DNA of 64,000 nucleotides from a virus. Taxonomy: Duplodnaviria; Heunggongvirae; Uroviricota; Caudoviricetes. The notes under the pieces are model-generated. The model was not told where the DNA came from and made no database searches. It was given only the letters and a program-made list of their open reading frames with translations. Where the stretch lies: positions 1 to 64,000 of the IMG/VR virus record IMGVR_UViG_2799112923_000002. One strand, given 5' to 3'. Within the stretch, counting starts at the first letter, position 1; each line of letters begins with the position of its first letter. Below are positions 1-64,000 of this stretch, in pieces. The translations under genes were made by a program, and so were the position numbers.

Positions 1-577
1 ATTGTCCTGCAATTTTAAGTTTTCCATCTTCAGATGTTCAGGACATTAAAAATTCAGGATAAACTGCATTTGGAAGATCTAATTCAAAATAATTTCTTGG
101 GCAATCATATAAACCAGATGCTTCTGCATATCCATATTTGGAAAAATCAAACTGAGTGTTCCCATAAAAAGTATTTTCCATTAAAGAGTGGACATAAGAT
201 CCGTGTTCGCAGGCCTCATCTCTATTATTTGCTCAGTCTAATTTAATTTTTTCAACTTCTTTATTAAATTCTTCCTCATTTATATTATATTTTTCTAATA
301 TATTAGAATTTCATTTTTTAGTTGTTTGGAGTTTTATTTTAAGATTTGATCAAACATCTCCATCTAAAAATAATTCTAAAGCTTTATACTTAGATCAGAA
401 ATCCTCATCAAATTTGTTTTCATATTCTCCAATTAAAGTGGTAACTGAAATATAATGAGATCCGTCATTTTTGTTTATATAAAGATGGTTTGCATCATTA
501 AAAAACAATTCTTTATTTTCTTTATCTACACTCAGTCCATACAATTCTTTATATTCAATTCCATCTAACTTTGGCAT
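1..577 (-). CDS. Hypothetical protein, 5' partial in window (start codon at 577, runs off the window start); contains in-frame TGA codons
   Basis: ORF 395..577 continues downstream through TGA codons when TGA is read as Trp; the DGSHYISVTTLIG stretch is weakly nuclease/recombinase-like. Confidence 0.35.
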
Positions 578-620
578 TTTTAATTCATTTTACATTATTC
601 ATAATCATCTACAATTTATT

Positions 621-1013
621 CTATTCGATTTCTTCTGCACTCTTTGCTATAGTTAATTCTTCGGGCGTAAGTTCAGAATAACCAAACGGAGGAATCCTTG
701 TTTTGCATCCTAATTTAGAACATCTCATTAATGTGGCTTTAGCTAAAGCTGTATTGGTTTCGTCTAACTTTTGTCTAAGGGATGCGTTAATATCTTCAAG
801 TTCTGTAATACGTGCATCTCTTTTTTCTGCACGTTCGTTTAATTTTTCTATTTGCTCTTGAAGTTCATTTACTAATTTGCTTCATCTATTGTCTTCTTTT
901 TCAGCATTGTCTATTTTCATGCTTTTTTTAGTTTCTCTAATAGTCAATAGACTTATTAGTCCGCCTCCAGCTAACGCTCCGATTATTGCAATTATAATTG
1001 ATACTCAATCCAT
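621..1013 (-). CDS. Membrane protein with N-terminal transmembrane helix and coiled coil (about 130 aa, one TGA=Trp)
   Basis: Manual reverse translation: MDWVSIIIAIIGALAGGGLISLL..., heptad-like EKLNERAEKRDARITELEDINASLRQKLDE, TAG stop at 621-623. Confidence 0.45.
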
Positions 1014-1212
1014 TTTTCTACTTTAAGATTAGTTATTTTACAATACATGTACTTATAGTCCTATTATTTTCCGGGCAAATATAATAATTTATTTTGATAT
1101 TTCCAAATTTTACACTTGTAATTTTGAAAGAAAATTCTTATATTTGTGCCAAAATATAAAATATAATGAATTATGAACGAAAAGATTGAATATTTAATAA
1201 ATGTTAATGTAA

Positions 1213-1962
1213 ATGGACAGTAAAAATAAATTTGATATTGAAAAATTTAAGCATCTAGGTAAATACATGAACTATGAGCTCAATATGCCTAATTTTAAAG
1301 AAATTAATGGAATTATATATAAACTTTGTACAAAATGTAAGAAATATAAACCAATGACGGACGAATATTTTTACAAAAGATCAAATGTTAAATGCGGATA
1401 TAATTCCACTTGTAAAGATTGTGAGAAAGAAAAAGAAAAATCTAGAATAAGAGTTCCTTCATTTAATGATAAAGGTGAATTATATTGTCGTACATGTAAA
1501 ACATACAAGCCTGTATCTGAATTTTATACTGGATCCGGAATAAAGTGTAGAGAAAATTATTCACTGGAATGTAAAGAGTGTGAAAGTAAAAGAAAGAAAA
1601 TTGCTTGAGCTTCAAAACAAAAAGACAATAAAGAATTTTTCTTAAAACACTTACTTTATGGTTGTAAAACACGAGCTTTAAGAGAAAAACTTCCATATAA
1701 TCTAGATGCAGAATTTATAGCACAATTATATAATGAACAAAATGAAAAATGTGCCCTCAGTAATTTAAAAATGTCAACTACTGTTCAGTCTGGAAAGAAT
1801 CCATACAATGCATCAATTGATAGAATTGTTCCAGAATTAGGATATATAAAAGGGAACGTACGACTTGTATGTTCTCACGTTAATATGATGAGATCAAATT
1901 TAGAAGATGAACAATTAATTAAATTTTGTAAAGCAATTATTAATTATGCAGAATCAAAGTAA
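1213..1962 (+). CDS. HNH endonuclease with N-terminal CxxC zinc-ribbon repeats
   Basis: ORFs 1213..1608 and 1771..1962 are in one frame joined across TGA (1606-1608) read as Trp; C-terminal SIDRIVPELGYIKGNVRLVCSHVN is a typical HNH motif. Confidence 0.6.
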
Positions 1963-2211
1963 AATAGAATCATTATTAGCTTTTTTGAAGAAAGGTAATA
2001 AAATAAAAATAAAACCAGAAAATAAAGGCAAATTTTCTTCTTATTGTGGTGGAAAAGTTACTGAAGCGTGTATCCAGAAGGGTTTACATTCTTCAAATCC
2101 CGCAACAAGAAAGAGAGCCAATTTTGCTAGAAATGCAAGACGTTGATCAAAGAAACATCAGTTTGGTGGAATTATAGATGAACCTATTGTTAAATCACTT
2201 ATAAAATGATA
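1946..2211 (+). CDS. Small basic protein (reads through two TGA=Trp)
   Basis: ORF 1946..2146 extends to a TAA at 2209-2211 when TGA=Trp. Confidence 0.3.
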
Positions 2212-2301
2212 AAATGATTTAAGAAAAAAACTCCAAGAGCTTGACAATTTGGAGATAAACCAAAAGTACATTGATTATCTACTAATAAATCAAAGTATGA
2301 T

Positions 2302-2692
2302 ATGGAAACCTTTTGTAAAATTGCGTTAACTCAGATATTAAATATAAATGATATAGAGTTAATAATAATTACAAACGATAAAGTACTTAACAGATTCGAT
2401 TCTTCAAATATAGAGATGCAAGCATTGCTACAATGTGATTTTGAAAAGCATAAGTATCGATTAACTTTACATAGTAAAATTAGTCAATCGATGCTTTCTA
2501 TAATTATATGTCATGAATTAATTCATTTAAAGCAATATGAAAAAGGAGAATTAAAGGCTGCAAAAGGTGGAATGATATGAAAAGGAGATTTTTATAAAAA
2601 GGAAACTCCTTATTTTGACAGACCTTGAGAAATAGAAGCTAATAAAGAAATGGAATTTTTAGAAAAAGATGTATTAAAGTTGTATTATGAAT
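2302..2692 (+). CDS. Hypothetical protein with HExxH-like motif (CHELIHL), two TGA=Trp
   Basis: ORF 2302..2580 extends through TGA to a TAA at 2690-2692, overlapping the amidase start. Confidence 0.4.
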
Positions 2693-3352
2693 AATGTTAT
2701 AGAATTAAAACCAGCCGTGGTTACAGGTTATAGATTTTGAATATTATTAGATAATGGACATGCTAAATCAACCCCTGGAAAACGCTCCCCTAAGTTTGAA
2801 GATGGAAAGCAATTTTTTGAATATGAATTTTCAAGAGATATTGTAAAAAGAATTTCTTTAGAACTCGAAAAATTAAATATTCCTTATAAAATAGTTACTC
2901 CAGAAGTAGATCAAGATATAGCTTTGACTACTCGAGCAAATAGAGTAAATAGATATTGTTCAAAATTTGGAAAGAATAACTGTTTATTAATTTCTGTTCA
3001 TGCAAATGCTGCAGGGATGGGAGATAAATGAATGAATGCTAGAGGATGAAGTGTTTGAACAACAAAAGGAAAAACAAAATCAGATGAATATGCAGATGTT
3101 TTTTATAAAGAGGCAGAAAAACTCCTACCTTTATATGGAATGACTTTAAGAAAAGATCTTACAGATAAGGATTATGATTACGAATCTGATTTTACAATTC
3201 TTTACAAGAGTTGATGTCCTGCAATATTAACAGAAAATCTTTTTCAAGATAATAAAATAGATTGTGAATTTTTAATGTCTGAAAAAGGACGCGAAGTTAT
3301 TGCACAAATTCATGTAAATGCAATAAAAAAGATTGTAATTGGTGAATCTTAG
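2687..3352 (+). CDS. N-acetylmuramoyl-L-alanine amidase (Amidase_3-type endolysin), 221 aa with five TGA=Trp
   Basis: Manual translation gives LLISVHANAAGMGDKWMNARGWSVWTTKGKT...AILTENLFQDN, matching conserved amidase_3 blocks only if TGA=Trp; ends at TAG 3350-3352. Confidence 0.8.
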
Positions 3353-3384
3353 TTTATATTAACAAATTAAAAATTAAATAATTA

Positions 3385-3564
3385 TGGCAAAAACAAATGA
3401 TTTAAAAGTCCTACACGAAGCTGTTGTAGGCCGCACTATTCCAATGGAAATGGATTTTGATCCCAAAGAATTATCAGATCAGTATGCACACACACCATAT
3501 GTTGATCCTAAATGTAAATTATATGGTATGCCTGATGCTGAAGAATCACAAAGTGAAGGATAAT
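3385..3564 (+). CDS. Small hypothetical protein (59 aa)
   Basis: ATG...TAA ORF between the amidase and the membrane protein. Confidence 0.3.
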
Positions 3565-3568
3565 AATT

Positions 3569-3838
3569 ATGTTTAAACTTTTAAATGCTATTGGAAAAGA
3601 CAAGTGGATGCATTTCACACTTAGTCTTATATTAATGCAATTAATTTATGCTGTATTATCAGCTGTTGGTCTTGGCGTATATGCTATTATACCAGCACTT
3701 GTTGTTACAATGGCTGTAGGTATAATAAAAGAATTTAAAGATAAGAAAGAAACAGGTCTTTTTGATCATCATGATATTGTTGCAGATTTTCTTGGATGCT
3801 TTACAGCAACAGTTATCGCTTCATTATTATTAATCTAA
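3569..3838 (+). CDS. Putative holin (small two-transmembrane protein next to the endolysin)
   Basis: 89 aa with two hydrophobic helices; position after the amidase; terminator follows at 3860-3890. Confidence 0.5.
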   Translation: MFKLLNAIGKDKWMHFTLSLILMQLIYAVLSAVGLGVYAIIPALVVTMAVGIIKEFKDKKETGLFDHHDIVADFLGCFTATVIASLLLI

Positions 3839-3859
3839 ATGATTTAAAAATAAAACAAA

Positions 3860-3890
3860 AATCCCGACTCAAAAGAGCCGGGATTTTTTT
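3860..3890. terminator. Rho-independent terminator (aatcccg...cgggatt + T-run)
   Basis: 7-bp GC-containing stem followed by tttttttg. Confidence 0.6.
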
Positions 3891-4124
3891 GTTAAAAGCG
3901 TCTGTGAGAAGCTTTTAAATAATATTAAAAATATTAAAATTTTTATAATTGAGTACCATCATATAGACAGACTCGTTACGAATCATCATATAGACAAAAC
4001 TTTTGAGAAATATCTTATAGACTCTCCTCAATTACAAAGATAAATATTTTTTTTGAAAAAAGCAAATTTTATAGAAAATTATTTTACATTTTTAAATCCG
4101 CCATAAAATATAAGTTTCTGTACT

Positions 4125-5075
4125 TTATGCGGTTTCTATAGTCCAGCCAGAAGGAATACCGTTGTCACCAGTTACATCCCAGTCAGCTAAAGTAGATTTC
4201 ACGAAAGTTCCGGTGTCACTAACTCCAGATACCCATCCGCCAGTATAAGTGCTTGACGGTGTGGTTGTAAACAACGCTTTTATATACGAAAGATTATTGC
4301 AATCGTAAAACATAAATTCATAGCAATAATTTACGAGCGTAGTTGCCGGAAGAACTGGAGCTTCGATTAAGGAAGTGCATCTGGAAAACATATTCGCATA
4401 GCATTCTCTTGCGAGCGTAATTGCCGGTAATTTTGGAGCAGCTACCAAAGAAACACAGCGATTGAACATATTTGCATAGCAACTTTCTGCAAGCGTCGTC
4501 GCCGGGAGCACTAGCGGACTTCCATCTTTGCTTAATACCCACGAATAGCTAAGATCCCTATAATAGTCTGCGAAGAAATATGCAAAAGCGTATCTTTCTA
4601 CTGAGTTCAAATCCTCAAAGTTCGCCTTTCTAATCAAAGACATAATATTCCCATACACATAACATGGCTTGTTTGACCAAAAATTACAATTATTAGCAGC
4701 AAAACCATAACCCTCAGAATAATATCCATATGAAGAATTATTCCCTCGGATTAGAACTTTATCTCCAGAATTAAGAGAAGCAATCGTTGCGCCGCGAACA
4801 CCATCGTCCGTAACGACAGCTTCCACTTCTATTCATGTCACTCCATTATCAGTAGATACATCTACCTTCAGAGGAGCAATACCATCAGATTCAGCTAAAG
4901 CTGTTTGCCGGAAATAAATCGTTGTACCATCTTGTGTGGCTTCTATAGTAAATGGAACGAGTAGATCCCCGTATACTTTTTTACGAAGGTCGTCAATCTT
5001 ATTTTTGACAAAGGTCTCGACTTCCTTATAGGTGTGCCCGTTCCAGGGCTCTTGTAATGTGTTTATTGTACTCAT
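4125..5075 (-). CDS. Tail fibre / receptor-binding paralog A with BspA-like LRRs (about 316 aa, one internal TGA=Trp at 4833-4835)
   Basis: ORFs 4833..5075 and 4125..4826 are joined by TGA; shares the FTIEAT...PLKVDVSTDNG N-terminal block and the YIKALFTTTP...GWV...GTFVKS...SGWT C-terminus with 5088..6677 and 7564..9315; repeated LPATTLA..CY..MF..C.SL units. Confidence 0.7.
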
Positions 5076-5087
5076 ATTTTCTTAGTT

Positions 5088-6677
5088 TTATTCAGTTTGA
5101 ACGGTCCAACCGGAAGGAATTCCGTTTCCACCAGTAACATCTCAAGCGGCAGAAGCAGACTTAACAAAGGTGCCGGAAAGACTTACACCTTGTACTCAGT
5201 TGTAAGTGTAAGTATTGGAAGGAGTAGTGGTGAACAACGCCTTAATGTATGAAAGATTTCTGCAACCATCGAACATTGTGTTATAGCAGTATGGTGCCAG
5301 TGTAGTAGACAATAGCTCCGGTGCAGTAGTTAATGAAGTACAGTTTTGGAACATAGAATCATAACAGCTGTTTACTAATACTGTCGCAGGAAGTTCCGGT
5401 GATATAGTCAACGAAGTGCAATTTCGAAACATACGTCTATAACAGTTGTCTGCAAGTGTCATTACAGGAAGTTCTGGAACAGTTGTTAATGAAGTACAAC
5501 CCTGAAACATACCTGAATAGCAACTATCTGCAAGTATCGTTGCAGGAAGTTCTGGAACAGTCGTCAATGAAGTACAACCAGAAAACATATTATTATAACA
5601 ACCATTTGCTAATGTCGTTGCAGGAAGATTTGAAACAGTTGTCAATGAAGTACAACCACGAAACATGTCTCGATAACAAAGTTTTTCAAGAGATGTTGCT
5701 TTGAGATCAGGAGTTTTAATTAACGAAATACAATTAACAAACATATTACTATAACAACTAACTGCCATTGTAATTGCTGGTAATTCTGGAGCAACGGTTA
5801 AAGAACTACAACCAACAAACATAGCTGAATAGCAATAACTCTCAAGTTTCATTACTGGTAATTCCGGAGCAGCAAGCAATGATGTACAATTCTGAAACAT
5901 ACCTGAATAACAAGAAGGTGCGAGTACTGTTGCTGGTAATTCTGGAGCAATTGTTAATGAAGAACATCCTCTAAACATATTACTATAACAACCTAATGCG
6001 AGTACAGTCGCTGGTAATTTCGGTGTAATAGTTAATGAAGAACATCCTCGAAACATATCACCATAACAATTCTTTGCAAGTGATGTTGCAGGAAGAAGTA
6101 TTGGACACTCATTTTTATTTAGTACTCAAGACCAATCTGGATCTTCATCATAGTCATTGTAATCAGAGAAAAAGTATGCAAAAGCATTTTTTCCAATCGA
6201 CTGTAATTTCTCAAAACCTGTTTTTCTGATTAGAGACATCATGTTGCCATATACATAACATGGTTTATCTGCTCAAAAATGACAATGATATATGTCCCTT
6301 TCAGCAGATCCTGAAAAACACCCATATGCAGAATTGTTACCTTTAATTATTATTTTGTCCCCAGGATTCAAAGAAGCAACGATACTGCCTGGAATACCAT
6401 TCTCTGCAGGAGCTGCGGTGATCTCCCTTCATGTCTGTCCATTATCAGTAGAAACATCTACTTTTAGTGGATCTAATTCGTCATAAACAGAATCAATAGA
6501 CTGTTGAAAATATATTTTTGTGCCGTTCTTAGTAGCCTCGATGGTAAATGGTCTCTTCTCGGGGTATTTCTCATACATCTTTTCTCCGCCCTTTTCCCAA
6601 AGATCCCTAAAAGCATCCTTCACATATTTTTCTACTCCAGAGTAGTCTATGTCTTTCCAAAGTTTGCTATCTACCAT
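5088..6677 (-). CDS. Tail fibre / receptor-binding paralog B with BspA-like LRRs (about 529 aa, several TGA=Trp)
   Basis: ORFs 6429..6677, 5196..6056 and the C-terminal piece TYTYNWVQGVSLSGTFVKSASAAWDVTGGNGIPSGWTVQTE join when TGA=Trp; TAA stop at 5088-5090. Confidence 0.65.
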
Positions 6678-6679
6678 AA

Positions 6680-6799
6680 CTATTCCTCCTCTTCGGTTAA
6701 TATTTCGTCCAGCTGCTCTAACTGATCCTTTATGAAATCCTCTATCTCCTTAAAGGTATGTCCTTTCCAGGGTTCATCTAAATTTTGAATCATACTCAT
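6680..6799 (-). CDS. Small ORF (39 aa) homologous to the extreme N-terminus of paralog A, abutting the start of paralog B
   Basis: MSMIQNLDEPWKGHTFKEIEDFIKDQLEQL vs paralog A MSTINTLQEPWNGHTYKEVETFVKNKIDDL; TAG stop at 6680-6682 lies 2 nt from the paralog B ATG (6675-6677) in another frame. Confidence 0.45.
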   Translation of the reverse strand: MSMIQNLDEPWKGHTFKEIEDFIKDQLEQLDEILTEEEE

Positions 6800-6818
6800 A
6801 GTAATTTTATTAAATTAA

Positions 6819-7458
6819 TTAAATAATTCCAATTCCATAATAGTCTCCTTCTTCACCAGAAATCTTAATTGGCAGAACATCTGATCATAAAGACTCTGAG
6901 ATTCCTTTATAAGTAGCATTTTTTAGATTTGTATTTTCTCTTGTCCACTCTGGATTTGGAATTCTTAGGCCTAGGCCAAAATGTCTATTAAAACTGATAC
7001 CATTATTATCTAAAAAGTCATATAGTTCGTCATAGGATGTATTACTATTAAAGACGAAATATTCGGTTGGAATACTTCCAGAAGCTACACATCATCCTTT
7101 TTTAGATCTAGTATGTATAGACACATCTTCGTCTGAATCATATTCCTTTTTTCTGTTATGTTTAGCGTAATGCAAAAGAACAATCTCTGCACCTTCGTAA
7201 TTCATTAATGGATGATATACTTCATATCTTCTATCTCCGTGTTTTAGATCTCCTCTAATAGTTAATGTAGGAGCAGAGTTAAGAAGACTTAGAGCATCAA
7301 TATCTCCACCACTCTTTCCAGGTCAGACCAATTTATCATCTCAAATATAAGGATCTAGTCAAGCGATATAAGGTTCAGTTGCAGTAAGTCGTTCGTTAAG
7401 ATTCTGAATTATATACCTTCTATGAATAGCGTCGTAAATAACTTTTTTATCGTTCATG
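6819..7458 (-). CDS. Tail-associated protein sharing the N-terminal anchor module (MNDxKxIYDAIH) with 7564..9315; about 212 aa with five TGA=Trp
   Basis: Manual reverse translation MNDKKVIYDAIHRRYIIQNLNERLTATEPYIAWLDPYIW... ends TAA 6819-6821; no ORF is listed here because of the TGA codons. Confidence 0.5.
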
Positions 7459-7563
7459 CTTATATAAATTTTAAAATAGTGTCTGTGAGAGGCTTTTTGT
7501 TAGTAATGTTTTTATTTCTTAGATTATTTATTGTTGTGCAATCTGTGATATAGTTGTAAAATG

Positions 7564-9315
7564 TTAAAATTCAAAAAATTCAACTCTACTTTCATCCCCG
7601 GCCAATTTAATCCGGGCCATGAAACCAATTTCACTAATTGAATCTCTTGACCCAAAGACAAATTCGACACCCGTAGCAAACAGATAACGACATGATTCGT
7701 TTAAACAGTAGTACAGGATTTGATCATAATTATAACGCAATAAAATGTTCCGTTTTTCGTCAACCAAATTCCGCATCTCATCATAAGAAACGGATTTTCC
7801 GTCAATCTTAAAACAACTCAATGCCGTTTCCAACGATAGATCTCTTTGGTTATGAAATTCTTCCAAATCAATGATAATTGGATCTGAAATGCCGATATTC
7901 TCTCTAATCTGCTCTTTCTGTGCTTCTGTAAGGCTCATTGGTGCAGTGGTGACAGGCACATTTCCTGTACTCTCACCTTCTTTGACTGTCCAACCGGAAG
8001 GAACCCCATCATCGCCAGTAACAGACCAAGTTGCAGATGCAGACTTCACGAAGGTACCGTTTGCCGCGACGTTGTTCACCCAGCCACTTGTGTAGGTGTT
8101 CCCCGGCGTTGTGGTGAAGAGCGCCTTGATATACGCAAGGTTCGTGCAGTTGAAGAACATATAGTTGTAGCATTCGTTCGTAAGAGTAGTGGCGGGAAGC
8201 TCAGGAGCAGCAGTCAGTCCCGTGCAGCCCTCAAACATACTGCCGTAGCAGGCCTCCGCGAGCGCGGTGGCGGGTAACGTAGGCGCAGCGGTTAACCCAG
8301 TGCAGTCCCTGAACATATTGGAGTAGCATCTATTCGCAAGAGTAGTTGCTGGGAGTTCTGGAGCAGTAGTCAGACCAGCACAATGGTCGAACATTTGGTT
8401 GTAGCAAGACTCCGCAAGAATAGTAGCGGGGAGTGCGGGAGCACTTGTAAGACTCGTGCAGCCCTGGAACATACTGTAGTAGCAGCGTTCTGCAAGAGTG
8501 ATGGTGGGAAGCGCGGGAGCAGCGGTCAAACCAGTACAACCGGAGAACATCCAGGTATAACATCCCAGTGCGAGAGTAGTAGCTGGAAGTTCTGGAGTGC
8601 TCGTCAGTTCAGGGACACTTTGGAACATACCACAGTAACAGAACTCAGCGAGGGTAGTGGCAGGAAGCAGAAGTGGATCTTCCTCGTCGAGCACAACCCA
8701 CGGCTCGAGTTCTGAGTTATAATCCGAGAAGAAATATGAGAACCCATAATCCGCAACTGTGCGAAGTCTGGCAAAGTCATCCCCGCCAACAAGCGACATA
8801 ATATTACCTGACACCTTGCATTCATGGTCAGCCCAAAAGTTGCAGTTATCAACCGCTTCGCCCTCCGAATCAGAAAGATACCCATAAGCCTGGTTTCGTC
8901 CACGGATAAGAACCTTTTCCCCAGCATTAAGGGAAGCAAGGGTTGCACCAGGTACATCATCTTCTGCAGGGGCAGCTGTAACTTCAGTCCAAGTTGCACC
9001 ATCATCGGTTGAAACCTCGACTTTTAGAGGGTCCAACCCATCATTTACTGCATAATCAGATTGACGGAAATAAACTGTAGTCCCATCTTCAGTAGCTTCG
9101 ATGGTAAAATATTCCTTATACTTATCTAAATCAACACCCACTTCATTAGCCAGTTCAGTAACCTTATCATTAACAGCTTTAGCGGTAGGATACTGTTCAT
9201 TAGATTCAGTTACAGTTGATACCTTATTACTTTTATCTTCCTTTCTAGTCAATGAATTCACAAGATCTTTATATTTCTTATGAATGGCATCATAAATAGT
9301 TTTTATATCGTTCAT
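7564..9315 (-). CDS. Tail fibre / receptor-binding paralog C (583 aa) with BspA-like LRRs; GC-rich LRR core contains no TGA codons
   Basis: Single uninterrupted ORF; N-terminus MNDIKTIYDAIHKKYKDL; middle 7870-9000 is markedly GC-rich with repeated LPATTLA..CY..MF..CTGLT units; conserved C-terminal block. Confidence 0.8.
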   Translation of the reverse strand: MNDIKTIYDAIHKKYKDLVNSLTRKEDKSNKVSTVTESNEQYPTAKAVNDKVTELANEVGVDLDKYKEYFTIEATEDGTTVYFRQSDYAVNDGLDPLKVEVSTDDGATWTEVTAAPAEDDVPGATLASLNAGEKVLIRGRNQAYGYLSDSEGEAVDNCNFWADHECKVSGNIMSLVGGDDFARLRTVADYGFSYFFSDYNSELEPWVVLDEEDPLLLPATTLAEFCYCGMFQSVPELTSTPELPATTLALGCYTWMFSGCTGLTAAPALPTITLAERCYYSMFQGCTSLTSAPALPATILAESCYNQMFDHCAGLTTAPELPATTLANRCYSNMFRDCTGLTAAPTLPATALAEACYGSMFEGCTGLTAAPELPATTLTNECYNYMFFNCTNLAYIKALFTTTPGNTYTSGWVNNVAANGTFVKSASATWSVTGDDGVPSGWTVKEGESTGNVPVTTAPMSLTEAQKEQIRENIGISDPIIIDLEEFHNQRDLSLETALSCFKIDGKSVSYDEMRNLVDEKRNILLRYNYDQILYYCLNESCRYLFATGVEFVFGSRDSISEIGFMARIKLAGDESRVEFFEF

Positions 9316-9331
9316 ATTTATATAAATTTTT

Positions 9332-9358
9332 AAAATAGCCCCATATAGGGGCTATTTT
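9332..9358. terminator. Bidirectional hairpin terminator (tagcccc-atata-ggggcta) flanked by A- and T-runs
   Basis: Perfect 7-bp inverted repeat between convergent/adjacent minus-strand genes. Confidence 0.55.
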
Positions 9359-9361
9359 GGT

Positions 9362-12300
9362 TTACGGTGTATTTAATGTCTCTCAGTTACCATTATTGTA
9401 ATACTTTATTCCAGAACTGTCTATCTTTAGACCATAAGTTCCATTCGTTAAGAATTCTAATGTTAGAGAATTGTTTGTATTTACAACCTTGAAGTAATTA
9501 TTTGCATTTATACCATGTATGAATCCATTTGCTCCAATTTCAGTAAATTCTACTAACGTTGATGCAGCTGTATGATGGTTTATAATCGGATCAAATGTAA
9601 CTCAGTTTAGATAAACCTCTGGGTTATATATTCCAGAAGGAAGTCCAAATTGACCGTCCGTCATAAGCATTAATTCTGCTTTAACATACATCGTATAATC
9701 ACCTCCTGTTATAGGGAACGCTTCATTATCTATATCAGAAGAATTAGCTCTCATATCTACTGTAAATGGATCACTAGATAATGTAAAATGATCATAATGT
9801 TCTTCAAATGTAGTTAAATCCTCCTCTCCTTCATGTTGATATCATTCCTGAACTATAGCACCTGTGTTTTGATTAACAGCATAAACATCTAAACTAACAC
9901 TACATTGAATATTGTGTCCAGTAACAACTTCTTCTAAACCTTGACCTTTAAGATGAACTGTTCATTGTTGAGGGATATTTTCGGAATAAATTAAGTCTCT
10001 TTGTGTTCCAGATGAAACAGCATTAATATGAACCGTACCTAATGTATAAGTTCCTTCAAAGTATGCGGGTTGTCCAGAATATGCTGAATCGTCTATTACA
10101 GGTCCACCTAAGAATTCATTACCAGGAGAAGTTCCAACAATAATTTGTTTATGATTATCAAAGTTAGTAGAAACATCTTCTCCAGATATCTTACATCTAG
10201 TTTGCCCATCTTGCTGTAAATTTATTACATTGTTCATAATATCTAGAGTTTCTCCATTATTATTACTTGTATGTAATTCTTTTACAGATAATTGATTTAC
10301 ATCAATTTGATTGGCTGCAATTTTATCTGAAAGTAAAAGTTTTGTTGCTACAAAATCCCAACCAACAGCTTGAACAAAATACTCTGTAAGTGTTGAAGGA
10401 TTTGAATTCGCAGTAATTGCAGAACTATCATATGGAAGTTTTTTCTTACATCTCCATAATCTATCTGCATTAGATGCTGCATTTGTTATAGTAATACCTT
10501 CATCAGCAACAGGCCAAATAGCGACATCATAATATGCAGCATTATCTTCTTCTCCAGAATACCATCCATCTTGGCCTTCTGCATCAGGATATGTATAACT
10601 TGTAGATCAGTTACGCATTCTCAGCATAGGACCAGCATGTCCATTTTCCCCAGCAGTACTAATGAGTTCATATTTAATATCTTGTAATGGTGCTGAAGTA
10701 TATACTGTTACAACTTTTTTCCATAAATATTTATATGTATTATCGGAAGGTTGTGAAGGAATAGTAGAACTTCATCCAGAAGCACTCTCAGCAGGATGGG
10801 AAGTTCCGCTATTGTATCACATATAATAATTAGTAACACTAACTATACCACGTCCATCATCACCAGGAGTACCAGGAGTACCATTAGAAACAATTGTTAC
10901 AGGAATGTCTTCTGGACCGTCTTCGATAGTACCTCCAGTTTTAGCAGTTGCTAAAAGTAAATGAAGATCCTGAATATTGGAATTCATGTTTAAAGGATAA
11001 GACTTGCTAACATCTGTCCAATTAACATCAACTGTACTACCGTCATATAAAAAGACTTTATATCCAGATGGCATTGCCGATGCTATTGCGGTACTTCCAT
11101 CTACATAAGATTCCTTCATAACTTTGACATTGATATTAACTTGTGAAGGAGAACTTGTTGTAGAATTATATACTATTGCTGCTGGTGTGAAGTCAAGATA
11201 ATAATTATCTTCTCCGATTTTCTTTCCAACTTCAAACTGTTTATAATAATGTGCATCATTATATGAGGCTTCAACCATTGCAATAGCACTATCAGCATTA
11301 GCTAAAATACCGGTTAATAAAACATCACCATTGGTTTTAATATATACAGTATTTGCGGCAGGATTTGCAGGAAATTCTGAAACAGCTGTTCCACCATTGC
11401 CAGCATAAACACCAGATACATTACTAATCGCTCATGTAACATTGCTTGCTAATGAAGCACCGTCATATAATCTTGCGGTTGTTGTAGAATTTCTTCTACT
11501 TATCTTAGTTCCATTATGATCATAGATTAATTCATCTTTATCGTTTGTAAAGTCGATGCGTATAGAATTTTCTCCACGAACTCTGGCAATATGCCAATCT
11601 TCCCATACACCATTTACTTTATTACATGTAGCCATCCATAACGGATCAACAATAGAATCATCATCTGCTCATACTCCTAAATTATGACTGCTACAATAAT
11701 TTCTCCATGCAGTTTCATCTATACCTTCTGGATTTGCATCGGTAACATAATTATTTAAACTAGGAAGTTGAGTAGATGCACCATCTTGAAGAATTGATGC
11801 AGAATATTCTACTTGGAAACGATCAGTGTCGGCCATTTTACTTGGAGAACTTCAAGTTGTACCTGATTGTCCAAATACTCTTTGTGTCATCCAAACTGTT
11901 CCGTTTCCAGCAGGAACAGAATCGTACCATGTTACAGTATGCTGCACTCCTCCTTTAGTATAACTGGAAGGATTTGGAATAGGATTACTTTCACTTCCAC
12001 CTTCGATTACTAACGCTGGACTTAGAGCAAGAAGATTTTCATTTGTTCTTGTAAATGCAAATGCTGTAAATATAGAAGCATCTACATAAGCTCATTTATT
12101 CCATAACTTTGGTTCGGAATACCAACTCCATACTTCATCTCTATATTTTCTAATAGAAACAAATTCCAGAGGTTCACTTGCACTAACATCTGATGGATCA
12201 TCTGTTCAATTCCTGTCCCATCCTAATGATTGAGGAACAGGATAATCACCTGGAATAAATTCGTCATTTTGATAAGCCTGTAATGCCAATTCATCAGAGA

Positions 12301-13381
12301 TTCCAGTTAAACGTGTAACTGCAAGATATTGATCTCTGCTCATTGGGGGAAATACTGTACTATCAACAAGTGTCCATGATCCATCTTCATTTTGTCTACA
12401 TTGATCTGGAGCAACAACATGGAAAATGTATTCTATACCATCTCCGTCTGTACCATCTTGTCCTCATACAGCTCAAGGCATAGGGCCAATAAACTCACCT
12501 CATTTTCCTGTAGTTTTATTTCTTTTTCTTGTGCACATTGCTTCTACAGGATAGACATCTGGATCTATAGCATTTGGCTGATCGGATCATCCTGCGGGAA
12601 TGTAATCATCTGTATCTGGATCAGAATAAGGAGTTTCTGCTCTAGAAACATCTTCTACACTATGAAATAATTTATAAATAAATTCAGTATTATCTCCATC
12701 TACACCATTGCGTCCATCTTTTCCATCTTTTGCATAATTTATACAAACTGGATCGGATCATTGGCCAACTAAGTTACCATCAGATGCTAAGAATGTACCA
12801 GTAGAAAGCCATGTAAACGAACCTGCTTGATGATGATTGTTGTCATCTCAGTAAACAATATCTCCTGTTGCAGTTCCATTTTTTCTAACTATGGACGTTA
12901 TTGGTTTCTCTAATACATTTAATTCTGGATCTCAATGTCCACCTTGTGGTGTATCTAATTCTACATCTCTGTCTGGCCATTCACCATAAATTAAAAAAAC
13001 TCTTGTGGAACCTGGTTCAATTCTAGGTTGAGAACCGCCTTCTCCAGTAGAATAAATTAATACTGGTTCTGTTCATGGGACATATACTTTTTCTGGACCG
13101 ACTATTGTGTATGTCATCCAGATATCATCTGTTAATCCGTCTGGTGTAGATCATCCAGAAGGATAATCAGTTGGATTATTAGAACTCATTACTTTTGTAG
13201 GAGTGCTTGGTTTCTCTGTAGAAGATTTAAATACAGGAATACAACTTACAGCATTATTTCCATTTATAAGTTTAATTCTTTCTGCATATTCTTCTGGAGA
13301 AACACACTCATCTACATCAACTCCCATTTCAATTATAGAGTTTCTAATATCACTAAAAATGTGTCTTAATTCTTCAATCAT
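9362..13381 (-). CDS. Large tail fibre/tail spike protein (about 1339 aa) with collagen-like GTPGTPGDDG motif; many TGA=Trp
   Basis: ORF fragments 13151..13381, 11432..11635, 10817..11278 and 9962..10237 lie in one frame and connect through TGA codons; TAA at 9362-9364; ATG at 13379-13381. Confidence 0.6.
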
Positions 13382-13383
13382 AA

Positions 13384-14889
13384 TTAATATTTATTATAAT
13401 AAGGTGAGGATTTTCAGTCTTGAGGACCTTTATATTGAGAATAATCTACCTGTCTTCCATATTTATCTAATGATGGTCAATTTCAGTCATATTCACCTAA
13501 TGCCATAGCTCTTCTTGCAGCAGAACGTACTCCAAGTCAACCATTTGCAGATTTTGAATGAGTCATATGCTTTACTAATTCCTTTGGATCAGTAATACCA
13601 GAATTAATCATGTTCATTAAATTTGGACTACCTTTTATTGTACCAACTACACCTTTTCCGTTATAAGATGTGTCGACTAATGCCAACTGTACATTTCTTG
13701 GAAGATTTTTAAAATTTTCGACTCTATTCGTTCACTCATCGTATTCAGCTTGCAATTTTCTTTCCATCTCTTTTCTTGCAATCTCTTCAGTAAGTTTTCC
13801 TTGTTTAGCCAATTCTATAATTTTAGGATTGGCACTTCCATAACCTGCTAATGTTTGTGGTTTTCCTTCTGATGTATTTAATATATATGCATCGGGACGA
13901 AATGTTTCAAAACTACCTGTAAATTTAGCAAGATCTGCAATAGTTTTTTCTGGTGTAACAGTAACTTCTGGTAATTCGATAGCCGGTTCATTTGCAATAA
14001 GATTATATTGTCTTTGATAACCTTTTGGTTTTTCTTGTATTAACATCATTGGATGATGTTCTTGTGGCTGCCAGAATTGAATATCTGTTACGTGAGAATT
14101 GTTTAAAGTTGGATTTGATTCCACTTTCTTTCCGCTTTGTGTTCTTAAAATACCACCGCCTTTATAACCCATTACTTCTAATGCAGTTTTACGTCTTCTA
14201 TCAGAATGATTATTAAATGTTTTTCCATACATCTCTTTATGTTTCGCATCGTACATTCTTTCTATACCGCTTATAATACTTTGAATGTTATTCTTATTAA
14301 CATTTCTGTGATTAGCTGCAGTATACATGGCATATGTATAATCAGAAGCTTCTTCTGGAGTTTCCGCAGTACGCAAAGCTGCTAAAAATTCTGGATACTT
14401 TCGTTGTATTTCATCCATTGCGAAATCTAATTGAGATTGTAATGAATTGCCATGACTGTTAACTCAATTAACATAATCATTATGTCTTTTTCCAGTTCAT
14501 TGTCCAATTCCTATTCCATATTGTGATGAACTAACTGAAGAATTTTTACCAGCTTTTTCTGCAGCATTTTCAGCATTTGTATTTAATCCTGATTCCGATA
14601 GAAGATTTGCAATAATTCCAGATGATTGTGCCTTGGTTAAGCCAAGTCCGTTCATTAAATAATCTCTAGCTGTTCTGCTCCTACCTTGTCTAGAAGAATC
14701 GTTTCAATCGATAGAAACTACAGGTGTTTGTACAACAGTTTCTTTTAATTCCGGTAATGGCGCCAGTGATATTTCTTCTTTTGGTTTTTGAACACTTTTT
14801 ACAATAGGTATATCGAAATTATCCGGTTCTATTGGTTTAAATTGTGTTTGTATTTGATTTACATAAGGTGTGTACTGTATCTGTGCCAT
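13384..14889 (-). CDS. Tail-associated peptidoglycan hydrolase / tape-measure-like protein (about 501 aa, several TGA=Trp)
   Basis: ORFs 14704..14889 and 13732..14418 plus a manually translated C-terminus to TAA 13384-13386; contains GLGLTKAQSSGIIANLLSESGLN resembling the phage tail lysozyme motif (GIxGNxxxESG). Confidence 0.55.
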
Positions 14890-14995
14890 TTTCGTTTTGA
14901 TTTAATTCATCTTCATCTTTATATTCTATGTTTGCAGTATCATTCAAAATTGCATTTTGAATTGCTAATTCCTTTTTAAGATTATACTTTTCCAT
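14837..14995 (-). CDS. Small hypothetical protein (52 aa) overlapping the start of the lysozyme gene
   Basis: ORF 14837..15055 with internal Met MEKYNLKK; TAA stop. Confidence 0.25.
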   Translation of the reverse strand: MEKYNLKKELAIQNAILNDTANIEYKDEDELNQNENGTDTVHTLCKSNTNTI

Positions 14996-15071
14996 AAACT
15001 TCTTATTTATAGTTAACGCGCAAATATAAGAAAAAAAATTGAAATTTCCAAACAAATATCATAAAAAATAA

Positions 15072-15101
15072 AATCCCGAACGGGAGAGTTCAGGATTTTA
15101 A
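15072..15101. terminator. Hairpin terminator (aatcccgaac-gggaga-gttcaggatt) with flanking A/T runs
   Basis: 9 of 10 bp stem plus T-run. Confidence 0.5.
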
Positions 15102-15145
15102 TATTTACAGTTTTGAATTTAATTATCCACAATATAAATCTTTTA

Positions 15146-18100
15146 TTACTTTAATTTAATATGAATTTTACCTCCATTCTCAAACTGAGTATCGTATAAT
15201 TCATTTTGTCCGGTTAGTGGATCATAATATTCATATAACCCATTTTCTGTCATTCCAATAAACCGAAGTCTTCCTATAAATTCATCACTGTCTTTGTTTT
15301 CGCCGGTAAACTCGCTTATGTGAAAACCACCATTCATTCCACCAGCGAGTGATCTTGGAATATAAATATATCTACCGTCCTTTCCAATTCTTTTAACTAA
15401 AGAGCTATCTCTAATTAATTGTTTTCCATCACCTCGTTGTCAATTACGAAGCAGTGTTCTACCGTCTTTATCCCTGGTTTAAACGCAGTGATATAGGTTC
15501 TTGTGGAATCATCTCTTTTTATCCAAGGTGGTAAACCATTATTAGGAGTTCCTTTTTGGGCTTTTAAGATTCCACCTTGTTTTCTATATATTAATCTACT
15601 ACCTCATTGTGGTTTTATTCTAAAATCATAAGGTAAGAGATGTTTTGCATTACGAATATTAAAATTCGGAAGAGCATAATAATCAAATTCAAAGTGTTCA
15701 TTTTCTCTTAAAGGAGAGTATGCATCTGATTTTAGTAAACCTTGACCTTTTGATTCAGCATCAGTTAGAATCTGTCTTATTCTAGTCGCAGATTGATTTC
15801 TATCAACATATGGTGAATTTTTAAATTTCGGTACTCCGTTTATATCTATAAATTCACCTCCCATTTCCGGAGATATTTCAGAACTAGCATTTCTTATAGA
15901 CGGAGTTCTAACAACAAATGCGTTTATATCGTTACTATTCGGTTTTGCTAATTCAGAAGAAATCTTTCTTCTTCTTATTTGTTGGCCATACATATTAAAA
16001 GGTTCTGATATATCGTAACTCAAATATTTTTCAGGAATATTTATATCAGCACCTTGTTGTCTAATTTTGTTTCCGTTTCAAATAATTCTTTCACCTGTAG
16101 CAGAAGGAAATACTGTTGTTGCTCCTCCAGGATATTGATGTACATAATGAATATATCTTTCAACACCTTCTCCTGGTCCGCCTAATTGTCCAAGAAATAA
16201 ATTACCAAAAGAGTTATCCATTGATCCTGTGCCTTTTGCCAAACTTTCAGGTTCTGCTACTTTTCTTAAAGCCGGAAACCGTTTAGTATCACCTCTAAAT
16301 AAAACTAAAGGTTCCCCAACTTCATTTCTAGCAGCGGTATTTCCACCAAGCTCTAATGCTTTTTTGTAAAGACTCCCAGCAATTTCATCATCTGTAATAT
16401 TAGTGTTTCTAACTAATCCATATCGTTCTCTTGCTTCTGGCACATATTTGCGAAGTTGCTCTATAATTTGAGAGTTTTCTGGAATCTCTGCAGTTCCATA
16501 TTCTTTGAACATTTTTACAGCATCCTCACCTTGTAGATGTTTTCTAGGAAGTTTATATCCCATCTGATGTAATTCATCTAATGTATATTTACCATTGCGT
16601 TCAAATTCAGTTATAGGTCTACTTAATGGTTTAACTTCCTTATTTAAAGCTCTTGCAACTTTATTTGCTTTCTGTGTAGCTGTTAATTCTTGTGCTACTT
16701 CCGGATTAATTCCCATAAGAGGTAACGCTGCCATAGATGCTCCAGCAATAGCCCCGGCAGCATCTCCAGATTTTACAGCTTCTTTTGCTTCTCGAATACC
16801 TTGAGCACCTCATGTAGCTAATAATCCTGCATCGGCATATGGGGAAATAGCAGTAGCCGCTTTAGCTACTTTTGGAAAAGTTTGTCCAATTCCTTTAAGA
16901 AGAGCACTTGGCATCATTTTTTCTCCAACCCATTCAAGACCTTTAGCTGTAGCAGGACCAGCACCTCTAAGAAGTAGAAGTGATCCTATAGGATGTTCTT
17001 CTTTTAAAGGTACTTCTGCAACTATACGTCCATTATCATCTCTAACGATTCCGTCATCTCTACCTCGCAAACTTTTTGTTACATTATCAAAAAGCTTTTG
17101 AGTTTGCCTATCTTGTTTTCTTCATCCCATTTAAGTTTCCTCCTTGCTTTTTTGAATATGTAATCAAATTATTAAAATCAATATCAGATATTTTAGTGTC
17201 TTTAAATGAAACGTCAATATCTGAATCAGAACCTTTTATTAAATCATATATAGTTTGCTTTCCTTTTCCGTTTAATTTATTGTTATAATAATCGTTTATA
17301 AGATTTTTGAAGCTTGCTTCTTCTTTATCTGTAGCAGTTTTAAAAATTTCATCAAATCAAGCTTCTGGTGCATTATCATATTGTGGACCCACATAATCAT
17401 CAAGCGTTGTCTCTTTTGCCCATTTTTCAAAAGTTGGAGCTTTTATTTTAAATAGCGAATTTACGACACCATCGTTTGTAGCAAAATGTACATTGTAATT
17501 ATCTATAGAAGATTTTGGTATTCGTTCAGAACCTCATGTCGTTCTAGTAACGACAGGTGTTCCATGAGAATCAACGAAATTTAAACCTCAGTTCACAAGA
17601 TTATTTTTGATTCCTCCATTTGCCCATCTAGCTTTATAATCTTTCGGCTGAAACTTTCAAATATCTTGTCTTCTACGATATAATCCACCTTCCCCAATAC
17701 CTTCTTCTACAATATGACCTCCGGCGTCAACTTGAAAACCTCCACTAGGAGTTCTAAAGATTAAATTAGAATTGTCATTTTTAGATTTTATAGGAATAAC
17801 CTTGTCAGTAGTAGGATTGTCCATTACATCATTACCTTCATACACTCTTATTTTCCCATATTTATGAGGATATTTTTTTCTAATATATTCATCGTGAATA
17901 CCATATTTTCCTTCTCCAGTTACTTCATGTAGTTCTGGAATTGGTTCATCATATAAGAAGGCTCTTACCATGTTTCCATGTCCGGTCTCTCCACCTCATC
18001 CGTTTACTCCTGATCCGAAATAAGAATTCATTGATCCGAGTATTTCGCCAGGTTGTTTACCTTTACCAGTAAAGATATATTTGGCAAAATCCTTTTTGCC

Positions 18101-18813
18101 TTGTTTATCTAAGTTTCTAAAAGTATATTTTAACTTTTCAATTGGAATAGATGCACCACCAGAAGCAGTCATTGCAGATTCAATTGCACGTTTTTCTGTA
18201 TTTCAACCTCATTTGTATCCTTTAACACCTGCAGGTAGAGATGTTAAAAGTGTAGCAGCAGTTCTTTGTTCTGGAGTAAATCTTGTATCTGTTGCATTTT
18301 CAATAAGATTCATTCCAGCATCTGTTGCTTTTGATGCAACAATACCTGTACCCAATCCAGCTGAAGTTGCTAATGGTGCGTAATAAAAACTAAAAGGTAA
18401 TGCTGCAGTTCCTGCAATAGTCATTCCTTTAAGTGCAGTTGAGCCCATTCTTTTTAGTTCTTGTCCTTGCGCACTTTCAGAAAGCGGAACTTCTGCATTT
18501 AATTCTCTATTATATCCATCTGTAAATGTCGGCGGAGAAGTCAGATGCAATTTGTCAGTAAGATTATTTACTAGTTTTTGAGCAATCGACGGATTAGAAT
18601 TATATCTACGTTGTCCAAATAAACTAGATTGATTTATTCTATAATCATTTGGTTTTGATCCAACTGCTTTTCTTCCGGAATCTATTGTTTCTGAATTAGT
18701 TCTAACTATAGCTGGTTCTAATTCCCCAGCATATATTCCATATCTATTATTTGCTTGTAATCTACGCTTTCATTGTGCTATAGATTCGCCTTGTTGTCTT
18801 TCATTACTCATAT
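15146..18813 (-). CDS. Large virion structural protein (about 1220 aa, Ala/Gly-rich central region); many TGA=Trp
   Basis: ORF fragments 18209..18550, 17657..17971, 16810..17070, 16078..16734, 15604..16023 and 15146..15337 form one reading frame when TGA=Trp; start MSNERQQGES at 18813. Confidence 0.5.
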
Positions 18814-19361
18814 ATTATTGTTTTTAGTTTATACAATTATTTTCGCAAATATAAACATTTAAAAGGAGAAATCCAAATAAAAGTGAGAAAATCCGAAATA
18901 AAAAAATGTGGATGTTATAGGGGTGGAAAGAGACACTACGAAATCGGCCCCCCGGCATGCGCCGTGGGAAAACCGATTTCGAGTGCAACCTTTGTCCAAT
19001 TCTTGGACGAAAGAAAAATAGGAAGCGAATGCTCCGCATCGCTTCTATTTCCAGAGTCCCGACCGTAGGTCAGCACGTTAAGTGCTGGCCACTGTCGTTC
19101 CCCTGCAGTTTAACTGCAACTCGCTAACGAGTTTCCGTTAGATACCGTAAAGTCGGCGGGAGTACCGACTTCCATAGGAGCGCGACAAGTCCGAACAAAG
19201 TCGTTAAGACAGCTTTACCGGAGAGAGAAACGAATTCCGGTCGGACACCTATGGTTGGACCATCTATGGTACAAATTAACGAGTTGCGTAAAACGCTGCC
19301 TTGGATAAGTAGCGTCTCATCATTCTGGGGAAGATGATGAGTTTAACTTCCAATCGCAAGG

Positions 19362-20054
19362 ATGGACCTGTCCAACACCAAGCGCGTATCCCTCGAAACC
19401 GTTAACCAGATCGCCGAGTCTCAGGGCATCGACATGATCGACCGCACGGTCGGTCAGATTGTTCCTCTCGACGAGAGTGATCTGATCACTCTTGGAGCCA
19501 TCTTCCTCACGAATATGGGGAAGAGCGTGCTCTCGGAGGACGGGGCCGATTGGGCCAAGGGCTGCTACTGGGTCTCCGAGTGTGACCACAAGCACGGAGA
19601 CGTCTCCGTCAAGACGGATGTGGCCGATTCGGCCTTCGCTCGTGGCGGGAAGAAATTCCCGTCTCTCGAGGAGAAGGTCACTGTCGGCCGCCAGGTCGAG
19701 GACAATCTCGGAGGCTTCAGCCTCTATGAGGAGATCCTCAAGACGCTCACGCCTGCCCAGCAGGCTCTGAACCTGGATCTGTCCAGGCAGGAGCCCGCTC
19801 TGGACAAGCTCAAGCGACTCAAGGGTCGCACCTTCCGCGTGATCAAGCGCGTGAAGGCGTATCGGCTCCGTCAGCGTCCCAAAGATGCTGGTGATGACTG
19901 GGGATCCAAGCCGTCTCATTGGCGGCCTGTGTATCTCCTCTTCTTCGAGGAGGTCCTTGCAGCACAGCCTGCAACAGCTCCAGAACAGGTAGCGGCACAG
20001 CCTGCTCCTGCTCCTGCTCCGCGTCGCGGTCGTCCTCGCAATACCAACAATTAA
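19362..20054 (+). CDS. Hypothetical protein in GC-rich island; C-terminal RRGRPRNT AT-hook-like motif; standard code (no TGA)
   Basis: 230-aa ORF with GC3-rich codons unlike the rest of the window. Confidence 0.4.
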   Translation: MDLSNTKRVSLETVNQIAESQGIDMIDRTVGQIVPLDESDLITLGAIFLTNMGKSVLSEDGADWAKGCYWVSECDHKHGDVSVKTDVADSAFARGGKKFPSLEEKVTVGRQVEDNLGGFSLYEEILKTLTPAQQALNLDLSRQEPALDKLKRLKGRTFRVIKRVKAYRLRQRPKDAGDDWGSKPSHWRPVYLLFFEEVLAAQPATAPEQVAAQPAPAPAPRRGRPRNTNN

Positions 20055-20145
20055 TTGTTGGTGATCCATTCGCATCAGCAAGAGTTATCGCTTTGCTCGC
20101 TGATGAATCCAAGCGATTCCATTTAATATAGACACAACTAACACC

Positions 20146-20415
20146 ATGAGACTGTCTAAAGACTTTTTCGAAGAGAGACTTCTTCACATCATTGCCGCAT
20201 ATCTGCGGTTAACTCGCTCGGGCACCAAGCCCGAAAATGTTCCTGTGAAACTGCTGGTTTTCCAGTATGGTTTCGTTCGATTCACCAGGACCGAATCGTT
20301 AGCCATCGCTCTGAAAGAACTTGTTTGCTGGGTCGATCGCCATCGTCAGAATGACCATAGAGGCAATTCTCCTAGCAAGGAACAAATGCTGACCTTCATC
20401 AAGAATCGAATCTGA
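20146..20415 (+). CDS. Hypothetical protein (89 aa) in GC-rich island
   Basis: ORF followed by a strong terminator at 20419-20464; uses TGG for Trp. Confidence 0.4.
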   Translation: MRLSKDFFEERLLHIIAAYLRLTRSGTKPENVPVKLLVFQYGFVRFTRTESLAIALKELVCWVDRHRQNDHRGNSPSKEQMLTFIKNRI

Positions 20416-20418
20416 AAT

Positions 20419-20464
20419 AAAGCCCTCGCAATCCATTTGGATTGTTTGAGGGCTTTATTTTTTT
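20419..20464 (+). terminator. Rho-independent terminator (aaagccctc...gagggcttt + T8)
   Basis: 9-bp stem with a nested inverted repeat in the loop, then a T-run. Confidence 0.65.
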
Positions 20465-20552
20465 ACCTACCTACTGGCCTACGGCCTTAAACACAAAACC
20501 CTTGTCCACTTCGTGGACCGTAGTATACTAAACATACGGTATTTTATTATCT

Positions 20553-21161
20553 ATGGAGATTAACGAGAAAACTTTAGCCGCCGCAAAGGAGATCTTTGAG
20601 GCAGGCCTCGGCAACAATACTTCTGTTGTCGAACACCAGAATGTGGAAGAGCTGAAGGAAGCGGTGGCTTCTGTAGGTCAGCGAAACACCACAGCTCTCG
20701 GTGATGGTGAGATCGCCGAATTCTTCGATGCCAAGGCGTACGAAGAGAACGCAGATAAATATCTCATCCACACTCAGTCAACCAGTTCCAATGGCCGCAC
20801 TTTCGACCGTGTGTACGCTCTGTGCAACCGTTACTTCCTTGTTGGCAACAAGAAGGTCGGCGAGCATCTGAGCTTCATCGACATCGGAGGTATGGTTCGC
20901 CGCCACTATGATCTCACCGGACTCGCTCCGGATGCTGAAGGCAAGATCAAGGGTGCAGTCCGCGTCGTCACTCCTGGTGACTTCAACAACAAGCTCGAAG
21001 CATACAAGCAGCCTTGGAGCATGCTCACGCAGTTCCTCGCTGGCAAGAAAATTCGCGCAAAGCGTTCCACCGACAAGCTCTTCTTCCAGGAGTTCGTCAA
21101 CCGCCAGCCTGTGCCTGACAAGTATGTCGAGCAGACGTACATGGTTTACAACTTTGCTTAA
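20553..21161 (+). CDS. Hypothetical protein (202 aa) in GC-rich island
   Basis: Balanced composition and GC-rich codons; overlapping minus-strand ORFs are likely artefacts of high GC. Confidence 0.45.
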   Translation: MEINEKTLAAAKEIFEAGLGNNTSVVEHQNVEELKEAVASVGQRNTTALGDGEIAEFFDAKAYEENADKYLIHTQSTSSNGRTFDRVYALCNRYFLVGNKKVGEHLSFIDIGGMVRRHYDLTGLAPDAEGKIKGAVRVVTPGDFNNKLEAYKQPWSMLTQFLAGKKIRAKRSTDKLFFQEFVNRQPVPDKYVEQTYMVYNFA

Positions 21162-22250
21162 GCTGTATACCGTAAAGGGATGATTGTCGCCATCCCTTGA
21201 TACCATAACTACCATTGGTGGCGATAAACTGCACGTCGCCAATGGTAGAGGGTATCCATTGTATGGACTATATGAGTTGTATAACTGTGGCAATAATTAT
21301 TGAATTATTGTCCATGCGTTTCAACCACCAAATTTTTTGAATATCTAGTTCCTCGAAGTGTGAATCGAGTATAAAGAAAACAATCTTGGCAGTTTAGTTT
21401 ACTGCACGAAGGGGATTGGTATCTATCAGGCAGCAATGAAGATAGAATGAGTTGAAAGTCCCTACTGCGAGGTGTAACGAGTCCTCGTCTTTGTTTAACT
21501 TTTAATTATCGCGAGCTCCCATGGGTCCACATCAGTCACAGTTTTTCTGACCTTCTGATTTCGGATGCTTATAATACAATCGCGTAAAAGTTAAAAGGGA
21601 GTATTTAATTTTTTTGGAGCCTAGTCGTCCCCATGTCTATGGTACTGGAGAACCGCAAACCCAATCCAGGAGAGTACGCATCCAGGACATTTGGCTCACA
21701 TATGATTCCAAACAGCAATGGGGTTGCCTGGTGTAAGCTGCCAGATTAGTAAAGCTAGTCCGTGTGATGAGGTCCCATAAGGATCTATTAGGAACATCTA
21801 ATCGGATCGTTGAGGCAGGAGTAATTAACCTGCGTGTTTAACAGCTCAATGAAGGTCGACAACCTTAGAAGGAATCCTAACCCCTTAAATAGTCCGTGCG
21901 ATTTGTGGTGCACCACTGTGTATGCGTAAGCACTAATCATACACAATCGTACGTTCTCTAATGTAGCCATTGGCGGTCACAAGCCCGCATGTGAAATATA
22001 GAGTGGAGAAAACGTTCATACTATGGCACTATTTCTTTTATTTTTCATTCTTTTAATTGTGTTTCTTGACACTGACATGTGTGCCAATTTATTTGATTCT
22101 AAATCCCATAAAGAGTGAAATCAATATGGGGGTTCTAATGCGGGAAAGACCCCCGGTTGGTCGCCGGGCCCGCTCCAAGCTTAAAAACGCACACAGTTTA
22201 ACGGTTTCCTTGTCATGTCATTGGTGTTAGTTGTTCATTGGTTGTTCGAA

Positions 22251-22287
22251 AACTCCAGTTTGTGCGTTCTGGAGTTTGTGTTTTTTA
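22251..22287 (+). terminator. Terminator hairpin (aactccag...ctggagtt + T-run)
   Basis: 8-bp perfect stem followed by tgtgttttttaaa. Confidence 0.55.
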
Positions 22288-22508
22288 AATGCTCGTGTCG
22301 TCTAGCGAATAGGACGATTATCTCTCCGGTAATTACGGTGGTTTGAATCCATCCGCGAGTACAAATAAACAGCGATTACTATGGAGCACAAGATTATGGG
22401 TCGCGCCCGATATATAACCTTGCCATAGGTGTAAAATTTAGTATAATAATTGCCCGGCCAGCAGACCGCTGTTTTAAATTGAAAGTGTTAGTTGTGTATT
22501 AAATAGGA

Positions 22509-22550
22509 AAACCCACAGCCTCGAGATGGGGTTGTGGGTTTTTATTTTTT
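22509..22550. terminator. Terminator hairpin (aaacccacagcc...ggggttgtgggttttt), probably bidirectional
   Basis: Stem-loop plus T-run immediately downstream of the minus-strand gene ending at 22553. Confidence 0.5.
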
Positions 22551-22552
22551 AT

Positions 22553-33586: not shown

Positions 33587-33964
33587 ATGACAAAAGAAGA
33601 AGCATACAATATTTTGTTAAAACTACGCGCTTGGAGGGCATGGGGTCATTCGGAACAGAATGGAGCAGACAGACCAGAACTGCCATCACAAAAAGAAATT
33701 GATCAAGCATTGGATGCATTCATTGAAGTTCTTTCTCAACATTCTCTTCTCGAAGATTTAGAAGAAGCGGCGGAGAAGTATAAAACTCAATGGGATGTAG
33801 AACATCCTCATTCCCCAGATATTGATTTCATCGCCGGAGCGAAGTGGATGAAAAGCAAGATACTAAAGCTCATTGAAACTCGTATTTCTGAAATAATTGG
33901 AGATGCCCAGCCTAATCCGGTGTTAAGAATAGAACTACAAGATATAATTGATAAAATTAAATAG
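33587..33964 (+). CDS. Hypothetical protein (125 aa)
   Basis: ORF. Confidence 0.45.
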   Translation: MTKEEAYNILLKLRAWRAWGHSEQNGADRPELPSQKEIDQALDAFIEVLSQHSLLEDLEEAAEKYKTQWDVEHPHSPDIDFIAGAKWMKSKILKLIETRISEIIGDAQPNPVLRIELQDIIDKIK

Positions 33965-34190
33965 AGAATGAAGTGTTATAGTATTTGGATGGAGGGGTTC
34001 AATATAACCGGATCAATTGCTCGAGCTAGTTTCGTTGGAACTTTTGAAGCAAATTCTTTTAAAGAAGCATGTCAAAAAGCTTTTAAAGGTAAATCGCTTT
34101 ACGATTCAGAAAGTAACACTTATTATGGGTGTCACTTGTATGATAATGAAAGTGATGCAAGAAGATCATTTGGATAAAATAATTTGTTTT

Positions 34191-34511
34191 ATGATGCCAG
34201 ATAAAATTTATGCAGGCTATAGGTATGAAAATAATAATGAAGACTTATATGCGAGAAAAACGCCTTTAACAAATAGAGATACAGAATATATTCGTAAGGA
34301 TATTGTAGATAAGACTATTGAATTGGCTGAAGATCATGCTATGCTGGCCGGAATGAACAAGATGGAACAGCAGATGATGGAGAAAGCATATGATACCATT
34401 ATGCAATTTGATGAACTTGACGATTTAGTTCCTACTTTTGAAGACATGCAAAAATTTGGATTTAAAGAAGGAGATAAAGTTAAGATTATAATTCTCAAAG
34501 ACAATGAATAA
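34191..34511 (+). CDS. Hypothetical protein (about 106 aa; the listed ORF 34017..34511 probably starts at the internal Met)
   Basis: The upstream part of the listed ORF overlaps 33968..34177 in another frame. Confidence 0.35.
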   Translation: MMPDKIYAGYRYENNNEDLYARKTPLTNRDTEYIRKDIVDKTIELAEDHAMLAGMNKMEQQMMEKAYDTIMQFDELDDLVPTFEDMQKFGFKEGDKVKIIILKDNE

Positions 34512-35266
34512 AGCTTTTAAAATTGCATGTAAGATTTATCCAAAAACATCTATGAAAGTTGTTTATTCGGATAATCTTGATAATGTATATTCAAAAGATA
34601 TATTCGATCCCCAACGTAGAGCATTTATTAAAGGTTATATTATAGCCAATAGAAGTCTAAAAAGGAGTTTATTAAAATGGGCAAAATCTGAACAAGAAAA
34701 ATGTTCTGATGAAACCCATCCTTATGCTCAGTTTATGAATGTTCTTATTGATAAATTAAATTCAATTTAATATGGAATTATATGAAATTCTATTTATTGG
34801 ACTTGGTTTAGTTTTAATTATTGGATTGGATCGAGTTTATCGAATAATGTCGGATATTAAAGAGAATGGAATAATGTCTATGGTTGAATACACTATTTCC
34901 GACGAAAGTATTCAAAAAATTGTAGATATTGTATTAGAATCTTTAAAAAAAGAAACCAATGTTAACAGCACAACAGAGGAGGAGTTACAATCTTCAGATT
35001 CTCACAGCACTTAATAGTGTTATTGAAATGTATCCAGATTTAAGATTTGGACAGATAATTGAAGTGTTTGCCAAAGATCAAGATGTAGATTTCTTCAATG
35101 AAGAACCGGACTCTATCTATGATAGAATAATTAAAAAATTAAATGGATTCAGACGTTAAAGAACCTGATGTAATCGGGTATCAAGTGATTAATATGTTTT
35201 TTCCTCCTGAAGATCAACCAAATCTTGCAGAAGAGAAGGAAGAAAAGAAAGAGGAATAAACTAAAT

Positions 35267-35340
35267 GGGAGCATAACTCAGTGGTTCAGAGTGCTACTCT
35301 TACAAAGTAGAAGTCCTGTGTTCAAATCACAGTGTTCCCA
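35267..35340 (+). tRNA. tRNA-Val (anticodon TAC)
   Basis: Acceptor gggagca/tgttccc, D-arm ctcagtggttcagag, anticodon arm ctact-cttacaa-agtag, T-arm ctgtg-ttcaaat-cacag. Confidence 0.7.
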
Positions 35341-36241
35341 CAAAATTTTTTATTATATGAAAGAGAAAATTTATGATTTAGTAGCTCAAGGAGTTCTTAC
35401 TAAAAAGCAGGCTGATATAGTCTGGAGCGTTGTCCACAAGTGTGAGGATGATGATCGTGAAGAAATGTTAATTTCATTATCTGAATGTGTATGAGAGAGG
35501 ATATAGAACTTTCCTTTGATACCAATATTATGATAGCTTTGTTTATTGTATTATTGATTCTTAAACTTGTTGGATGGGTATCATGGTCTTGGTGGTGGAT
35601 ATTTTCTCCACTTTGGATACCTGCTGTAATTTCTATTATTGCAGTTATTGTTAATAAACTCGCTTTTTTATTACGAAAAGATGGGAATATGTGATTATTT
35701 AGTATTGCTTTTTCTTATATTGAGAATATGTAATGTTATTAATTGGGCATGGTATTGGATAATATCACCTTATTGGATTCCCTACTTTTTAATAATGTTA
35801 TATGGTGCTGGTAAAGCAATATATGATTGGATTCGTTAATATAGTTACAAAAAAATTAAAATTATGCAGTCTCTTGCTCGTAGAATGAAACGTGGTACCA
35901 TTGGTGTAAGACATCTTAATGCCACTAAGAACAAACCTGGTCGTAGTCGTAGGACTCAGACTATCATTAAGAGTCGTTTTGCATCTGATGCAAATCAGCA
36001 GATTACCTTTACAATTCATCATCAAGATTGTGCCTAATATGGAAAAACTTTACGGTCTTTATTCTGTTATTTCTAATAAGACTGTTAGGAAACATGAAAA
36101 GAAACATGAAGTTTTTAGGAAGAAGGGTGTTCCCGGAGTTCTTATAAAGACTAATCGTGGTTATTTCATTGATGGACGACAGGTCGATCAGAAATCAGTA
36201 GAAATCTTTTTTGCAATGTATAATGCAAAATAAGTAAATAA

Positions 36242-36310
36242 CAAGTAATCGTTTAATGCAAAAGACAAAGCTTTTATAGTTTTATCTGAGTTCGAATCTC
36301 AGTTACTTGT
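36242..36310 (+). tRNA. Aberrant AT-rich tRNA-like gene (69 nt; apparent anticodon loop ttttata)
   Basis: Perfect 7-bp acceptor caagtaa/ttacttg and T-arm ctgag-ttcgaat-ctcag, but short D-arm and variable region and an ambiguous anticodon. Confidence 0.4.
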
Positions 36311-36550
36311 CTAAAATTTATTTAATATGATTTTTATTATTCTAATAGCGCTTTTGGCAATATGGTTGCCATTGTATCATTATCTATATCCTAGAGAAAA
36401 TTGTATCTATAAAGATTCACATGGCAATAAAGCAAAAGTAACGAAAGTGAAGAATTTTGTAGCTACACTTGTCTTTATTTTAGATGATGGTCAACAAGTC
36501 ACAAGTCCTCAAAATTGGGACTTAGTTGAATTTATAAAAACTTTTACATT

Positions 36551-37279
36551 ATGGAAAGAATTATAATTGTTCCAGATGTACATTGTAGAGATTTTTATAA
36601 ACCTGTTCTTAAAATAAAGGATACAAAGATAGTTTTTCTTGGAGATTATCTTGATCCATATCAATACGAAAATCTTTCTTTTGAAAAAGGTTTAGAAAAT
36701 CTTGAAGAGATTATTCAATTTAAAAAGAACAATCCTGATAATGTTACATTGTTATTAGGTAATCATGATTTTAACTATGTTTGGCAAAAGAATTGGGCTA
36801 CAAGATTTAATTCGGAATTTTCTTCAGAAGCTCATAGACTTTATCTAGATAATTTTAAATTATTTGAACCATATAAATTGATAGGTGATATTTTATTTAC
36901 TCATGCAGGAGTTTCTGATGGATGGATAAAATATCATAAAATAGAAGGAAATATTCCAGAATATATTGATATTAATTGGAATATCTTTTTATATGGTGCT
37001 GTTGGTCCAAAAGAAGAATCATATCTTCCAATTTTTGATTGTGGTAAGATTAGAGGTGGATGGGAGAAATATGGTGGAATTTTTTGGAACGACGTTCGAG
37101 AAATGGATTATTTGAATCCTATAGATTATGTTCAAATTTTTGGACACACTCAGTTGGGTTTAACCGGAGATACAATTGAAATGAAAGATGAACCATTTAA
37201 AGGTAAACCTAGATATTGTTGTGATTCTAGATCTATATTTGTCTATGAAAATAATCAATTAACACGATATGAAAATTAA
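36551..37279 (+). CDS. Calcineurin-like metallophosphoesterase (Ser/Thr phosphatase family)
   Basis: Motifs DVHC...GDYLD...GNHD...HAG. Confidence 0.6.
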   Translation: MERIIIVPDVHCRDFYKPVLKIKDTKIVFLGDYLDPYQYENLSFEKGLENLEEIIQFKKNNPDNVTLLLGNHDFNYVWQKNWATRFNSEFSSEAHRLYLDNFKLFEPYKLIGDILFTHAGVSDGWIKYHKIEGNIPEYIDINWNIFLYGAVGPKEESYLPIFDCGKIRGGWEKYGGIFWNDVREMDYLNPIDYVQIFGHTQLGLTGDTIEMKDEPFKGKPRYCCDSRSIFVYENNQLTRYEN

Positions 37280-37694
37280 TTTTACAAAAGAACATCTTGC
37301 CGCACTTAAGGCAAATATTGCGGAATTAGTTCTTAGAGGAACTATTATTCCTGGTCCTGTAGGACAGTCTTACGATATTTTTAATATTGTAAATACACTC
37401 TCTACTAGTTCTCTTCGTACGATTTCTGCATTTCTTCAGAAGAAGAAAGCCGGACTTTCTGTTGATGATGAATGGGTAGAAAATCCTCATAAAGCAGAGG
37501 TTGAAGAACTTCAGTTTATTATCGATACTATCTCTCTTGTTATAGGTTATAAGCTTAAGAACATTGAGATTGAAGATAATCTTCGTGAGAAAGCTCGTCT
37601 TGAGAAGCAGCTTAACGAACTTAAAGAATCTCAGAAGACTCCGGCAGAACTTATTGCCGAACTTGAAGCCAAAATCACTGCTATTGAAAGTTAA
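37269..37694 (+). CDS. Coiled-coil protein (141 aa)
   Basis: ORF; C-terminal heptad-rich segment. Confidence 0.4.
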   Translation: MKINFTKEHLAALKANIAELVLRGTIIPGPVGQSYDIFNIVNTLSTSSLRTISAFLQKKKAGLSVDDEWVENPHKAEVEELQFIIDTISLVIGYKLKNIEIEDNLREKARLEKQLNELKESQKTPAELIAELEAKITAIES

Positions 37695-37723
37695 TCGGTA
37701 TATAGATACATTTAATGTAACTT

Positions 37724-39544
37724 ATGGTACAAGTAGAATTTAATAAGAAGCAAGAAAATCCTTTTTATAAGCTTCCGCATTGTCTTTCTATTTTTCAAGG
37801 ACGAGCTATTACTCCAGGTTTATTGGATTTGGCTTGGCTTGAAGTTAGAGATGACAAGGTAAAGAAAGAGATGTTTTATTCTCTTTTGTTCTCTATTGGT
37901 GATATTACCAATCGTGAACATAATATATTTCACGGTAAAAAGATTGATTCCGGTGGTCAAGCAAGACGTGCTGAATTTTTTACAATCATGAATTGGATGA
38001 TTCAAACTGACTATGAACAGTTTAAGAAATTCCTTTATGCAGGATTGTTTGATGAATACACTTGTTTTGATCATCTCTTTAGAAATAGAGTGCAAACTAC
38101 TGCGAAAACAAATCGCATAGTTGCTGTTTATTCCATGCTTTCTAACGAACAATATCGTCATGATCTTGCCGATTATGTAGTTAATATTGTAAACGGGAAG
38201 AATCCATTTAAGAAACAACTCGTTGCAAAGTTCTTAACTCTTCCTAGACTTGGTAGAAGAAGTGGACATAAACAAATGATGGAACCTACAATGAAAGCTA
38301 TGCATGATAAAGCATTGTTTTTAGAGGAAGTTTCTGTCAAACTTGGATGGAAATACGTTTTTGTTGGAAATTATGCCAATTTTATTGATTATCGTAATTG
38401 GAGAAAGGAATACAATGCAGATCTTGAATCTGTACTTTTCTCTACCGGTAAAATCAATGAGTTTGATCAAGTAAACTTTATAGATTGGCTTGATAAACTT
38501 CCTTCTCAAGCAAGATTTCGTGTTAAGAATCGTATATTCTATTCTAAAGATGAAAACGGAAAAGAAAAGTGGGCAAAATTCCAAGCTTATTATAAAGATT
38601 GGGAGAGAGCTAAGGAAAAGGCACAGGAAGAACAACGTGTTCTTCAGGAAAAGGTCAGACAAGGAGTTGCCTCTGTTGAAGATCAGGTTAGATTAAAAGA
38701 AGTTAAGAAAGAAGCTAAGGTTAATACTGGTGCTTCTACTTTTAAGGATTTGTATAAAGAAATCCTTAATGGAAACCCTGATAAACTTAAACTGGAAAGC
38801 TTTGTACAGAACAAGGTAAATCTTCCTTTTAACTTCTTGACTATTATCGATGAGTCTGGAAGTATGCGAGGAGCTCCATTTAGTTTTGCAACATTCCTTG
38901 CTTCTGTTCTTCTGTACAAGAATCCTGATGATGTTGCAAGAAATCTCGTTGGATTATTTTCTAGTAAAGCACGATTTGTATCTGCTATTGACAAGAAATC
39001 CAATATTACACCAAATTCTTTCTGGTATCGAAACAATGTCACAGATATTGCACCAGAACCATTTGTTGTTCCTGAAAAGAGTTTCTATGACAATTATCAG
39101 AGAATTTCTAATTATTTAGGTACTATCTTTGCTGGAGGTGGAACATACATCAATACATTAGCTGAACGACTCAGAGAAATTTATAAGAATAATCCTGAAC
39201 TTATCGATGAGTTGGGTAATTATCCTGTTTGGGTTGTTTGTAGTGATGGAGATGTTAATAATAGTCGTAATGCAAGAGAGTCTATTCTTGAACTCCAACA
39301 CGCTTGTAAGCAATATCTTGGATTTGTTCCTTATCTTGTAATCATTGAAATTGATAACTATAATAACAAAAACATCAATAATTTTGCTAATCTTGATCAG
39401 GTGATGTATATTCCTGGAAAAGTTGAGCTTATTGAACAAATGTTGTCTAATTTCAAGGATATTGATGTATTCGATATATATACTCCACTTCTTTCTATTT
39501 ACCGAAGCAATAGATACGAATTAGTTAGAAATAATGTAATTTAA
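37724..39544 (+). CDS. vWA-domain protein (606 aa); N-terminal about 350 aa of unknown fold (Ro60/TROVE-like is a hypothesis)
   Basis: C-terminal half has MIDAS-like motifs DESGSM ... GGGT ... CSDGDV. Confidence 0.55.
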   Translation: MVQVEFNKKQENPFYKLPHCLSIFQGRAITPGLLDLAWLEVRDDKVKKEMFYSLLFSIGDITNREHNIFHGKKIDSGGQARRAEFFTIMNWMIQTDYEQFKKFLYAGLFDEYTCFDHLFRNRVQTTAKTNRIVAVYSMLSNEQYRHDLADYVVNIVNGKNPFKKQLVAKFLTLPRLGRRSGHKQMMEPTMKAMHDKALFLEEVSVKLGWKYVFVGNYANFIDYRNWRKEYNADLESVLFSTGKINEFDQVNFIDWLDKLPSQARFRVKNRIFYSKDENGKEKWAKFQAYYKDWERAKEKAQEEQRVLQEKVRQGVASVEDQVRLKEVKKEAKVNTGASTFKDLYKEILNGNPDKLKLESFVQNKVNLPFNFLTIIDESGSMRGAPFSFATFLASVLLYKNPDDVARNLVGLFSSKARFVSAIDKKSNITPNSFWYRNNVTDIAPEPFVVPEKSFYDNYQRISNYLGTIFAGGGTYINTLAERLREIYKNNPELIDELGNYPVWVVCSDGDVNNSRNARESILELQHACKQYLGFVPYLVIIEIDNYNNKNINNFANLDQVMYIPGKVELIEQMLSNFKDIDVFDIYTPLLSIYRSNRYELVRNNVI

Positions 39545-39644
39545 CTTGCATTATTGAAAATTAATTCATATCTTTGTAATTCAAATCTCTTATCGCGTGA
39601 TTGTGATAAGAGGTTCTTATTATGATACTTACAATACTATTTAT

Positions 39645-39729
39645 TTCTAAAGGTTAGAATGTTTGAATAGGGTTCAAAATGTAGTTGGTTCGATTCCAAC
39701 CCTCCCCACCAATTTTTAAAATGGGGAGG
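39645..39729 (+). ncRNA. tRNA-like element with D-arm, anticodon-like arm (loop atagggt), T-arm and a 3' cctcccc-acca tail but no 5' acceptor strand; the complementary tggggagg lies 10 nt downstream
   Basis: ttct-aaaggtt-agaa / tttga-atagggt-tcaaa / gttgg-ttcgatt-ccaac / cctccccacca ... tggggagg; the 13-nt motif lies 9-21 nt upstream. Confidence 0.4.
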
Positions 39730-39784
39730 TAATTCATTAAAAACGAAATTAAGTATCATAGACTTTTATAAGACACTTACAATA

Positions 39785-39828
39785 TGTAAAATCTTATTAC
39801 ATGAGTTCGATCCTCATATTACTCGCCA
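39785..39828 (+). ncRNA. Mini tRNA-like element (anticodon-like hairpin + T-arm + tail ending GCCA) about 44 nt
   Basis: tgtaa-aatctta-ttaca atgag-ttcgatc-ctcat attactcgcca; conserved motif gacacttacaata immediately upstream. Confidence 0.35.
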
Positions 39829-40006
39829 TTCATTTTGAGTGATTCGCCTAGTGGTTTTGGCAAAGATTTGAGTGTCTTTTATTTTTGATTTAAGTCCTAC
39901 TATTCCCTGATTAATATAAAAGATTATTCTTCACAAGCGCGCAGTCTAAGATTAATCGTTTAATCAAAGTAGTAGGTAGAGATATAAAATGTCACATACA
40001 ATATCA

Positions 40007-40079
40007 ATTACTTTAGCTCATTTGGTAGAGCGCCCGACTTATAATCAGGATGTAGTTGGTTCAATTCCAACAAGTGAAA
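40007..40079 (+). tRNA. tRNA-Ile-like (anticodon TAT), second copy
   Basis: Acceptor attactt/aagtgaa (one mismatch at 1-72), D-arm gctcatttggtagagc, anticodon loop cttataa, T-arm gttgg-ttcaatt-ccaac. Confidence 0.55.
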
Positions 40080-40438
40080 TCATTTGTGACATAGAAACAT
40101 ACAAAGGAAGGGTGAGAGAGTGGCAAATTCCATATATGTCGAGTTAAGGTGGGAGCTTAGTCAGCCATAATATACGGTGCGCACGAAGGAGTGACTTCTG
40201 AGGAACCACGTATAGCTGTATCTCTAAACATATGATAGTTGGTAGTGCACATAATTAATGATCCAACACTCACGGACTTTCGGGTTTCTTAAAGTCTTTC
40301 CTCCGGTTGATGAAATAAGACTTATTTTGTAATTTCTTTCATATAATATAATGTAACTTACAAAGTAATAATAAAAATAACACAACACTTATATATTTAT
40401 AATTTACGTATTAATTTTTATTAAGTTACATTTAAAAT

Positions 40439-40509
40439 TGAGGCGTGGTGTAATGGTAACACTCAAGTTTTTGGCACTTGCATTTTGAGTTCGAATCTCG
40501 ACGTCTCAA
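40439..40509 (+). tRNA. tRNA-Gln (anticodon TTG)
   Basis: Acceptor tgaggcg/cgtctca, D-arm gtgt-aatggta-acac, anticodon arm caagt-ttttggc-acttg. Confidence 0.55.
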
Positions 40510-40516
40510 CTAATAT

Positions 40517-40589
40517 TGCGGGATGATAGCAGTGGTAGCTAGACAGTCTCATAAGCTGTAGGTCCCTGGTTCAATTCCAGGTCCCGCAA
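40517..40589 (+). tRNA. tRNA-Met (anticodon CAT)
   Basis: Perfect acceptor tgcggga/tcccgca, anticodon arm acagt-ctcataa-gctgt, T-arm cctgg-ttcaatt-ccagg. Confidence 0.7.
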
Positions 40590-40833
40590 CAAATATGATA
40601 CTTATAATACTATATTTAAACAATAATCTTTTAAATTATGTAGTTGAACCAAGTATCATTTAGTAAAATAATGATTCATATAGAATCAATTAGAAGCTCA
40701 TAGAGCTAGTATTCACATTAAATTTAAATTGTTATGAAACACTAGATTAACTTAATTCCTCCATAAGCATTATAATTTTTATTTAAAACAAAAAAGAGAG
40801 ATTTTATTTATTTTACTTAAAAATTATATTGTT

Positions 40834-41106
40834 ATGAGAACGAACGCATTAAAATTTAAACAAGACATTAAAGACTGGGTTGCTTTAAAAGAAAAGAACT
40901 CACATTGGATGCATCCTATTTATTGTGCATATTATATTGTTAAGCATCAAATTTTAGATAATGAAAGACAGCAGTCTATTATCGAAGACGATATTAAGAG
41001 ATCGTATAAAGCTCTTAATTCCGATTACTATAAAAGATTATTTAGAAAAGTAGTTGATGAATACCTTAACAAATACCCAGAAGAGATTGTATGTACTGAT
41101 AAGTAA
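40834..41106 (+). CDS. Hypothetical protein (90 aa)
   Basis: ORF. Confidence 0.4.
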   Translation: MRTNALKFKQDIKDWVALKEKNSHWMHPIYCAYYIVKHQILDNERQQSIIEDDIKRSYKALNSDYYKRLFRKVVDEYLNKYPEEIVCTDK

Positions 41107-41362
41107 AGAACTTGATCCAGTATATGGTTGTGTTCAGGGTGGACATGCTGTAGCACAATATTTACTAGAACATCCAAAACAGAGTTGAAATAATCAATAT
41201 CTTATTTATTTATATGCAAACATTGATAAATGGAAACAGAAGTTAGATTTGTTTGAATTGGATTATTCTTGTTTTAAAGAACCAGATCTTAATAATGCTT
41301 TGACGGCAATTGCTGTGGAGGATGATGGAAAGATGTTTAAGAATTTAAAATTAGTTGAGTAA
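41057..41362 (+). CDS. Possible Pth2-like peptidyl-tRNA hydrolase (about 101 aa, one TGA=Trp)
   Basis: Manual translation MNTLTNTQKRLYVLISKELDPVYGCVQGGHAVAQYLLEHPKQSW... loosely resembles the Pth2 block DL.MS.GK.AAQ..HAA; overlaps the previous ORF in another frame. Confidence 0.3.
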
Positions 41363-41393
41363 ACGTTTGCCGGAACGTTAAATCCGGCATTAT

Positions 41394-41465
41394 GCCCCAT
41401 TGGTCGATAGGTAAGGCAACTCTCCCTAAAAGAGGCATATGCGGGTTCAAATCCTGTATGGGGCA
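41394..41465 (+). tRNA. Aberrant tRNA-like gene; anticodon arm ctct-ccctaaa-agag would present CTA (reads UAG) with C33
   Basis: Perfect acceptor gccccat/atggggc and T-arm GGGTTCAAATCC; 3-bp D-stem; 4-bp anticodon stem. Confidence 0.4.
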
Positions 41466-41595
41466 CATTATATGTGAAATGTATCTAGGACGCTAGAATA
41501 CAAAGTAACCGGGTTTGGCTACAACCACACTGGAAGAAACCAAAAAGCACAGTGTATTAAAGAGGTACCTGGGAACAGAAACCCTCTTATTTTAT

Positions 41596-41668
41596 GGGGT
41601 CTTAGTGATAACGGTTAGCACGATGGCTTTGCAAGCCATAGGTACGGTTTCGATTACCGTAGGCTCCA
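41596..41668 (+). tRNA. tRNA-Ala (anticodon TGC)
   Basis: Anticodon arm atggc-tttgcaa-gccat, T-arm acggt-ttcgatt-accgt, acceptor ggggtct/aggctcc with G-U pairs. Confidence 0.6.
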
Positions 41669-41712
41669 CAAATGGATCGACCTCGTAGCTCAGCTGGTAG
41701 AGCATTACACTT

Positions 41713-42343
41713 TAACTAAAAATTAATTAAATGTATGAATAGTAAAACAAAAGGTAATTTAGGAGAAATTGCAGTAGCACACGAATTTATAAAGTGAGGA
41801 TGTACTGTATCTTTTCCATTCGGAGACAATGCAAGATATGATTTAATAGTAGATGATGGTCAAAATCTGAAGCGAGTACAAATCAAATATACAGATTGTA
41901 AATCAGAAAACAATTCTTGAGCATGTAGATGTGAAAGTAGTAAAAATCATACTACAAATAAAAGAATGGATAAATATATCGGAGATGTAGATCTTATGGT
42001 ATTCTATATTGCTGAATTACAAACGTGTATAATGTTTACTATGGATGAAATTGGTCAGAGAACTACTATTAATGTAAGAGAAGAATATCCAAGTAATGGT
42101 CAAAGAAAAGGAATTATCTTAATAAAAGATCATACATTTAATAATTATTTTAAGAGTGCACAACTGGAAACAGTTGATGTAGAAGCAGGCGAATTCGACG
42201 AAACTCCTAAAGAGGACAACGACGAGCTAAATTCACAAGTTTGTGATAAATGTGTAGAGACTATGCACCTGCAACCTAAGTCCAGAGGATAAGGTTATGA
42301 AATAGTCCAGACTACAACGATGTAAATCGGTCATGGTAACATG
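41713..42343 (+). mobile_element. Group I intron (relative of the 31185..31592 intron) carrying an endonuclease ORF
   Basis: Same insertion point (after ctt of the anticodon loop); the same core blocks gtagagactatg (R-like) and gaaatagtccagac (S-like) overlap and follow the 3' end of the ORF. Confidence 0.6.
41735..42292 (+). CDS. Intron-encoded endonuclease, PD-(D/E)XK / Holliday-junction-resolvase-like (about 185 aa, two TGA=Trp)
   Basis: Manual translation MNSKTKGNLGEIAVAHEFIKWGCTVSFPFGDNARYDLIVDDGQNLKRVQIKYTDCKSENNSWACRCESSK... then the listed ORF 41966..42292; GxxGExxV...YDL..DD...R.Q.K pattern. Confidence 0.5.
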
Positions 42344-42416
42344 AAGTAGTAGGTTAATGTAGTGGTCACGAGTTCGAATCTCGTCGGGGTCACTTTAAAT
42401 ATTAATATAAATAATT

Positions 42417-42911
42417 ATGCGAAATTTTCCTATTAAAATCGACGCTCAAGAGTTCTGGGTTAGTCGATCAATTGCAACAGTAGGTTTTGTCATCTGTGTA
42501 GCATCTAAGAAAGTGTTTATTCTTGTTAATAAACGTGGAAACGGAACACCTGATTATCAGGGTTTTTGGAATTGTCCTTGTGGATATTTGGATTATCATG
42601 AGACACTTAAGGAAGGTTGTGCAAGAGAGATTTATGAAGAAACCAACTTTAAAATCGATCCTAATGAATTACATCTTTGGTCCATTAATGATGATCCTAA
42701 TGATGATCCTAAACAAAATGTTACTTTTCGATATTATGCTGTAGTAAAAGATGCAGCTTTAATACAGAAAATTTACGCTAAAGGACAAGAAAATGATGAA
42801 GTAGCAGATTGTATGTGGTTAAATGTTAAAGATATTGATAGATATGATTGGGCATTTGGCCATAAAGATCTCATCAAAGAAATATTGAAAACACTTAATA
42901 TAAAAATATAA
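42417..42911 (+). CDS. Nudix hydrolase
   Basis: Nudix box GYLDYHETLKEGCAREIYEETNF (Gx5Ex7REUxEExGU). Confidence 0.65.
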   Translation: MRNFPIKIDAQEFWVSRSIATVGFVICVASKKVFILVNKRGNGTPDYQGFWNCPCGYLDYHETLKEGCAREIYEETNFKIDPNELHLWSINDDPNDDPKQNVTFRYYAVVKDAALIQKIYAKGQENDEVADCMWLNVKDIDRYDWAFGHKDLIKEILKTLNIKI

Positions 42912-43525
42912 TGATTTGATTTATTTTAATAGTTTTATTAACAATAAGTCTATGTTTTTTATCATATAGAAAAGGTGCATTAAAAGAATTAGAAAAAATA
43001 AACAATTCTCTTGATAACTATCTTGAATCACATAAAAACATGGAAGAATTGTTTTATCCTGGAATTGAAGTCACAAAACATATCATTGATCAATTAAAAG
43101 ACCAATGATAATAATTGGGCCTGACTAGAATAGAACGATATGAGATTTATAATATAACATGTACGAGCTGAACAACTCGTTTATCAACTATTCAAACAAA
43201 TAAATGCCAAAAATCTCATTTCCGAAATTCGTAACAAGGTTATGGATTTCTGCAACAGTATTGTAAATTTCTTTGCTTCTGAAGCAAATTTTGCAATAGC
43301 TATTGCCTAGTTTCTTAATTCTATAAAAATTAAGTGGTGGAGATGGGAGATAGAATCCCGTTAAATAATGCCGAAAACGTGCCGGAGCGATATCGGGGAA
43401 GACTATGGTAAGAAGGCTTTCTTGTTAGTTTACAAAGAATGTTGAACTAACTAAACATGTAAATAATTATATTATTGATACGTAGGCGTGACTGAGGTGC
43501 GAATCCTCACAGGTCCACTATAAAT

Positions 43526-43597
43526 TGGGGTGTAGCTCAGAGGTAGAGCACGTGGCTGTTAACCACGGTGTCGAGATATCGTAATTCTCCATCCCAG
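43526..43597 (+). tRNA. tRNA-Asn (anticodon GTT) with non-canonical T-arm
   Basis: Acceptor tggggtg/catccca, D-arm gctcagaggtagagc, anticodon arm cgtgg-ctgttaa-ccacg; T-arm reads gaga-tatcgtaat-tctc (9-nt loop). Confidence 0.55.
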
Positions 43598-43615
43598 CTA
43601 TCAAATCTTAAAATT

Positions 43616-43945
43616 ATGACAATAAAATTCTATAAAAAGGAAGACTGTTGGTACTTTCAATATAAAACAGTTGAGTATCGTATTTTATGCGATATAATAT
43701 TAATTGAATTAAGCAAATTATTAGATAAAGATGATGTTATTTATCTAAAAGTTAAATTTTCTGAGCTTCCTAGAGGTCTATCATTGACAAGAATAGGATC
43801 GTCATCATTTTGGCCTACAGGTATGCTTATGAGTTTATTAAGATTGGCAAATGTTCATGTATTAGGAATCGAAATTGGTGAAGAAAATCAAGAGCTACCG
43901 TTTTCTGAAAAGTATATGTACATTAATATTTTAGATATTTTTTAA
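43616..43945 (+). CDS. Hypothetical protein (110 aa; true start downstream of the tRNA)
   Basis: Internal Met of the listed ORF 43568..43945, which otherwise overlaps tRNA-Asn. Confidence 0.4.
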   Translation: MTIKFYKKEDCWYFQYKTVEYRILCDIILIELSKLLDKDDVIYLKVKFSELPRGLSLTRIGSSSFWPTGMLMSLLRLANVHVLGIEIGEENQELPFSEKYMYINILDIF

Positions 43946-44038
43946 AGCTTTAAGTTATCTATAGTTACCTATATAGAGACAGTATGACATGGAGGTAAGC
44001 ATATGATCATACATGGCCCGTTAGCTTTGCGGGTGTGC

Positions 44039-44111
44039 GGATTCTTAGCTCAGTTGGTAGAGCACTTGACTGAAGATCAAGGTGTGCGTAGTTCGATTCT
44101 GCGAGGATCCA
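44039..44111 (+). tRNA. tRNA-Phe (anticodon GAA)
   Basis: ggattct ta gctcagttggtagagc a cttga-ctgaaga-tcaag ... cgtag-ttcgatt-ctgcg aggatcc a. Confidence 0.75.
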
Positions 44112-44114
44112 CAT

Positions 44115-44198
44115 GGGAAGATAACCGGTAATCGGTAGCCGCGTGGACTGTAAATTCACTCCTCAACAGGACTGGGAGTTCGATTCTCTCTCTTCCCA
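44115..44198 (+). tRNA. tRNA-Tyr (anticodon GTA), long variable arm
   Basis: Perfect acceptor gggaaga/tcttccc, anticodon arm gtgga-ctgtaaa-ttcac, extra arm, T-arm gggag-ttcgatt-ctctc. Confidence 0.7.
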
Positions 44199-44203
44199 CA
44201 AAT

Positions 44204-44276
44204 AGTGCGTTAGTGAAGTGGTTATCATCCCTGACTGTCACTCAGGGGCTCACGGGTTCGAGTCCCGTACGCACTG
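44204..44276 (+). tRNA. tRNA-Asp (anticodon GTC)
   Basis: Perfect acceptor agtgcgt/acgcact, anticodon arm cctga-ctgtcac-tcagg, T-arm acggg-ttcgagt-cccgt. Confidence 0.75.
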
Positions 44277-44281
44277 CTTTT

Positions 44282-44367
44282 GGAGAGTTAATTCAGACGG
44301 CTCTGAAGGTAGTCTTGAAAACTATTCGTACGGTGAAACGTATGGGGATCGACACCTCAGCTCTCCG
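44282..44367 (+). tRNA. tRNA-Ser (anticodon TGA), long variable arm, unusual T-loop atcgaca
   Basis: Acceptor ggagagt/gctctcc, anticodon arm tagt-cttgaaa-acta, extra-arm hairpin cgtacg..cgtatg. Confidence 0.55.
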
Positions 44368-44371
44368 CAAT

Positions 44372-44460
44372 GGAAGTATGCCTGAGTGGACGATAGGGGC
44401 AGCCTGCTAAGCTGTTGATCGCGGTAACGTGGTCCGAAGGTCCGAATCCTTCTGCTTCCG
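44372..44460 (+). tRNA. tRNA-Ser (anticodon GCT), long variable arm
   Basis: Acceptor ggaagta/tgcttcc, anticodon arm gcagc-ctgctaa-gctgt, T-arm gaagg-tccgaat-ccttc. Confidence 0.65.
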
Positions 44461-44479
44461 CAATAATTAATTAATACAT

Positions 44480-44746
44480 ATGAAAGGAATAGATTTAATT
44501 AGAGAAGAACGAGAAAAACAAATCGTTAAACATGGATATGATCGTAAACACGATCTTTCTAGAAGAAACAAAGAACTTTTATTTGGTGCACTTTCTTATC
44601 TAAAAGCTGCTATTTATGGTACAGCAATTGGTCGTAAAGATTGGCCATTTGAAGGTATTTATTGGCATCCCGAAGGATATATTGATTGTTTGAAAAAAGC
44701 TGGAGCATTTATTGCTGCAGAACTTGATAGAATAGAAACAGATTAA
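44480..44746 (+). CDS. Hypothetical protein (88 aa)
   Basis: ORF. Confidence 0.45.
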   Translation: MKGIDLIREEREKQIVKHGYDRKHDLSRRNKELLFGALSYLKAAIYGTAIGRKDWPFEGIYWHPEGYIDCLKKAGAFIAAELDRIETD

Positions 44747-44747
44747 T

Positions 44748-45905
44748 ATGAAACAACCAACTAGAACTTTACCACAAGCTCTTAAAGAGTTTCCTAAGTC
44801 TTGGAAAGAAGTTTTCTTTAATAATATACCTGAAAACTTTTATAACCTTCCTTATGAAGAAAAAATAAAGTGTATCGGTAATACGCGACAAACGTACTAC
44901 TGTTCATTTAAAAATAATAAGTTATTTTTTGGTTTAAAGTCAATAATTATTAAAAGGATTGGAAGAAAGTTTTATCCTGAACATTCTTGGACTAATACAA
45001 TTGTTATAGAAAATAATAAAATCGAAACTTCAAAATTAGACCATAATGGTGTGAAAAGATTTCTTTCTATTGTTGGATTAAATTTACCATTTTTATCAGA
45101 TAAAAATCTTTCTGCAAAACTATTAAGTTTCATTACAAGGTCTTATGTAATAGCGGACATTTTACGAAAGAAGGTTTATAGCGAAGAAACACTTTGTAGA
45201 TGTATTCTATCTAAGGGTTACCATTTAAAAGGTTTTGATTGGAAACTGTTTTACAAATATATAGAATGTGAGTCAAGTGATTTTATAAGTATTTTCGATT
45301 TAAAAGATTTTACAAAAGATTTAGCAAAAAGTATGCAAACTCTAATAAATCGAAATCCTTATATTTATGATAATACATATAGCGATTTGTTAAAATGTGC
45401 TGTAAAGTTAAATGAAATTGTAGACTTTACATGGTCTGAAAAAAGAATTCAGATAGAGCACCAAAGACAAATTACTGAATTAAATCGCATAGAAATCGAT
45501 AAAAAAGAACAAGTTCCTATATATGATGTATGTTTAGATGAACCAAACATTCATATGTTAAATACTGAAAAAGAAGTATTTATTGAAGGTACAAGTATGC
45601 ATCATTGTTTATACAATTGCTATTGGAACAAAATTCAAAGTAAGAATCATATTGCATTTCATATGACTAAACCAGAAGTTTGTACATTTAGTTTTGAAAT
45701 CAAAGATGATAAGGTTACATTGAATCAAGCTTTCTTGGCTTATGATAAACGTATTTCTGATTCTACTAGAGAAGTGATACTTGATTTTATGAATCGAAAT
45801 AAATCAGATTTGTATAGGTTATTAACAAATAAAGTATTATGTGAATGGCCTTTTGATGAAGATGATAATAGAGATGTAGTTGAACCAGTACCATTTCCAT
45901 TTTAA
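44748..45905 (+). CDS. Hypothetical protein (385 aa)
   Basis: ORF. Confidence 0.5.
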   Translation: MKQPTRTLPQALKEFPKSWKEVFFNNIPENFYNLPYEEKIKCIGNTRQTYYCSFKNNKLFFGLKSIIIKRIGRKFYPEHSWTNTIVIENNKIETSKLDHNGVKRFLSIVGLNLPFLSDKNLSAKLLSFITRSYVIADILRKKVYSEETLCRCILSKGYHLKGFDWKLFYKYIECESSDFISIFDLKDFTKDLAKSMQTLINRNPYIYDNTYSDLLKCAVKLNEIVDFTWSEKRIQIEHQRQITELNRIEIDKKEQVPIYDVCLDEPNIHMLNTEKEVFIEGTSMHHCLYNCYWNKIQSKNHIAFHMTKPEVCTFSFEIKDDKVTLNQAFLAYDKRISDSTREVILDFMNRNKSDLYRLLTNKVLCEWPFDEDDNRDVVEPVPFPF

Positions 45906-45914
45906 TATTTAGTT

Positions 45915-45990
45915 AGGGTAGTGCGGTAGTTGGTCACCGGCCACATTTGGGATGTGGACATTCACGCAGGTTCGAGTCCTGTCTACCCTA
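45915..45990 (+). tRNA. tRNA-Pro (anticodon TGG)
   Basis: Perfect acceptor agggtag/ctaccct, D-arm cggt-agttggtc-accg, anticodon arm ccaca-tttggga-tgtgg. Confidence 0.7.
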
Positions 45991-46019
45991 CAAGTGACAC
46001 TTACAATAATATTATATCA

Positions 46020-46091
46020 GGTAAATTCGTCTAGTGGTATGGACACAATTTTTTGGTAATTGCAGCACTGGTTCAATTCCAGTATTTACTA
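46020..46091 (+). tRNA. tRNA-Gln (anticodon TTG), Glu-like D-arm
   Basis: ggtaaat tc gtctagtggtatggac a caatt-ttttggt-aattg cagc actgg-ttcaatt-ccagt atttact; motif gacacttacaata 12 nt upstream. Confidence 0.6.
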
Positions 46092-46148
46092 ATACAAGTG
46101 TCATAATATTTATTATTTATTAACCAATCGCTCCGGATTGATAAATAT

Positions 46149-46222
46149 AGAGAGATCATCTAATAGGTTTAGGATACTAGTCTGATACACTGGCAATCCG
46201 AGTTCAAATCTCGGCCTCTCTA
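46149..46222 (+). tRNA. tRNA-Ile (anticodon GAT)
   Basis: Anticodon arm ctagt-ctgatac-actgg, T-arm ccgag-ttcaaat-ctcgg, acceptor agagaga/cctctct (6 of 7 bp). Confidence 0.6.
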
Positions 46223-46382
46223 CAATATGAAAGAATATTTATATAATGAATGGAGGATGAATAATCATCCTAGATATCTTCATTTATTTGAAGAATGGTA
46301 TAAAAATTTAACCGATAATCAAAAATTATATTATCGTACTTATGCAGAAGGAAAGAAAAGTCCTTTTTGTCTTTAAATTATT

Positions 46383-46454
46383 GCCAGCGTAGCTCAGTGG
46401 CAGAGCAGGGGTTTTGTAAACCTCAGGTCGAGATCTCGGTATTCTCCGCTGGCT
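46383..46454 (+). tRNA. tRNA-Thr (anticodon TGT) with the same non-canonical T-arm as tRNA-Asn
   Basis: Perfect acceptor gccagcg/cgctggc, D-arm gctcagtggcagagc, anticodon arm ggggt-tttgtaa-acctc; T-arm gaga-tctcggtat-tctc. Confidence 0.6.
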
Positions 46455-46487
46455 CAAAAAAGATGATTTTTAAATAATATATTAAAT

Positions 46488-46784
46488 ATGGAACATAGGC
46501 CAAAGATAAAATGAAAAAATTTTAAAATATGGTTTAAAGACCAAATAAAAAGAAAAACATGGTTTAAAAATTTCTTTATAACTAGAAATGCCTGGGGAGC
46601 TTTTAGTATTAATTCACATATTAATCAACATACCGGGCAACCTAAGATAACATATAATCACTTAGAAACTGCACTAAAATCTGCAGAAGCAATGAGTAAG
46701 AAACACAATACTCATTTTAGTACATATAAATGTTTATTTTGTGATGGTTATCATATAGGAAAAAATAGAGACAATAAAATATAA
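46488..46784 (+). CDS. Small basic protein (98 aa, one TGA=Trp)
   Basis: Manual translation MEHRPKIKWKNFKIWFKDQIKRKTWFKNFF...CLFCDGYHIGKNRDNKI. Confidence 0.3.
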
Positions 46785-46788
46785 TTTT

Positions 46789-46860
46789 GCAGGATTAGTA
46801 CAACGGTTAGTATGCTAGCCTTCCAAGCTAGATATGTCAGTTCGATTCTGATATCCTGCT
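46789..46860 (+). tRNA. tRNA-Gly (anticodon TCC)
   Basis: Perfect acceptor gcaggat/atcctgc, anticodon arm ctagc-cttccaa-gctag, T-arm gtcag-ttcgatt-ctgat. Confidence 0.7.
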
Positions 46861-46931
46861 CAATTCATATTATAGAAAAGATTACTTTTAATCTAAATAG
46901 CGATGTCGTGAGATATCGCTATTATTTTTAT

Positions 46932-47002
46932 GTCGAGTTAGCAAAGCGGTTATGCACAAGTCTGCAAAACTTGGTACAATGGTTCGATTCCATTACTCGA
47001 CT
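46932..47002 (+). tRNA. tRNA-Cys (anticodon GCA), CCA encoded
   Basis: Perfect acceptor gtcgagt/actcgac, anticodon arm caagt-ctgcaaa-acttg, T-arm aatgg-ttcgatt-ccatt. Confidence 0.7.
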
Positions 47003-47033
47003 CCAACTACAGCATTTTTAAATTAATTAATTT

Positions 47034-48059
47034 ATGAACAAGATTTTAGTTTACACATCTAATCTTACGAGCAAGCCAAAGAGTCTTGCTGACGTAATTG
47101 CATTTGCAAAGGAGAACGATAAGTTTCGTATTTGCAATGTAGGTCTTAACGCTCACCTTGGAAATGTTAAGCCTGGTGATAACATTATTACCGGTAAGGG
47201 TAATTCTATTTATGTAATTAAGGCTTTCGATCAGGAGATTGAGAATCTCTCTGGTGAAGATCGTGATTACATCGATAACCTTACTCGCAACTATGATATC
47301 AAGAAAGTTGGTATCACGAGTGTTTCTTCTGTCATCAAGTATGGTGACTGGTGCAAATTTGCAAAACCGCTTCTTAACGAGGCAAAAAATAATTCAACAA
47401 TGAAAGGTAACAATTCTATTAAGGGTTTCTCCGCCCGTCTGAAGGAGATGTTTATGCCCTCTGAGGCAACGGATGTGCGTATCGCCACCGATGGTAATAT
47501 TTGTGTAGAGACTGCTAATGGCTTTGTCGCCATTGGTGTTAATAACGACCTTGTAGCTTATCCTGAAGAGCTCACTCTTAAGCTGCCTGTGTTTATCGTT
47601 AGCAAGCCTATCGACCAGGTAAAGGTTGGCGACGTTATCGCTCGCGATCGTAGCTATGCTAAGGTCAAGTCGATCGATAAGAATAAGATCGGTGTTGTCA
47701 GCTATACTGGTGCTGGTTCTCAGATCTATCCGATCAAGGACTTCCTGCTTGGTCAGAGCCTTGTTCGCGTTGTAGTATCTCTTGCAGGTTCTATCAACGG
47801 TTCCATCAATCCTATGATTCTCCTCGCTATGAGTGATGGTGACAAGGATTCCATGCTTCCTCTGATGCTTATGAGCCAGAATAATGGTGCTCTTGGTGCC
47901 AATCCTATGCTCATGTATGCTATGATGAAGGACGGTGGTGACATGAAGGATCTTCTTATGATGTCCGCTCTCACTGGAAACAATAACCTGTTCGGAAATC
48001 TCTTTAGTGCTCCTGCTCCGGTAGCTGCAGCACCTGCAGAAGCACCTGTTGAAGGTTAA
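47034..48059 (+). CDS. Hypothetical protein (341 aa) with Met/Gly/Leu-rich C-terminal tail
   Basis: ORF; C-terminal PMILLAMSDGDKDSMLPLMLMSQNNGALGANPMLMYAMMKDGGDMKDLLMM; moderately GC-rich; terminator at 48074-48112. Confidence 0.5.
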   Translation: MNKILVYTSNLTSKPKSLADVIAFAKENDKFRICNVGLNAHLGNVKPGDNIITGKGNSIYVIKAFDQEIENLSGEDRDYIDNLTRNYDIKKVGITSVSSVIKYGDWCKFAKPLLNEAKNNSTMKGNNSIKGFSARLKEMFMPSEATDVRIATDGNICVETANGFVAIGVNNDLVAYPEELTLKLPVFIVSKPIDQVKVGDVIARDRSYAKVKSIDKNKIGVVSYTGAGSQIYPIKDFLLGQSLVRVVVSLAGSINGSINPMILLAMSDGDKDSMLPLMLMSQNNGALGANPMLMYAMMKDGGDMKDLLMMSALTGNNNLFGNLFSAPAPVAAAPAEAPVEG

Positions 48060-48073
48060 TTACGCATAACAAA

Positions 48074-48112
48074 AAAGGGTTCTGGGAAAGCTGTAGTTCT
48101 CAGAACCCTAAT
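48074..48112 (+). terminator. Rho-independent terminator (gggttctg...cagaaccc)
   Basis: 8-bp perfect stem followed by taatttta. Confidence 0.55.
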
Positions 48113-48121
48113 TTTATTATT

Positions 48122-48850
48122 ATGGATCCGCTTTCATTTTTAAATTACGATACAACATATTCTTTTAGAATAAAGGATCATACAAAAAATCTAGAACATC
48201 AAGCGTGCTTTTCATATATTTTTAGTATTGCTGATATTTCTCCAAAAGATTGTGTTCATTATACTATTTGGATTAATAGAGATCCAGAATATGCACAGAA
48301 TTCGAAATCAAATTACTGTTTTTTATCAAAGCAAGAACTTCATAATCATATAAGACTTGTTAAAAAATTATTTGATTTTAATTTTTCAATAGAAAGTAAA
48401 GACGATTCATTTTTAGTTCATATCGATATTTCACAGCCAAAAATTGCACATAAATATTTACTAACTTGGATTAGATATATTTATGAATATCCAATGAATG
48501 TGATGTTTTATGATGTTGATAGATTAAAGAGAGAAGAAAAGTGTTTTAAATTTACATCTAAAGCTAATTTATTCCTTCTTTTATCTTATTTTCGTTGGCC
48601 AGGTTATAGAGATATTCATTGTGTTCCTTCTGGAAAATGTGGTAAGTTTTTGACAAACACACAATTAAAAAACGCTATTTTTAAATCTACACATTTGAAT
48701 AATATTTATAAATCGTATTATTCTATTGATAAGCGTTATACTATACCAGCATGGAAAAATTATGATTATTGTGAAAAAGAAGAGTTGGATCGTACTTATC
48801 AAGAACGATTAGTTCATTATTTAGAATTTTATAACAAAGTTGTCAAATGA
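48122..48850 (+). CDS. Hypothetical protein (242 aa)
   Basis: ORF. Confidence 0.5.
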   Translation: MDPLSFLNYDTTYSFRIKDHTKNLEHQACFSYIFSIADISPKDCVHYTIWINRDPEYAQNSKSNYCFLSKQELHNHIRLVKKLFDFNFSIESKDDSFLVHIDISQPKIAHKYLLTWIRYIYEYPMNVMFYDVDRLKREEKCFKFTSKANLFLLLSYFRWPGYRDIHCVPSGKCGKFLTNTQLKNAIFKSTHLNNIYKSYYSIDKRYTIPAWKNYDYCEKEELDRTYQERLVHYLEFYNKVVK

Positions 48851-49467
48851 TAAAAGTATATGTTGTAGGAAACAGTAAGTATTATGCTAGTTTTCTAACA
48901 AATGTAGAATTAACAGACGATATTACTAAAGCAAAAATTGTATTATTTACTGGAGGAGAAGATGTTGACCCTTCTTTATATGGAAAGAAGAAACATCCTT
49001 CTACATATAGTAATTTGCAAAGAGATCTTTATGAAAAAGAAATCTTTAGTCAAATGCGTAAATCACAATTAGCAGTTGGTATTTGTCGTGGATCTCAATT
49101 TTTGTGTGTAATGAATGGAGGAATTCTTGTTCAGAATTGTACTAATCACGCTTTATTCCATACACATAGAATTTTTAATGCAGATCGAACATTCTTTTAT
49201 GAAATTACTTCTACGCATCATCAAATGCAATATCCATTTGTTCTTCCAAAGACTAGTTATGATATTTTATATCATGCAGAAGAAGGATCTTGTGTAGAAG
49301 GTGATGGTATTTCTTCTGATCCTATCGTTGAAAATGAACCAGAAGTAGTAGTATATCATAGAAAGAATTTACCAAAATGTATTGCTATTCAAGGTCATCC
49401 GGAAATGATTCCTAATAGTCCTGTAGCAAAAATGTTAGATGAACTTATAAAGTCTTATGTACATTGA
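48847..49467 (+). CDS. Class I glutamine amidotransferase-like / gamma-glutamyl hydrolase (peptidase C26) family protein
   Basis: FTGGEDVDPSLYG ... GICRGSQF (nucleophile Cys) ... QGHPE (catalytic His). Confidence 0.6.
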   Translation: MIKVYVVGNSKYYASFLTNVELTDDITKAKIVLFTGGEDVDPSLYGKKKHPSTYSNLQRDLYEKEIFSQMRKSQLAVGICRGSQFLCVMNGGILVQNCTNHALFHTHRIFNADRTFFYEITSTHHQMQYPFVLPKTSYDILYHAEEGSCVEGDGISSDPIVENEPEVVVYHRKNLPKCIAIQGHPEMIPNSPVAKMLDELIKSYVH

Positions 49468-50251
49468 TAATTTTACAATTGGTGCAGACCCTGAATTATT
49501 TATTGTAAATTCTAAAACTGATAAAGTTGTATCTTCTATTGGATTAATTCCTGGTGTGAAAGGCGATCCATATGTAGATAAATGTATGCCATCTGGATTT
49601 GGACTGGAAACAGATAATATTCTTGCAGAATTTAACATTCCGCCTTGTAAAACAAAAGAAAGTTTTGTTACAAGTATAGAGTGGATGAAAAGTTATATTA
49701 GGGATTTTGTTAAAAGAGTAAATCCTGATTATGACATTAAATGTTCTGCTAGTGAATTTGTAGATCCAGATCAACTTCAGAGTGATGAGGCAAAACAATT
49801 TGGATGTTCTGTAGATTATAATGCTTATACACAAGAACCTAATCCAAAGCCTAACGGACAGTCTACAAATCTTAGATCAGCAGGATGTCATATCCATATT
49901 GGATATAACGGATATAATGCAAGAACCTCTGTAAATCTGATTAGATTATTTGATTTGTATGTAGGTGTACCATCCATTCTTATAGATAATGATATTAGAC
50001 GTAGAAATCTCTATGGAAAAGCTGGTGCATTTAGATTAACATCTTATGGTTGTGAAGCGAGAATTTTATCAAGTTATATGATGTCCACACCTCAACTTAT
50101 AAGTTGGATATGGGACCATGTAATGCTTGTCATAGACGCTTATAACGCAGGTAATAGTTGTGCAGATACATCTGCCGTAGTTAAAGCTATTAATGAAAGT
50201 GATAAAGATCTTGCAACACGAATTTGTAGAAAATATAACATTCCTGTATAA
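49457..50251 (+). CDS. Amidoligase (carboxylate-amine ligase, GCS2/YbdK-like fold), copy 1
   Basis: N-terminal FTIGADPELFIV (cf. YbdK FTLGIELE) and GCHIHIGY (cf. GQHVHVG). Confidence 0.5.
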   Translation: MYIDNFTIGADPELFIVNSKTDKVVSSIGLIPGVKGDPYVDKCMPSGFGLETDNILAEFNIPPCKTKESFVTSIEWMKSYIRDFVKRVNPDYDIKCSASEFVDPDQLQSDEAKQFGCSVDYNAYTQEPNPKPNGQSTNLRSAGCHIHIGYNGYNARTSVNLIRLFDLYVGVPSILIDNDIRRRNLYGKAGAFRLTSYGCEARILSSYMMSTPQLISWIWDHVMLVIDAYNAGNSCADTSAVVKAINESDKDLATRICRKYNIPV

Positions 50252-51531
50252 TGTGTGGTATTTTTGGAATCATCAATAGAAAACCTAGTAAGTTTGATTA
50301 TTCTACTTTTTGTACATTAGGTATAGCTAATGATATTAGAGGTGGAGATTCTTGCGGTATTTTTATTGATGGAAAAACTGAATATGGTATTGGTAAAGAA
50401 AAGTTTTTCGAAGATTTTTTCTTACAAAGTGAACTCTTAAACGATACCGAAAGAGCTACAATTGCTTTAGGACATTGTAGAAAAGCTTCTGTTGGAGCTA
50501 TTAATTTGGCTACAGCTCAACCGATTGTAATTCAGGATGAAAACAATAATACAAAATTTGTAGTCATTCATAATGGTACAATTTATAATTATAAAGAATT
50601 AGCTGAGAAGTATATTCCAGATATAGATATTACTGGATTAACCGATAGTCAAGTTATGGCTAGAATATTCTATTATAAAGGATATGATGTTTTATCCGAA
50701 TATAATGGAGGAAGTGTCTTTGTAATTGTAGATTATCGCACAGTTAAACCAAAGGTTTTATTCTTCAAAGGTGTTTCTAAGAAGTATGACACTTCTACAG
50801 AAGCAACAGAAGAAAGACCTCTTTATCTTTGTTTTTCTAAAGATAAATTAGTATTTTCATCAATTTATACATATTTGGCAGCATTATGTCCAGATATGGT
50901 AATTTATACAGGTAATGCTAATTCGTTAGCTCAGTATGAAGATGGAAAATTAATTAAAGTACGTCAATATGATAGGTCTAAGTGTGTACAACAGCGTACT
51001 TATCCTGAAACAAAAAGTACCGGTCTTTATGAAGAATATGCAGGATATTTGTCGTTCGCTCTTAAGAAATTTCGTTACAGTCTTGATGGCGGTAAAAAGA
51101 TTCCTGTTGGCCCATATTTCATAAACGAGTGGGGAGGTACATATAAAAATAAACCTACTTATACTGCTTCAACACAGTATTATTTCTTTCATGGAATTCC
51201 ATTCTTAGATAGAAGTCGTTACGATTATGTATGGGAACATTATACAAAGGCTAAAACATGTATGGAAGATTTTATAGCGGATAATGAAATTTTGATTAGA
51301 TTTCTTAGTTCGAATCCGTTTATATTTAAAGATAATCGTTTATTTACTATAAAAGATCCAGATCATGTAGAACCATATACAGGTAATTTTGTTCCAATAG
51401 GTGGATCTAGAAAGTCAAAGTATAATGAAGGTATATTTGTATGTGAAGTTTATGATTATTCGCGTACAAATTTTAATTATTCCATAAAAGATATTAATCT
51501 TAATTCACTTAATTCATTATGGAAACTATAG
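50251..51531 (+). CDS. Class II (Ntn) glutamine amidotransferase domain protein
   Basis: Starts MCGIFGI with Cys2 nucleophile, then DIRGGDSCGIF, as in PurF/AsnB/GlmS N-terminal domains. Confidence 0.65.
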   Translation: MCGIFGIINRKPSKFDYSTFCTLGIANDIRGGDSCGIFIDGKTEYGIGKEKFFEDFFLQSELLNDTERATIALGHCRKASVGAINLATAQPIVIQDENNNTKFVVIHNGTIYNYKELAEKYIPDIDITGLTDSQVMARIFYYKGYDVLSEYNGGSVFVIVDYRTVKPKVLFFKGVSKKYDTSTEATEERPLYLCFSKDKLVFSSIYTYLAALCPDMVIYTGNANSLAQYEDGKLIKVRQYDRSKCVQQRTYPETKSTGLYEEYAGYLSFALKKFRYSLDGGKKIPVGPYFINEWGGTYKNKPTYTASTQYYFFHGIPFLDRSRYDYVWEHYTKAKTCMEDFIADNEILIRFLSSNPFIFKDNRLFTIKDPDHVEPYTGNFVPIGGSRKSKYNEGIFVCEVYDYSRTNFNYSIKDINLNSLNSLWKL

Positions 51532-52739
51532 ATGGAATTACAGGAAAAGTAATTCATAATCGTGTATTTCGATATATAGCTGAAGTAGTAAATGGGATTT
51601 TAATTTACGGAAATACTAGTAAAGTCGAGGAATTACGTAGTGTTATAGTTGTTGCTGAAGGTAGAAAAACTTCAGCATTTTGTGATCCTAAGTCAGTTAA
51701 AAATATTACATGGAGTCCTTTTCTAGGAGATTATGTTTTAATTGTCGATGATCATTGTCCAGATGCAACACATGTAAAATACGGATTAAATCCTGATTTA
51801 TATCCTTATACATTTCAGAAAAAATATGAAGCTGTACAACATTTTAATTTGTTTAAAGATAAGCAAGTTAAAATAGAAGATTATGATTTTCCAATTGCAA
51901 AGTATGTAACACGTACAATAGGTATTGAGTTTGAAACATCTTTAGGTGCTATTTCTGAAGAAGATTGTTTAAAATATGGACTTATTCCATTAAGAGATGG
52001 ATCTATTAGTGGTGTAGAATATTCAACTGTTATTTTACAAGGTAATTCTGGATTTAATTTACTCAAAAAACAATTAGATTTATTAAGACAGAATACATTC
52101 TTTAATAAAGATTGTTCTTTACATATTCATTTTGGTGATTATCCATTAGATCCAAAATTAATTTATAAACTGCAAGCCTTGTTATATAACATTCAAAATG
52201 AAATTCAATGTTATATTCCAAGATATTCCTTTTATACAGAAAAATATAAGAGTAATGGTAAAGCATATTGTAAACCACTTGCATCTTATAGTAGCTTTTC
52301 TGATTTCTTCGTAGCGTTAACAGGAACTCCGTTCTTAGGAAGTTTTACTCAACCTCATCCAAATGACATTACAAGAGATCATAAATGGAATGTTCCAACT
52401 AGATATTATTGGTGTAATTTCATAAATCTCTTATGTTATAATGTTAACAAAACTGTTGAATTCAGATTTTTGCGTCCGACTTATAATCTTGAGAAGATTT
52501 TAACTTGGATTTACATTCTCAACGGATTTTTGGAATATGCTTCGCGTGGATTAAGAACGCTTCGAGTTGATATTAGAACTGTATTATCTACGGTTTATCC
52601 TAAAGAAGTTTTTGAATTTTTATGTGTACAGTTAGATAAATTAACTTGTCTTAGGGACATGCAATGTCACAATTTAGATTACATTGGTGAGGACATTACT
52701 CTTGAGAACAGATTGTTTGATGATAATAAAATTATTTAA
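51519..52739 (+). CDS. Amidoligase (GCS2-like), copy 2 (406 aa)
   Basis: TIGIEFETSLG ... CSLHIHFGDY signature blocks parallel to 49457..50251. Confidence 0.45.
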   Translation: METIDGITGKVIHNRVFRYIAEVVNGILIYGNTSKVEELRSVIVVAEGRKTSAFCDPKSVKNITWSPFLGDYVLIVDDHCPDATHVKYGLNPDLYPYTFQKKYEAVQHFNLFKDKQVKIEDYDFPIAKYVTRTIGIEFETSLGAISEEDCLKYGLIPLRDGSISGVEYSTVILQGNSGFNLLKKQLDLLRQNTFFNKDCSLHIHFGDYPLDPKLIYKLQALLYNIQNEIQCYIPRYSFYTEKYKSNGKAYCKPLASYSSFSDFFVALTGTPFLGSFTQPHPNDITRDHKWNVPTRYYWCNFINLLCYNVNKTVEFRFLRPTYNLEKILTWIYILNGFLEYASRGLRTLRVDIRTVLSTVYPKEVFEFLCVQLDKLTCLRDMQCHNLDYIGEDITLENRLFDDNKII

Positions 52740-52761
52740 TATGTACTGATTTTGATAATAT

Positions 52762-52809
52762 AGCGCATCGTTTTGGTACTTTAAAAGGTTCGAATCCTTT
52801 GATGCGCTC
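52762..52809 (+). ncRNA. 47-nt tRNA minihelix-like element (7-bp acceptor stem + T-arm, no D or anticodon arms)
   Basis: agcgcat cgttttggtacttt aaagg-ttcgaat-ccttt g atgcgct c. Confidence 0.4.
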
Positions 52810-53099
52810 TAATTAATTTAAATAAATATGAAAAAAATATTATATCTTATCGGATTGTTTTTAGCAGCACTAATTATTGGTGGTTCTGTAATACTTATAA
52901 ATATAAATAATAAGAAAGAACAGAAAAATACTGAGTATTATAATGTAATATATTATAATTATGATGTTTCATTAGAATATCATGATGTAACTGATTTACA
53001 TTATGATACTATAGGTATTTATTTTAAAACACAAGATGGAGCTACCGTCATTTTAAATGGTGGAGCGATTGAAATTATACCATTAGATGTAGATTAAAT

Positions 53100-53714
53100 A
53101 TGATAACAAAATTTAGTGGAAATAATTTATTTTTCACATCGGATACACATTTTGGACATCAACATATTATTAAATTATGTAAACGTCCTTTTAATACAAT
53201 AGAGGAACACGATCAAAAGTTAATTGAGAATTGGAATTCTGTTGTAGGACTTGAAGATACAGTATTTCATCTTGGCGATTTTGGTTTTGGAGGAACACAA
53301 AAATGGAAAGAGATTCGTAATCAATTAAATGGACATATAATTCTTATCTTGGGAAATCATGATATGAAAAATGCATCTCAAGGTGCGTTAGATTTATTTG
53401 ATTATGCATCACAGCAAATGAAAATTCAAATAGACGACAGAACAGTTTATTTGAATCATTTTCCATTTTTAACATATGCCCATTGGAATCCTGAAGTATT
53501 TTCTCGTGAGTCCTTAGCGTTTGCTCTTTCTGGTCATACACATATTCGTAAAGGTGATACTGGATTTGATGCACAATTTACTTCTTTATATAAACCTACA
53601 CAGTACGATGTAGGTGTTGATTTTAATGAATACAAACCTATCGCTTGGAAAGAAATAAATAGACGTATTCAATATCAGTTAGATCATCATTGTAATTTGA
53701 CTAATTGGATGTAA
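53100..53714 (+). CDS. Calcineurin-like metallophosphoesterase
   Basis: TSDTHFGH ... LGDF ... GNHD ... GHTH motifs. Confidence 0.65.
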   Translation: MITKFSGNNLFFTSDTHFGHQHIIKLCKRPFNTIEEHDQKLIENWNSVVGLEDTVFHLGDFGFGGTQKWKEIRNQLNGHIILILGNHDMKNASQGALDLFDYASQQMKIQIDDRTVYLNHFPFLTYAHWNPEVFSRESLAFALSGHTHIRKGDTGFDAQFTSLYKPTQYDVGVDFNEYKPIAWKEINRRIQYQLDHHCNLTNWM

Positions 53715-53715
53715 T

Positions 53716-54126
53716 ATGACACAGGAAGAAAAACAACTGGTCTTACTTGACCTCAGTGCAAGATTATCTTGTGGTGTAATATGTAAAACACCAAAAGGTG
53801 ACGGTCATCTTTGTTCTATCAATCAAACTATCTTTGGGACCGAATATGGTATAAACATAAATTCCATCAAAAGGGACTACTTTAATGATAGTGAAGTTGA
53901 AGAACAAGTTGTCAAGCCCTATCTCCGTCCCTTATCAGATATGACTAAGGAAGAGTTGGATGAATGTAGAAATACTTGCAAATACCGTCAAATAGGTCAA
54001 TCTATTCTTAGTTGTGCTACTACAAAAACATTTGATTTTCTAATTACCCACCACATTGATTTCAGAGGATTGATTTATATGAGGTTGGCCTTAGAAGCAC
54101 CTAAAGGGATGTATAAAATTGAATAG
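53716..54126 (+). CDS. Hypothetical protein, member of a three-gene paralog family (with 54351..54722 and 54709..55095)
   Basis: Shared N-terminus MT(Q/H)EEKQL(V/L)L.DL.ARL and C-terminus RGLI.M.LALEA..GMY. Confidence 0.45.
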   Translation: MTQEEKQLVLLDLSARLSCGVICKTPKGDGHLCSINQTIFGTEYGININSIKRDYFNDSEVEEQVVKPYLRPLSDMTKEELDECRNTCKYRQIGQSILSCATTKTFDFLITHHIDFRGLIYMRLALEAPKGMYKIE

Positions 54127-54350
54127 AATATGGAAACACAGAAAATAAAGGGGTGGCTTGTACGAGACAAGGATGACTTCACTGCGGTCTATGGTGTTAA
54201 ACCAGTAAGGGGTAAGACCGAATGGGTTGACGGCAACCACCCGAAATCCCCCCGTGACTCAAGCTGCGTCCTGTCCTTTGTTGAATACATGTTCCCAGAC
54301 CTTAAGTTTGAGGACGAACCCATTGAAATTGAAATCACAATCAAACCAGT

Positions 54351-54722
54351 ATGACACACGAAGAAAAACAACTCTTATTGAAAGACCTTTGTGCAAGGTT
54401 GCCTTATGGGGTAAAAATTTTGGATATACCTGCCAATGTGGTTGGAGAGCTTTTCCTTGTTAGTACTACCGACACTGTTGAATACGAAACCAACGATGAT
54501 ACTGGAGTTCAAACATTGTGCAATATAAAGCCTTATCTCCGTCCGATGTCAAGTATGACTGAAGAAGAATTGGAAGAGTTTCACAATTATACAAATGTTG
54601 ACCCTATTTCATGGCTTCATTATGCTATTGATTGGCTCAACGAACACCACTTTGACTATCGTGGTTTGATCGAAATGGGATTAGCACTGGAAGCAAAGGA
54701 GGGAATGTATGAAAAGGAATAA
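54351..54722 (+). CDS. Paralog family member 2
   Basis: As above. Confidence 0.45.
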   Translation: MTHEEKQLLLKDLCARLPYGVKILDIPANVVGELFLVSTTDTVEYETNDDTGVQTLCNIKPYLRPMSSMTEEELEEFHNYTNVDPISWLHYAIDWLNEHHFDYRGLIEMGLALEAKEGMYEKE

Positions 54723-55095
54723 AACAGATGTACAAGACAGTGATATATCTACTATTTTATCTAGTCTTGGTTTTAAGAATATTACAGAAGAACGGCCAAT
54801 TCGTTTAATCGATGCTCTTCCTTATTCGTTTAACGATATATTTGATGTGCATAGTAGATGGATAAGAAAGTCTCAAGATAATATCTTTTCTGAAGTATTA
54901 GTTGGATTAACTTTTAATGGTAGATTTATAGACATCATTGTTTTAAGTGTCTGTGGTGAATGTAAAAGTCGAGCGTCTGAGCACATATACTGTATGAATT
55001 TTGAATGGGAGGGTTTCTTGAAAAAGTTTATCTCGCTTAATGAACAATGCGTTATTAGACTTGCTCTTGAAGCATCGAAGGATATGTATAGATAA
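54709..55095 (+). CDS. Paralog family member 3 (C-terminal motif only)
   Basis: C-terminal RLALEASKDMYR. Confidence 0.4.
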   Translation: MKRNKTDVQDSDISTILSSLGFKNITEERPIRLIDALPYSFNDIFDVHSRWIRKSQDNIFSEVLVGLTFNGRFIDIIVLSVCGECKSRASEHIYCMNFEWEGFLKKFISLNEQCVIRLALEASKDMYR

Positions 55096-55101
55096 AATAT
55101 T

Positions 55102-55422
55102 ATGAAGGCAAAAATATTCAAATTCCGTATTATTGAAAAATGTCGCCCTTGTTTGAATTATGATACAGAATTAATTACTAAAAACCGTTACTATTATTTA
55201 TACATAAAAGTTCCTTGGTATCTTGGTTTTTGGCAAGAAATTTATCCGTCTGCATGTAATGAATTAGGATACTTTGTTTCTGTAGAAGAAGCTAAAAGAA
55301 AGGCGCATAATTATGTAAAAAATTATGTTTTAAGTCAAAAAGAGAACGAAATTTATAAGAAGCATAAAAAGGAACTCAAAGTTACTACAGAAATTGTATT
55401 AGAATTTCAAATAACTTCTTAA
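55102..55422 (+). CDS. Hypothetical protein (106 aa)
   Basis: ORF. Confidence 0.4.
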   Translation: MKAKIFKFRIIEKCRPCLNYDTELITKNRYYYLYIKVPWYLGFWQEIYPSACNELGYFVSVEEAKRKAHNYVKNYVLSQKENEIYKKHKKELKVTTEIVLEFQITS

Positions 55423-55423
55423 T

Positions 55424-55867
55424 ATGATTACCGAAGATTATGTAAGTTTTGAAACTGCAAAACTCTTGAAAGAAAAGGGGTTTTATGGTGAGTGCTTTAG
55501 TATGTATCTTACACCCAAACCTCATTCGGGAATGGGAGATCCAAATGAAGCAAAGATTGCTCCACACGGTAGGGATAGTTATTACTACGAAGGTTATAGA
55601 TATCAATGCGAAGCCCCAACCATCCAAATGGCTATAAAATGGCTCACGGAAGCATATAATATTTTTATTTCTCCACAAATTGAAGTCAGTCGTAATGAAG
55701 AAGAAACGGGTATCCATCAATATGGACAACCAGGATATTATGTGATTATCACCTATGTCTTGAATGGAAATATATTACCTTATCAAGGAAGTCTTTATCC
55801 TACGCCAGAAGAAGCTTGTGAGACAGCCATTAAGTATTGTCTTGAAAATCTGATTTTAAAGTTATAA
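55424..55867 (+). CDS. Hypothetical protein (147 aa)
   Basis: ORF. Confidence 0.45.
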   Translation: MITEDYVSFETAKLLKEKGFYGECFSMYLTPKPHSGMGDPNEAKIAPHGRDSYYYEGYRYQCEAPTIQMAIKWLTEAYNIFISPQIEVSRNEEETGIHQYGQPGYYVIITYVLNGNILPYQGSLYPTPEEACETAIKYCLENLILKL

Positions 55868-56217
55868 AAAATATTAATTTTTTTATTATATTTGTATGAA
55901 CTTTTCATCTTTTCCTAAATCATCTTTAATTGCATATATCAAATATTTTAAAATGATATTAACTTATAAAGAAAATAAAAATGTAATTTCATTTTTAGAA
56001 GATTGTGAGAAGGAATTGAGTAAAAGAGAATAATTTTCGATATTTTAAAAACGATAACAATAATCGTACATCGAGGTTTAAAAGACTGAGCCTTATCAGA
56101 AATGTTTAAAACCCCTCCGTAGTATAATCTGTAAAACAGAGGACGTAAGCCGAGACAACGGAAAAAAGGGCTATATTAAGAGTAGAAACCTGAGCCCTTG
56201 CGCCTAAAGTGCAGAAC

Positions 56218-56265
56218 GACCTGTATATCAAAGTATAAAGCAGAATCAACCTGTATATCAAAGGG
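56218..56265. repeat. Direct repeat aacctgtatatcaaag (2 copies, about 32 bp apart) inside an ORF-free, moderately GC-rich segment
   Basis: gacctgtatatcaaag ... aacctgtatatcaaag. Confidence 0.5.
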
Positions 56266-56409
56266 TTAGGCAACAGCCCACGGTGTAATAACCAAGGAGT
56301 GCAGTAGACTACTAAACGTTTAAGCGGCATGTATGGGACTGGGTAGACCATACTCCGTAATTATTGTAAATCGGACGTAACATCAGACCGCGTAAGAGTC
56401 TGGTTTTAA

Positions 56410-56498
56410 CTCCCAGTGGTGGAATTAGGTAGACACCTATGACTTAGGATCATATGCGAAGTAATAGTAGCGTGCAGGTTCGATTCCTGCCTGGGAGA
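56410..56498 (+). tRNA. tRNA-Leu (anticodon TAG), long variable arm
   Basis: Acceptor ctcccag/ctgggag, Leu-type D-arm tggtggaattaggtagacac, anticodon arm tatga-cttagga-tcata, T-arm tgcagg-ttcgatt-cctgc. Confidence 0.65.
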
Positions 56499-56513
56499 CA
56501 AATAACTAATAAT

Positions 56514-57134
56514 ATGAAAATAATAGATAATTTTGATCTCTTTCGTGAGAAAATGAATTGGAATTCTCCAGATGAATTCTATTTCGTACAAATACTTATT
56601 AGAAGAAAAGATGGACATATAGAACCAGGAGTAAATGGGAATAATATGAATAGATTGATTAAATTTTATACTATTGGATCGTTAACCGATTTAGATAAAT
56701 ATGAAAACGAGATAAAATCTATTTGTGACGCCATTAATGGGAGAGCATATGTCCATCCTACTAAAAGAAGTTTTAATAACGTTGCAGATGAATGTTTACG
56801 TATAACTACGGATATCTATCTCTCTAAAACAAATAATGTTGGATTAAAAGCTGCTTATTCTACAGCTTGTGGTAAATCATTTATAAATTCAGACAAAAAA
56901 TATGTAATAGATTTAGATGATGATGCTGTAAATCAAAAAGCGGAAATAATTGAATTTATAGAATATCATTGTGAACCATTTAATTGTGTAAAATTTCAAT
57001 ATGAAGTTCCAACTGCACATGGTATTCATTTAATTACAACAAAATTCAATCGCGATAAATTTTGTGAACATTTTCCTAATATAGATGTTCATGCAAATAA
57101 TCCAACACTTCTGTATTTTAAGTGTTTAGAATAA
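56514..57134 (+). CDS. Hypothetical protein (206 aa; starts after tRNA-Leu)
   Basis: Internal Met MKIIDNFDLF of the listed ORF 56454..57134. Confidence 0.45.
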   Translation: MKIIDNFDLFREKMNWNSPDEFYFVQILIRRKDGHIEPGVNGNNMNRLIKFYTIGSLTDLDKYENEIKSICDAINGRAYVHPTKRSFNNVADECLRITTDIYLSKTNNVGLKAAYSTACGKSFINSDKKYVIDLDDDAVNQKAEIIEFIEYHCEPFNCVKFQYEVPTAHGIHLITTKFNRDKFCEHFPNIDVHANNPTLLYFKCLE

Positions 57135-57573
57135 CATCTCCTAAAAATAAGGCACTTACAATATTAAAAAATGATAACGATCATTATTACAAAAATTAAC
57201 TAACAACTCTATGCTGGTCATAGCGTGCGACACGCGTTAGTTTCCGTATCCAAAATACGTTATTAGGTGGCTTGTAAGTAAAAGTAACTTTCAGTGCCTT
57301 TATAGATTTTTTAACCTATTTTATTAAATCAAATGCCAAAGGTATCTGATTACGAACTTGAACATTGGTCTGAAAAAAGTGAAACTAATTTTCAGAAGGT
57401 TCGAAGCAAAAAGCCTAAATCTATAAAAGAACCAAAATATCCTGAGAAAAAGAGAAATCGGGAAAAGAAAGTTGATTTTTGAGATTTAGAAGAAAAAGAA
57501 TTTTAAAATTTAATGATACATACAATATTATTTTTTGCTCCATATTTTGCGAAAATAGATGTATCATAACATG

Positions 57574-57644
57574 GTGTTCCTAGATAAAGGTTAGTCGGCA
57601 GGTTTGTGGCACCTGAAATTCCAGTTCGATTCTGGAGGAACACA
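57574..57644 (+). tRNA. tRNA-His (anticodon GTG) with extra 5' G(-1) at 57573
   Basis: Perfect acceptor gtgttcc/ggaacac, anticodon arm caggt-ttgtggc-acctg, T-arm tccag-ttcgatt-ctgga, encoded CCA. Confidence 0.65.
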
Positions 57645-58131
57645 CCAATCTTTAAATTAAGATAATATGTTAAAAAAATTATTAGATATATTTAAAACAA
57701 AAGATGTCAAAAATTCAATAATTCTAAAAGAATTAAAAGATGCAGATCTTTTTGATACTATTTGGATTGTTGATAAATCTGGAACAATTTATGAAGGTTG
57801 GATTTATGATAAAACCAGAAAGCATATTATTGTTACTGTGCCTGTAGAACAGGGTGAATATCAAGATTATAGATTTATTATAAGTAAATCAAATAGATTT
57901 GATACAACAATAGAACAAAATCATAATATTTTACATTTTAATAAACCATGTTAGCTGGAGAAATTGTATACTTTCCATATAAAGATGGATTTGTAAGATA
58001 CAAAATTAGGAAAATTATGGACGATGATTTATTAGTTCTCACATATAAAAGTAATATTTCGAATTGCATTCCAATATCAGAAGTTTTAACTACTGAACAA
58101 TTTGCAAAAACATATAAAAATGAAATAATTT

Positions 58132-59262
58132 ATGAGTAGATTTGAAAAGTATTATATCACTCCGGCTATAAAAACATATGTAGATCATAGAGAGGAGTGT
58201 ATTCCTTATTACGATGCTTTTTATTCTGAAGAAGCTGGTGGATGGATTTTAGCAGGCGCATCTCTTCCAATTTTTGTTGCACCAATGGCGTGCATTATAG
58301 ACGATAATAACTGGAAAAAGTTTGATTCTGAAGGACTTAATGTAATTATTCCAAGAACTGTTGATTTTGAGAAAAGACTTAAACTTGCAAATGAGCAATT
58401 ACTTTGGATTGCTGTTGGATTGGATGAATTAGAAAAAATCTATAATTTATCTAATATTGAAGAAATGTATGTTTGTTTGGATATAGCAAATGGACATATG
58501 GCAAGTGCACTAGATTTATGCAGTAAAGTAAAAGAAAAATTTGGAAATAGAGTTACTTTAATGTTTGGAAATATTGCAAATGCTGATACATATTTGGAAT
58601 ATGCTAAAGCAGGAATTGATTATTGCCGTGTTGGAATTGGTGATGGTCAAGCTTGTTTAACCAACACTCTTACAGGTATTTCTCAAGATTTTCCAAAAAT
58701 AATTAAAGACCTTAATTACAGAAAGCAACGTGTTGCATCAAGTGGAGCTTTCTATAAAAGCGTTCCTAAAATTGTTATCGACGGTGGTATGTCTTCTATA
58801 CGTGATATAGTTATCGCTTTAGCAATGGGTGCTGATTATGTAATGTGTGGTAAGATTTTCGCTCAATGTGAAGAAGCTGCTGGTGAAATTGTTTCAAAAC
58901 TTATTGAAACAGTTGAACAATTTAAAAGGCACACTACCGAATTAAGAGATTATCCTTTTGATGAAGATTCAGAAGATGTCGATGGATCAGCTAAAACATA
59001 TCCTGTTTTGTTTGATAGTAAACAGTTTGTTTATCAACGTGGCAGAATGTATTACGGTATGTCAACTGAACGTGCTCAGAAAGAGATGGGAAACAAAAGA
59101 ATTAAACCCGCAGAAGGTAAAGAATATTGGATTCCTATTGAATATAAACTTAGTGAGTGGGTTCATCAGTTTGTGGCCGCAATAGCATCTACCATGAGTT
59201 ATTGCAACGTTACTCAACTTAAGGATTTTATCGGAAAAGTTACCATAAATAAATACGATTAA
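58132..59262 (+). CDS. GMP reductase / IMP dehydrogenase-family TIM-barrel enzyme
   Basis: VCLDIANGH ... VGIGDGQACLT ... IDGGMSSIRDIVIALAMGADYVMCG parallel the GuaC/GuaB active-site blocks. Confidence 0.6.
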   Translation: MSRFEKYYITPAIKTYVDHREECIPYYDAFYSEEAGGWILAGASLPIFVAPMACIIDDNNWKKFDSEGLNVIIPRTVDFEKRLKLANEQLLWIAVGLDELEKIYNLSNIEEMYVCLDIANGHMASALDLCSKVKEKFGNRVTLMFGNIANADTYLEYAKAGIDYCRVGIGDGQACLTNTLTGISQDFPKIIKDLNYRKQRVASSGAFYKSVPKIVIDGGMSSIRDIVIALAMGADYVMCGKIFAQCEEAAGEIVSKLIETVEQFKRHTTELRDYPFDEDSEDVDGSAKTYPVLFDSKQFVYQRGRMYYGMSTERAQKEMGNKRIKPAEGKEYWIPIEYKLSEWVHQFVAAIASTMSYCNVTQLKDFIGKVTINKYD

Positions 59263-59273
59263 AAATAAAAGAT

Positions 59274-59705
59274 ATGAAAATTACAAGAGCACAGAAAGAT
59301 GCAGTTCTTGATCTTCTTAGAGAAAAATTTGATGAGAAAGAATTTGAAGTTTTCAACAAATTTAAAGAAGATAACAAAAAGGATATTCAAACAAAGTATG
59401 CTAAATTAATTGAATGTTATAATAAACTACTTCAATTGAAAGCCGTTATTGGAGAAGAAATCAAAACGTTCAATGTTATTAGAAAGGCATTTGAGGAATT
59501 AGATTTTGATTATCACTTTAACGGTTCGGATGTAACCGGATATTATAAATCTGAAGATACGTTTATTGACGCCCTTTTAAAATTGAATTTTAAGAAACTA
59601 AAGCGTCCTGATTTTATTAAGGTGGAAAGACAGCTTGAACTAGACACATTAAGTAAAGATTTTAACTTAGATGCATTTATAGACAAATATCTTTCTGAAG
59701 AATAA
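59274..59705 (+). CDS. Hypothetical protein (143 aa)
   Basis: ORF. Confidence 0.45.
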   Translation: MKITRAQKDAVLDLLREKFDEKEFEVFNKFKEDNKKDIQTKYAKLIECYNKLLQLKAVIGEEIKTFNVIRKAFEELDFDYHFNGSDVTGYYKSEDTFIDALLKLNFKKLKRPDFIKVERQLELDTLSKDFNLDAFIDKYLSEE

Positions 59706-59767
59706 AAATTTGGAAATTTGAAAATTTTTTTGTAACTTTATATTCTGATACTTACAATCACAATACT

Positions 59768-59842
59768 GTGGGTTCGAGTCCCGCATTTGCTGCATTTTAG
59801 CGAATTGGTGTAAATGGTAGACACGAATGAATAGGGTTCATT
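59768..59842 (+). ncRNA. Candidate circularly permuted tRNA-like locus: 3' half (T-arm + acceptor 3' strand + GCA) precedes a 5' half (complementary acceptor 5' strand + Leu-like D-arm + anticodon-like arm with loop atagggt)
   Basis: gtggg-ttcgagt-cccgc atttgct g ca tttt agcgaat t ggtgtaaatggtagacac g aatga-atagggt-tcatt; atttgct pairs with agcgaat (6 WC + 1 GU); motif gatacttacaatc 15 nt upstream. Confidence 0.3.
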
Positions 59843-59870
59843 TTTATTAATAAGTATCAATAAGTGTATA

Positions 59871-59960
59871 GGAGCTTAGTGTAACGGTAGCACACAGGTC
59901 TTCAAAACCTGGGTAGCGGCGTCCAAAACCGCGGGTGTGGGTTCGAATCCTGCAGCTCCT
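59871..59960 (+). tRNA. Suppressor tRNA, anticodon TCA (decodes UGA), about 90 nt with long variable arm; candidate UGA-to-Trp decoder
   Basis: Acceptor ggagctt/cagctcc, anticodon arm caggt-cttcaaa-acctg (perfect 5 bp, anticodon 59902-59904), extra-arm hairpin gcgg-cgtccaaaa-ccgc, T-arm GGGTTCGAATCC. Confidence 0.65.
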
Positions 59961-60145
59961 GCAGTAAAATACAATTATTATGGAATTTATATTTATTTAT
60001 TCGATTCCTTGTATCATAAGTTTTTTGCTTATGAATCAATGTTACAAGAAAAATTTATTAGATTATCCAATGCTTTCTGCATTAAGTTGTATTATTCCTT
60101 TTGTAAATTGGATTGGATTGGTATGTTTTATATGTAAATTAAAAA

Positions 60146-61732
60146 ATGATTAATGAATTAAAATTTGGGAATTATGCAAAAGAAGCTCTTCTTACAGGAA
60201 TGTCAAAAATTGCAGAAGCTGTTGGATCAACACTTGGCCCAAAAGGAAAATGTGTAATTATTGATAATTATTCTAATGGACTTCCTCATGTAACTAAAGA
60301 TGGAGTTACTGTTGCAAAAAATATATTCCTTGAAAATAAATTTGAAAACGTAGGTGCTACATTACTTAAACAAGCTGCATTAAATACTGTGCGTTCTGTA
60401 GGAGATGCGACAACATCTTCAACAGTTTTAGCTTATAAAATGACATCTAATGCTTTTAAAACAATTGATGGACATAATTTATCATTAATAAAGAAAGGTA
60501 TTAATACAGCAGCTGATTTTGTTAAGACCACCATACAAGGGTCATCGATCCCTGTAAAATGGGATGAATTAGAAAAAATTGCATCAATTTCTGCAAATAA
60601 TGATCAAGAAATAGGAAATATTGTTGCAGAAGCATTTAGAAAAGTTGGATTGGATGGAGTAATTACTGTAGAAGAATCTGCAAATAATCAGACATCTATC
60701 GAAATAATCAATGGTATGCAATTTGACAGAGGTTTTATATCTCATTGGTTTATTACAGATAAAGCTAAAGGAGAATGTGTTCTTGAAAATCCTTTAATTT
60801 TAATTACAGATCAAAAAGTACAACTAATTCGTGAGATTCTTCCTGCTGCAGAATATTGTGCAAAAAATGGAAGGGCAATGTTAATAATTGCTCAGGATTT
60901 TGACGATGAAGTAATTCAAAATTTACGATTAAACCATATTCAGGGAAACATTAAGTGCTGTTTGGTAAAAGCTCCTTCATTTGGAGATTATAGAAAATAT
61001 GTCTTAGATGATTTAGCTTTACTTACAAATGCAAAATTAGCAACTTATGACAATGGTATAGAGCTTCAAAAAGTCGATGGTTCTATGTTAGGATCTTGTG
61101 GAAAAGTTGTAATTACTAAAGATTCCACTACAATATTAAATGGCTCTGGACAAGCAGATCTTGTCAATCAAAGGGTTTCCGAAATTAAAACCTTATTATC
61201 CACTTTACAGAGTGGAGAAGAAACTTTGATCAAATTTCATAAAGAACGTATTGCACGTTTAGTTGGAGGAATATGTTCCATTAAAGTTGGAGCAAATTCT
61301 GAATTAGAAATGCGTGAAAAGAAAGATAGAGTCGACGATGCTGTATGTGCTACTAGAGCTGCTTGTGAAGAAGGTATTGTTCCTGGAGGAGGTATTACAT
61401 TTTTAAAAGCATTTTTAGAAATGCCTACATCCGATAATAAAGATGAAAATGTAGGAATCGATATTGTGAAATCATCCTTGACTTCTATATTTGACAAGAT
61501 TGTAGAAAATGCTGGATATAATCCAAAAGAAATTGGCAGAGAAGTTTATCCTGCTGATAATATATCTTGGAATGCAGATACAGAACAATATGAGAATTTT
61601 CTAGATTCTGGAATCGTTAATCCGGCTAAAGCAGATCGTTTAGCTTTTGAAAATGCAATAGACGTATTAAATATGTTTATATCTACTAATTGTATAATAA
61701 CTGAAAAAGACATATTTAAAGAAATTAAGTAA
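60146..61732 (+). CDS. groEL: GroEL-like group I chaperonin (528 aa)
   Basis: Alignable by eye to GroEL: KFGNYAKEALLTGMSKIAEAVGSTLGPKGKCVII...LPHVTKDGVTVAKNIFLENKFENVGATLLKQAA...GDATTSSTVLA. Confidence 0.8.
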   Translation: MINELKFGNYAKEALLTGMSKIAEAVGSTLGPKGKCVIIDNYSNGLPHVTKDGVTVAKNIFLENKFENVGATLLKQAALNTVRSVGDATTSSTVLAYKMTSNAFKTIDGHNLSLIKKGINTAADFVKTTIQGSSIPVKWDELEKIASISANNDQEIGNIVAEAFRKVGLDGVITVEESANNQTSIEIINGMQFDRGFISHWFITDKAKGECVLENPLILITDQKVQLIREILPAAEYCAKNGRAMLIIAQDFDDEVIQNLRLNHIQGNIKCCLVKAPSFGDYRKYVLDDLALLTNAKLATYDNGIELQKVDGSMLGSCGKVVITKDSTTILNGSGQADLVNQRVSEIKTLLSTLQSGEETLIKFHKERIARLVGGICSIKVGANSELEMREKKDRVDDAVCATRAACEEGIVPGGGITFLKAFLEMPTSDNKDENVGIDIVKSSLTSIFDKIVENAGYNPKEIGREVYPADNISWNADTEQYENFLDSGIVNPAKADRLAFENAIDVLNMFISTNCIITEKDIFKEIK

Positions 61733-61733
61733 A

Positions 61734-61994
61734 ATGAAAACTATTATTAATCTTCCAGCAAGATACGGATATAACCATATATTAAAATATATTGGCGATA
61801 ATCTATGGCAATTCGAAGCAGATCCAAAAAGTACAGGAACATTTAGGGTTATTGGATTTGAAGGAGAATATCATGTTGGAATTAACTGTTCATCATTTGA
61901 TCCAGAAGGTGGACCTTTTATGTCTGTTGGAGATACAATTGATGGAAAGGTAATTAAATCTATTACAAGTTCTGGTATATTTGAATTAGAATAG
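61734..61994 (+). CDS. Hypothetical protein (86 aa) downstream of groEL; not recognisably GroES
   Basis: ORF; lacks the GroES mobile-loop signature. Confidence 0.4.
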   Translation: MKTIINLPARYGYNHILKYIGDNLWQFEADPKSTGTFRVIGFEGEYHVGINCSSFDPEGGPFMSVGDTIDGKVIKSITSSGIFELE

Positions 61995-61996
61995 TT

Positions 61997-62389
61997 ATGA
62001 AATTTATATTTAGTCTAATTATCTTACTTATCTCTGGAGTAATAATTGGACAAGAACGACAAAAATCACACGGCATTGTTGGAGTGCGATCTGTAACATT
62101 ATTAATGTTAGGTTCGTTCGTATTTGCATATATGTCTGATAAAATTGGAGGAGATCCTGCACGAATAGTAGCACAAGTAGTATCTGGTGTTGGTTTTATT
62201 GGTGCAGGATTAATATTTAAAAAAGATTCAGATAAAATTGCAAATATTACTACTGCTATTTTAATGTGGTGTCTTGCATCAGTTGGATGCTTAATTGGAT
62301 TAGGATTTATAATTGAAAGTATTGTTATAGTTTTGATTATATATCTTGTATTAAAATATTATAAAAATTTATTTACAGATGGGAGTTAA
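61997..62389 (+). CDS. MgtC/SapB-family membrane protein
   Basis: Hydrophobic 130-aa protein with GQERQKSHGIVGVRS...VSGVGFIGAGLIFKK...AILMWCLASVGCLIGLG pattern typical of MgtC. Confidence 0.5.
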   Translation: MKFIFSLIILLISGVIIGQERQKSHGIVGVRSVTLLMLGSFVFAYMSDKIGGDPARIVAQVVSGVGFIGAGLIFKKDSDKIANITTAILMWCLASVGCLIGLGFIIESIVIVLIIYLVLKYYKNLFTDGS

Positions 62390-62732
62390 ATATTATTATT
62401 CCGCCCCTACACAGATTCGGTGCGGATATTTTATTGCAGATGCAGAAGGTAAATGGCTTAATGATCTTCCCATTAAGTCAGAGTTAGTGAAAAACCTTCC
62501 TAGAGTTGTTGTATGTAGTGTTCTTGAAGGAAAAACCCTTTCTTTCGGATTTGCTACATGTTCTTCAAAAGAACAATATTCAAAGAAGAGAGGTCAAAGA
62601 ATTTCTTACGCTCGTGCAATCGGAAAACCTTATAAGGTTGTCGAGTTAGAAGATATTAAGACAATTCATGACGTTTCTGCACAAACAGTTGCCGAGATTT
62701 TTGCTTTGGAAACTGAAAGAATTTATAAATAA
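62379..62732 (+). CDS. Hypothetical protein (117 aa)
   Basis: ORF. Confidence 0.45.
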   Translation: MGVKYYYSAPTQIRCGYFIADAEGKWLNDLPIKSELVKNLPRVVVCSVLEGKTLSFGFATCSSKEQYSKKRGQRISYARAIGKPYKVVELEDIKTIHDVSAQTVAEIFALETERIYK

Positions 62733-62882
62733 TGTTTCATGTAATATTGCAAGGTTGAATCGAAACAGATGATAAAGATTTTGCCAAAAAATTAGAAGAT
62801 TTCATAATTAAATCTGATAGTAAACATATTGGAAAAACAAATATTTATGAAATTTCTACAATTTCTAAAATAGATTCAAAAG

Positions 62883-63284
62883 ATGATTAAAATTGAAAAA
62901 ATAACAATTCCTATTTATAATCAATGAGTTTATTTCATTCTTGGAGATCCTTATGAAGTTCAAGATTATTTGGCAGATGCTTATAGAGATCGTTTTGATT
63001 TTGATCCAGGAGTAACAAATGCAGTAACATTACACAAAGGATTAACTACTTGGATTTGGTTTGATACAGAAACTGTTACCGTTCCAGTAATTGTTCATGA
63101 GTTAGGTCATGCAGTATTTGATTTAATGATTGATTTAGGTTTAGAATTAACAGATCAAGAAGCGTTTTGTTATTTGGACGAGTTTTTAATGGAAAAATGC
63201 GTAAATTTATATGCTATACAGATGGGTCCTATCAATCTAGTAGAGGATCATCTGGACAAGGAGGATGAGCAAGCATCATCTTAG
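62883..63284 (+). CDS. Zinc metallopeptidase-like protein (HExxH), 133 aa, one TGA=Trp
   Basis: Extended upstream of the listed ORF 62970..63284 to the ATG at 62883 through a TGA; VIVHELGHAVFDL motif. Confidence 0.45.
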
Positions 63285-63658
63285 ATGAAAACGAGAATGT
63301 AATAGTCAAACTTTATCAAGGAATGACTAATACAACAAATAATAGAATGGAATTACGTGCTGTTCTTGAAACGTTAAAATATTTTGAAGAACCTGTAGAA
63401 TTAACAATTATTTCCGATTCACAATATGTGATTGGAGGAATCAACGGTGCTGCTAAAAAATGAATAGAAAATTCTGATCTAACTAAGAAAAATTTAGACC
63501 TTTGGTTTCAAATCGTTGAACTATTAGAGAAACACAAAGTTACAATGATTTGAACCAAAGGTCATATTGGCAATAAATGAAACGAAGAAGCTGATCGTTT
63601 ATGTGTATTTGCTGCACAATGTTATAATTTACCAAAAGATGTATGAACTATAGAATAA
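63197..63658 (+). CDS. rnhA: Ribonuclease HI (153 aa, four TGA=Trp), start overlaps the metallopeptidase gene in another frame
   Basis: Manual translation MRKFICYTDGSYQSSRGSSGQGGWASIILDENENVIVKLYQGMTNTTNNRMELRAVLETLKYFEEPVELTIISDSQYVIGGINGAAKKWIENSDLTKKNLDLWFQIVELLEKHKVTMIWTKGHIGNKWNEEADRLCVFAA; the Trp positions coincide with the conserved Trp of E. coli RNase HI (KQWIHNW, IKWEWVKGH). Confidence 0.75.
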
Positions 63659-64000
63659 GATTAAAAAAGTTAGGATCTCATTGGTATCCTGATATAGAGC
63701 ATAGTGATCCATATTCTTTAATATTAGATGAAAAAGTTGAAAAGTGCTTAAATTTATTTAATAAAAGTGGATCTGGAACACTTGATATGTATTTTTGGGA
63801 AACATATACTATTGTAGATGATTCTACAATAATGTTTGATGACTCAGATATATTAAGATATTTAACTACAGATGATGAATTCGATATTAAATTTTATTTG
63901 AATGATCATTTATACGTTGTATCTTCAAATTTATTTTATCTATTAGAGGGTATTTATAATTTTAATTTTCATAAAACTTTTTATAGAATTGAAATACTTG
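63643..64000 (+). CDS. Hypothetical protein, 3' partial (continues beyond the window)
   Basis: ORF MNYRIRLKKLGSHWYPDIEHSDPYSLILDEK... open to the end of the window. Confidence 0.4.
   Translation, partial: MNYRIRLKKLGSHWYPDIEHSDPYSLILDEKVEKCLNLFNKSGSGTLDMYFWETYTIVDDSTIMFDDSDILRYLTTDDEFDIKFYLNDHLYVVSSNLFYLLEGIYNFNFHKTFYRIEIL

What the first reader, a model, noticed from the sequence alone, without database searches (positions are those of the whole stretch)
4125..9315. Tandem array of modular BspA-like LRR tail-fibre paralogs, one a mosaic with a GC-rich TGA-free LRR cassette
Three adjacent minus-strand genes (4125-5075, 5088-6677, 7564-9315) share an N-proximal block FTIEAT.DGT.IYF.Q...D.L.PLKV.VSTD.G.TW and a C-terminal block YIKALFTTTP..TYT.GWV....GTFVKS....W.VTGD.G.PSGWT. 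The number and sequence of the LPATTLA..CY..MF..C..L LRR units between the two blocks differ. A fourth gene (6819-7458) and paralog C share the extreme N-terminus MNDxKxIYDAIHxxY, probably the virion-attachment module. Paralog C's LRR core (7870-9000) is much GC-richer than its own ends and has no TGA codons, while paralogs A and B do. That suggests a recently imported receptor-binding cassette recombined into a native anchor. The arrangement looks like a host-range diversification locus.
Basis: seen in the sequence. Interest (0 to 1): 0.65.

Follow-up and report, generated by a model that had tools for sequence, protein, structure and literature searches.

The report
Swappable LRR tail-fibre gene array
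A large uncultured cattle-rumen phage that reads TGA as tryptophan carries a row of fibre-like genes built from short shared "head" pieces and exchangeable leucine-rich-repeat binding modules, and one of them has demonstrably been swapped for a GC-rich, TGA-free cassette; this is a well-documented but not fundamentally new case of modular host-recognition gene shuffling.

Summary
Read with TGA as Trp, four adjacent minus-strand genes lie at the end of the late operon: C 7564-9315, D 6819-7457, B 5088-6677 and A 4125-5075. A 39-codon orphan "head" lies at 6680-6799.

A, B and C share one module: a beta-sandwich N-domain with no solved relative, 3, 11 or 7 strict 26-residue BspA/PARCEL-type LRR units, and a C-cap.

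C is a mosaic. GC3 is 0.24 / 0.56 / 0.33 along the gene, against 0.15 in neighbouring late genes, and it has 0 TGA among 7 Trp codons.

Sibling strains about 96% identical carry a different core between the same head and tail (3 repeats). A third relative lacks D, B and A altogether.

The same module occurs in Bacteroidia surface lipoproteins and T9SS proteins (GC3 0.54 in one) and in other phages.

Best reading: a plastic tail-fibre / receptor-binding cassette bay, with cassettes imported from a standard-code, GC-richer pool that then gain TGA and lose GC. Paralog A's only TGA is still TGG in a sibling strain.

Virion location and receptor binding are inferred, not shown. I class it as a new variant of a known kind, of moderate interest.

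The parts
7564..9315 (-). Gene C (583 aa, 0 TGA / 7 TGG). Mosaic of type-1 head + N-block + 7 LRR units + C-cap + linker + C-terminal tail domain.
   Evidence: The exact protein is found on independent ENA, Logan and NCBI contigs.
9112..9315 (-). Type-1 head of C (codons 1-68; MNDIKTIYDAIHKKY...KEDKSNKVSTVT..QYPTAKAV). GC3 0.22; 97-100% identical in sibling strains.
   Evidence: The same head sits on proteins with unrelated distal parts (P0126, P0127). The motif is repeated in P0128, which carries the Pfam 'Phage tail tip domain'.
8674..9111 (-). N-block of C (codons 69-214): a beta-sandwich / jelly-roll-like domain that opens the shared module.
8134..8673 (-). Seven 26-residue LRR units of C (LPATTLAxxCYxxMFxxCTGLTxAPE).
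7984..8133 (-). C-cap of C (YIKALFTTTP...GTFVKSASATW.VTG..GVPSGWTV).
   Evidence: The same cap closes bacterial homologues such as P0081.
7567..7983 (-). Linker (GESTGNVPVTTAPMSLTEAQKEQIRENIG) and C-terminal tail domain of C. GC3 0.33; 70-90% identical between strains.
   Evidence: The linker is shared with P0053, which has a different tail. The structure is poorly predicted.
8044..8868 (-). GC3-rich segment of C (codons 150-424, GC3 0.56): the compositionally foreign cassette.
   Evidence: Change-point analysis; 0 of 100 permutations reach the observed likelihood ratio.
7965..9106 (-). Segment of C replaced relative to sibling strains. The 5' junction lies at 9106-9045 inside FTIEAT..YFRQSDYAV; the 3' junction lies at about 7990-7965, after GWTVK.
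6819..7457 (-). Gene D (212 aa, 5 TGA / 1 TGG): the first 15 residues of the type-1 head plus a non-LRR distal domain.
   Evidence: Homologues P0122-P0125 keep the C-terminal ~170 aa and vary the N-terminus.
9269..9338 (-). C copy of the shared 5' segment (upstream region plus first 47 nt of the CDS). Just upstream, at 9332-9358, is a perfect hairpin that directly follows the stop codon of gene E.
7409..7479 (-). D copy of the same 5' segment (82-83% identical to the C copy), preceded by a degenerate version of the hairpin.
6680..6799 (-). 39-codon orphan ORF encoding a type-2 head only (44% identical to the head of A). It lies just upstream of B and out of frame with it, and is identical in sibling strains.
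   Evidence: It is called as a gene in L002-L004.
5088..6677 (-). Gene B (529 aa, 5 TGA / 4 TGG): diverged type-2 head + N-block + 11 LRR units + C-cap.
   Evidence: Pfam LRR_5 scores 41.3 bits (cut-off 27.7) and TIGR02167 scores 54.3 bits (cut-off 30). The body has GC3 0.18.
4125..5075 (-). Gene A (316 aa, 1 TGA / 6 TGG): type-2 head + N-block + 3 LRR units + C-cap. It is the last gene of the late operon.
   Evidence: Its head is 76% identical to the head of P0002, from a GC 0.49 phage-like contig. Codon 81 is TGA here and TGG in L003.
3857..3888 (-). Terminator-like hairpin that closes the array. It is the conserved right flank of the variable bay.
   Evidence: It is 97.5% conserved in L021, where it directly follows P0127.
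59870..59962 (+). tRNA with anticodon UCA (opal suppressor), needed to read the TGA codons of A, B and D.

Best explanation
The region is the distal, highly plastic part of the tail / late operon of a roughly 167-kb, low-GC, TGA-to-Trp recoded phage. The phage comes from cattle rumen and probably infects Bacteroidia.

Architecture. The region encodes four to five fibre-like proteins built on one plan: a short N-terminal head plus an exchangeable distal module.
- The type-1 head is on C and D.
- The type-2 head is on B, A and an orphan 39-codon ORF.
- In A, B and C the distal module is a small beta-sandwich domain, a BspA/PARCEL-type solenoid of 26-residue leucine-rich repeats (3, 11 and 7 units) and a conserved cap.
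- The same three-part module is found in Bacteroidia cell-surface lipoproteins and T9SS proteins, and in other rumen/gut phages.

Cassette exchange (shown by strain comparison). Modules are exchanged by recombination within the conserved block-coding sequences. These are FTIEAT..YFRQ on the 5' side and GWTV plus the linker on the 3' side, together with the duplicated 5' leader.

Origin and ageing (inferred from composition).
- Incoming cassettes come from a standard-code, GC-richer pool: host genes or GC-richer phages.
- They then drift to the phage's AT-rich composition, converting TGG to TGA along the way.
- This gives the order C core (youngest), then the A distal part, then B and D (compositionally native).

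Function (inferred).
- The heads dock the proteins on the tail.
- The LRR concave face binds a host-surface ligand.
- The array therefore sets or broadens host range.
For: Recoding and late-operon context
- Code 4 roughly doubles ORF coverage in the first ~20 kb of the window.
- In-frame TGA codons align with Trp.
- A Sup-UCA tRNA is present.
- Plus-strand early genes carry almost no in-frame TGA: most have none, three have one or two.

Position
- The array lies directly after a 1339-aa protein with a PHROG 'tail protein' hit and a lysozyme / tape-measure-like 501-aa protein.
- It lies directly before a terminator and the Amidase_3 lysis cassette.

Shared module
- establish the common N-block, repeats and cap.
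- The LRR fold is of BspA type.

No export signal
- The phage proteins have hydrophilic N-termini.
- Bacterial homologues carry a lipoprotein signal (P0081) or a T9SS C-terminal domain (P0055) in chromosomal contexts.

Cassette swap at C
- document the swap against sibling strains.
- L021 carries a third allele, and D, B and A are absent from it.

Heads reused on unrelated distal parts
- P0126 and P0127.
- Adjacent genes sharing a head in another phage, L022.
- The head motif occurs in a protein with the Pfam 'Phage tail tip domain'.

Homologues next to tail genes in other phages: L011, beside a 2444-aa protein and a Phage_tail_C gene, and L007, which has two adjacent module genes.

Composition
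- GC3 is 0.15 in core late genes, against 0.56 in the C core.
- TGA/Trp ratios are 41/66 (core genes), 5/6 (D), 5/9 (B), 1/7 (A) and 0/7 (C).
- A TGA/TGG polymorphism in A was caught between strains.
- Bacterial homologue P0081 has GC3 0.54.
- The closest relative of the C core, P0130, shows the same contrast in a different low-GC phage: head GC3 0.27, core GC3 0.54.

Host clue
- Part of protein E resembles proteins of crAss-like and B. thetaiotaomicron phages.
- Module relatives occur in rumen Bacteroidia MAGs.
Against: - There is no evidence that any of the four proteins is in the virion.
- PHROGs gives only an 'unknown function' family (phrog_9915), and Pfam gives nothing fibre-specific.
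- The head and tail of C are poorly predicted, so no trimeric fibre fold is shown.
- LRR solenoids are not an established phage receptor-binding fold.
- No similar protein exists in about 50,000 GenBank phage records, so there is no characterised relative.
- No near-identical donor was found; the best is 77% aa on the N-block and 70-74% nt. Import direction and recency therefore rest on composition alone.
- Two cores about 30% diverged from each other both keep GC3 near 0.55 inside low-GC phages. This could mean that GC is maintained by selection or by repeated gene conversion, rather than reflecting youth.
- The heads of A and B are GC3-rich while their bodies are native-like, so a simple 'native anchor + foreign tip' rule does not fit all genes.
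Confidence: 0.6

Rival explanations
1. The proteins are virion decorations or accessory adhesins that bind something other than the infection receptor, for example plant fibre, mucus or non-host bacteria. They would keep the phage where hosts are, rather than determine host range.
For: - The module is shared with bacterial surface adhesin-type proteins: a lipoprotein and a T9SS protein.
- In L021, D, B and A are dispensable at the strain level.
- There are several copies with different repeat numbers.
Against: - The genes sit in the tail-distal position next to large tail proteins, not next to capsid genes.
- The heads carry a motif that also occurs in a tail-tip-domain protein.
- Allele turnover at C looks like that typically seen in receptor-binding proteins.
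Confidence: 0.17
2. They are non-structural LRR proteins made in the infected cell, such as effectors that bind host proteins or counter-defence factors. Their variability would reflect an arms race with host defences.
For: - C has no TGA and so could be translated without the suppressor tRNA.
- There is no direct virion evidence.
Against: - The best structural and sequence matches are extracellular BspA-type LRR proteins.
- Each repeat has two conserved Cys, as in secreted homologues.
- The genes lie in the late structural operon after the tail genes.
- There is no PADLOC family match.
- Homologues in other phages sit among tail genes.
Confidence: 0.1
3. The GC-rich, TGA-free core of C is not an import. 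Its composition would be explained by amino-acid content or by selection on this gene.
For: - The module is rich in Ala, Pro, Thr, Gly and Cys, and module genes are somewhat GC-richer than their surroundings in most loci examined.
- Two diverged cores (C and P0130) both keep GC3 near 0.55 in low-GC phages.
Against: - The contrast is at synonymous third positions. GC3 is 0.56 in the C core but 0.18 in the homologous body of B, which encodes the same kind of repeats.
- Sibling strains carry a different, lower-GC core at the same place.
- The change points are sharp.
Confidence: 0.08
4. The mosaic is a metagenome assembly chimera that joins a phage contig to an unrelated GC-rich LRR gene.
For: The source is a metagenome assembly, and repeats and conserved blocks are classic chimera points.
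Against: - The identical 583-aa protein and its flanks occur in ENA, Logan and NCBI assemblies of 56-167 kb.
- The reading frame is intact through all junctions.
- The alternative allele is likewise seen in four independent assemblies.
- P0130 shows the same architecture in another phage.
Confidence: 0.02

Closest known systems
Modular / branched receptor-binding protein systems of tailed phages (e.g. Klebsiella phages KP32, K11 and KP34: N-terminal anchor or conserved docking peptide plus exchangeable specificity module; PMC6872550, PMC13352976, PMC8262889)
   Same: - Several adjacent RBP-like genes lie at the end of the tail module.
- Short conserved N-terminal peptides are shared by neighbouring genes (C/D here; 11 of 15 residues).
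- Distal parts are exchanged between close relatives at conserved junctions.
- The number of such genes varies between relatives.
   Different: - The distal module is a BspA-type LRR solenoid with a novel N-domain, not a beta-helix depolymerase.
- No T4gp10-like branching domain or any anchor domain was recognised.
- The host is probably Bacteroidia.
- Nothing has been tested experimentally.
BspA-type leucine-rich repeat surface proteins (Pfam LRR_5; structures 4fs7 and 4fdw from Bacteroides ovatus, TpLRR 6mlx) and PARCEL / TIGR02167 26-residue repeat proteins (PMC2996958)
   Same: - The repeat period is 26 residues, with the conserved pattern LPxxxLxxxCYxxMFxxCxxL.
- B passes both curated HMM cut-offs.
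- The C model superposes best on LRR_5 structures.
- Bacterial homologues with the same N-block and cap are lipoproteins or T9SS cargo.
   Different: - The phage versions lack any signal peptide, lipobox or T9SS domain and instead carry phage-type heads.
- A and C alone score below the HMM cut-offs.
- The dyad symmetry of the coding DNA that defines PARCELs was not detected.
Stop-codon-recoded (TGA to Trp) gut and rumen phages with recoding confined to late genes (Borges et al., bioRxiv 10.1101/2021.08.26.457843, e.g. the cattle 'Agate' clade; Zeta crAss-like phage Lera, PMC12386605)
   Same: - Low GC content.
[quoted passage not shown]
- About 25 tRNA genes, including both Sup-UCA and Sup-CUA, with TAG apparently unused.
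- Genome of about 167 kb from cattle samples.
   Different: - Clade membership could not be tested, because TerL and MCP are outside the window.
- The point here is a within-operon gradient of TGA use that tracks the compositional age of imported cassettes. The papers read here do not describe such a gradient.
PARCEL / BspA-family ORFs noted in jumbo phages (Vibrio phage vB_VhaM_pir03, ORF200 and ORF287; PMC7765460)
   Same: Phage-encoded proteins of the DUF285 / TIGR02167 / BspA repeat class with no assigned function.
   Different: - Those are giant single ORFs whose GC equals that of the phage genome.
- Here the genes are short and tandem, sit on fibre-type heads, and show demonstrable cassette exchange and compositional contrast.

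Membership tests
Pfam LRR_5 (BspA-type LRR, PF13306) | HMM score above the gathering cut-off (27.7 bits) | tested here: met
   B scores 41.3 bits. C (19.2) and A (13.8) are below the cut-off on their own. Many homologues carry PF13306 precomputed.
Pfam LRR_5 (BspA-type LRR, PF13306) | LRR solenoid fold most similar to solved LRR_5 proteins | tested here: met
PARCEL / TIGR02167 26-residue surface-protein repeat | Tandem repeats of about 25-26 residues that score above the NCBIfam cut-off (30 bits) | tested here: met
   The period is strictly 26 residues in A, B and C. B scores 54.3 bits; C scores 20.5, below the cut-off; A has no hit.
PARCEL / TIGR02167 26-residue surface-protein repeat | Dyad symmetry (palindromic character) of the repeat-coding DNA (PMC2996958) | tested here: not met
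   There are no inverted self-matches within the LRR-coding DNA by the repeat finder or by blastn with word size 9. The test is insensitive to weak symmetry.
PARCEL / TIGR02167 26-residue surface-protein repeat | Membrane- or surface-targeting signal on the protein | tested here: not met
   The N-termini of A, B, C and D are hydrophilic and have no lipobox. Bacterial homologues do have one: P0081 has a lipoprotein signal and P0055 a T9SS C-terminal domain. This was read by eye; no predictor was run.
Phage tail fibre / receptor-binding protein (functional class) | Conserved N-terminal attachment part combined with a variable distal part among relatives | tested here: met
   The C head is 97-100% conserved while the core is replaced. 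The same head occurs on P0126 and P0127. D homologues vary at the N-terminus.
Phage tail fibre / receptor-binding protein (functional class) | Encoded in the tail module of the structural operon | tested here: met
   The array lies downstream of protein E (PHROG tail protein, E=2.8e-5) and of a lysozyme / tape-measure-like protein, and upstream of the lysis cassette.
Phage tail fibre / receptor-binding protein (functional class) | Presence in the virion and binding to a host-surface receptor | not testable with these tools
   The phage is uncultured. There is no proteomic or structural data, and no similar protein in GenBank phage records.
Phage tail fibre / receptor-binding protein (functional class) | Oligomeric (usually trimeric) fibre or shaft region | tested here: inconclusive
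   The head (residues 1-60) and tail (450-583) have pLDDT 27-66 in a monomer prediction from a shallow alignment. No multimer prediction was available.
Branched RBP systems with a docking peptide (Klebsiella KP32-type) | Short conserved N-terminal peptide shared by secondary RBPs | tested here: met
   C and D share MND.K.IYDAIH..Y, 11 of 15 residues. Adjacent genes in L022 also share a head.
Branched RBP systems with a docking peptide (Klebsiella KP32-type) | Primary RBP with a T4gp10-like branching domain | tested here: inconclusive
   Pfam finds no family in protein E or in A-D other than LRR_5. No structural test was done.
Diversity-generating retroelement target | Template repeat / variable repeat pair and a nearby reverse transcriptase | tested here: not met
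   No part of 4125-9400 has a second copy elsewhere in the window apart from a 50-nt AT-rich match. Only 64 of about 167 kb was examined, and no search for a reverse transcriptase was run.
TGA-to-Trp recoded phage (code 4) | In-frame TGA at conserved Trp positions, a suppressor tRNA(UCA), and recoding confined to late genes | tested here: met
'Agate' or Zeta crAss-like clade | Placement by TerL / MCP phylogeny | not testable with these tools
   The hallmark genes lie outside the window. Only general features match (PMC12386605; bioRxiv 10.1101/2021.08.26.457843).

The most novel reading that the evidence does not exclude
Rumen Bacteroidia phages repeatedly capture a complete host adhesin module from bacterial surface lipoproteins or T9SS proteins. 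The module is the uncharacterised beta-sandwich domain, the BspA/PARCEL LRR solenoid and the cap. The phages graft it onto tail-fibre heads.

In a TGA-recoded phage, each captured cassette then loses GC3 and gains TGA-Trp codons. The array would then be a dated record of successive host-range acquisitions. The newest cassette would be the only late fibre gene translatable without the suppressor tRNA.
Probability: 0.3. Interest if true: 0.65.

Novelty: new variant of a known kind. Interest (0 to 1): 0.48.

Why it matters
Host recognition by the abundant uncultured phages of Bacteroidia is largely unknown. This locus offers a concrete candidate receptor-binding system of an unusual kind, an LRR solenoid related to the hosts' own adhesins. 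It comes with natural allele swaps that mark the specificity-determining part and the recombination joints, which is useful for predicting or engineering host range.

The locus also gives a within-genome view of how imported standard-code genes are absorbed into a recoded phage. TGG-to-TGA conversion tracks the decay of GC3, and one such change is caught as a polymorphism between strains.

The N-terminal beta-sandwich domain has 718 cluster representatives, no Pfam family and no solved relative. It is an uncharacterised family that deserves a name.

Tried and rejected
- GenBank phage records: megablast, blastn and tblastn of the region, the module and a neighbouring late protein found nothing. 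Protein E gave only weak partial hits to Bacteroides and crAss-like phages.
- IMG/VR: two distant module loci were found. There were no relatives of the C-terminus of E or of the head pattern.
- JGI metagenome scans with the C tail and with a degenerate head pattern were empty.
- A head+tail chimeric protein query did not return the known alleles. It did yield P0126-P0128.
- PARCEL dyad symmetry and DGR repeats were sought and not found.
- A defence-system reading was rejected: no PADLOC hits.
- TAG recoding was considered because a Sup-CUA tRNA is present. In-frame TAGs only extend ORFs trivially, so it was rejected.
- The sigma-70 promoter scan was no better than shuffled sequence.
- In one search the first query sequence was mistyped by me, so that row should be ignored. 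The correct ORF 1213-1962 was rescanned and had no significant family.

Full report
**Context and genetic code**

With the standard code the region is broken into fragments. Allowing TGA as a sense codon roughly doubles ORF coverage in the first ~20 kb of the window. It yields a continuous minus-strand operon:
- H 17108-18811
- G 15415-17130
- F 13384-14889
- E 9362-13381
- C 7564-9315
- D 6819-7457
- B 5088-6677
- A 4125-5075

The in-frame TGA codons of A and B fall on alignment columns where C and database homologues have Trp, so TGA encodes Trp.

Plus-strand genes beyond about 25 kb carry almost no in-frame TGA: most have none and three have one or two. The window encodes 25 tRNAs, including one with anticodon UCA at 59870-59962 and one with CUA at 41394-41466.

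The window is identical to a 166,867-bp ENA scaffold (L001). Its record name, like those of its relatives, points to cattle-rumen metagenomes. This pattern of low GC, late-gene TGA recoding and both suppressor tRNAs is known from recoded gut and rumen phages (bioRxiv 10.1101/2021.08.26.457843; PMC12386605). Clade membership could not be tested because the hallmark genes lie outside the window.

A, B and C share three elements:
- A ~146-150-residue N-block. A vs C is 55% identical (E=3e-59) and B vs C is 52% (E=4e-56).
- Tandem repeats with a strict 26-residue period: 3, 11 and 7 units.
- A ~50-residue C-cap.

D shares only its first 15 residues with C (11/15). At the DNA level the similarity runs from a hairpin that follows the stop codon of E, through the upstream non-coding stretch, into the first 47 nt of the coding sequence (82-83% over ~72 nt). 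The two gene starts are therefore copies of one segment. D's true coordinates are 6819-7457.

**Composition**

Neighbouring late genes E, F, G and H have GC3 of 0.146-0.155. D has 0.178, B 0.245, A 0.338 and C 0.414 overall.

A two-change-point fit of GC3 along C gives 0.235 (codons 1-149), 0.56 (150-424, window 8044-8868) and 0.333 (425-583). None of 100 permutations reaches this likelihood ratio.

TGA as a fraction of Trp codons is 41/66 in E-H, 5/6 in D, 5/9 in B, 1/7 in A and 0/7 in C. Fisher p is 0.002 for C vs E-H and 0.0002 for A+C. All seven Trp codons of C lie in the N-block, repeats and cap. A's single TGA (codon 81) is TGG in a sibling strain, which catches one TGG-to-TGA change as a polymorphism.

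**What the module is**

Sequence family:
- B passes Pfam LRR_5 (41.3 bits, cut-off 27.7) and NCBIfam TIGR02167 'PARCEL repeat' (54.3 bits, cut-off 30).
- A and C are below the cut-offs on their own.

Structure:
- An AlphaFold2 model of C is very confident for residues 65-445 (pLDDT >90) and poor for the head and tail.
- A profile of the family finds the 4fs7 sequence at E=3.9e-5.

N-block:
- It has no Pfam family.
- It matches 718 cluster representatives among 1.84 billion proteins, often several times per protein.

The DNA dyad symmetry that gives PARCELs their name was not detected.

**Where else the module occurs**

More than 8000 database proteins match, mostly through the repeats. The full three-part module is found in two settings.

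Bacterial chromosomal genes:
- P0081 has a lipoprotein signal and a surface-protein N-terminus. It lies in a MAG with GC 0.55 and has gene GC3 0.54.
- P0055 is a double module with a T9SS C-terminal domain, next to ftsA/ftsZ and a hybrid two-component gene.
- Species-representative genomes with relatives are rumen Bacteroidia, Bacteroidaceae and Paludibacteraceae MAGs.

Other phage contigs:
- P0022 lies on a ~104-kb contig beside a 2444-aa protein and a Phage_tail_C gene.
- P0053 follows a second module gene.
- P0002 has two modules fused, in a GC 0.49 phage-like contig. Its head is 76% identical to the head of A.

The phage versions have hydrophilic N-termini and no export signal. That argues against display on the infected cell surface.

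**Direct evidence for cassette exchange**

Sibling strains L003, L004 and L005 are about 96% identical to the window across the operon, and 97-100% over most of D, B and A. They carry a 474-aa allele of C (P0062) with the same first 90 residues, the same linker and a homologous tail. Its core is different: it has 3 repeats and a different cap subtype.

Nucleotide identity changes along the gene as follows:
- It falls from 97-100% to about 60% between window 9106 and 9045, inside the codons for FTIEAT..YFRQSDYAV.
- It recovers from about 7990-7965, right after GWTVK.
- It stays at only 70-90% through the tail.
- It returns to 96% near 7520.

The GC3 step at 8868 lies about 180-240 nt inside the 5' junction, so C contains at least three segments of different history.

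A third relative, L021, has flanks 93.7% identical to the window. It carries a further C allele followed by P0127, which has a type-1 head and an unrelated 135-residue distal part. The terminator and lysis cassette follow directly. D, the orphan ORF, B and A (window 4125-7457) are absent.

The region between the tail of C and the terminator at 3857-3888 therefore behaves as a cassette bay.

**Heads**

There are two head types.
- Type 1 (MNDxKxIYDAIH...KEDKSNKVSTVT..QYPTAKAV) is on C. A 15-residue version is on D, and fuller versions are on P0126 and P0127, which have unrelated distal parts. Its central motif is repeated in P0128, which carries the Pfam 'Phage tail tip domain'.
- Type 2 (..L.EPW.GHTYKEVE.FVK..I..L) is on A, in diverged form on B, on P0002, and on a 39-codon orphan ORF at 6680-6799. 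That ORF sits just upstream of B and out of frame with it.

In another phage fragment (L022), two adjacent genes again share a head.

This is the logic of modular or branched receptor-binding systems, in which short conserved N-terminal peptides dock exchangeable specificity modules (PMC6872550, PMC13352976). Here the resemblance is architectural only.

**Origin of the GC-rich core**

No donor above 70% amino-acid identity appears in the word-indexed search of 5.8 billion proteins. The exhaustive search found P0130, which is 77% identical on the N-block and about 86% on the cap. It shares C's unusual WAD(H/R)ECKVSG and NLAYIKALFTTTPG motifs, has 4 repeats and carries a different head.

P0130 sits in another low-GC phage fragment (GC3 about 0.22). 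It shows the same contrast as C: head GC3 0.27, core GC3 0.54. The two cores are only 70-74% identical at the nucleotide level.

The simplest reading is independent import of related cassettes from a GC-richer, TGG-using pool. The composition of that pool would match Bacteroidia homologues such as P0081. Maintenance of high GC by selection or by gene conversion is not excluded.

A and B show the reverse pattern at small scale: GC3-rich heads of 0.59 and 0.48, and native-like bodies of 0.19 and 0.18 (not permutation-tested).

**Mechanism and status of each step**

Shown:
- Code-4 reading of the operon.
- The paralogous modules.
- The BspA-type LRR fold.
- The compositional mosaic of C.
- Allele replacement at C, and gene-content variation of the array, between close relatives.
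- The TGA/GC3 gradient and the TGG/TGA polymorphism in A.

Inferred:
- The proteins are tail fibres or receptor-binding proteins. This rests on their position after tail proteins E and F, the heads, the context of homologues, the lack of export signals, and a turnover pattern typical of such proteins.
- The heads are attachment modules.
- Cassettes come from host genes.
- Compositional rank reflects order of acquisition.

**Rivals**

The rivals are an accessory adhesin for non-receptor substrates, an intracellular effector, composition set by selection, and an assembly chimera. They are weighed in the structured fields. The chimera idea is very unlikely because both alleles recur in independent assemblies with intact frames.

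**Verdict**

Function remains inferred.

Mosaic, exchangeable receptor-binding genes and late-gene recoding are both known phenomena. Three things are new here:
- the LRR-plus-novel-domain module shared with host surface proteins;
- its use on fibre-type heads;
- the visible absorption of standard-code cassettes into a recoded operon.

This is a new variant of a known kind, of moderate interest.

Noticed in passing
window 19300-21400: A second GC-rich island (GC 0.44-0.60, against about 0.32 around it) lies at the switch between the minus-strand late operon and the plus-strand genes. It has two TGA-free ORFs (19362-20054 and 20553-21161, + strand) with no Pfam, PHROG or GenBank-phage match. 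Sibling strain L003 has different DNA here.
   Followed up: partly
window 41394-41466 and 59870-59962 (tRNA array about 22-60 kb): There are 25 tRNA genes, including both an amber (CUA) and an opal (UCA) suppressor. Only TGA appears to be recoded: in-frame TAGs merely extend ORFs to the next TAA. The same 'unused second suppressor' is reported for the Zeta crAss-like phage Lera (PMC12386605).
   Followed up: partly
window 15584-17129 (gene G, 15415-17130): Most of gene G (571 aa) is missing in sibling strain L003, where a single 697-aa gene replaces H and G. This is a strain-level indel or fusion in the late operon upstream of the fibre array.
   Followed up: no
window 1200-2040 (ORF 1213-1962, + strand, one in-frame TGA): This ~840-bp segment encodes a Cys-rich 249-aa protein. 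It is absent from L003, L004 and L005 but present in L021. It may be a mobile insertion in the lysis region; it has no significant Pfam family.
   Followed up: partly
window 6680-6799 (minus strand): A 39-codon ORF encodes only a type-2 head. It lies two bases upstream of B's start codon and in another frame, and it is identical in sibling strains. It is either a remnant of a deleted paralog or a small head-only gene.
   Followed up: partly
window 56689-56738 (+ strand) vs 9280-9327: This 50-nt stretch is 84% identical to the start of gene C and is in frame (NEIKSICDAIN vs NDIKTIYDAIH). It lies inside a 206-aa early-region ORF (56514-57134). It may be chance in AT-rich DNA.
   Followed up: no
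window 4833-4835 (codon 81 of gene A): The codon is TGA in this strain and TGG in sibling L003. It is a direct example of ongoing TGG-to-TGA conversion in a recoded late gene.
   Followed up: yes
window 60146-61732 (+ strand): The phage encodes a chaperonin of the Cpn60/GroEL family (Pfam Cpn60_TCP1, E=1e-58) in the early region.
   Followed up: no
L022 (Logan SRR12711331 contig), genes 2758-3117 and 3142-4461: In an unrelated low-GC phage fragment, two adjacent genes share an N-terminal head. The second gene (P0130) has a GC3-rich core closely related to the core of C. The head-sharing and GC contrast are therefore not unique to this window.
   Followed up: partly

Follow-up and report, generated by a model that had tools for sequence, protein, structure and literature searches.

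A clade-conserved, GC-rich expression module with a variable structured-RNA slot in a recoded phage

A GC-rich island between the virion and early genes of a TGA-recoded phage is a clade-conserved expression module rather than an artefact or a recent insertion. The island lies in a stretch of 64,000 nucleotides (the window) from a genome of ~167 kb that is distant kin of Bacteroides phages (its nearest cultured phages have Bacteroides hosts). The module is oriented rightward and was shown to have a fixed core, made up of a ~430-nt structured leader RNA, ORF1, a repeated 22-nt palindromic motif, ORF3 and the small ORF4; and a variable part, made up of ORF2 and a 3' RNA slot, which ends with a tRNA-Glu(CUC) or a degenerate copy of it and a terminator. 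Our preferred reading, to which we give slightly better than even chances, is a standard-code and probably early expression module in which this core accompanies a slot of 3' RNAs released through a ribozyme or tRNA processing. The features, all on the plus strand, are as follows.

18925–19361, plus: structured leader RNA of ~430 nt upstream of ORF1, recognised by covariation; no Rfam family
18934–18985, plus: first leader hairpin, long and imperfect, kept in 11 of 11 loci examined
18987–19008, plus: 22-nt motif copy 1, AACCYTTGTCCANTTCNTGGAC, with the palindrome GTCCA-N5-TGGAC inside it (exact-match search)
19362–20054, plus: ORF1, 230 aa, GC3 0.70, free of in-frame TGA; forms a conserved pair with ORF3 and may contain an OB-like barrel
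20146–20415, plus: ORF2, 89 aa, variable accessory gene with a TGA stop, swapped or missing in relatives
20419–20464, plus: terminator-like hairpin and T-run behind ORF2, read from sequence; conserved in relatives upstream of motif copy 2
20497–20518, plus: 22-nt motif copy 2, 35 nt upstream of ORF3, overlapping a sigma-70-like TTGTCC-16-TATACT
20553–21161, plus: ORF3, 202 aa, GC3 0.64, no in-frame TGA; rare family with no known domain
21124–21348, plus: ORF4, small, +1 frame relative to ORF3; conserved peptide from 21160, ATG at 21124 a possible start
21208–21249, plus: 16-bp hairpin within ORF4 (inverted repeat I4), 25 nt past the conserved TGA
21349–21602, plus: lineage-specific insert flanked by AAATTTTTTG..CTAG repeats, missing from L016–L018
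21603–21954, plus: RAGATH-14-like RNA unit (5' extension, core 21719–21898, linker hairpins), match to Rfam RF03145
21955–22009, plus: putative twister-P1 ribozyme without P3 (Rfam RF03160, 40.6 bits)
22010–22290, plus: spacer, variable, holding a GGGGG..CCCCC stem-loop and, at 22253–22286, a terminator-like one, from inspection and comparison with L019
22291–22362, plus: degenerate tRNA-Glu(CUC)-like element, called tRNA-Glu(CTC) by ARAGORN
22507–22553, plus: strong intrinsic terminator at the module end, a 17-bp stem then a T-run, conserved in L007 and L019

The GC content per kb was 0.556 at 19001–20000, followed by 0.484 and 0.441; the whole window is at ~0.33, its usual range being about 0.28–0.39. 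At this resolution the edges of the island were abrupt. ORF1 and ORF3 both have a TAA stop, and their GC3 compares with 0.13–0.16 for backbone genes. The jump in GC and GC3 claimed in a preliminary description of this DNA was borne out, as were its three plus-strand ORFs; that they are GC3-rich and free of in-frame TGA was confirmed for ORF1 and ORF3, and ORF2 uses TGA as its stop. The island sits at the junction of minus-strand TGA-recoded virion genes and plus-strand standard-code early/replication genes, with in-frame TGA common in the minus-strand late genes and almost absent from the plus-strand genes. The abrupt change of code described earlier is real by comparison with the virion genes to the left, but not with the early genes to the right, which also lack in-frame TGA. 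A strong terminator had been placed behind each gene, whereas only ORF2 has one: the hairpin behind ORF1 lacks a T-run and those after ORF3 lie within a coding region. The local hairpins at 21185–21250 are themselves real, by inverted-repeat search and covariation, and so is the closing terminator. Shine-Dalgarno sequences are missing ahead of ORF1, ORF2 and ORF3 (read from sequence), and no Bacteroidota -7 box was found on the plus strand; the leftward operon is driven by a -7 box of the Bacteroidota type.

Over 10 independent assemblies from related phages have the module in this position. ORF1 and ORF3 are flanked by virion genes (Phage_lysozyme2, ART-PolyVal) and an HTH_36/DnaD_N gene in L001–L004, L006 and L016–L018; the pair is also carried by the shorter contigs L007, L008, L011, L012, L019 and L020, and both junctions are matched by L019. 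Identity to L019 is 90% over the island versus 96.7% in the flank, and island content is mosaic, with ORF2 and the RNA slot swapped among relatives. ORF1 and ORF3 stay GC3-rich down to 30–50% protein identity, with GC3 at 0.50–0.84 in every relative versus 0.13–0.16 for the backbone.

Searches of 185,579 species genomes, IMG/VR and GenBank phages returned no relatives of ORF1 or ORF3, and the island ORFs had no Pfam or PHROG matches, which leaves the anti-defence role once suggested for them unsupported. The AF2 model of ORF3 (pLDDT 91.8) is a new fold with an OB-like barrel, and conserved columns are present in the ORF3 alignment of 26 clusters. Models of ORF1 and ORF3 gave overlapping, mutually consistent but weak matches to OB-fold single-strand-binding proteins, and the two are possibly nucleic-acid-binding. 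The RGRPRN AT-hook-like tail noted for ORF1 is indeed at its C-terminus, but is confined to close relatives. ORF3 belongs to a tiny family with a patchy distribution; one homologue lies on L005, a non-syntenic contig of 46% GC, beside caspase, CHAT and MreB-like genes and without the RNA slot.

The inverted repeats described in the leader exist and covary across relatives, and the proposal of a large structured RNA there is upheld by alignment A10 (five relatives): this gave 133 pairs in 17 helices, with two-sided changes at 25 pairs compared with 9.8 ± 2.3 when shuffled (0/500) and 1–4 in slid controls. The leader is a new large structured RNA. Its first hairpin shows compensatory AU<->GC, UA<->AU and GC<->AU changes (alignment A8, 11 loci); its terminal hairpin (19316–19341) is conserved ~20 nt ahead of the ORF1 start; and purine-rich GGAG/GAGAG sequences recur in its loops. 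A permissive Rfam scan of the leader produced only a chance-level match to psm_mec RNA (E 3.7, far under its threshold) and none to T-box. A T-box leader was considered and rejected, the sole link being 18 nt of leader complementary to the anticodon arm of the tRNA-like element, a match for which we estimate ~0.2 occurrences by chance. The 22-nt motif has two exact matches in the window versus 0.01 expected and occurs in the leader of every locus that covers this region; its matches in bacterial genomes were dismissed as chance. The spacer around copy 2 (20429–20534) retains 83–87% identity in distant relatives, and the sigma-70-like -10 ahead of ORF3 is not conserved in L007.

The 1.2 kb that follows ORF3 had been described as free of ORFs; it is ORF-poor for most of its length but begins with a conserved small ORF, ORF4 (21124/21160–21348), that has two in-frame TGA codons, at 21181–21183 (near-invariant) and 21301–21303. 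The ORF4 peptide is conserved in 11 loci with differences of 576/445/982 by codon position, an excess of third-position substitutions, and indels past the ORF3 stop are always multiples of 3. A tblastn search recovered ORF4 from all phage loci but L015, which has an unrelated flank. In several loci no start codon follows the conserved TGA; L007 carries CAG instead of this TGA. The hairpin within ORF4 has nine pairs with compensatory changes across nine loci. Full independence of these genes from the suppressor, as originally proposed, is unsupported because the near-invariant in-frame TGA of ORF4 has to be read through.

Structured non-coding RNA had been anticipated in the ORF-poor part, and was identified as a divergent RAGATH-14-like RNA (21719–21898, E 4e-10) followed directly by the twister-P1 (21955–22009, E 1e-6); in more distant relatives the slot has GOLLD RNA. 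The insert at the start of the slot holds a sigma-70-like CTGACC-17-TATAAT (21547–21575). The RAGATH-14 match scored 64.8 bits over model positions 1–190, i.e. full length, under the gathering threshold of 149.1 that canonical copies pass at 173–183 bits. The unit is also present in L016, L017 and L019, with 12 compensatory pairs within the clade and 14 covarying pairs by comparison with canonical members; the window RNA is a divergent subgroup (65–73 bits against a gathering score of 149). The twister lies 56 nt downstream of the core, in keeping with the association of RAGATH-14 with twister or hammerhead contexts. At canonical loci, pistol and RAGATH-1 hammerhead ribozymes are present and a tRNA comes ~30 nt after the RNA; the canonical phages are without ORF1 or ORF3. 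GOLLD (RF02032) had no matches in the window at E<=0.05. A GOLLD-like RNA occupies the slot in L001, L006, L007 and L020, and in L004 lies just past the HTH_36 gene; these matches scored 60–82 bits (E 1e-13 to 5e-20), under the gathering score of 150. We know of no protein cassette described as linked to GOLLD.

The twister-P1 match had an E-value of 1.2e-6 over 4 kb and 1.9e-5 over 64 kb; at 40.6 bits it falls below the gathering threshold of 67.2 (relatives, 46–55 bits), the missing P3 costing it score. P1, P2 and P4 form in the window locus, L019, L016 and L011, with 95.3% of cells paired and double changes in P1 and P4. Of the three pairs in pseudoknot T1, two have changed on both sides (CAC/GUG in the window clade, UCC/GGA in L011 and L007); T2 (GC/GC) is kept in four of five sequences. 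The core nucleotides (UAA at the cleavage site, GCC, AAGCCCG, AAA and GAG) are present according to the Rfam consensus and the invariant columns of alignment A14, and by homology cleavage is predicted between U21959 and A21960. In L019 an 830-nt insertion with two ORFs lies right behind the twister. The tRNA-like element folds into a cloverleaf with a 7-nt anticodon loop (ARAGORN, fold), and has 82% identity to L007, its anticodon stem showing covariation. It has a UUUGAAU T-loop, C at position 37 and no CCA, and did not match RF00005 even at E<=10; L016 and L017 have a canonical tRNA-Glu(CTC) of 52 bits at the orthologous position.

Under the preferred reading, it is moderately likely that ORF1 and ORF3, which differ from the remaining phage genes in combining the standard code with GC3-rich codons, would be translatable by the machinery of the uninfected host and hence probably made early. 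Selection, for host-like codons or RNA structure, moderately likely holds the composition of the island, as opposed to its being a residue of recent transfer; host-like codons, however, fail to explain why just these genes are GC3-rich, the early genes beside them being AT-rich with a GC3 of ~0.15. ORF4 would be completed only once the phage UGA suppressor tRNA exists, a moderately likely part of the module tied to the code switch. With similar likelihood, the 3' non-coding RNAs would be excised from a longer transcript: the twister cut at U21959/A21960 would set the 3' end of the RAGATH-14-like RNA, by analogy a counterpart of the cut that RNase P would make at the suppressor tRNA next to canonical RAGATH-14, and the tRNA-like element and terminator would fix the remaining ends. 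The terminator-like hairpins behind ORF2 and at 22253–22286 count against a single long transcript. Much more tentatively, ORF1 and ORF3 may be OB-fold single-stranded nucleic-acid-binding proteins, and the long leader might let them control their own translation in the manner of T4 gp32. Other points against the preferred reading are that the twister and RAGATH-14 matches are both sub-threshold, and that the island is mosaic and less conserved than its flank.

Given the sharp contrast in GC and GC3, the preliminary description had proposed a moron, satellite or anti-defence cassette from a GC-richer donor that is still compositionally foreign. The mosaic exchange of ORF2 and the slot, the faster divergence than in the flank, the tiny and patchy ORF3 family and the ORF3 homologue on L005 would all fit this; we nevertheless think it unlikely. 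All the related phage contigs that were found, from many independent samples, carry the module at this locus, and GC3 that persists at 30–50% protein identity argues against a neutral foreign signature, which should have decayed by then. Further, ORF1 and ORF3 lack relatives in the collections searched, there are no defence-related Pfam or PHROG matches, no convincing direct repeats flank the island and no integrase-like family is among the genes called in or beside it. A donor shared with the LRR cassette had composition as its sole basis, and a search for sequence similarity found none. Ancient acquisition from a GC-richer source is possible in view of the L005 homologue. Abrupt compositional edges, and the many chance overlapping ORFs of GC-rich DNA, could also reflect an assembly chimera or non-coding sequence with spurious ORFs, but this is effectively refuted by identical junctions in independent ENA, Logan, NCBI and JGI assemblies, by the conserved columns and confident model of ORF3 and by the third-position excess in ORF4.

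Two further alternatives, each of which we regard as distinctly improbable, concern what the structured sequences do. In one the island marks a replication origin (e.g. R-loop or transcript-primed), with GC-rich structured DNA, transcripts and SSB-like proteins, and the hairpins act as DNA. This would suit the gene-strand switch near the cumulative GC-skew minimum (~24 kb), the adjoining HTH_36/DnaD_N-like gene, the weak SSB likeness of ORF1 and ORF3 and the conserved palindromic motif; but the skew minimum coincides with the change of gene orientation and lies 1.5 kb right of the island, neither iterons nor an AT-rich unwinding element were identified, and the long-range nested helices with compensatory changes, the ribozyme and the RAGATH-14/GOLLD homologues indicate function as RNA. 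In the other, ORF1, ORF3 and ORF4 are dedicated partners of the leader, RAGATH-14-like and GOLLD RNAs in chaperoning, packaging or processing. The linkage of protein core and structured-RNA slot in relatives whose contigs span it, the OB-like folds and the repeated purine-rich leader loops are in keeping with this, whereas the protein set stays the same whether the RNA is GOLLD or the unrelated RAGATH-14, phages with canonical RAGATH-14 lack ORF1/ORF3 and L005 has ORF3 with no slot.

Autoregulated phage SSB genes include T4 gene 32, with its leader, and f1 gene V; as an analogy of working only, the module resembles these in having putative OB-fold SSB genes behind a long structured 5' leader. 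An early/late code split has been published for recoded phages (Borges et al., bioRxiv 10.1101/2021.08.26.457843), and here likewise late structural genes have in-frame TGA while the standard code suffices to read the early/replication genes, ORF1 and ORF3 among them; the module differs in that two of its genes show an extreme GC3 shift that persists, and in one conserved TGA, in a small ORF, within an otherwise standard-code module. GOLLD loci in phages sit near tRNA islands (RF02032; bioRxiv 10.1101/2024.12.08.627333), and the ~800-nt GOLLD-like RNA of the relatives is also close to tRNAs, although their copies are sub-threshold and the window has none. The RAGATH-14-like RNA shares with RAGATH-14 (RF03145; Weinberg et al. 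2017, PMC5737381) a full-length match, covarying helices, a large AT-rich, tRNA-rich recoded phage and an adjoining ribozyme of a self-cleaving class; it differs by a conserved ~115-nt 5' extension and in being followed by a twister, where an amber-suppressor tRNA follows canonical copies. The putative ribozyme has the P1/P2/P4 helices, T1/T2 pseudoknots, UAA context and AAGCCCG loop of type-P1 twisters (RF03160; Roth et al. 2014), with covariation in P1, P4 and T1, but lacks the optional P3, has CAC/GUG instead of CCC/GGG in T1 and is sub-threshold. Theta ribozymes assist tRNA/RNA processing in recoded gut phages (Kienbeck et al. 2024, PMC10879173), and the window too has, in a recoded phage, a predicted small self-cleaving ribozyme whose cut would bound an adjoining structured RNA; here it is a twister and not HDV-like, it adjoins a RAGATH-14-like RNA in place of a tRNA, and it lies 3' of that RNA, whose 3' end it would set.

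The preliminary description had marked out a GC-rich block carrying three plus-strand ORFs between the virion and early modules, and both the block and the ORFs were recovered at the positions it gave. GC content is about 30–35% in the window by comparison with 0.556, 0.484 and 0.441 for the 1-kb windows 19001–20000, 20001–21000 and 21001–22000 respectively. The elements of this module are:

18925–19361, leader, which folds into 17 helices
19362–20054 (+), ORF1
20073–20122, hairpin CATCAGC..GCTGATG 3' of ORF1, without a T-run
20146–20415 (+), ORF2, with TGA as its stop codon
20553–21161 (+), ORF3
21124–21348 (+), ORF4
21603–22011, conserved RAGATH-14/twister unit
21719–21898, RAGATH-14 match
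21955–22009, twister-P1 match
22315–22332, anticodon arm of a tRNA-Glu(CUC)-like element

With TGA read as sense, long ORFs add up to 17.9k residues instead of 10.1k, and among the 20-odd tRNAs of the window are suppressors with CTA and TCA anticodons; the phage is therefore TGA-recoded and tRNA-rich. In-frame TGA clusters in the leftward virion genes (for example, 21 in one gene of 1342 codons) and is nearly absent from the rightward plus-strand genes, so the lack of TGA is common to the whole early module. ORF1 and ORF3 do use the standard code, as had been proposed, but this is not specific to the island and ORF2 stops at TGA. Third-position composition is what sets the island apart, with a GC3 of 0.70 in ORF1 and 0.64 in ORF3 by comparison with 0.13–0.16 in backbone genes. 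An early/late split of the genetic code in recoded phages has already been published (bioRxiv 10.1101/2021.08.26.457843). The amber (CTA) and opal (TCA) suppressor tRNAs map to 41394–41466 and 59870–59962, the latter being 93 nt long and labelled SeC by ARAGORN; TGA alone is nonetheless frequent as an in-frame codon of late genes. A tmRNA-like match in the tRNA-rich region (43117–43520, +; RF00023, 38 bits, E 1e-11) does not reach the gathering score of 47, and a 342-aa ORF just past the tRNA run (47031–48059, +) is moderately GC-rich (GC3 0.42) and has no Pfam match.

By Cpn60, the closest phages in culture are SJC03 and DAC16-23, which infect Bacteroides and measure 166–179 kb, at 43% identity. 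No Shine–Dalgarno sequence was read ahead of ORF1, ORF2 or ORF3 and the leftward operon is driven by a TAnnTTTG box, a combination consistent with a Bacteroidota host. The Cpn60 chaperonin gene belongs to the regions 49451–52739 and 58129–61732, together with an IMPDH/GMP-reductase-like gene and clustered genes for a phiEco32-like COOH-NH2 ligase, GATase and amidoligase.

The anatomy of the module and its conservation were observed directly in contigs from ENA, Logan, NCBI and JGI samples. Contigs reaching far enough, two of them approximately 167 kb, share an order of minus-strand virion genes (Phage_lysozyme2, ART-PolyVal), GC-rich ORF1/ORF3 block, gene-poor stretch and HTH_36/DnaD_N-like gene; and the ORF1+ORF3 pair was detected by tblastn in all phage loci with enough sequence. 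GC3 of the pair is 0.50–0.84 across all relatives, including those at 30–50% protein identity. No direct repeats flanking the island were found, and no integrase-like family occurs among the genes called in it or adjoining it. Synteny in relatives from many samples, high GC3 at such divergence and the lack of flanking repeats all argue against a recent insertion, a foreign one having been suggested; and a chimeric assembly, the other concern, is countered by the same arrangement in contigs from all four sources and by the closest relative, L019, whose alignment spans both island junctions (90% identity in the island versus 96.7% in the flank, the island diverging faster). An ancient transfer in either direction may have occurred, given a 314-aa ORF3 homologue in L005, the one locus with a long ORF3 variant that was examined, which is GC-richer (46%) and non-syntenic, with caspase, CHAT and MreB-like genes beside the homologue.

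ORF3 homologues form 26 clusters at 49–100% identity and the family, with 19 clusters among 1.84 billion representatives, is very small in the sequences searched. The island DNA and 20 kb around it matched no GenBank phage, and neither ORF1 nor ORF3 had a match in IMG/VR, GTDB species genomes or GenBank phages when these were scanned with the proteins as guides. A donor shared with the LRR cassette, as the preliminary description had envisaged, was rejected since the sequences of cassette and island are not similar. This second GC-rich segment (7900–9100; 0.47–0.58) lies within a TGA-free minus-strand ORF (7564–9351, 595 aa) whose match to BspA-type LRR_5 is weak (E 1e-3), and is likewise dissimilar to the LRR_5 gene beside the ORF3 homologue in L005.

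Neither Pfam nor PHROG returned a match for ORF1–ORF4, for small ORFs adjoining them or for the long variants of ORF3, leaving the three ORFs of the preliminary description outside any family in these collections. Overlap of two match lists suggests an OB-like barrel in both ORF1 and ORF3, with scores too low for assignment to the OB fold class; the ORF1 structure prediction was built on 6 sequences. Paralogy of the two proteins was rejected as unproven (hhalign probability 1.4%). The AT-hook-like RGRPRN tail of ORF1 is present here as reported but limited to close relatives, and ORF2 is swapped for other sequence or missing in relatives. Long ORF3 variants (L005 852–1796; P0034, P0038, P0039, P0013) have a conserved C-terminal extension, ..IKYD.G.RTL....IDDVR..EFPGK.YCDWEVVYRMAR.., to which ORF4 proved unrelated. 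An ARAGORN tRNA-Ser at 20730–20822 (minus strand) was dismissed as a false positive, being antisense inside ORF3 and without Rfam support. In L004 and L011, both distant loci, the 20073–20122 hairpin element has 82–85% identity, above that of the flanking coding sequence.

The idea of a large structured non-coding RNA was borne out by the leader, in which 25 pairs are changed on both sides, by comparison with 9.8 ± 2.3 in shuffles (0/500) and 1–4 in slid controls; in the first leader hairpin, covariation extends over 11 loci. Rfam gave no credible match to it, the sole hit being at chance level (E 3.7). A 22-nt motif, AACCYTTGTCCANTTCNTGGAC, has one copy in the leader and another 35 nt ahead of ORF3 (0.01 matches expected by chance), and is retained by all relatives covering those regions; promoter/operator and RNA hairpin are alternative readings of it. 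The motif matches neither an ECF-type promoter nor the canonical Bacteroidota one, and a host-derived site was rejected as three matches in 596 Gb, one within an ABC-transporter gene, amount to chance; the motif together with the leader is absent from IMG/VR. Within a conserved leader hairpin, the 18-nt stretch 19215–19232 (UUACCGGAGAGAGAAACG) is 89% complementary to the tRNA-Glu(CUC)-like anticodon arm, with the 7-nt loop CUCUCCG pairing fully with CGGAGAG, and the core of this pairing is possible in L007 too. With an estimated 0.2 or so such pairs expected by chance, this may be coincidence or a kissing/T-box-like contact.

The block after ORF3 (21162–21345) is conserved in distant relatives and, when translated in the frame shifted +1 from that of ORF3, yields the peptide KL(Y/F)T(V/F)KG-[TGA]-LS..IITTI.G.KL.V.N.RG(Y/F)PL.G(F/L)YE(L/V)Y...Y.II...QPPNFF*. 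The peptide is present in 11 loci and ORF4 was detected by tblastn in all phage loci except L015, where the downstream sequence is unrelated. Differences at codon positions 1, 2 and 3 number 576, 445 and 982 respectively, the frame is +1 in every case and all indels past the ORF3 stop are multiples of three. In several loci a start codon is lacking beyond the TGA, which must therefore be translated through; the L007 lineage has CAG at this position, and relatives have Tyr, Phe or Cys where the window has a second TGA. From these comparisons ORF4 appears to be coding and read through its conserved TGA; the island therefore has one gene predicted to be suppressor-dependent, contrary to the suppressor independence first attributed to it. 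ORF4 could start at an overlapping ATG (21124) or by +1 frameshift from ORF3, and contains a 16-bp hairpin with compensatory changes 25 nt past the TGA. With TGA as sense no convincing further ORF was found in 21349–22550, so that the 1.2 kb described as ORF-free is so except at its start, where ORF4 had been missed.

This ORF-poor part also holds structured RNA. A permissive Rfam scan matched RAGATH-14 (64.8 bits, E 4e-10) and twister-P1 (40.6 bits, E 1e-6), a tandem also present in L016, L017 and L019, with 12 compensatory pairs in the conserved unit within the clade. Compared with canonical RAGATH-14 from ten IMG/VR phages (130–192 kb, 173–183 bits), the clade RNA has 14 covarying pairs; the predicted twister retains P1, P2, P4, T1, T2 and core nucleotides, with P1, P4 and T1 covarying. 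Since both score below Rfam gathering thresholds, we regard them as divergent relatives with structural support rather than curated members. Other relatives have a GOLLD-like RNA of approximately 800 nt (60–82 bits) in the same slot or, in L004, immediately past the HTH_36 gene; in L007 it is preceded by a weak twister. The slot ends with tRNA-Glu(CUC), canonical in L016 and L017 and degenerate yet conserved in the window and L007, followed by a strong terminator; the preliminary description had two terminators closing the island. In L019, an 830-nt insertion directly 3' of the twister (5002–5810) contains ORFs of 214 aa, without a Pfam family, and 55 aa; there, cleavage by the predicted ribozyme would produce an mRNA with a 5'-OH.

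Being GC3-rich and in the standard code, ORF1 and ORF3 could be translated by a naive host, and their composition is probably actively maintained; ORF4 would require a suppressor tRNA. The 3' RNAs would be freed from longer transcripts, the twister, with its predicted cleavage site at its own 5' edge, giving the RAGATH-14-like RNA a defined 3' end by trimming; for canonical RAGATH-14, an RNase P cut at the downstream suppressor tRNA would be equivalent. Against this model stand the AT-rich neighbouring early genes, the terminator-like hairpins inside the module and the faster divergence of the island. That ORF1 and ORF3 are single-strand-binding proteins autoregulated via the leader is only an analogy. 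Joining all of this into a self-contained RNP and code-switch unit is a reading we consider quite improbable. Under it, orphan phage RNAs such as GOLLD and RAGATH-14, and the new 430-nt leader, would gain their first protein partners in the new OB-like proteins ORF1 and ORF3; the near-invariant ORF4 UGA and the hairpin beyond it would sense or time suppressor-tRNA activity; and RAGATH-14 would belong to the recoding machinery, as its canonical copies lie directly upstream of amber-suppressor tRNAs.

We know of no function for GOLLD, RAGATH-14 or bacterial twister ribozymes, well defined as these RNAs are. Their interchange at a single conserved slot, following a constant cassette of proteins and leader in a recoded phage clade, offers a defined genetic context for probing their roles, and the leader itself is a large structured RNA that is new and covaries strongly. 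A pair of genes that keep a host-like GC3-rich composition across long divergence in a genome of GC3 0.15 bear on phage translation before its own tRNAs and code switch act, and ORF4 with its single conserved UGA is a natural reporter of that switch. To our knowledge, the conserved GC3-rich ORF1/ORF3/ORF4 cassette, its leader RNA, the conserved TGA within ORF4, the exchange of RAGATH-14+twister with GOLLD and the twister-linked RAGATH-14 subgroup are new. The preliminary observation was largely right and its interpretation half so: the structured RNAs were upheld, the foreign insertion and suppressor independence were not.

Canonical RAGATH-14 in IMG/VR phages of approximately 188 kb (L022 8888–9181, L025 935–1208 and L030 652–945; 173–183 bits) has an amber-suppressor tRNA (anticodon CTA) some 30 nt downstream, whereas the RAGATH-14-like RNA of the window is followed by a twister; the canonical loci also contain pistol and RAGATH-1 hammerhead ribozymes. 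This placement suggests a directly testable link between the RAGATH-14 family and recoding, one that the theta-ribozyme paper, in which ribozyme–tRNA processing in recoded gut phages is already published, does not mention (PMC10879173). GOLLD near tRNA islands in phages has likewise been published (bioRxiv 10.1101/2024.12.08.627333), and the locus is a variation on this known phage theme of structured RNAs and tRNA islands joined to an uncharacterised protein cassette.

Follow-up and report, generated by a model that had tools for sequence, protein, structure and literature searches.

Among the host genes of 333 bacterial tRNA introns surveyed in 2026, tRNA-Lys does not appear, and introns in tRNA-Arg(UCU) that bear PF11645 are known in Bacteroidota and Campylobacterota (PMC13011429). 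According to a 2014 review, every phage intron known by then interrupted a protein-coding gene, although phages carry many tRNA genes; in introns of the T4 type, the endonuclease is expressed late, so that its translation spares the folding of the ribozyme (PMC3984707). In the early region of Agate phages, which are TGA-recoded, a “group I intron endonuclease” prefers TGA over TGG, and Borges et al. proposed that the in-frame stops delay production of the endonuclease. The intron is described there as “inserted in an early gene,” and the tRNA host, the nuclease family, and an overlap with the ribozyme core are unmentioned (bioRxiv 10.1101/2021.08.26.457843).

The locus analyzed here lies at positions 41679 to 42392 of a 64,000-nt stretch of viral DNA (the window) and is very probably a phage tRNA-Lys(UUU) gene that is split at positions 34/35 by a mobile, endonuclease-bearing group I intron. 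The parts of the locus all belong to known kinds, but introns of this sort have not been reported before in phage tRNA genes. Borges et al. have already described, for Agate phages, an intron endonuclease biased toward TGA; what is new is the tRNA-Lys host gene in a phage and the wide occurrence of the intron family in phage tRNA genes.

Structure of the split tRNA-Lys gene

In default runs over the whole window, neither ARAGORN nor Rfam called the tRNA-Lys gene. Its parts are arranged as follows.

41679 to 41712, plus strand: exon 1 of tRNA-Lys(UUU) (sequence; ARAGORN tRNA-Lys(ttt) on the spliced product)
41713 to 42353, plus strand: 641-nt group I intron that separates anticodon positions 34 and 35 (RF00028, family 3′ end, covariation)
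42354 to 42392, plus strand: exon 2 of tRNA-Lys(UUU) (sequence; ARAGORN on the spliced sequence)

Exon 1 reads GACCTCG TA GCTC AGCTGGTA GAGC A TTACA CTT and comprises the 5′ strand of the acceptor stem, the D arm, the 5′ strand of the anticodon stem (TTACA), and loop bases C32, U33, and U34; its last base, U41712, is the U of the U·G pair at the 5′ splice site. Exon 2 reads TTAA TGTAG TGGTC ACGAG TTCGAAT CTCGT CGGGGTC A and comprises U35, U36, A37, and A38, the 3′ strand of the anticodon stem (TGTAG), the variable loop, the T arm, and the 3′ strand of the acceptor stem. The discriminator is A42392, CCA is not encoded, and the final base of the intron, G42353, is the omega-G. Joining 41712 to 42354 in silico gives a canonical cloverleaf of 73/74 nt that ARAGORN calls tRNA-Lys(ttt). 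The predicted junction of the ligated exons in the RNA would be GAGCATTACACTT followed by TTAATGTAGTGG (also given as GAGCATTACACTT followed by TTAATGTAGTGGTC). U35 and A73 are lysine identity elements, under rules that depend on the host, and both candidates are present in the sequence.

A preliminary description of this DNA had placed exon 1 at the same coordinates, and the acceptor (gacctcg/cggggtc) and anticodon-stem (ttaca/tgtag) halves pair as it claimed. Its exon 2, at 42344 to 42381, was 10 nt off and is corrected here to 42354 to 42392, and the intron measures 641 nt instead of the claimed 631 nt. The anticodon UUU, which it read from the loop cttttaa, is borne out by ARAGORN on the spliced product and by the comparative evidence presented below.

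Ribozyme core and internal guide sequence

The ribozyme core expected from the preliminary description was found by a local search with RF00028, which matched 42128 to 42332 over model positions 1 to 253 of 253 (E = 3.6e-12) with 51.9 bits, just above the gathering score of 50. The whole-window Rfam run at the gathering threshold missed the intron because of speed filters. The structural elements of the intron are as follows.

41713 to 42153, plus strand: expanded L1 loop, 441 nt, which houses the endonuclease domain (comparison with ORF-less introns)
42154 to 42158, plus strand: internal guide sequence GAGUG, 3′ strand of P1 (direct base pairing, conservation)
42161 to 42176, plus strand: P2 hairpin CAACUG-GAAA-CAGUUG (compensatory variants)
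42185 to 42272, plus strand: P3, enclosing J3/4, P4, P5, P6, and the 5′ strand of P7 (covariation, 16 introns)
42275 to 42307, plus strand: P8, J8/7, and the 3′ strand of P7 (RF00028 alignment; covariation)
42311 to 42353, plus strand: 3′ domain (covariation)

Across 16 related phage tRNA introns, 97.4% of the cells are paired, compared with 31 to 45% in slid controls, and 25 of the 40 pairs show compensatory changes. In a shuffle test, none of 500 shuffles reached the observed values in four of the five measures, and 2/500 did so for further pair types. P3 consists of GCAGG (42185 to 42189) with CCUGC (42268 to 42272); all five of its pairs, as well as the P4-P6 pairs, show compensatory changes in the 16 introns. 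P7 pairs GACUA (42259 to 42263) with UAGUC (42303 to 42307) and shows one compensatory pair, an invariance due in part to the collection of relatives with a P7/P8 motif. P8 (42275 to 42294) covaries and contains the ORF stop TAA (42290 to 42292). In the 3′ domain, ACUAC (42311 to 42315) pairs with GUAGU (42346 to 42350), a U-A pair of which is switched to C-G (ACCAC/GUGGU) in 7 of the 16 introns. This domain also holds the P9 hairpin (42318 to 42329) and a second, fully covarying hairpin, CAUG-GUAA-CAUG (42332 to 42343), and A, G, and omega-G42353 end the intron. The P2 hairpin, which lies in the ORF tail, has compensatory variants in L023 (CAGUUG/CAACUG), L024 (CAAAAG/CUUUUG), and L109 (UCUGAG/CUCAGA). 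The locus thus displays an exon-end U paired with a guide G, an omega-G end, and a P3/P7 pseudoknot core with covariation, as expected of a group I intron.

The guide was located by pairing and comparison. GAGUG (42154 to 42158) pairs with exon CACUU (41708 to 41712), with G42154·U41712 at the splice site; this short P1 has 5 bp in the window intron and 3 bp conserved across the family. The guide is conserved: L023, L024, L109, and L074 have TTTTAAGAGTGCA here, and ORF-less relatives have TTGAGCAC. It also covaries with the exon over the tRNA hosts (CUU/GAG, CUUU/GGAG, GCCU/GGGC, CUGU/GCAG, and UCU/GGA). In ORF-less relatives (L069, L043, and L078), the guide GAG is 8 to 12 nt from the splice site, in place of the 441-nt L1 found here. 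The TTAA that ends L1 (42150 to 42153) can pair with the first four bases of exon 2, TTAA, and is a P10 candidate. Another guide candidate for this intron, GTGAG/AAGTG within the ORF near 41793, was rejected because the ORF-less relatives place the guide at 42154.

A predicted homing endonuclease encoded within the intron

The intron contains one long reading frame.

41735 to 42292, plus strand: homing-endonuclease ORF, 185 codons plus TAA (PF11645, 2OST, AF2/Foldseek, dN/dS)

The PD-(D/E)XK domain occupies codons 1 to ∼139 (41735 to 42151), and the tail, codons ∼140 to 185, runs across the ribozyme core. PF11645 matches the protein over profile positions 1 to 137 of 138 (100.9 bits against a cutoff of 26.1; E = 8e-29) and was found in 45 of the 46 homologs. 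The sequence match to 2OST has an E value of 1e-6, and identity to I-Ssp6803I is ∼23%. An AF2 model, built on the 98%-identical protein P0001 as a stand-in for the window protein, has a pLDDT of ∼90 over residues 1 to 146 and <50 over residues 148 to 185. The top four Foldseek matches of this model are 2OST chains A to D (E = 5e-9, target TM 0.77); SPARDA nuclease domains, Hjc, and EcoRV come next. Among 34 sequences, four residues do not vary (E11, D31, Q49, and K51) and a fifth, D36, is conserved in ≥90%. These positions align with YDL...VQVK of 2OST, and we take them to be the catalytic acidic residues and lysine of the D...Q/E-x-K pattern, after the roles reportedly assigned in I-Ssp6803I by Zhao et al. 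in 2007. The ORF product is therefore a predicted I-Ssp6803I-type PD-(D/E)XK homing endonuclease, and the nuclease proposed in the preliminary description is upheld by both the family match and the fold of the model.

The overlap of the 3′ end of the ORF with the ribozyme core, noted in the same description, is likewise confirmed. The ORF fills the P1 loop, and its nuclease domain extends exactly to the guide. Homologs stop at different points: free-standing forms have 139 to 141 aa, whereas the intron-borne frames end in J3/4 (L024, 151 aa), P6 (L023, 167 aa), or P8 (window, 185 aa). In the tail, dS is depressed (0.30, compared with 0.85). The last ∼45 codons, through P1′-P8, are predicted from the model and these comparisons to form a disordered read-through tail of variable length.

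In-frame TGA codons and recoding of the window

Codons 21 (41795 to 41797) and 62 (41918 to 41920), the two Trp positions of the ORF, are TGA, in agreement with the two in-frame TGA codons already noticed. Both are TGA in L023, L024, L025, and L030, and codon 21 only is TGA in L027 and L029; these positions are conserved among relatives whose synonymous sites have reached saturation (dS, 0.85 to 1.3). To call the element adapted to the recoded code is descriptively correct, as the same two TGA codons are present in every close relative.

The window is assigned, from codon usage and alignment, to a phage in which TGA is recoded to Trp (code 4). With TGA as sense, ORF coverage of the window (GC content, 34%) rises from 0.59 to 0.79. 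In a tail lysozyme of the window, two TGA codons fall opposite Trp residues of phi29 gp13, also when masked as X, and these two sites make up the whole check of TGA = Trp against a standard-code protein. A search of the PDB with a putative amidase (2687 to 3352) for further TGA sites gave no match. The amino acid cannot be read from the endonuclease family, in which no homolog has TGG at the columns of codons 21 and 62: in relatives that use the standard code, column 21 holds R/Y/F/M and column 62 holds F/Y/I/V, and every homolog with W at these columns is encoded by TGA, the database proteins having been translated with code 4. TAG recoding in the window was rejected, since TAG behaves as a stop, and a terminase was not identified in the 64-kb window.

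TGA codons are unevenly distributed. The TGA:TGG ratio is 85:54 in the first 26.5 kb (tail lysozyme and BspA-like genes), where the 85 TGA codons are spread over 24 ORFs, and 22:126 from 26.5 to 64 kb, where several of the 22 are in doubtful minus-strand ORFs. The endonuclease ORF, at 2:0, lies inside an early-gene block that is nearly free of TGA. A candidate for decoding TGA is found downstream.

59870 to 59962, plus strand: tRNA(UCA), presumed opal suppressor, trans-acting (ARAGORN and Rfam tRNA matches)

This tRNA has A1:U72, G73, and a Trp-like anticodon arm, judged against Escherichia coli tRNA-Trp, together with an unusual extra arm of ∼20 nt, and its charging identity is uncertain.

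Distribution of the intron family and of the nuclease

A second intron in the window, at 31186 in a tRNA-Arg-UCU gene, belongs to the same family and has an equal insertion position. The two share P1 CUU/GAG, J3/4, P7, and the 3′ end GTRGYANG. The guide of the Arg intron is at 31195 to 31197, within TTAGAGTGC, by comparison with ORF-less relatives; an alternative guide, GAGGCT at 31238, was rejected as part of P3/P4. Identity between the two introns is only 64% in the 5′ domain and 69% in the 3′ domain. These values do not exceed the median identity that each intron shows to 60 further phage tRNA introns, and the two belong to different 3′-domain subtypes. For these reasons there is no sign of duplication within the genome, and a recent duplication of the 31186 intron was rejected. 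The earlier suggestion that the two introns are paralogous thus stands for family and insertion position and fails for close paralogy.

A core-motif scan found this intron core in at least 119 IMG/VR stretches, and 73 of the 87 matches overall (80 viral loci, the window, and five earlier loci) are inside tRNA genes. Most of the IMG/VR relatives are in tRNA-Leu(UAA) at 34/35, with tRNA identities that are approximate except for those verified by eye, and a gene for an amber-suppressor tRNA(CUA) is also split by an intron (L082/L108). Searching 50,697 GenBank phage records with blastn returned no close relative, only tRNA-sized matches and the crAss-like phage cr115_1, with a 77% match to the ribozyme core. 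Among representative bacterial genomes, seven loci were found, mostly on phage-like MAG contigs, with no evidence for an origin from a host tRNA-Lys gene.

Most nuclease homologs are free-standing genes in tRNA clusters, and ∼17 loci are beside or inside tRNA-Lys(UUU). The nuclease gene directly adjoins an intact tRNA-Lys(UUU) gene in L001, L005 to L009, L011, L012, L025, and L151 to L153 and lies within a tRNA-Lys(UUU) intron in L004, L010, L023, L024, and L101. Free-standing, intron-borne, and ORF-less states of the system coexist. The homologs that stand on their own beside intact tRNA-Lys(UUU) genes are consistent with the past entry of such a tRNA-Lys-targeting nuclease gene into an ORF-less intron.

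Proposed mechanism

The locus would be transcribed as part of the tRNA cluster, the events at the RNA level being deduced from structure. Exon CACUU and guide GAGUG would form P1, with U·G at the splice site, and a free guanosine held in P7 would attack after U41712. Omega-G42353 would then dock while UUAA/UUAA (P10) holds exon 2, and ligation of the exons would give a normal tRNA-Lys. By homology, the endonuclease presumably makes its cut around the anticodon stem-loop when a co-infecting relative has an intron-less tRNA-Lys(UUU) gene, and repair would copy the intron into the cut allele. Because both Trp codons are TGA (21 and 62), the full-length enzyme would require the tRNA(UCA) suppressor of the phage. 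Before the code switch, ribosomes would halt at codon 21, ∼330 nt upstream of the ribozyme core, and this would delay the nuclease and keep ribosomes off the folding ribozyme.

It is conceivable, although we consider it rather unlikely, that the recoded stops act as a translational gate for an ORF threaded through the ribozyme core. Folding of the intron and production of tRNA-Lys would come first, early in infection, and the nuclease would be translated from the same RNA, through P1′-P8, after the tRNA(UCA) switch; in a broader sense, tRNA supply, and even the code switch, might be tied to the activity of ribozymes and to warfare that phages wage through introns.

Some considerations count against the main reading. 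In a genome that already reads TGA, A/T mutation pressure could have produced the TGA gating as a side effect, and late passage of ribosomes through the core would be expected to hinder splicing.

Alternative readings of the locus

From the letters of the window alone, the anticodon is ambiguous, as CTT followed by T at one boundary and AGG followed by TTAA at the other allow a one-base shift. The split gene could then be tRNA-Asn(GUU), with exon 1 ending at T41711, the intron at G42352, and exon 2 starting with GTTAA; this arrangement too obeys the exon-end-U/intron-end-G rule with a 7-nt loop, and ARAGORN with the intron option (-i) calls Asn(gtt) with a 641-nt intron. We nevertheless hold it to be extremely improbable. 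The guide GAGUG is in register with CACUU, with G·U at 41712, and a one-base shift abolishes the pairing. Lys(UUU) is preferred over Asn(GUU) because of the family-invariant 3′ end, in which omega-G is the eighth base of GTRGYANG in 18 family members (16 of them aligned) and position 7 is A, T, or G, and because of L023 and L024, which carry the same intron and ORF with a single G preceding TTAA (..GTAGTATG and ..GTGGTAAG, respectively), leaving Lys(UUU) as the sole option. Bacterial tRNA-Asn has G73, whereas the discriminator here is A. The 26 tRNAs of the window already include an Asn(GTT) at 43526 and no other tRNA-Lys, and the nuclease subfamily is tied to tRNA-Lys(UUU) at the ∼17 loci mentioned above. 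Endonuclease genes commonly decay once fixed, and the locus could be a decaying relic: the TGAs would be true stops in an endonuclease pseudogene, and the intron would be an immobile passenger that may still splice. Read with the standard code, the frame closes after 20 codons, and most bacterial tRNA introns are without endonuclease genes (PMC13011429). Such decay is very unlikely here, given a frame that is open for 185 codons, an end-to-end match to PF11645, and intact catalytic residues. Over the nuclease domain, including the codons downstream of both TGAs, dN/dS is 0.14 to 0.21 in comparisons with P0002 to P0005 (71 to 78% protein identity). Both TGA codons are kept in four close relatives, and that at codon 21 in two more, and other genes of the window require sense TGA.

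If the intron and its endonuclease are functional, the TGA codons may still have no role in timing, having arisen by neutral TGG-to-TGA drift or arrived horizontally from a TGA-recoded phage. This account is quite possible, if short of probable: the genome is AT-rich, only two codons are involved, and homologs in TAG-recoded phages carry in-frame TAG (L002, L003, L006, L011, and L012), which suggests that the gene simply adopts the local code. Against it, the neighbors from 26.5 to 64 kb avoid TGA almost completely, so that two TGA codons of two would have a probability of ∼0.004 at an early-block share of ∼6% (an estimate with the doubtful minus-strand ORFs set aside); the TGA positions are conserved despite the saturation of synonymous sites; and the same bias was found statistically in Agate phages (P = 1.3e-3; Borges et al., 10.1101/2021.08.26.457843). 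The nuclease could also serve mainly as a weapon between phages that excludes the tRNA-gene markers of competitors, in the manner of T4 SegB, with the intron as a safe harbor. The prevalence of free-standing homologs that abut intact tRNA-Lys(UUU) genes in tRNA clusters points in this direction, and T4 SegB is arranged likewise in a tRNA cluster (PMC2330249). We regard this as an unlikely main function, since the gene in the window sits within the intron, right on its presumed target site, in the classical layout for homing; the two roles are compatible, and the outcome at the DNA level is identical.

Implications of a probable mobile intron in phage tRNA-Lys

On the preferred reading, a tRNA-Lys(UUU) gene split by a mobile group I intron, the default misses by ARAGORN and Rfam mean that this phage would score as lacking tRNA-Lys and tRNA-Arg-UCU. 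At a GC content of 34%, AAA is likely a heavily used codon. Anticodon-loop introns seem to be common and largely unannotated in phage tRNA clusters, and the tRNA inventories of large phages are likely undercounted. The locus is also a compact natural test case for stop-codon recoding as a means of timing expression, in which a possible two-codon gate precedes a ribozyme that has to fold, and the coexisting states give a view of how a mobile intron could be assembled.

Comparison with known systems

In the tRNA-fMet gene of Synechocystis PCC 6803, a group I intron likewise occupies the anticodon loop and encodes a PF11645 PD-(D/E)XK endonuclease, I-Ssp6803I. The window ORF differs from I-Ssp6803I in its recoded TGA codons and its extension into the ribozyme core. 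The host here is a phage and not a cyanobacterium, and the insertion is at 34/35 of tRNA-Lys(UUU) rather than at 33/34 of tRNA-fMet (PMC13011429). The Lys intron has the insertion site, U34 before N35, the short P1 CUU/GAG, and the overall core of the tRNA-Leu(UAA) introns of bacteria and plastids and of the PF11645-bearing tRNA-Arg(UCU) introns of Bacteroidota and Campylobacterota. It resembles the Anabaena tRNA-Leu intron in insertion site and CUU/GAG P1, and it probably belongs to the same family as the classic tRNA-Leu(UAA) introns. Unlike the bacterial tRNA introns, it resides in a viral genome.

The homologs that stand beside their presumed target, tRNA-Lys(UUU), resemble free-standing homing endonucleases of phages such as T4 SegB, which is likewise in a tRNA cluster but is a GIY-YIG enzyme, unlike the PD-(D/E)XK nuclease predicted here. 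ORF-less and ORF-bearing versions of one intron coexist, as in “collaborative homing,” a route to mobile introns reportedly put forward by Bonocora and Shub in 2009 and by Zeng et al. in 2009. The Agate intron endonuclease and the window ORF may belong to the same gene family. The td, nrdB, and sunY introns of T4 likewise carry endonuclease ORFs in a virulent phage but interrupt protein-coding genes, and the control proposed for the tRNA-Lys intron would reside in a recoded stop codon instead of a late promoter or RNA structure.

A group I intron splits a tRNA-Lys(UUU) gene

Downstream of a tRNA-Ala gene, the window carries a tRNA gene interrupted by an intron (carets below mark splice sites).

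41596-41669, tRNA-Ala, upstream neighbor; exon 1 starts nine bases beyond
41679-41712, exon 1, a perfect tRNA 5′ half ending in the loop bases CTT
41713-42353, intron, 641 nt, preceded by U and with G as its last base (omega-G)
42354-42392, exon 2, TTAA TGTAG TGGTC ACGAG TTCGAAT CTCGT CGGGGTC A

With 41712 joined in silico to 42354, the exons fold as a cloverleaf, which ARAGORN identifies as tRNA-Lys(ttt). The preliminary description had the 5′ half and the Lys-UUU identity right but placed exon 2 at 42344-42381; because exon 2 begins at 42354, the intron is 641 nt long rather than the 631 nt then given.

Taken alone, the window leaves the anticodon ambiguous. The splice sites read CTT^T and AGG^TT, and thus both can be moved one base upstream with the U^...G^ rule still obeyed, which yields the tRNA-Asn(GUU) that ARAGORN calls in intron mode. 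Four observations settled the gene, on sequence grounds, as tRNA-Lys and not tRNA-Asn. The exon sequence CACUU is in register with GAGUG (42154-42158) of the internal guide sequence, the 3′ strand of P1, with a U·G wobble at 41712. L023 and L024, two relatives that share this intron and its ORF, have a single G preceding TTAA, so CUUUUAA is their sole possible loop. The intron end GTRGYANG^ is found in 18 family members, 16 of them aligned, the last G being invariant and position 7 variable; the window intron ends in GTAGTAGG^. The window also already holds a tRNA-Asn(GTT), at 43526, and no second tRNA-Lys.

The ribozyme core is supported by covariation

The check proposed in the preliminary description bore out a group I intron: in a local search, the Rfam model RF00028 matched 42128-42332 over its full length (51.9 bits against a gathering score of 50; E = 3.6e-12). 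The same model run over the whole window with default filters missed this intron. Its architecture reads clearly when aligned with relatives:

P1, exon CACUU with GAGUG 42154-42158
P10, UUAA 42150-42153 with UUAA of exon 2
P2, 42161-42176
P3, 42185-42189 with 42268-42272
P7, 42259-42263 with 42303-42307
P8, 42275-42294
P9, 42318-42329
Omega-G positioning helix, ACUAC 42311-42315 with GUAGU 42346-42350

A motif taken from the intron core (TGTGTAGAGACT N9-14 CCTA N15-45 AGTCCAGAC) was used to scan IMG/VR and occurred in at least 119 viral stretches. Base pairs were counted on an alignment of 16 compact family members. Standard pairs filled 97.4% of cells, versus 31 to 45% when the 3′ partner was slid by 1 to 3 columns, and compensatory changes were present at 25 of 40 pairs, which 0 of 500 shuffles reached. 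All five P3 pairs covary, as do P5, P6, P8, and the 3′ hairpin; P7 (GACUA/UAGUC) has one A-U to U-A swap, its conservation being partly due to the motif construction, which selected it. P2, which lies within the ORF tail, also covaries (CAACUG/CAGUUG in the window, CAGUUG/CAACUG in L023, CAAAAG/CUUUUG in L024, and UCUGAG/CUCAGA in the related intron of L109). Exon and guide covary by tRNA host: CUU/GAG in Leu, Lys, and Arg at 34/35, CUUU/GGAG in Lys at 35/36, GCCU/GGGC in Arg at 33/34, CUGU/GCAG in Asn, and UCU/GGA in tRNA-CUA. We infer that the window intron is spliced.

The intron encodes an I-Ssp6803I-type endonuclease

The ORF at 41735-42292 (185 residues with TGA as Trp) is matched end to end by PF11645, the Pfam family of I-Ssp6803I-type endonucleases (E = 8e-29), and its sole PDB sequence match is the I-Ssp6803I structure 2OST (E = 1e-6). 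The AlphaFold model of P0001, a 98%-identical database protein, has a pLDDT of ∼90 over residues 1-146; the four 2OST chains rank first among its structural matches (E = 5e-9, target TM 0.77), ahead of SPARDA nuclease domains, Hjc resolvases, and EcoRV, in agreement with the PD-(D/E)XK or resolvase-like fold suggested earlier. Among 34 family members, E11, D31, Q49, and K51 never vary, with D36 conserved in at least 90%.

Sequence comparison places the ORF in the P1 loop: the splice site lies 441 nt from the guide in the window, versus 8 to 12 nt in ORF-less relatives. The end of the conserved protein, ...HTFNNYFK, coincides with the start of the guide sequence, where free-standing homologs terminate (139 to 141 aa). 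Intron-borne copies run on to the first stop, located in J3/4 (L024, 151 aa), P6 (L023, 167 aa), or P8 (window, 185 aa); the overlap of the window ORF with the core, also noted previously, extends to P8. The pLDDT of the tail drops below 50 (residues 148-185), which predicts disorder, and its dS is 0.30, versus 0.85 in the domain, as expected if selection there acts on RNA and not on protein.

The ORF is read through TGA in a recoded genome

Codons 21 and 62 of the ORF are the two in-frame TGAs originally described, and there is no TGG. Both are also TGA in L023, L024, L025, and L030; L027 and L029 have TGA at codon 21 only, and farther homologs from other phages have in-frame TAG in place of TGA. 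A dN/dS of 0.14 to 0.21 over the domain, including the codons beyond both TGAs, indicates that the frame is translated through both.

The need for TGA as a sense codon applies to the whole window, which has a GC content of 34%, 25 tRNA genes by ARAGORN and 1 by Rfam only, and phage genes including those for a tail lysozyme, a BspA-like LRR protein, a GroEL-like chaperonin, and an amidoligase. Reading TGA as sense raises ORF coverage from 0.59 to 0.79. Two TGAs of the tail lysozyme match Trp of phi29 gp13, in an alignment that survives masking of TGA as X, and both ARAGORN and Rfam detect an opal-suppressor tRNA(UCA) at 59870-59962, which shows no close similarity to the Ser, Leu, or Tyr tRNAs of the window. 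Its 93 nt include a ∼20-nt additional stem-loop in the variable region; the remainder (A1:U72, G73, and anticodon arm CAGGU-CUUCAAA-ACCUG) we take to be like bacterial tRNA-Trp. TAG behaves as an ordinary stop, terminating 13 of 74 ORFs, most of which would gain only short extensions or are abutted by the next gene. The window also holds an amber-suppressor-like tRNA(CUA), at 41394-41466, whose D stem is weak. Among the other tRNAs, that at 46383-46454 was found by Rfam (48.5 bits) and not by ARAGORN, and an odd ARAGORN call at 31067-31143, "tRNA-???(ta)," has a 6-nt anticodon loop.

TGA use is sharply split between two blocks of the window, which is the late-gene recoding pattern that Borges et al. 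describe.

TGA and TGG codons in the window
Block 1-26.5 kb (structural genes): TGA 85, TGG 54
Block 26.5-64 kb (tRNA-rich): TGA 22, several in doubtful antisense ORFs, TGG 126
Endonuclease ORF: TGA 2, TGG 0

With two TGA and no TGG codons amid a 22:126 block, the ORF is a late-style gene inside an early-style block, and TGA may set the timing of the endonuclease.

Relatives of the nuclease and the intron

Nearly all of the 46 nuclease homologs are on phage-like contigs. In a set of 185,579 representative genomes of bacteria and archaea, the nuclease was found in only seven loci, the closest within dense tRNA arrays. The gene is free-standing and adjoins an intact tRNA-Lys(UUU) in L001, L005-L009, L011, L012, L025, and L151-L153, and lies inside a tRNA-Lys(UUU) intron in L004, L010, L023, L024, L101, and the window; the more distant L066 has it within a tRNA-Asn(GUU) intron. 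Introns of the window type carry it in L1; in those of the L004/L010 type it lies farther downstream, with the P4 region on one side and P7 on the other. This distribution fits a nuclease with an inferred cleavage specificity for tRNA-Lys that moved into ORF-less introns more than once.

Free-standing genes are mostly 4 to 45 nt downstream of the tRNA, farther in L151, and on its other side in L005 and L025. L027 and L028 each have the nuclease gene twice, in tandem. In L002 and L003 (bases 2900-3000), the endonuclease gene has upstream of it an apparent tRNA-Lys 3′ half (TTAATCACG GGGTC GCGAG TTCGAAT CTCGC ...) that directly adjoins the CCA end of the tRNA before it. No 5′ half is visible nearby, and this 3′ half may be a remnant or rearranged gene.

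A second split gene in the window, tRNA-Arg(UCU), is overlooked by standard tRNA finders.

31152-31631, split tRNA-Arg(UCU) gene
31152-31185, exon 1
31186-31592, intron, 407 nt, without an ORF
31593 onward, exon 2

Its junctions are CTT^...GTGGTACG^CTAA, its P5/P6 and P8 regions bear long insertions, and it scores 41.9 bits with RF00028 (E = 2.5e-9), under the gathering score. The Arg and Lys introns were previously considered paralogous insertions at the same position. They do share the 34/35 site and the family, with P1 CUU/GAG, J3/4, P7, and the GTRGYANG end in common, but are not recent paralogs: their identity (64% in the 5′ domain and 69% in the 3′ domain) is no higher than the median of each to 60 other phage tRNA introns, and the Arg 3′ domain is of another subtype (ACCACAAAC...GGTAGTGAAAACTATAGTGGTA).

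Of 87 examined core-motif matches (L031-L110 among the matches listed, plus the window and five earlier loci), 73 lay within intron-containing tRNA calls. By a rough automatic rule for the tRNA identities of L031-L110, ∼45 among the matches listed are tRNA-Leu(UAA) at 34/35, many with HNH-type ORFs of 160 to 200 aa; the further hosts are Lys(UUU), Arg(UCU), and Asn(GUU). In L082 and L108 (IMG/VR contigs 3300022601_000107 and 3300022589_000146), a group I intron of 689 nt interrupts an amber-suppressor tRNA(CUA) gene, loop CUCU^AAA, and its HNH ORF has an in-frame TAG, so that the code-switching tRNA would itself need self-splicing. A 77% match to the ribozyme core lies in NC_055898.1 (crAss-like phage cr115_1), at ∼30.5-30.9 kb on the minus strand; the stretch carries no annotation and lies immediately upstream of the gene for the terminase. 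ARAGORN in intron mode calls a tRNA with a 228-nt intron there, and its exons, judged by eye, could form a Lys(CUU)-like loop, CUCUU^AA.

Comparison with known systems

The prototype endonuclease, I-Ssp6803I, resides in a Synechocystis tRNA-fMet intron (PMC3384342), and a 2026 bacterial survey reported PF11645 genes in tRNA-fMet and tRNA-Arg(UCU) introns, with no mention of tRNA-Lys (PMC13011429). A 2014 review assigned all phage group I introns known at the time to protein-coding genes (PMC3984707), and a literature search with most subscription journals outside its reach found none described since in a phage tRNA gene. The recoding aspect is already published in outline: Yutin et al. reported TGA-containing intron ORFs in zeta crAss-like phages, and Borges et al. 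reported a TGA-preferring "group I intron endonuclease ... inserted in an early gene" in TGA-recoded Agate phages, proposing that its expression is delayed. As seen in its sequence, fold, covariation, selection, and codon pattern, the element is a real, well-formed composite whose parts are known, a group I intron of the tRNA anticodon loop and an I-Ssp6803I-type endonuclease, but whose setting, the tRNA-Lys(UUU) gene of a TGA-recoded phage genome, is unreported. What it adds to the known systems is a tRNA-Lys gene as host, the family to which the nuclease belongs, an ORF threaded through the ribozyme core, and the wide spread of this intron family across phage tRNA genes.

Follow-up and report, generated by a model that had tools for sequence, protein, structure and literature searches.

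Five consecutive genes on the + strand (48122-52739) of the analysed window, a 64,000-nucleotide stretch of a tailed-phage genome record, form one tightly packed phage operon, whose predicted products are two amide-bond-forming ligases that would be ATP-dependent, two glutamine/γ-glutamyl amidohydrolases and a protein of an unnamed family, w242. The operon is a variant of a widespread, virus-only gene module that was first predicted in 2009. The most likely chemistry couples glutamyl-centred ligation with amidohydrolysis, and we tentatively propose a virus-specific, cytoplasmic pathway of glutamate/glutamine-centred amide-bond formation in which a γ-glutamyl group would be put on and later taken off. 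The coordinates and motifs that a first-pass annotation had given for six open reading frames in this region proved exact, and its view of four enzymes in a phage-associated gene combination held; however, it had underrated w242 and had counted the upstream gene, w341, as a possible substrate.

Two predicted ligases and two predicted amidohydrolases

Profile searches recovered both of the genes that had been read as amidoligases. Lig2 (49457-50251, + strand, 264 aa), which carries the motifs FTIGADPELFIV and GCHIHIGY, matched the phiEco32-type COOH-NH2 ligase type 2 family (COOH-NH2_lig, PF14395; E=3.8e-13) and, over its full length, phrog_3815 (1.4e-64), and it is 56% identical to gp032 of cr108_1. 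Residues D11, E13, D53, E58, R140, H145 and H147 as well as R182, R193, E200 and R202 do not vary among the 74 unique homologues, and Lig2 is predicted to be an active GCS2/YbdK-like carboxylate-amine ligase; sequence and profile searches detected no solved structure for it. AmL2 (51519-52739, + strand, 406 aa; motifs TIGIEFETSLG and CSLHIHFG) matched Amidoligase_2 (PF12224) with E=4.3e-5 and 23.9 bits, exceeding the curated cut-off of 22, along with phrog_2443 (2.7e-15), and shares 40% identity with gp034 of cr108_1. Its N-terminal extension (residues 1 to ~130) is variable, and E137, E139, D160, S162, E167, H202, H204, Y296, E314 and R316 are invariant in all 74 homologues, consistent with a predicted active, glutamine-synthetase (GS)-like Amidoligase_2 ligase.

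The product of GAT1 (48847-49467, + strand, 206 aa; motifs GICRG and QGHPE), which is of the class-I GATase/peptidase C26 type as annotated before, is a predicted Cys-His-Glu amidohydrolase, and its triad (Cys80, His184, Glu186) is kept in 72 of 73 unique homologues. It matched phrog_7218 'glutamine amidotransferase' (5.8e-34), and its closest solved relatives are Lin1909, a 'probable glutamine amidotransferase' (7d4r/7d53/7d50), and PuuD, with similarity to PuuD-type relatives being weak (E 0.08-0.5). Since Peptidase_C26 was matched above its cut-off (E=1.6e-14) and GATase (PF00117, E=1.1e-4) slightly below, and since the nearest relatives include PuuD and γ-glutamyl-CDP-amidate hydrolase (the top NCBIfam match, far under its cut-off), GAT1 may well have the character of a γ-glutamyl hydrolase.

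GAT-II (50251-51531, + strand, 426 aa) starts with MCGIFGI, so that Cys2 would be the nucleophile, and matched GATase_6/7 (E=7.5e-14 / 4.1e-10) within its N-terminal ~210 residues only, in line with the class-II Ntn glutamine amidotransferase type assigned earlier. Its alignment to PurF covers the Cys1, R-G, GH-R, HNG and DS motifs and every residue that binds free glutamine, and C2, R30, G31, H75, R77, N108, G109, D132 and R189 are conserved in 73-75 of 75 homologues. The C-terminal halves are lineage-specific and do not align between lineages; neither profile searches nor a deep search found a family match for this half, and GAT-II lacks a conserved synthase domain.

That these genes are phage copies of host enzymes for glutamine, asparagine or glutathione synthesis, serving ordinary auxiliary nitrogen metabolism, is highly improbable. 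While the Ntn domain resembles those of GlmS, AsnB and PurF, and an AMG label for nitrogen/amino-acid metabolism appears in some genome papers (PMC10945688), we found no Gln-synt_C, Asn_synthase, SIS or PRTase domains, and the plain glutamine or asparagine synthetases that the first-pass annotation had named as its counter-case did not emerge. Moreover, all NCBIfam scores lie far under the equivalog cut-offs (56 vs 381 bits and similar), bacterial genomes almost entirely lack Lig2, and the five-to-eight-gene architecture with virus-only w242 and PF14395 has no host counterpart.

w242 as the fifth component

Previously called an unknown 242-aa protein, w242 (48122-48850, + strand) indeed has no match in Pfam, PHROG, NCBIfam or PADLOC, as is also true of w341; however, it is a core member of the operon. 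When the best 80 of 462 related viral loci were compared, 65 had w242 in company with the four enzymes. It overlaps GAT1 by 4 nt and is fused with GAT1 into one protein in two loci. Since w242 is an integral component, the correct span of the operon is 48122-52739, with five genes whose successive overlaps are 4, 11, 1 and 13 nt. Such compactness is common, with operon junctions of ≤10 nt in 74-97% of cases and all genes on the same strand among the best 80 of 462 loci. The w242 family was detected in crAss-like and related huge-phage lineages only.

Cys29, Arg118 and Glu122 of w242 are invariant. A high-confidence model of a w242 paralogue matched GS/GCS folds, the top structural matches being the Pup ligase PafA and the depupylase Dop, which suggests that w242 probably has a very divergent, noncanonical glutamine-synthetase/GCS-like fold; the Glu/His metal and ATP constellation of Lig2 and AmL2 is absent from it. 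Because of these fold matches, the fusion and the translational coupling, w242 is likely a partner of GAT1.

The fusion and the strict pairing of GATs with GS folds would equally fit a glutaminase-plus-synthase architecture, and it is conceivable, if rather unlikely, that the module performs glutamine-dependent amidation. Here, w242, Lig2 and AmL2 would be the synthase halves of split amidotransferases and the GATs would give ammonia for carboxamide formation, GAT1 pairing with w242 and GAT-II with Lig2 and/or AmL2, whereby two carboxylates of one substrate would be amidated, possibly those of a peptidoglycan precursor by analogy to MurT/GatD and AsnB1/LtsA. The published suggestion for phiEco32, cell-wall modification, is in line with this (Iyer et al., as relayed in PMC10580990 and PMC11318856), as are the conserved glutamine-binding and catalytic residues of GAT-II, the intact GAT1 triad, a fusion reminiscent of GATase-synthase domain logic, and the tight gene coupling in a 1:1 arrangement; having no conserved synthase domain, GAT-II would therefore need a partner. 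Against amidation, GAT1 clusters with stand-alone C26 γ-glutamyl hydrolases rather than amidotransferase subunits, w242 lacks the metal and ATP constellation kept by both ligases, and the GGACT of sister modules acts on γ-glutamyl-amines and would serve no purpose in simple amidation. Furthermore, we know of no amidotransferase that combines a GS fold with a GATase.

Boundaries of the operon

The gene upstream, w341 (47034-48059, + strand, 341 aa), encodes a beta-rich core followed by a conserved Met/Gly-rich tail with Met-rich repeats (NPMxLMAL...LLPLMLMxQxG). It is parted from w242 by a terminator-like hairpin (48076-48109, + strand; 13-bp stem with 6 G-C pairs and a T-rich tail), which is the upstream boundary of the operon. 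A stable hairpin with a T-run occurs at this junction in most w341-clade lineages, formed from different sequences, and the gap between w341 and w242 has a median of 65 nt, with merely 3% of junctions at ≤10 nt (best 80 of 462 loci). Homologues of w341 in cr85_1 and a Bacillus jumbo phage do not adjoin amidoligase genes; a scan of the whole cr85_1 genome found no module gene, and the local context of the Bacillus phage homologue holds none. In 30 of the best 80 of 462 loci, w341 takes the slot held by an ATP-grasp gene in 48, and the two never occur together; homology of w341 to ATP-grasp proteins was ruled out (hhalign probability 1.6%).

The proposal of w341 as a substrate bears on protein tagging, in which the ligases would add an amino-acid or peptide tag in a Pup/PafA/Dop-like manner and the thiol/Ntn hydrolases would remove it. 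We consider this improbable. The PafA and Dop matches of the w242 paralogue model would suit it, as would the persistence of w341 next to the operon at identities down to 40%, the acidic residues that end many module-linked w341 homologues, and the differences between lineages in the peripheral domains of both AmL2 and GAT-II, which would be expected if the targets were macromolecules; in addition, cr85_1 has ThiF/E1-like and metalloprotease genes at the slot that holds the module in cr108_1. However, the w341 gene ends at a conserved terminator of its own and is nowhere coupled in translation to the operon. It belongs to a family present in module-less phages and is missing from 48 of the best 80 of 462 loci and from all cultured-phage modules examined. 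The data thus lend no support to w341 as a component or substrate; moreover, no Pup-like small protein was seen.

At its 3' end, the operon is followed by a conserved non-coding element (52744-52810, + strand), a tRNA-like minihelix in which a 7-bp acceptor-like stem (GCGCATC/GATGCGC) surrounds a T-arm with GGTTCGAATCC. It shows ~90% nucleotide identity across the window, L011 and L014, compared to just ~55-65% for the neighbouring proteins, has a fold z-score of -2.5 and occurs once in the window. Neither ARAGORN nor Rfam called it, and it may serve as a signal for processing or termination.

A module restricted to viruses

The gene-neighbourhood comparison that had been proposed as a check bore out the association. 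In the best 80 of 462 IMG/VR contigs, a sample biased towards relatives of the window and comprising 43 lineages at <85% Lig2 identity, LIG2 was present in 79, AML2 and GAT2N in 78 each and GAT1 in 77; as the same four families neighbour each other on one strand in 77-79 of these 80 loci, their adjacency greatly exceeds what chance would give. At least 315 records of sequenced phages and the 462 IMG/VR contigs contain the module, with annotated phages of five families carrying it and with Kuravirus, Bruynoghevirus, Grimontviridae, Zobellviridae and Crassvirales among its carriers. Conversely, it is almost absent from bacterial genomes (17 matches in 185,579 species genomes, mostly phage-sized MAG contigs).

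Most lineages carry the module within a replication/nucleotide-metabolism region, by primase, helicase, UDG, dUTPase and RNR genes. This location would suit DNA base hypermodification, in which thymidine or another base would receive an amino-acid-type side chain from the ligases and amidotransferases, and viral metagenomes hold amidoligase/GATase genes beside 5-HMUDK and aGPT-Pplase genes, for which such a role was suspected, with uncharacterised amidoligase and glutaminotransferase genes described in thymidine-hypermodification clusters (Lee et al. 2021, PMC8989533). Nevertheless, we regard this as quite improbable: the larger ORFs of the window, and the small ones as far as covered, include no 5-HMUDK, aGPT-Pplase, TET/JBP, dUMP hydroxymethylase or DpdA-type gene, none of these is among the 20 commonest flanking families of the 43 lineages, and w242 matches no Pfam aGPT-Pplase family. 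Furthermore, to our knowledge there is no report of hypermodified DNA in LUZ24-like and phiEco32-like phages, which carry the module.

A proposed γ-glutamyl on/off scheme

In the pathway that we tentatively favour, Lig2 (GCS2-like) and AmL2 (GS-like) would each use ATP to convert a carboxylate into an activated acyl-phosphate, which would then be joined to an amine. GAT1 and GAT-II, which would bind a glutaminyl or γ-glutamyl group, would be the cognate γ-glutamyl amidohydrolases of these ligases rather than ordinary ammonia donors, so that a γ-glutamyl (or related aminoacyl) group would be attached, the intermediate elaborated, and the group removed. w242, probably a degenerate GS-like fold, would work physically with GAT1 as a substrate-binding or scaffold partner. 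The substrate may be a small metabolite, either an amine or a peptide, or, as later papers relay from Iyer et al. for phiEco32, a cell-wall precursor.

γ-Glutamyl-amine chemistry is suggested for sister modules because GGACT/AIG2 cyclotransferase and RimK/R2K-type ATP-grasp genes share their operons. Moreover, an early/middle operon acting in the cytoplasm seems plausible, since an ATP-grasp protein, GAT-II and a YtfP/GGACT-like protein are among the 'Early gene products' in proteomics of the cultured relative SU10 (PMC4281155). It should be noted that the GAT1 and GAT-II data fit hydrolase and ammonia-donor roles alike. Besides the fusion and pairing discussed above, the retention of all free-glutamine-binding residues by GAT-II speaks against the on/off scheme, as does the lack in the window of GGACT and ATP-grasp genes, which are usual elsewhere and are the most direct indicators of γ-glutamyl-amines.

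Comparison with known systems

The closest system is the phiEco32/LUZ24-type module (Pfam PF14395 and PF12224; Mol Biosyst 2009), the association of which is credited to Iyer et al. 2009 in PMC10580990 and PMC11318856, where its function is still termed unexplored; the phage association claimed in the first-pass annotation corresponds to this module. Like the window, it has Lig2, AmL2, GAT-II and a GATase1-like gene in one co-directional block, and window Lig2 is 30-37% identical to proteins of Kuravirus, Bruynoghevirus, Grimontviridae and Zobellviridae. However, RimK/R2K ATP-grasp and GGACT genes are missing from the window, its gene order is GAT1-Lig2-GAT-II-AmL2 instead of Lig2-(~200 aa)-AmL2-GAT-II, and its block sits among tRNA genes rather than beside primase/helicase genes. 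Upstream, w242 contrasts with different ~300-aa protein pairs in other lineages, to which no homology could be demonstrated.

In MurT/GatD and AsnB1/LtsA, a GATase1 or class-II GAT and an ATP-dependent, carboxylate-activating partner amidate a cell-wall precursor. By analogy, this combination would fit the cell-wall idea relayed from Iyer et al.; however, the partner has a Mur-ligase or AsnB synthetase fold there and a GS/GCS fold in the phage module, to which no cell-wall genes are linked. PafA and Dop, as the best structural matches of the w242 paralogue model, offer a likeness to GS-fold protein-tagging enzymes.

In Escherichia coli, and similarly in related γ-glutamyl-polyamine pathways, the GS-fold ligase PuuA γ-glutamylates an amine and PuuD, a stand-alone peptidase-C26/GATase1 hydrolase, removes the group. 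The pairing of a GS-fold ligase with a C26 hydrolase, and the place of PuuD among the solved structures closest to GAT1, suggest an analogous logic, although the phage module lacks the oxidase/dehydrogenase steps and uses ligases from other GS-fold families (PF14395, PF12224). Ergothioneine synthesis pairs the GCS-type ligase EgtA with EgtC, a class-II Ntn enzyme that, although termed an 'amidotransferase', hydrolyses a γ-glutamyl amide, and butirosin synthesis pairs the ATP-grasp ligase BtrJ with the γ-glutamyl cyclotransferase BtrG; in both, γ-glutamyl is a transient handle. The likeness to these two is an analogy at the level of shared superfamilies, and the ATP-grasp/GGACT pair is absent from the window, whereas full phage modules hold all three pairings of ligase and remover.

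Domain content and conserved residues

Mechanical ORF calling in the window recovered, with their coordinates and quoted motifs, all six ORFs of the first-pass annotation, and searches against Pfam and PHROG profiles bore out the domain assignments made there for the four enzymes, each encoded on the plus strand. GAT1 (48847-49467), a class-I amidotransferase, matches Peptidase_C26 (E=1.6e-14), with the general GATase family PF00117 falling just under the cut-off. Lig2 (49457-50251), a COOH-NH2 ligase type 2, matches the phage-specific family COOH-NH2_lig PF14395 (E=3.8e-13) and, over its full length, phrog_3815 'COOH.NH2 ligase' (1.4e-64). The class-II amidotransferase GAT-II (50251-51531) matches GATase_6/7 only within the first ~210 residues, and AmL2 (51519-52739) matches Amidoligase_2 PF12224 over residues 132-333 (23.9 bits against a curated cut-off of 22) as well as phrog_2443 (2.7e-15). 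Domain content and scores far under the equivalog cut-offs rule out ordinary glutamine synthetase or asparagine synthetase (GS/AsnB) metabolism, the alternative named together with the original proposal of an amide-bond system: searches gave no Gln-synt_C or Asn_synthase Pfam match, and asn_synth_AEB matched just the Ntn domain, with 48 bits where its cut-off is 267. PADLOC defence-system models matched none of the six proteins.

The predicted active sites are strongly conserved. In Lig2, D11, E13, D53, E58, R140, H145, H147, R182, R193, E200, and R202 are kept in 74/74 homologues, as are E137, E139, D160, S162, E167, H202, H204, Y296, E314, and R316 of AmL2 (74/74). Judged from these alignments, both ligases carry the GS/GCS-type constellation of acidic, His, and Arg residues for metal, ATP, and carboxylate. 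Searches of the PDB by sequence returned no solved structure for Lig2 or AmL2, nor did a search with the Lig2 profile. The GAT1 triad, C80 in GICRG and H184/E186 in QGHPE, is kept in 72 of 73 unique homologues, and the protein is a member of the stand-alone C26 branch. Its closest relatives of solved structure include PuuD, and among NCBIfam models gamma-glutamyl-CDP-amidate hydrolase matches it best. In GAT-II, the MCGIFG start, R30, R77, N108-G109, and D132 align to PurF glutaminase residues, and C2, R30, G31, H75, R77, N108, G109, D132, and R189 are kept in 73-75 of 75 homologues. The predicted enzymes of the module thus look active.

Conservation does not extend to the periphery of these proteins. 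GAT-II residues ~215-426 have no match in Pfam, PHROG, or NCBIfam, and a deep homologue search with this C-terminal half as query found nothing; it cannot be aligned between lineages, some of which have Cys-rich segments there. Because the C-terminal half varies by lineage, GAT-II lacks a conserved fused synthase domain (PRTase, SIS, AsnB synthetase, etc.). The N-terminal extension of AmL2 likewise differs among lineages, and such lineage-variable peripheral domains hint, weakly, that the target is a macromolecule or envelope structure specific to the host.

Extent of the module

The functional unit has to be redrawn as five genes spanning 48122-52739, with w242, the 242-aa protein encoded just upstream of GAT1, taken in and w341, the 341-aa protein preceding it, left out. 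From w242 to AmL2, consecutive genes overlap by 4, 11, 1, and 13 nt, and the five genes are co-transcribed and translationally coupled. Neither w242 nor w341 has a match in Pfam, PHROGs, NCBIfam, or PADLOC.

We consider w242 a core component of the module. It groups in one family with gp030 and gp029 of the crAss-like phage cr108_1 and their positional homologues. An exhaustive profile search yielded 326 cluster representatives, typically ~250 aa long, none of which has a Pfam or PDB match by sequence. The invariant positions of w242 are C29 (81/81 homologues), R118 (80/81), and E122 (77/81). Two related viral loci, L063 (7356-8891) and L068 (7843-9351), encode a single ~505-aa fusion whose N-terminal part is GAT1 (E~1e-55 to 1e-59) and whose C-terminal part is a w242-family domain (E~1e-30 to 1e-31), followed in both by a second, stand-alone GATase1. 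These natural fusions argue for physical cooperation of GAT1 and w242. Weak Foldseek hints connect w242 to proteins of PaP4 and Aeromonas LAh_6. Kinship of w242 to Lig2 and AmL2, or to the paired ~300-aa proteins without assigned function in Kuravirus, Bruynoghevirus, and Grimontviridae, was sought with phmmer, hmmsearch, and hhalign, with negative or marginal results.

The first-pass annotation had put forward w341 (47034-48059) as a possible substrate, a role that, like membership in the operon, has to be abandoned because the terminator is conserved, translational coupling is lacking, and its family occurs without the module. The w341-w242 junction in the window holds a hairpin with a 13-bp stem and a T-rich tail, and a stable hairpin with a T-run recurs at this junction across the w341 clade, built from unrelated sequences. 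The w341-w242 gap has a median of 65 nt, and only 3% of these junctions are <=10 nt; ATP-grasp genes, by comparison, run into or right up to the gene that follows (gaps of -65 to +2 nt). Two family members, cr85_1 gp008 and a Bacillus jumbo-phage protein, do not adjoin amidoligase genes, the latter lying between annotated virion structural proteins, and a scan of the whole cr85_1 genome detected the w341 homologue (2.8e-41) and zero of seven module families. Thus, w341 is a neighbour outside the module. Its family combines a beta-rich core with a repeated Met/Leu-rich C-terminal motif, NPMxLMAL...LLPLMLMxQxG, present in three to four repeats in the Bacillus jumbo phage; as the Met-rich tail is common to all homologues, it is not low-complexity noise. 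The idea of w341 as a cryptic ATP-grasp was discarded (hhalign probability 1.6%).

Distribution and composition

The module is widespread, restricted to viruses, and essentially absent from cells. A tblastn search with Lig2 retrieved 315 phage records, led by phages of Pseudomonas (121) and Escherichia (94), with Vibrio, Aeromonas, Proteus, Salmonella, Cronobacter, and others among the remaining hosts. An alignment-driven scan of IMG/VR gave 462 contigs, the closest relatives being contigs of 160-350 kb. Among prokaryotic genomes, one per species (n=185,579), a scan whose sensitivity is limited by its single peptide pattern gave only 17 matches, almost all of them on MAG contigs in the size range of phages.

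In annotated Kuravirus, Bruynoghevirus, Grimontviridae, Zobellviridae, and Crassvirales neighbourhoods, the usual set consists of two ~300-aa proteins without assigned function, Lig2, a ~200-aa protein, Amidoligase_2, a class-II GAT, and a RimK/R2K-type ATP-grasp, often with a GGACT/AIG2 cyclotransferase, and the modules usually adjoin primase/helicase genes. The ~200-aa protein, which occupies the GATase1 position in Kuravirus, Bruynoghevirus, and Grimontviridae, has no Pfam match there. Composition was counted by an HMM scan of the best 80 of the 462 IMG/VR loci, a sample that for this reason leans to relatives of the window. Lig2 was found in 79/80 loci, AmL2 in 78/80 (all 78 together with Lig2), the GAT-II Ntn domain family GAT2N in 78/80, GAT1 in 77/80, and the w242 family in 65/80. 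ATP-grasp was present in 48/80 loci, w341 in 30/80, and GGACT in only 13/80, which marks the last as accessory. ATP-grasp was found in 0/30 w341-clade loci; when the loci were dereplicated at 85% Lig2 identity, 30 of 43 lineages had ATP-grasp, 11 had w341, and 0 had both, a perfect exclusivity that reflects one clade without ATP-grasp. In all 80 loci, the module genes share one strand, and in 74-100% of cases junctions within the module are <=10 nt in these best 80 of 462 loci, with median gaps of -4 (w242 to GAT1), -4 (GAT1 to Lig2), +4 (Lig2 to GAT-II), -13.5 (GAT-II to AmL2), and -11 nt (ATP-grasp to w242).

Some loci carry interrupted genes. AmL2 of L033 is split by a group I intron (13010-13459; Rfam RF00028, 50.8 bits), and Lig2 of L087 by ~250 nt (10453-10701). 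GAT1 is split by ~1-kb insertions with reverse-strand ORFs in L011 (7251-8264) and L033 (8630-9649); these ORFs have no informative Pfam match, and the one in L033 gave weak HTH matches only.

Proposed chemistry

By their conserved residues, the two GS-fold ligases appear intact, as do two Cys-nucleophile amidohydrolases with predicted recognition of glutaminyl or gamma-glutamyl groups; the fifth subunit is associated with GAT1. Each ligase would form an amide bond via an acyl-phosphate. We favour a reading in which the GAT proteins would be the cognate gamma-glutamyl amidohydrolases paired with these ligases, because GAT1 belongs to the stand-alone C26 branch, because GAT-II lacks a conserved synthase domain, because GGACT and RimK-type ATP-grasp genes, signatures of gamma-glutamyl-amine chemistry, lie within sister operons, and because each ligase/remover pairing has a characterised precedent. 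Such precedents are PuuA/PuuD, EgtA/EgtC, and BtrJ/BtrG. The main rival to this reading is that the GAT proteins serve classical glutamine-dependent amidation, which is supported by the intact glutamine site of GAT-II, the fusion architecture, and the 1:1 match between GATs and GS-fold proteins.

A more far-reaching extension, which we consider unlikely as a whole, is that w242 is a new, catalytically unconventional GS-fold subunit (with its invariant Cys/Arg/Glu) that forms an undescribed two-component enzyme with the C26-type GATase1, and that the five-gene core makes a phage-specific gamma-glutamylated or amidated compound or modifies a host macromolecule, as a function that at least five families of phages, ranging from 45-kb podophages to gut phages of 350 kb, would require at an early stage of infection. 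Proteomics of SU10 placed ATP-grasp, GAT-II, and a GGACT-like protein among the early gene products (PMC4281155), and passages of two papers credit the idea of cell-wall modification or superinfection exclusion to Iyer et al. 2009 (PMC10580990, PMC11318856).

Genomic setting

The window is phage DNA with 25 tRNA genes, among them suppressor-like tRNA(TCA) and tRNA(CTA) (41394-41466 and 59870-59962). Its minus-strand late block (1-24,000) is TGA-recoded: reading through TGA raises ORF coverage from 0.39 to 0.79 and reveals a 1,342-codon ORF (9362-13390), and tail-fibre-like and BspA/LRR-type proteins emerge once TGA is translated. Three paralogous tail-fibre-like proteins (4125-9351, minus strand), readable only with TGA=Trp, share N- and C-terminal modules and BspA-type Cys-containing leucine-rich repeats (LPATxLAxxCYxxMFxxCTSLT).

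The plus-strand block, in standard code, houses the module together with NUDIX, metallophosphoesterase, and SPFH proteins, an IMPDH/GMP-reductase-like protein (58132-59262; 1.1e-32), and a GroEL-like chaperonin (60146-61732; Cpn60_TCP1, 1e-58); a PcfJ-like protein lies at 44748-45905 (1e-8). Directly 3' of the AmL2 stop, at 52744-52810, is a tRNA-like acceptor-stem/T-arm minihelix (GCGCATC...GGTTCGAATCC...GATGCGC), single-copy in the window, which retains ~90% nucleotide identity in relatives with a protein identity of only ~55-65%. Neither ARAGORN nor Rfam calls this element, a possible signal for RNase P/Z processing or for termination. Downstream follow a protein of 89 aa that has a transmembrane-like segment at its N-terminus and no family match (52828-53097), its position kept in L011 and L014 (88-90 aa), and, just 3' of the module, a calcineurin-like metallophosphoesterase (53100-53714) kept there in L011, L014, and L021; a second metallophosphoesterase is encoded at 36551-37279. 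Metallophosphoesterase, amidoligase, and GATase genes are also listed together in a paper on an OM43 phage (PMC10580990). SPFH/Band-7 (HflK-like) genes recur in module-bearing phages (window, 28572-29390; L005, 2000-2824; L026, 13738-15663), and the window protein shares 27% identity with one whose gene immediately precedes the module in Pseudomonas phage U47.

Families most common in the flanks include DnaB, PD-(D/E)XK exonuclease, UDG, dUTPase, RNR, PolA, Sak4, phosphoesterases, and SPFH. Gene clusters for thymidine hypermodification (Lee et al. 2018/2021) contain amidoligase and GATase genes that were noted without an explanation (Lee et al. 2021, PMC8989533). A role in DNA hypermodification finds no support here: 5-HMUDK, aGPT-Pplase, dUMP hydroxymethylase, and TET/JBP are all absent from the 27 window proteins scanned, and such hallmark genes were also not found in the 20 commonest flanking families or in w242-family members.

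Significance and comparison with known systems

Phage amidoligase-GAT modules were already predicted in 2009, though the literature searched reports neither biochemistry nor a product for them. We consider this an important and widespread system: it occupies 5-8 kb of genomes down to 45 kb, and its active sites are invariant across Kuravirus, Bruynoghevirus, Grimontviridae, Zobellviridae, Crassvirales, and huge gut phages. Conceivable outcomes are a new metabolite made by the phage, modification of proteins or of the cell envelope, or counter-defence chemistry. The present analysis sharpens the question to a minimal five-gene core that functions without ATP-grasp and GGACT genes, with w242 recognised as a physical partner of GATase1 and w341 dropped as candidate substrate. 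As the instance in the window comes from an uncultured phage, the cultured relatives LUZ24, SU10, and Cellulophaga phi14:2 offer better starting points for experiments.

Among annotated relatives, the one nearest to the cluster is cr108_1, whose gp031-gp034 are syntenic with window genes (38, 56, 43, and 40% identity). Whereas cr108_1 carries the amidoligase module in the slot between primase and UDG, cr85_1 encodes ThiF/E1-like and metalloprotease-domain proteins there (L099, record 78842-80730), a pair that could be an analogous conjugation system or a coincidence. The kinship to phage amidoligase/GAT associations proposed at first reading holds, and the block contains PF14395, PF12224, an Ntn GAT, and a GATase1-like protein, as does the phiEco32/LUZ24-type module. 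That module includes a RimK/R2K ATP-grasp and often GGACT; a six-frame HMM search of the whole 64 kb, also with TGA read through, found no ATP-grasp of this type (E<=0.1) and no GGACT/AIG2 gamma-glutamyl cyclotransferase. The system in the window is an ATP-grasp-less, w242-containing version of the phiEco32/LUZ24-type phage amidoligase-GAT module.
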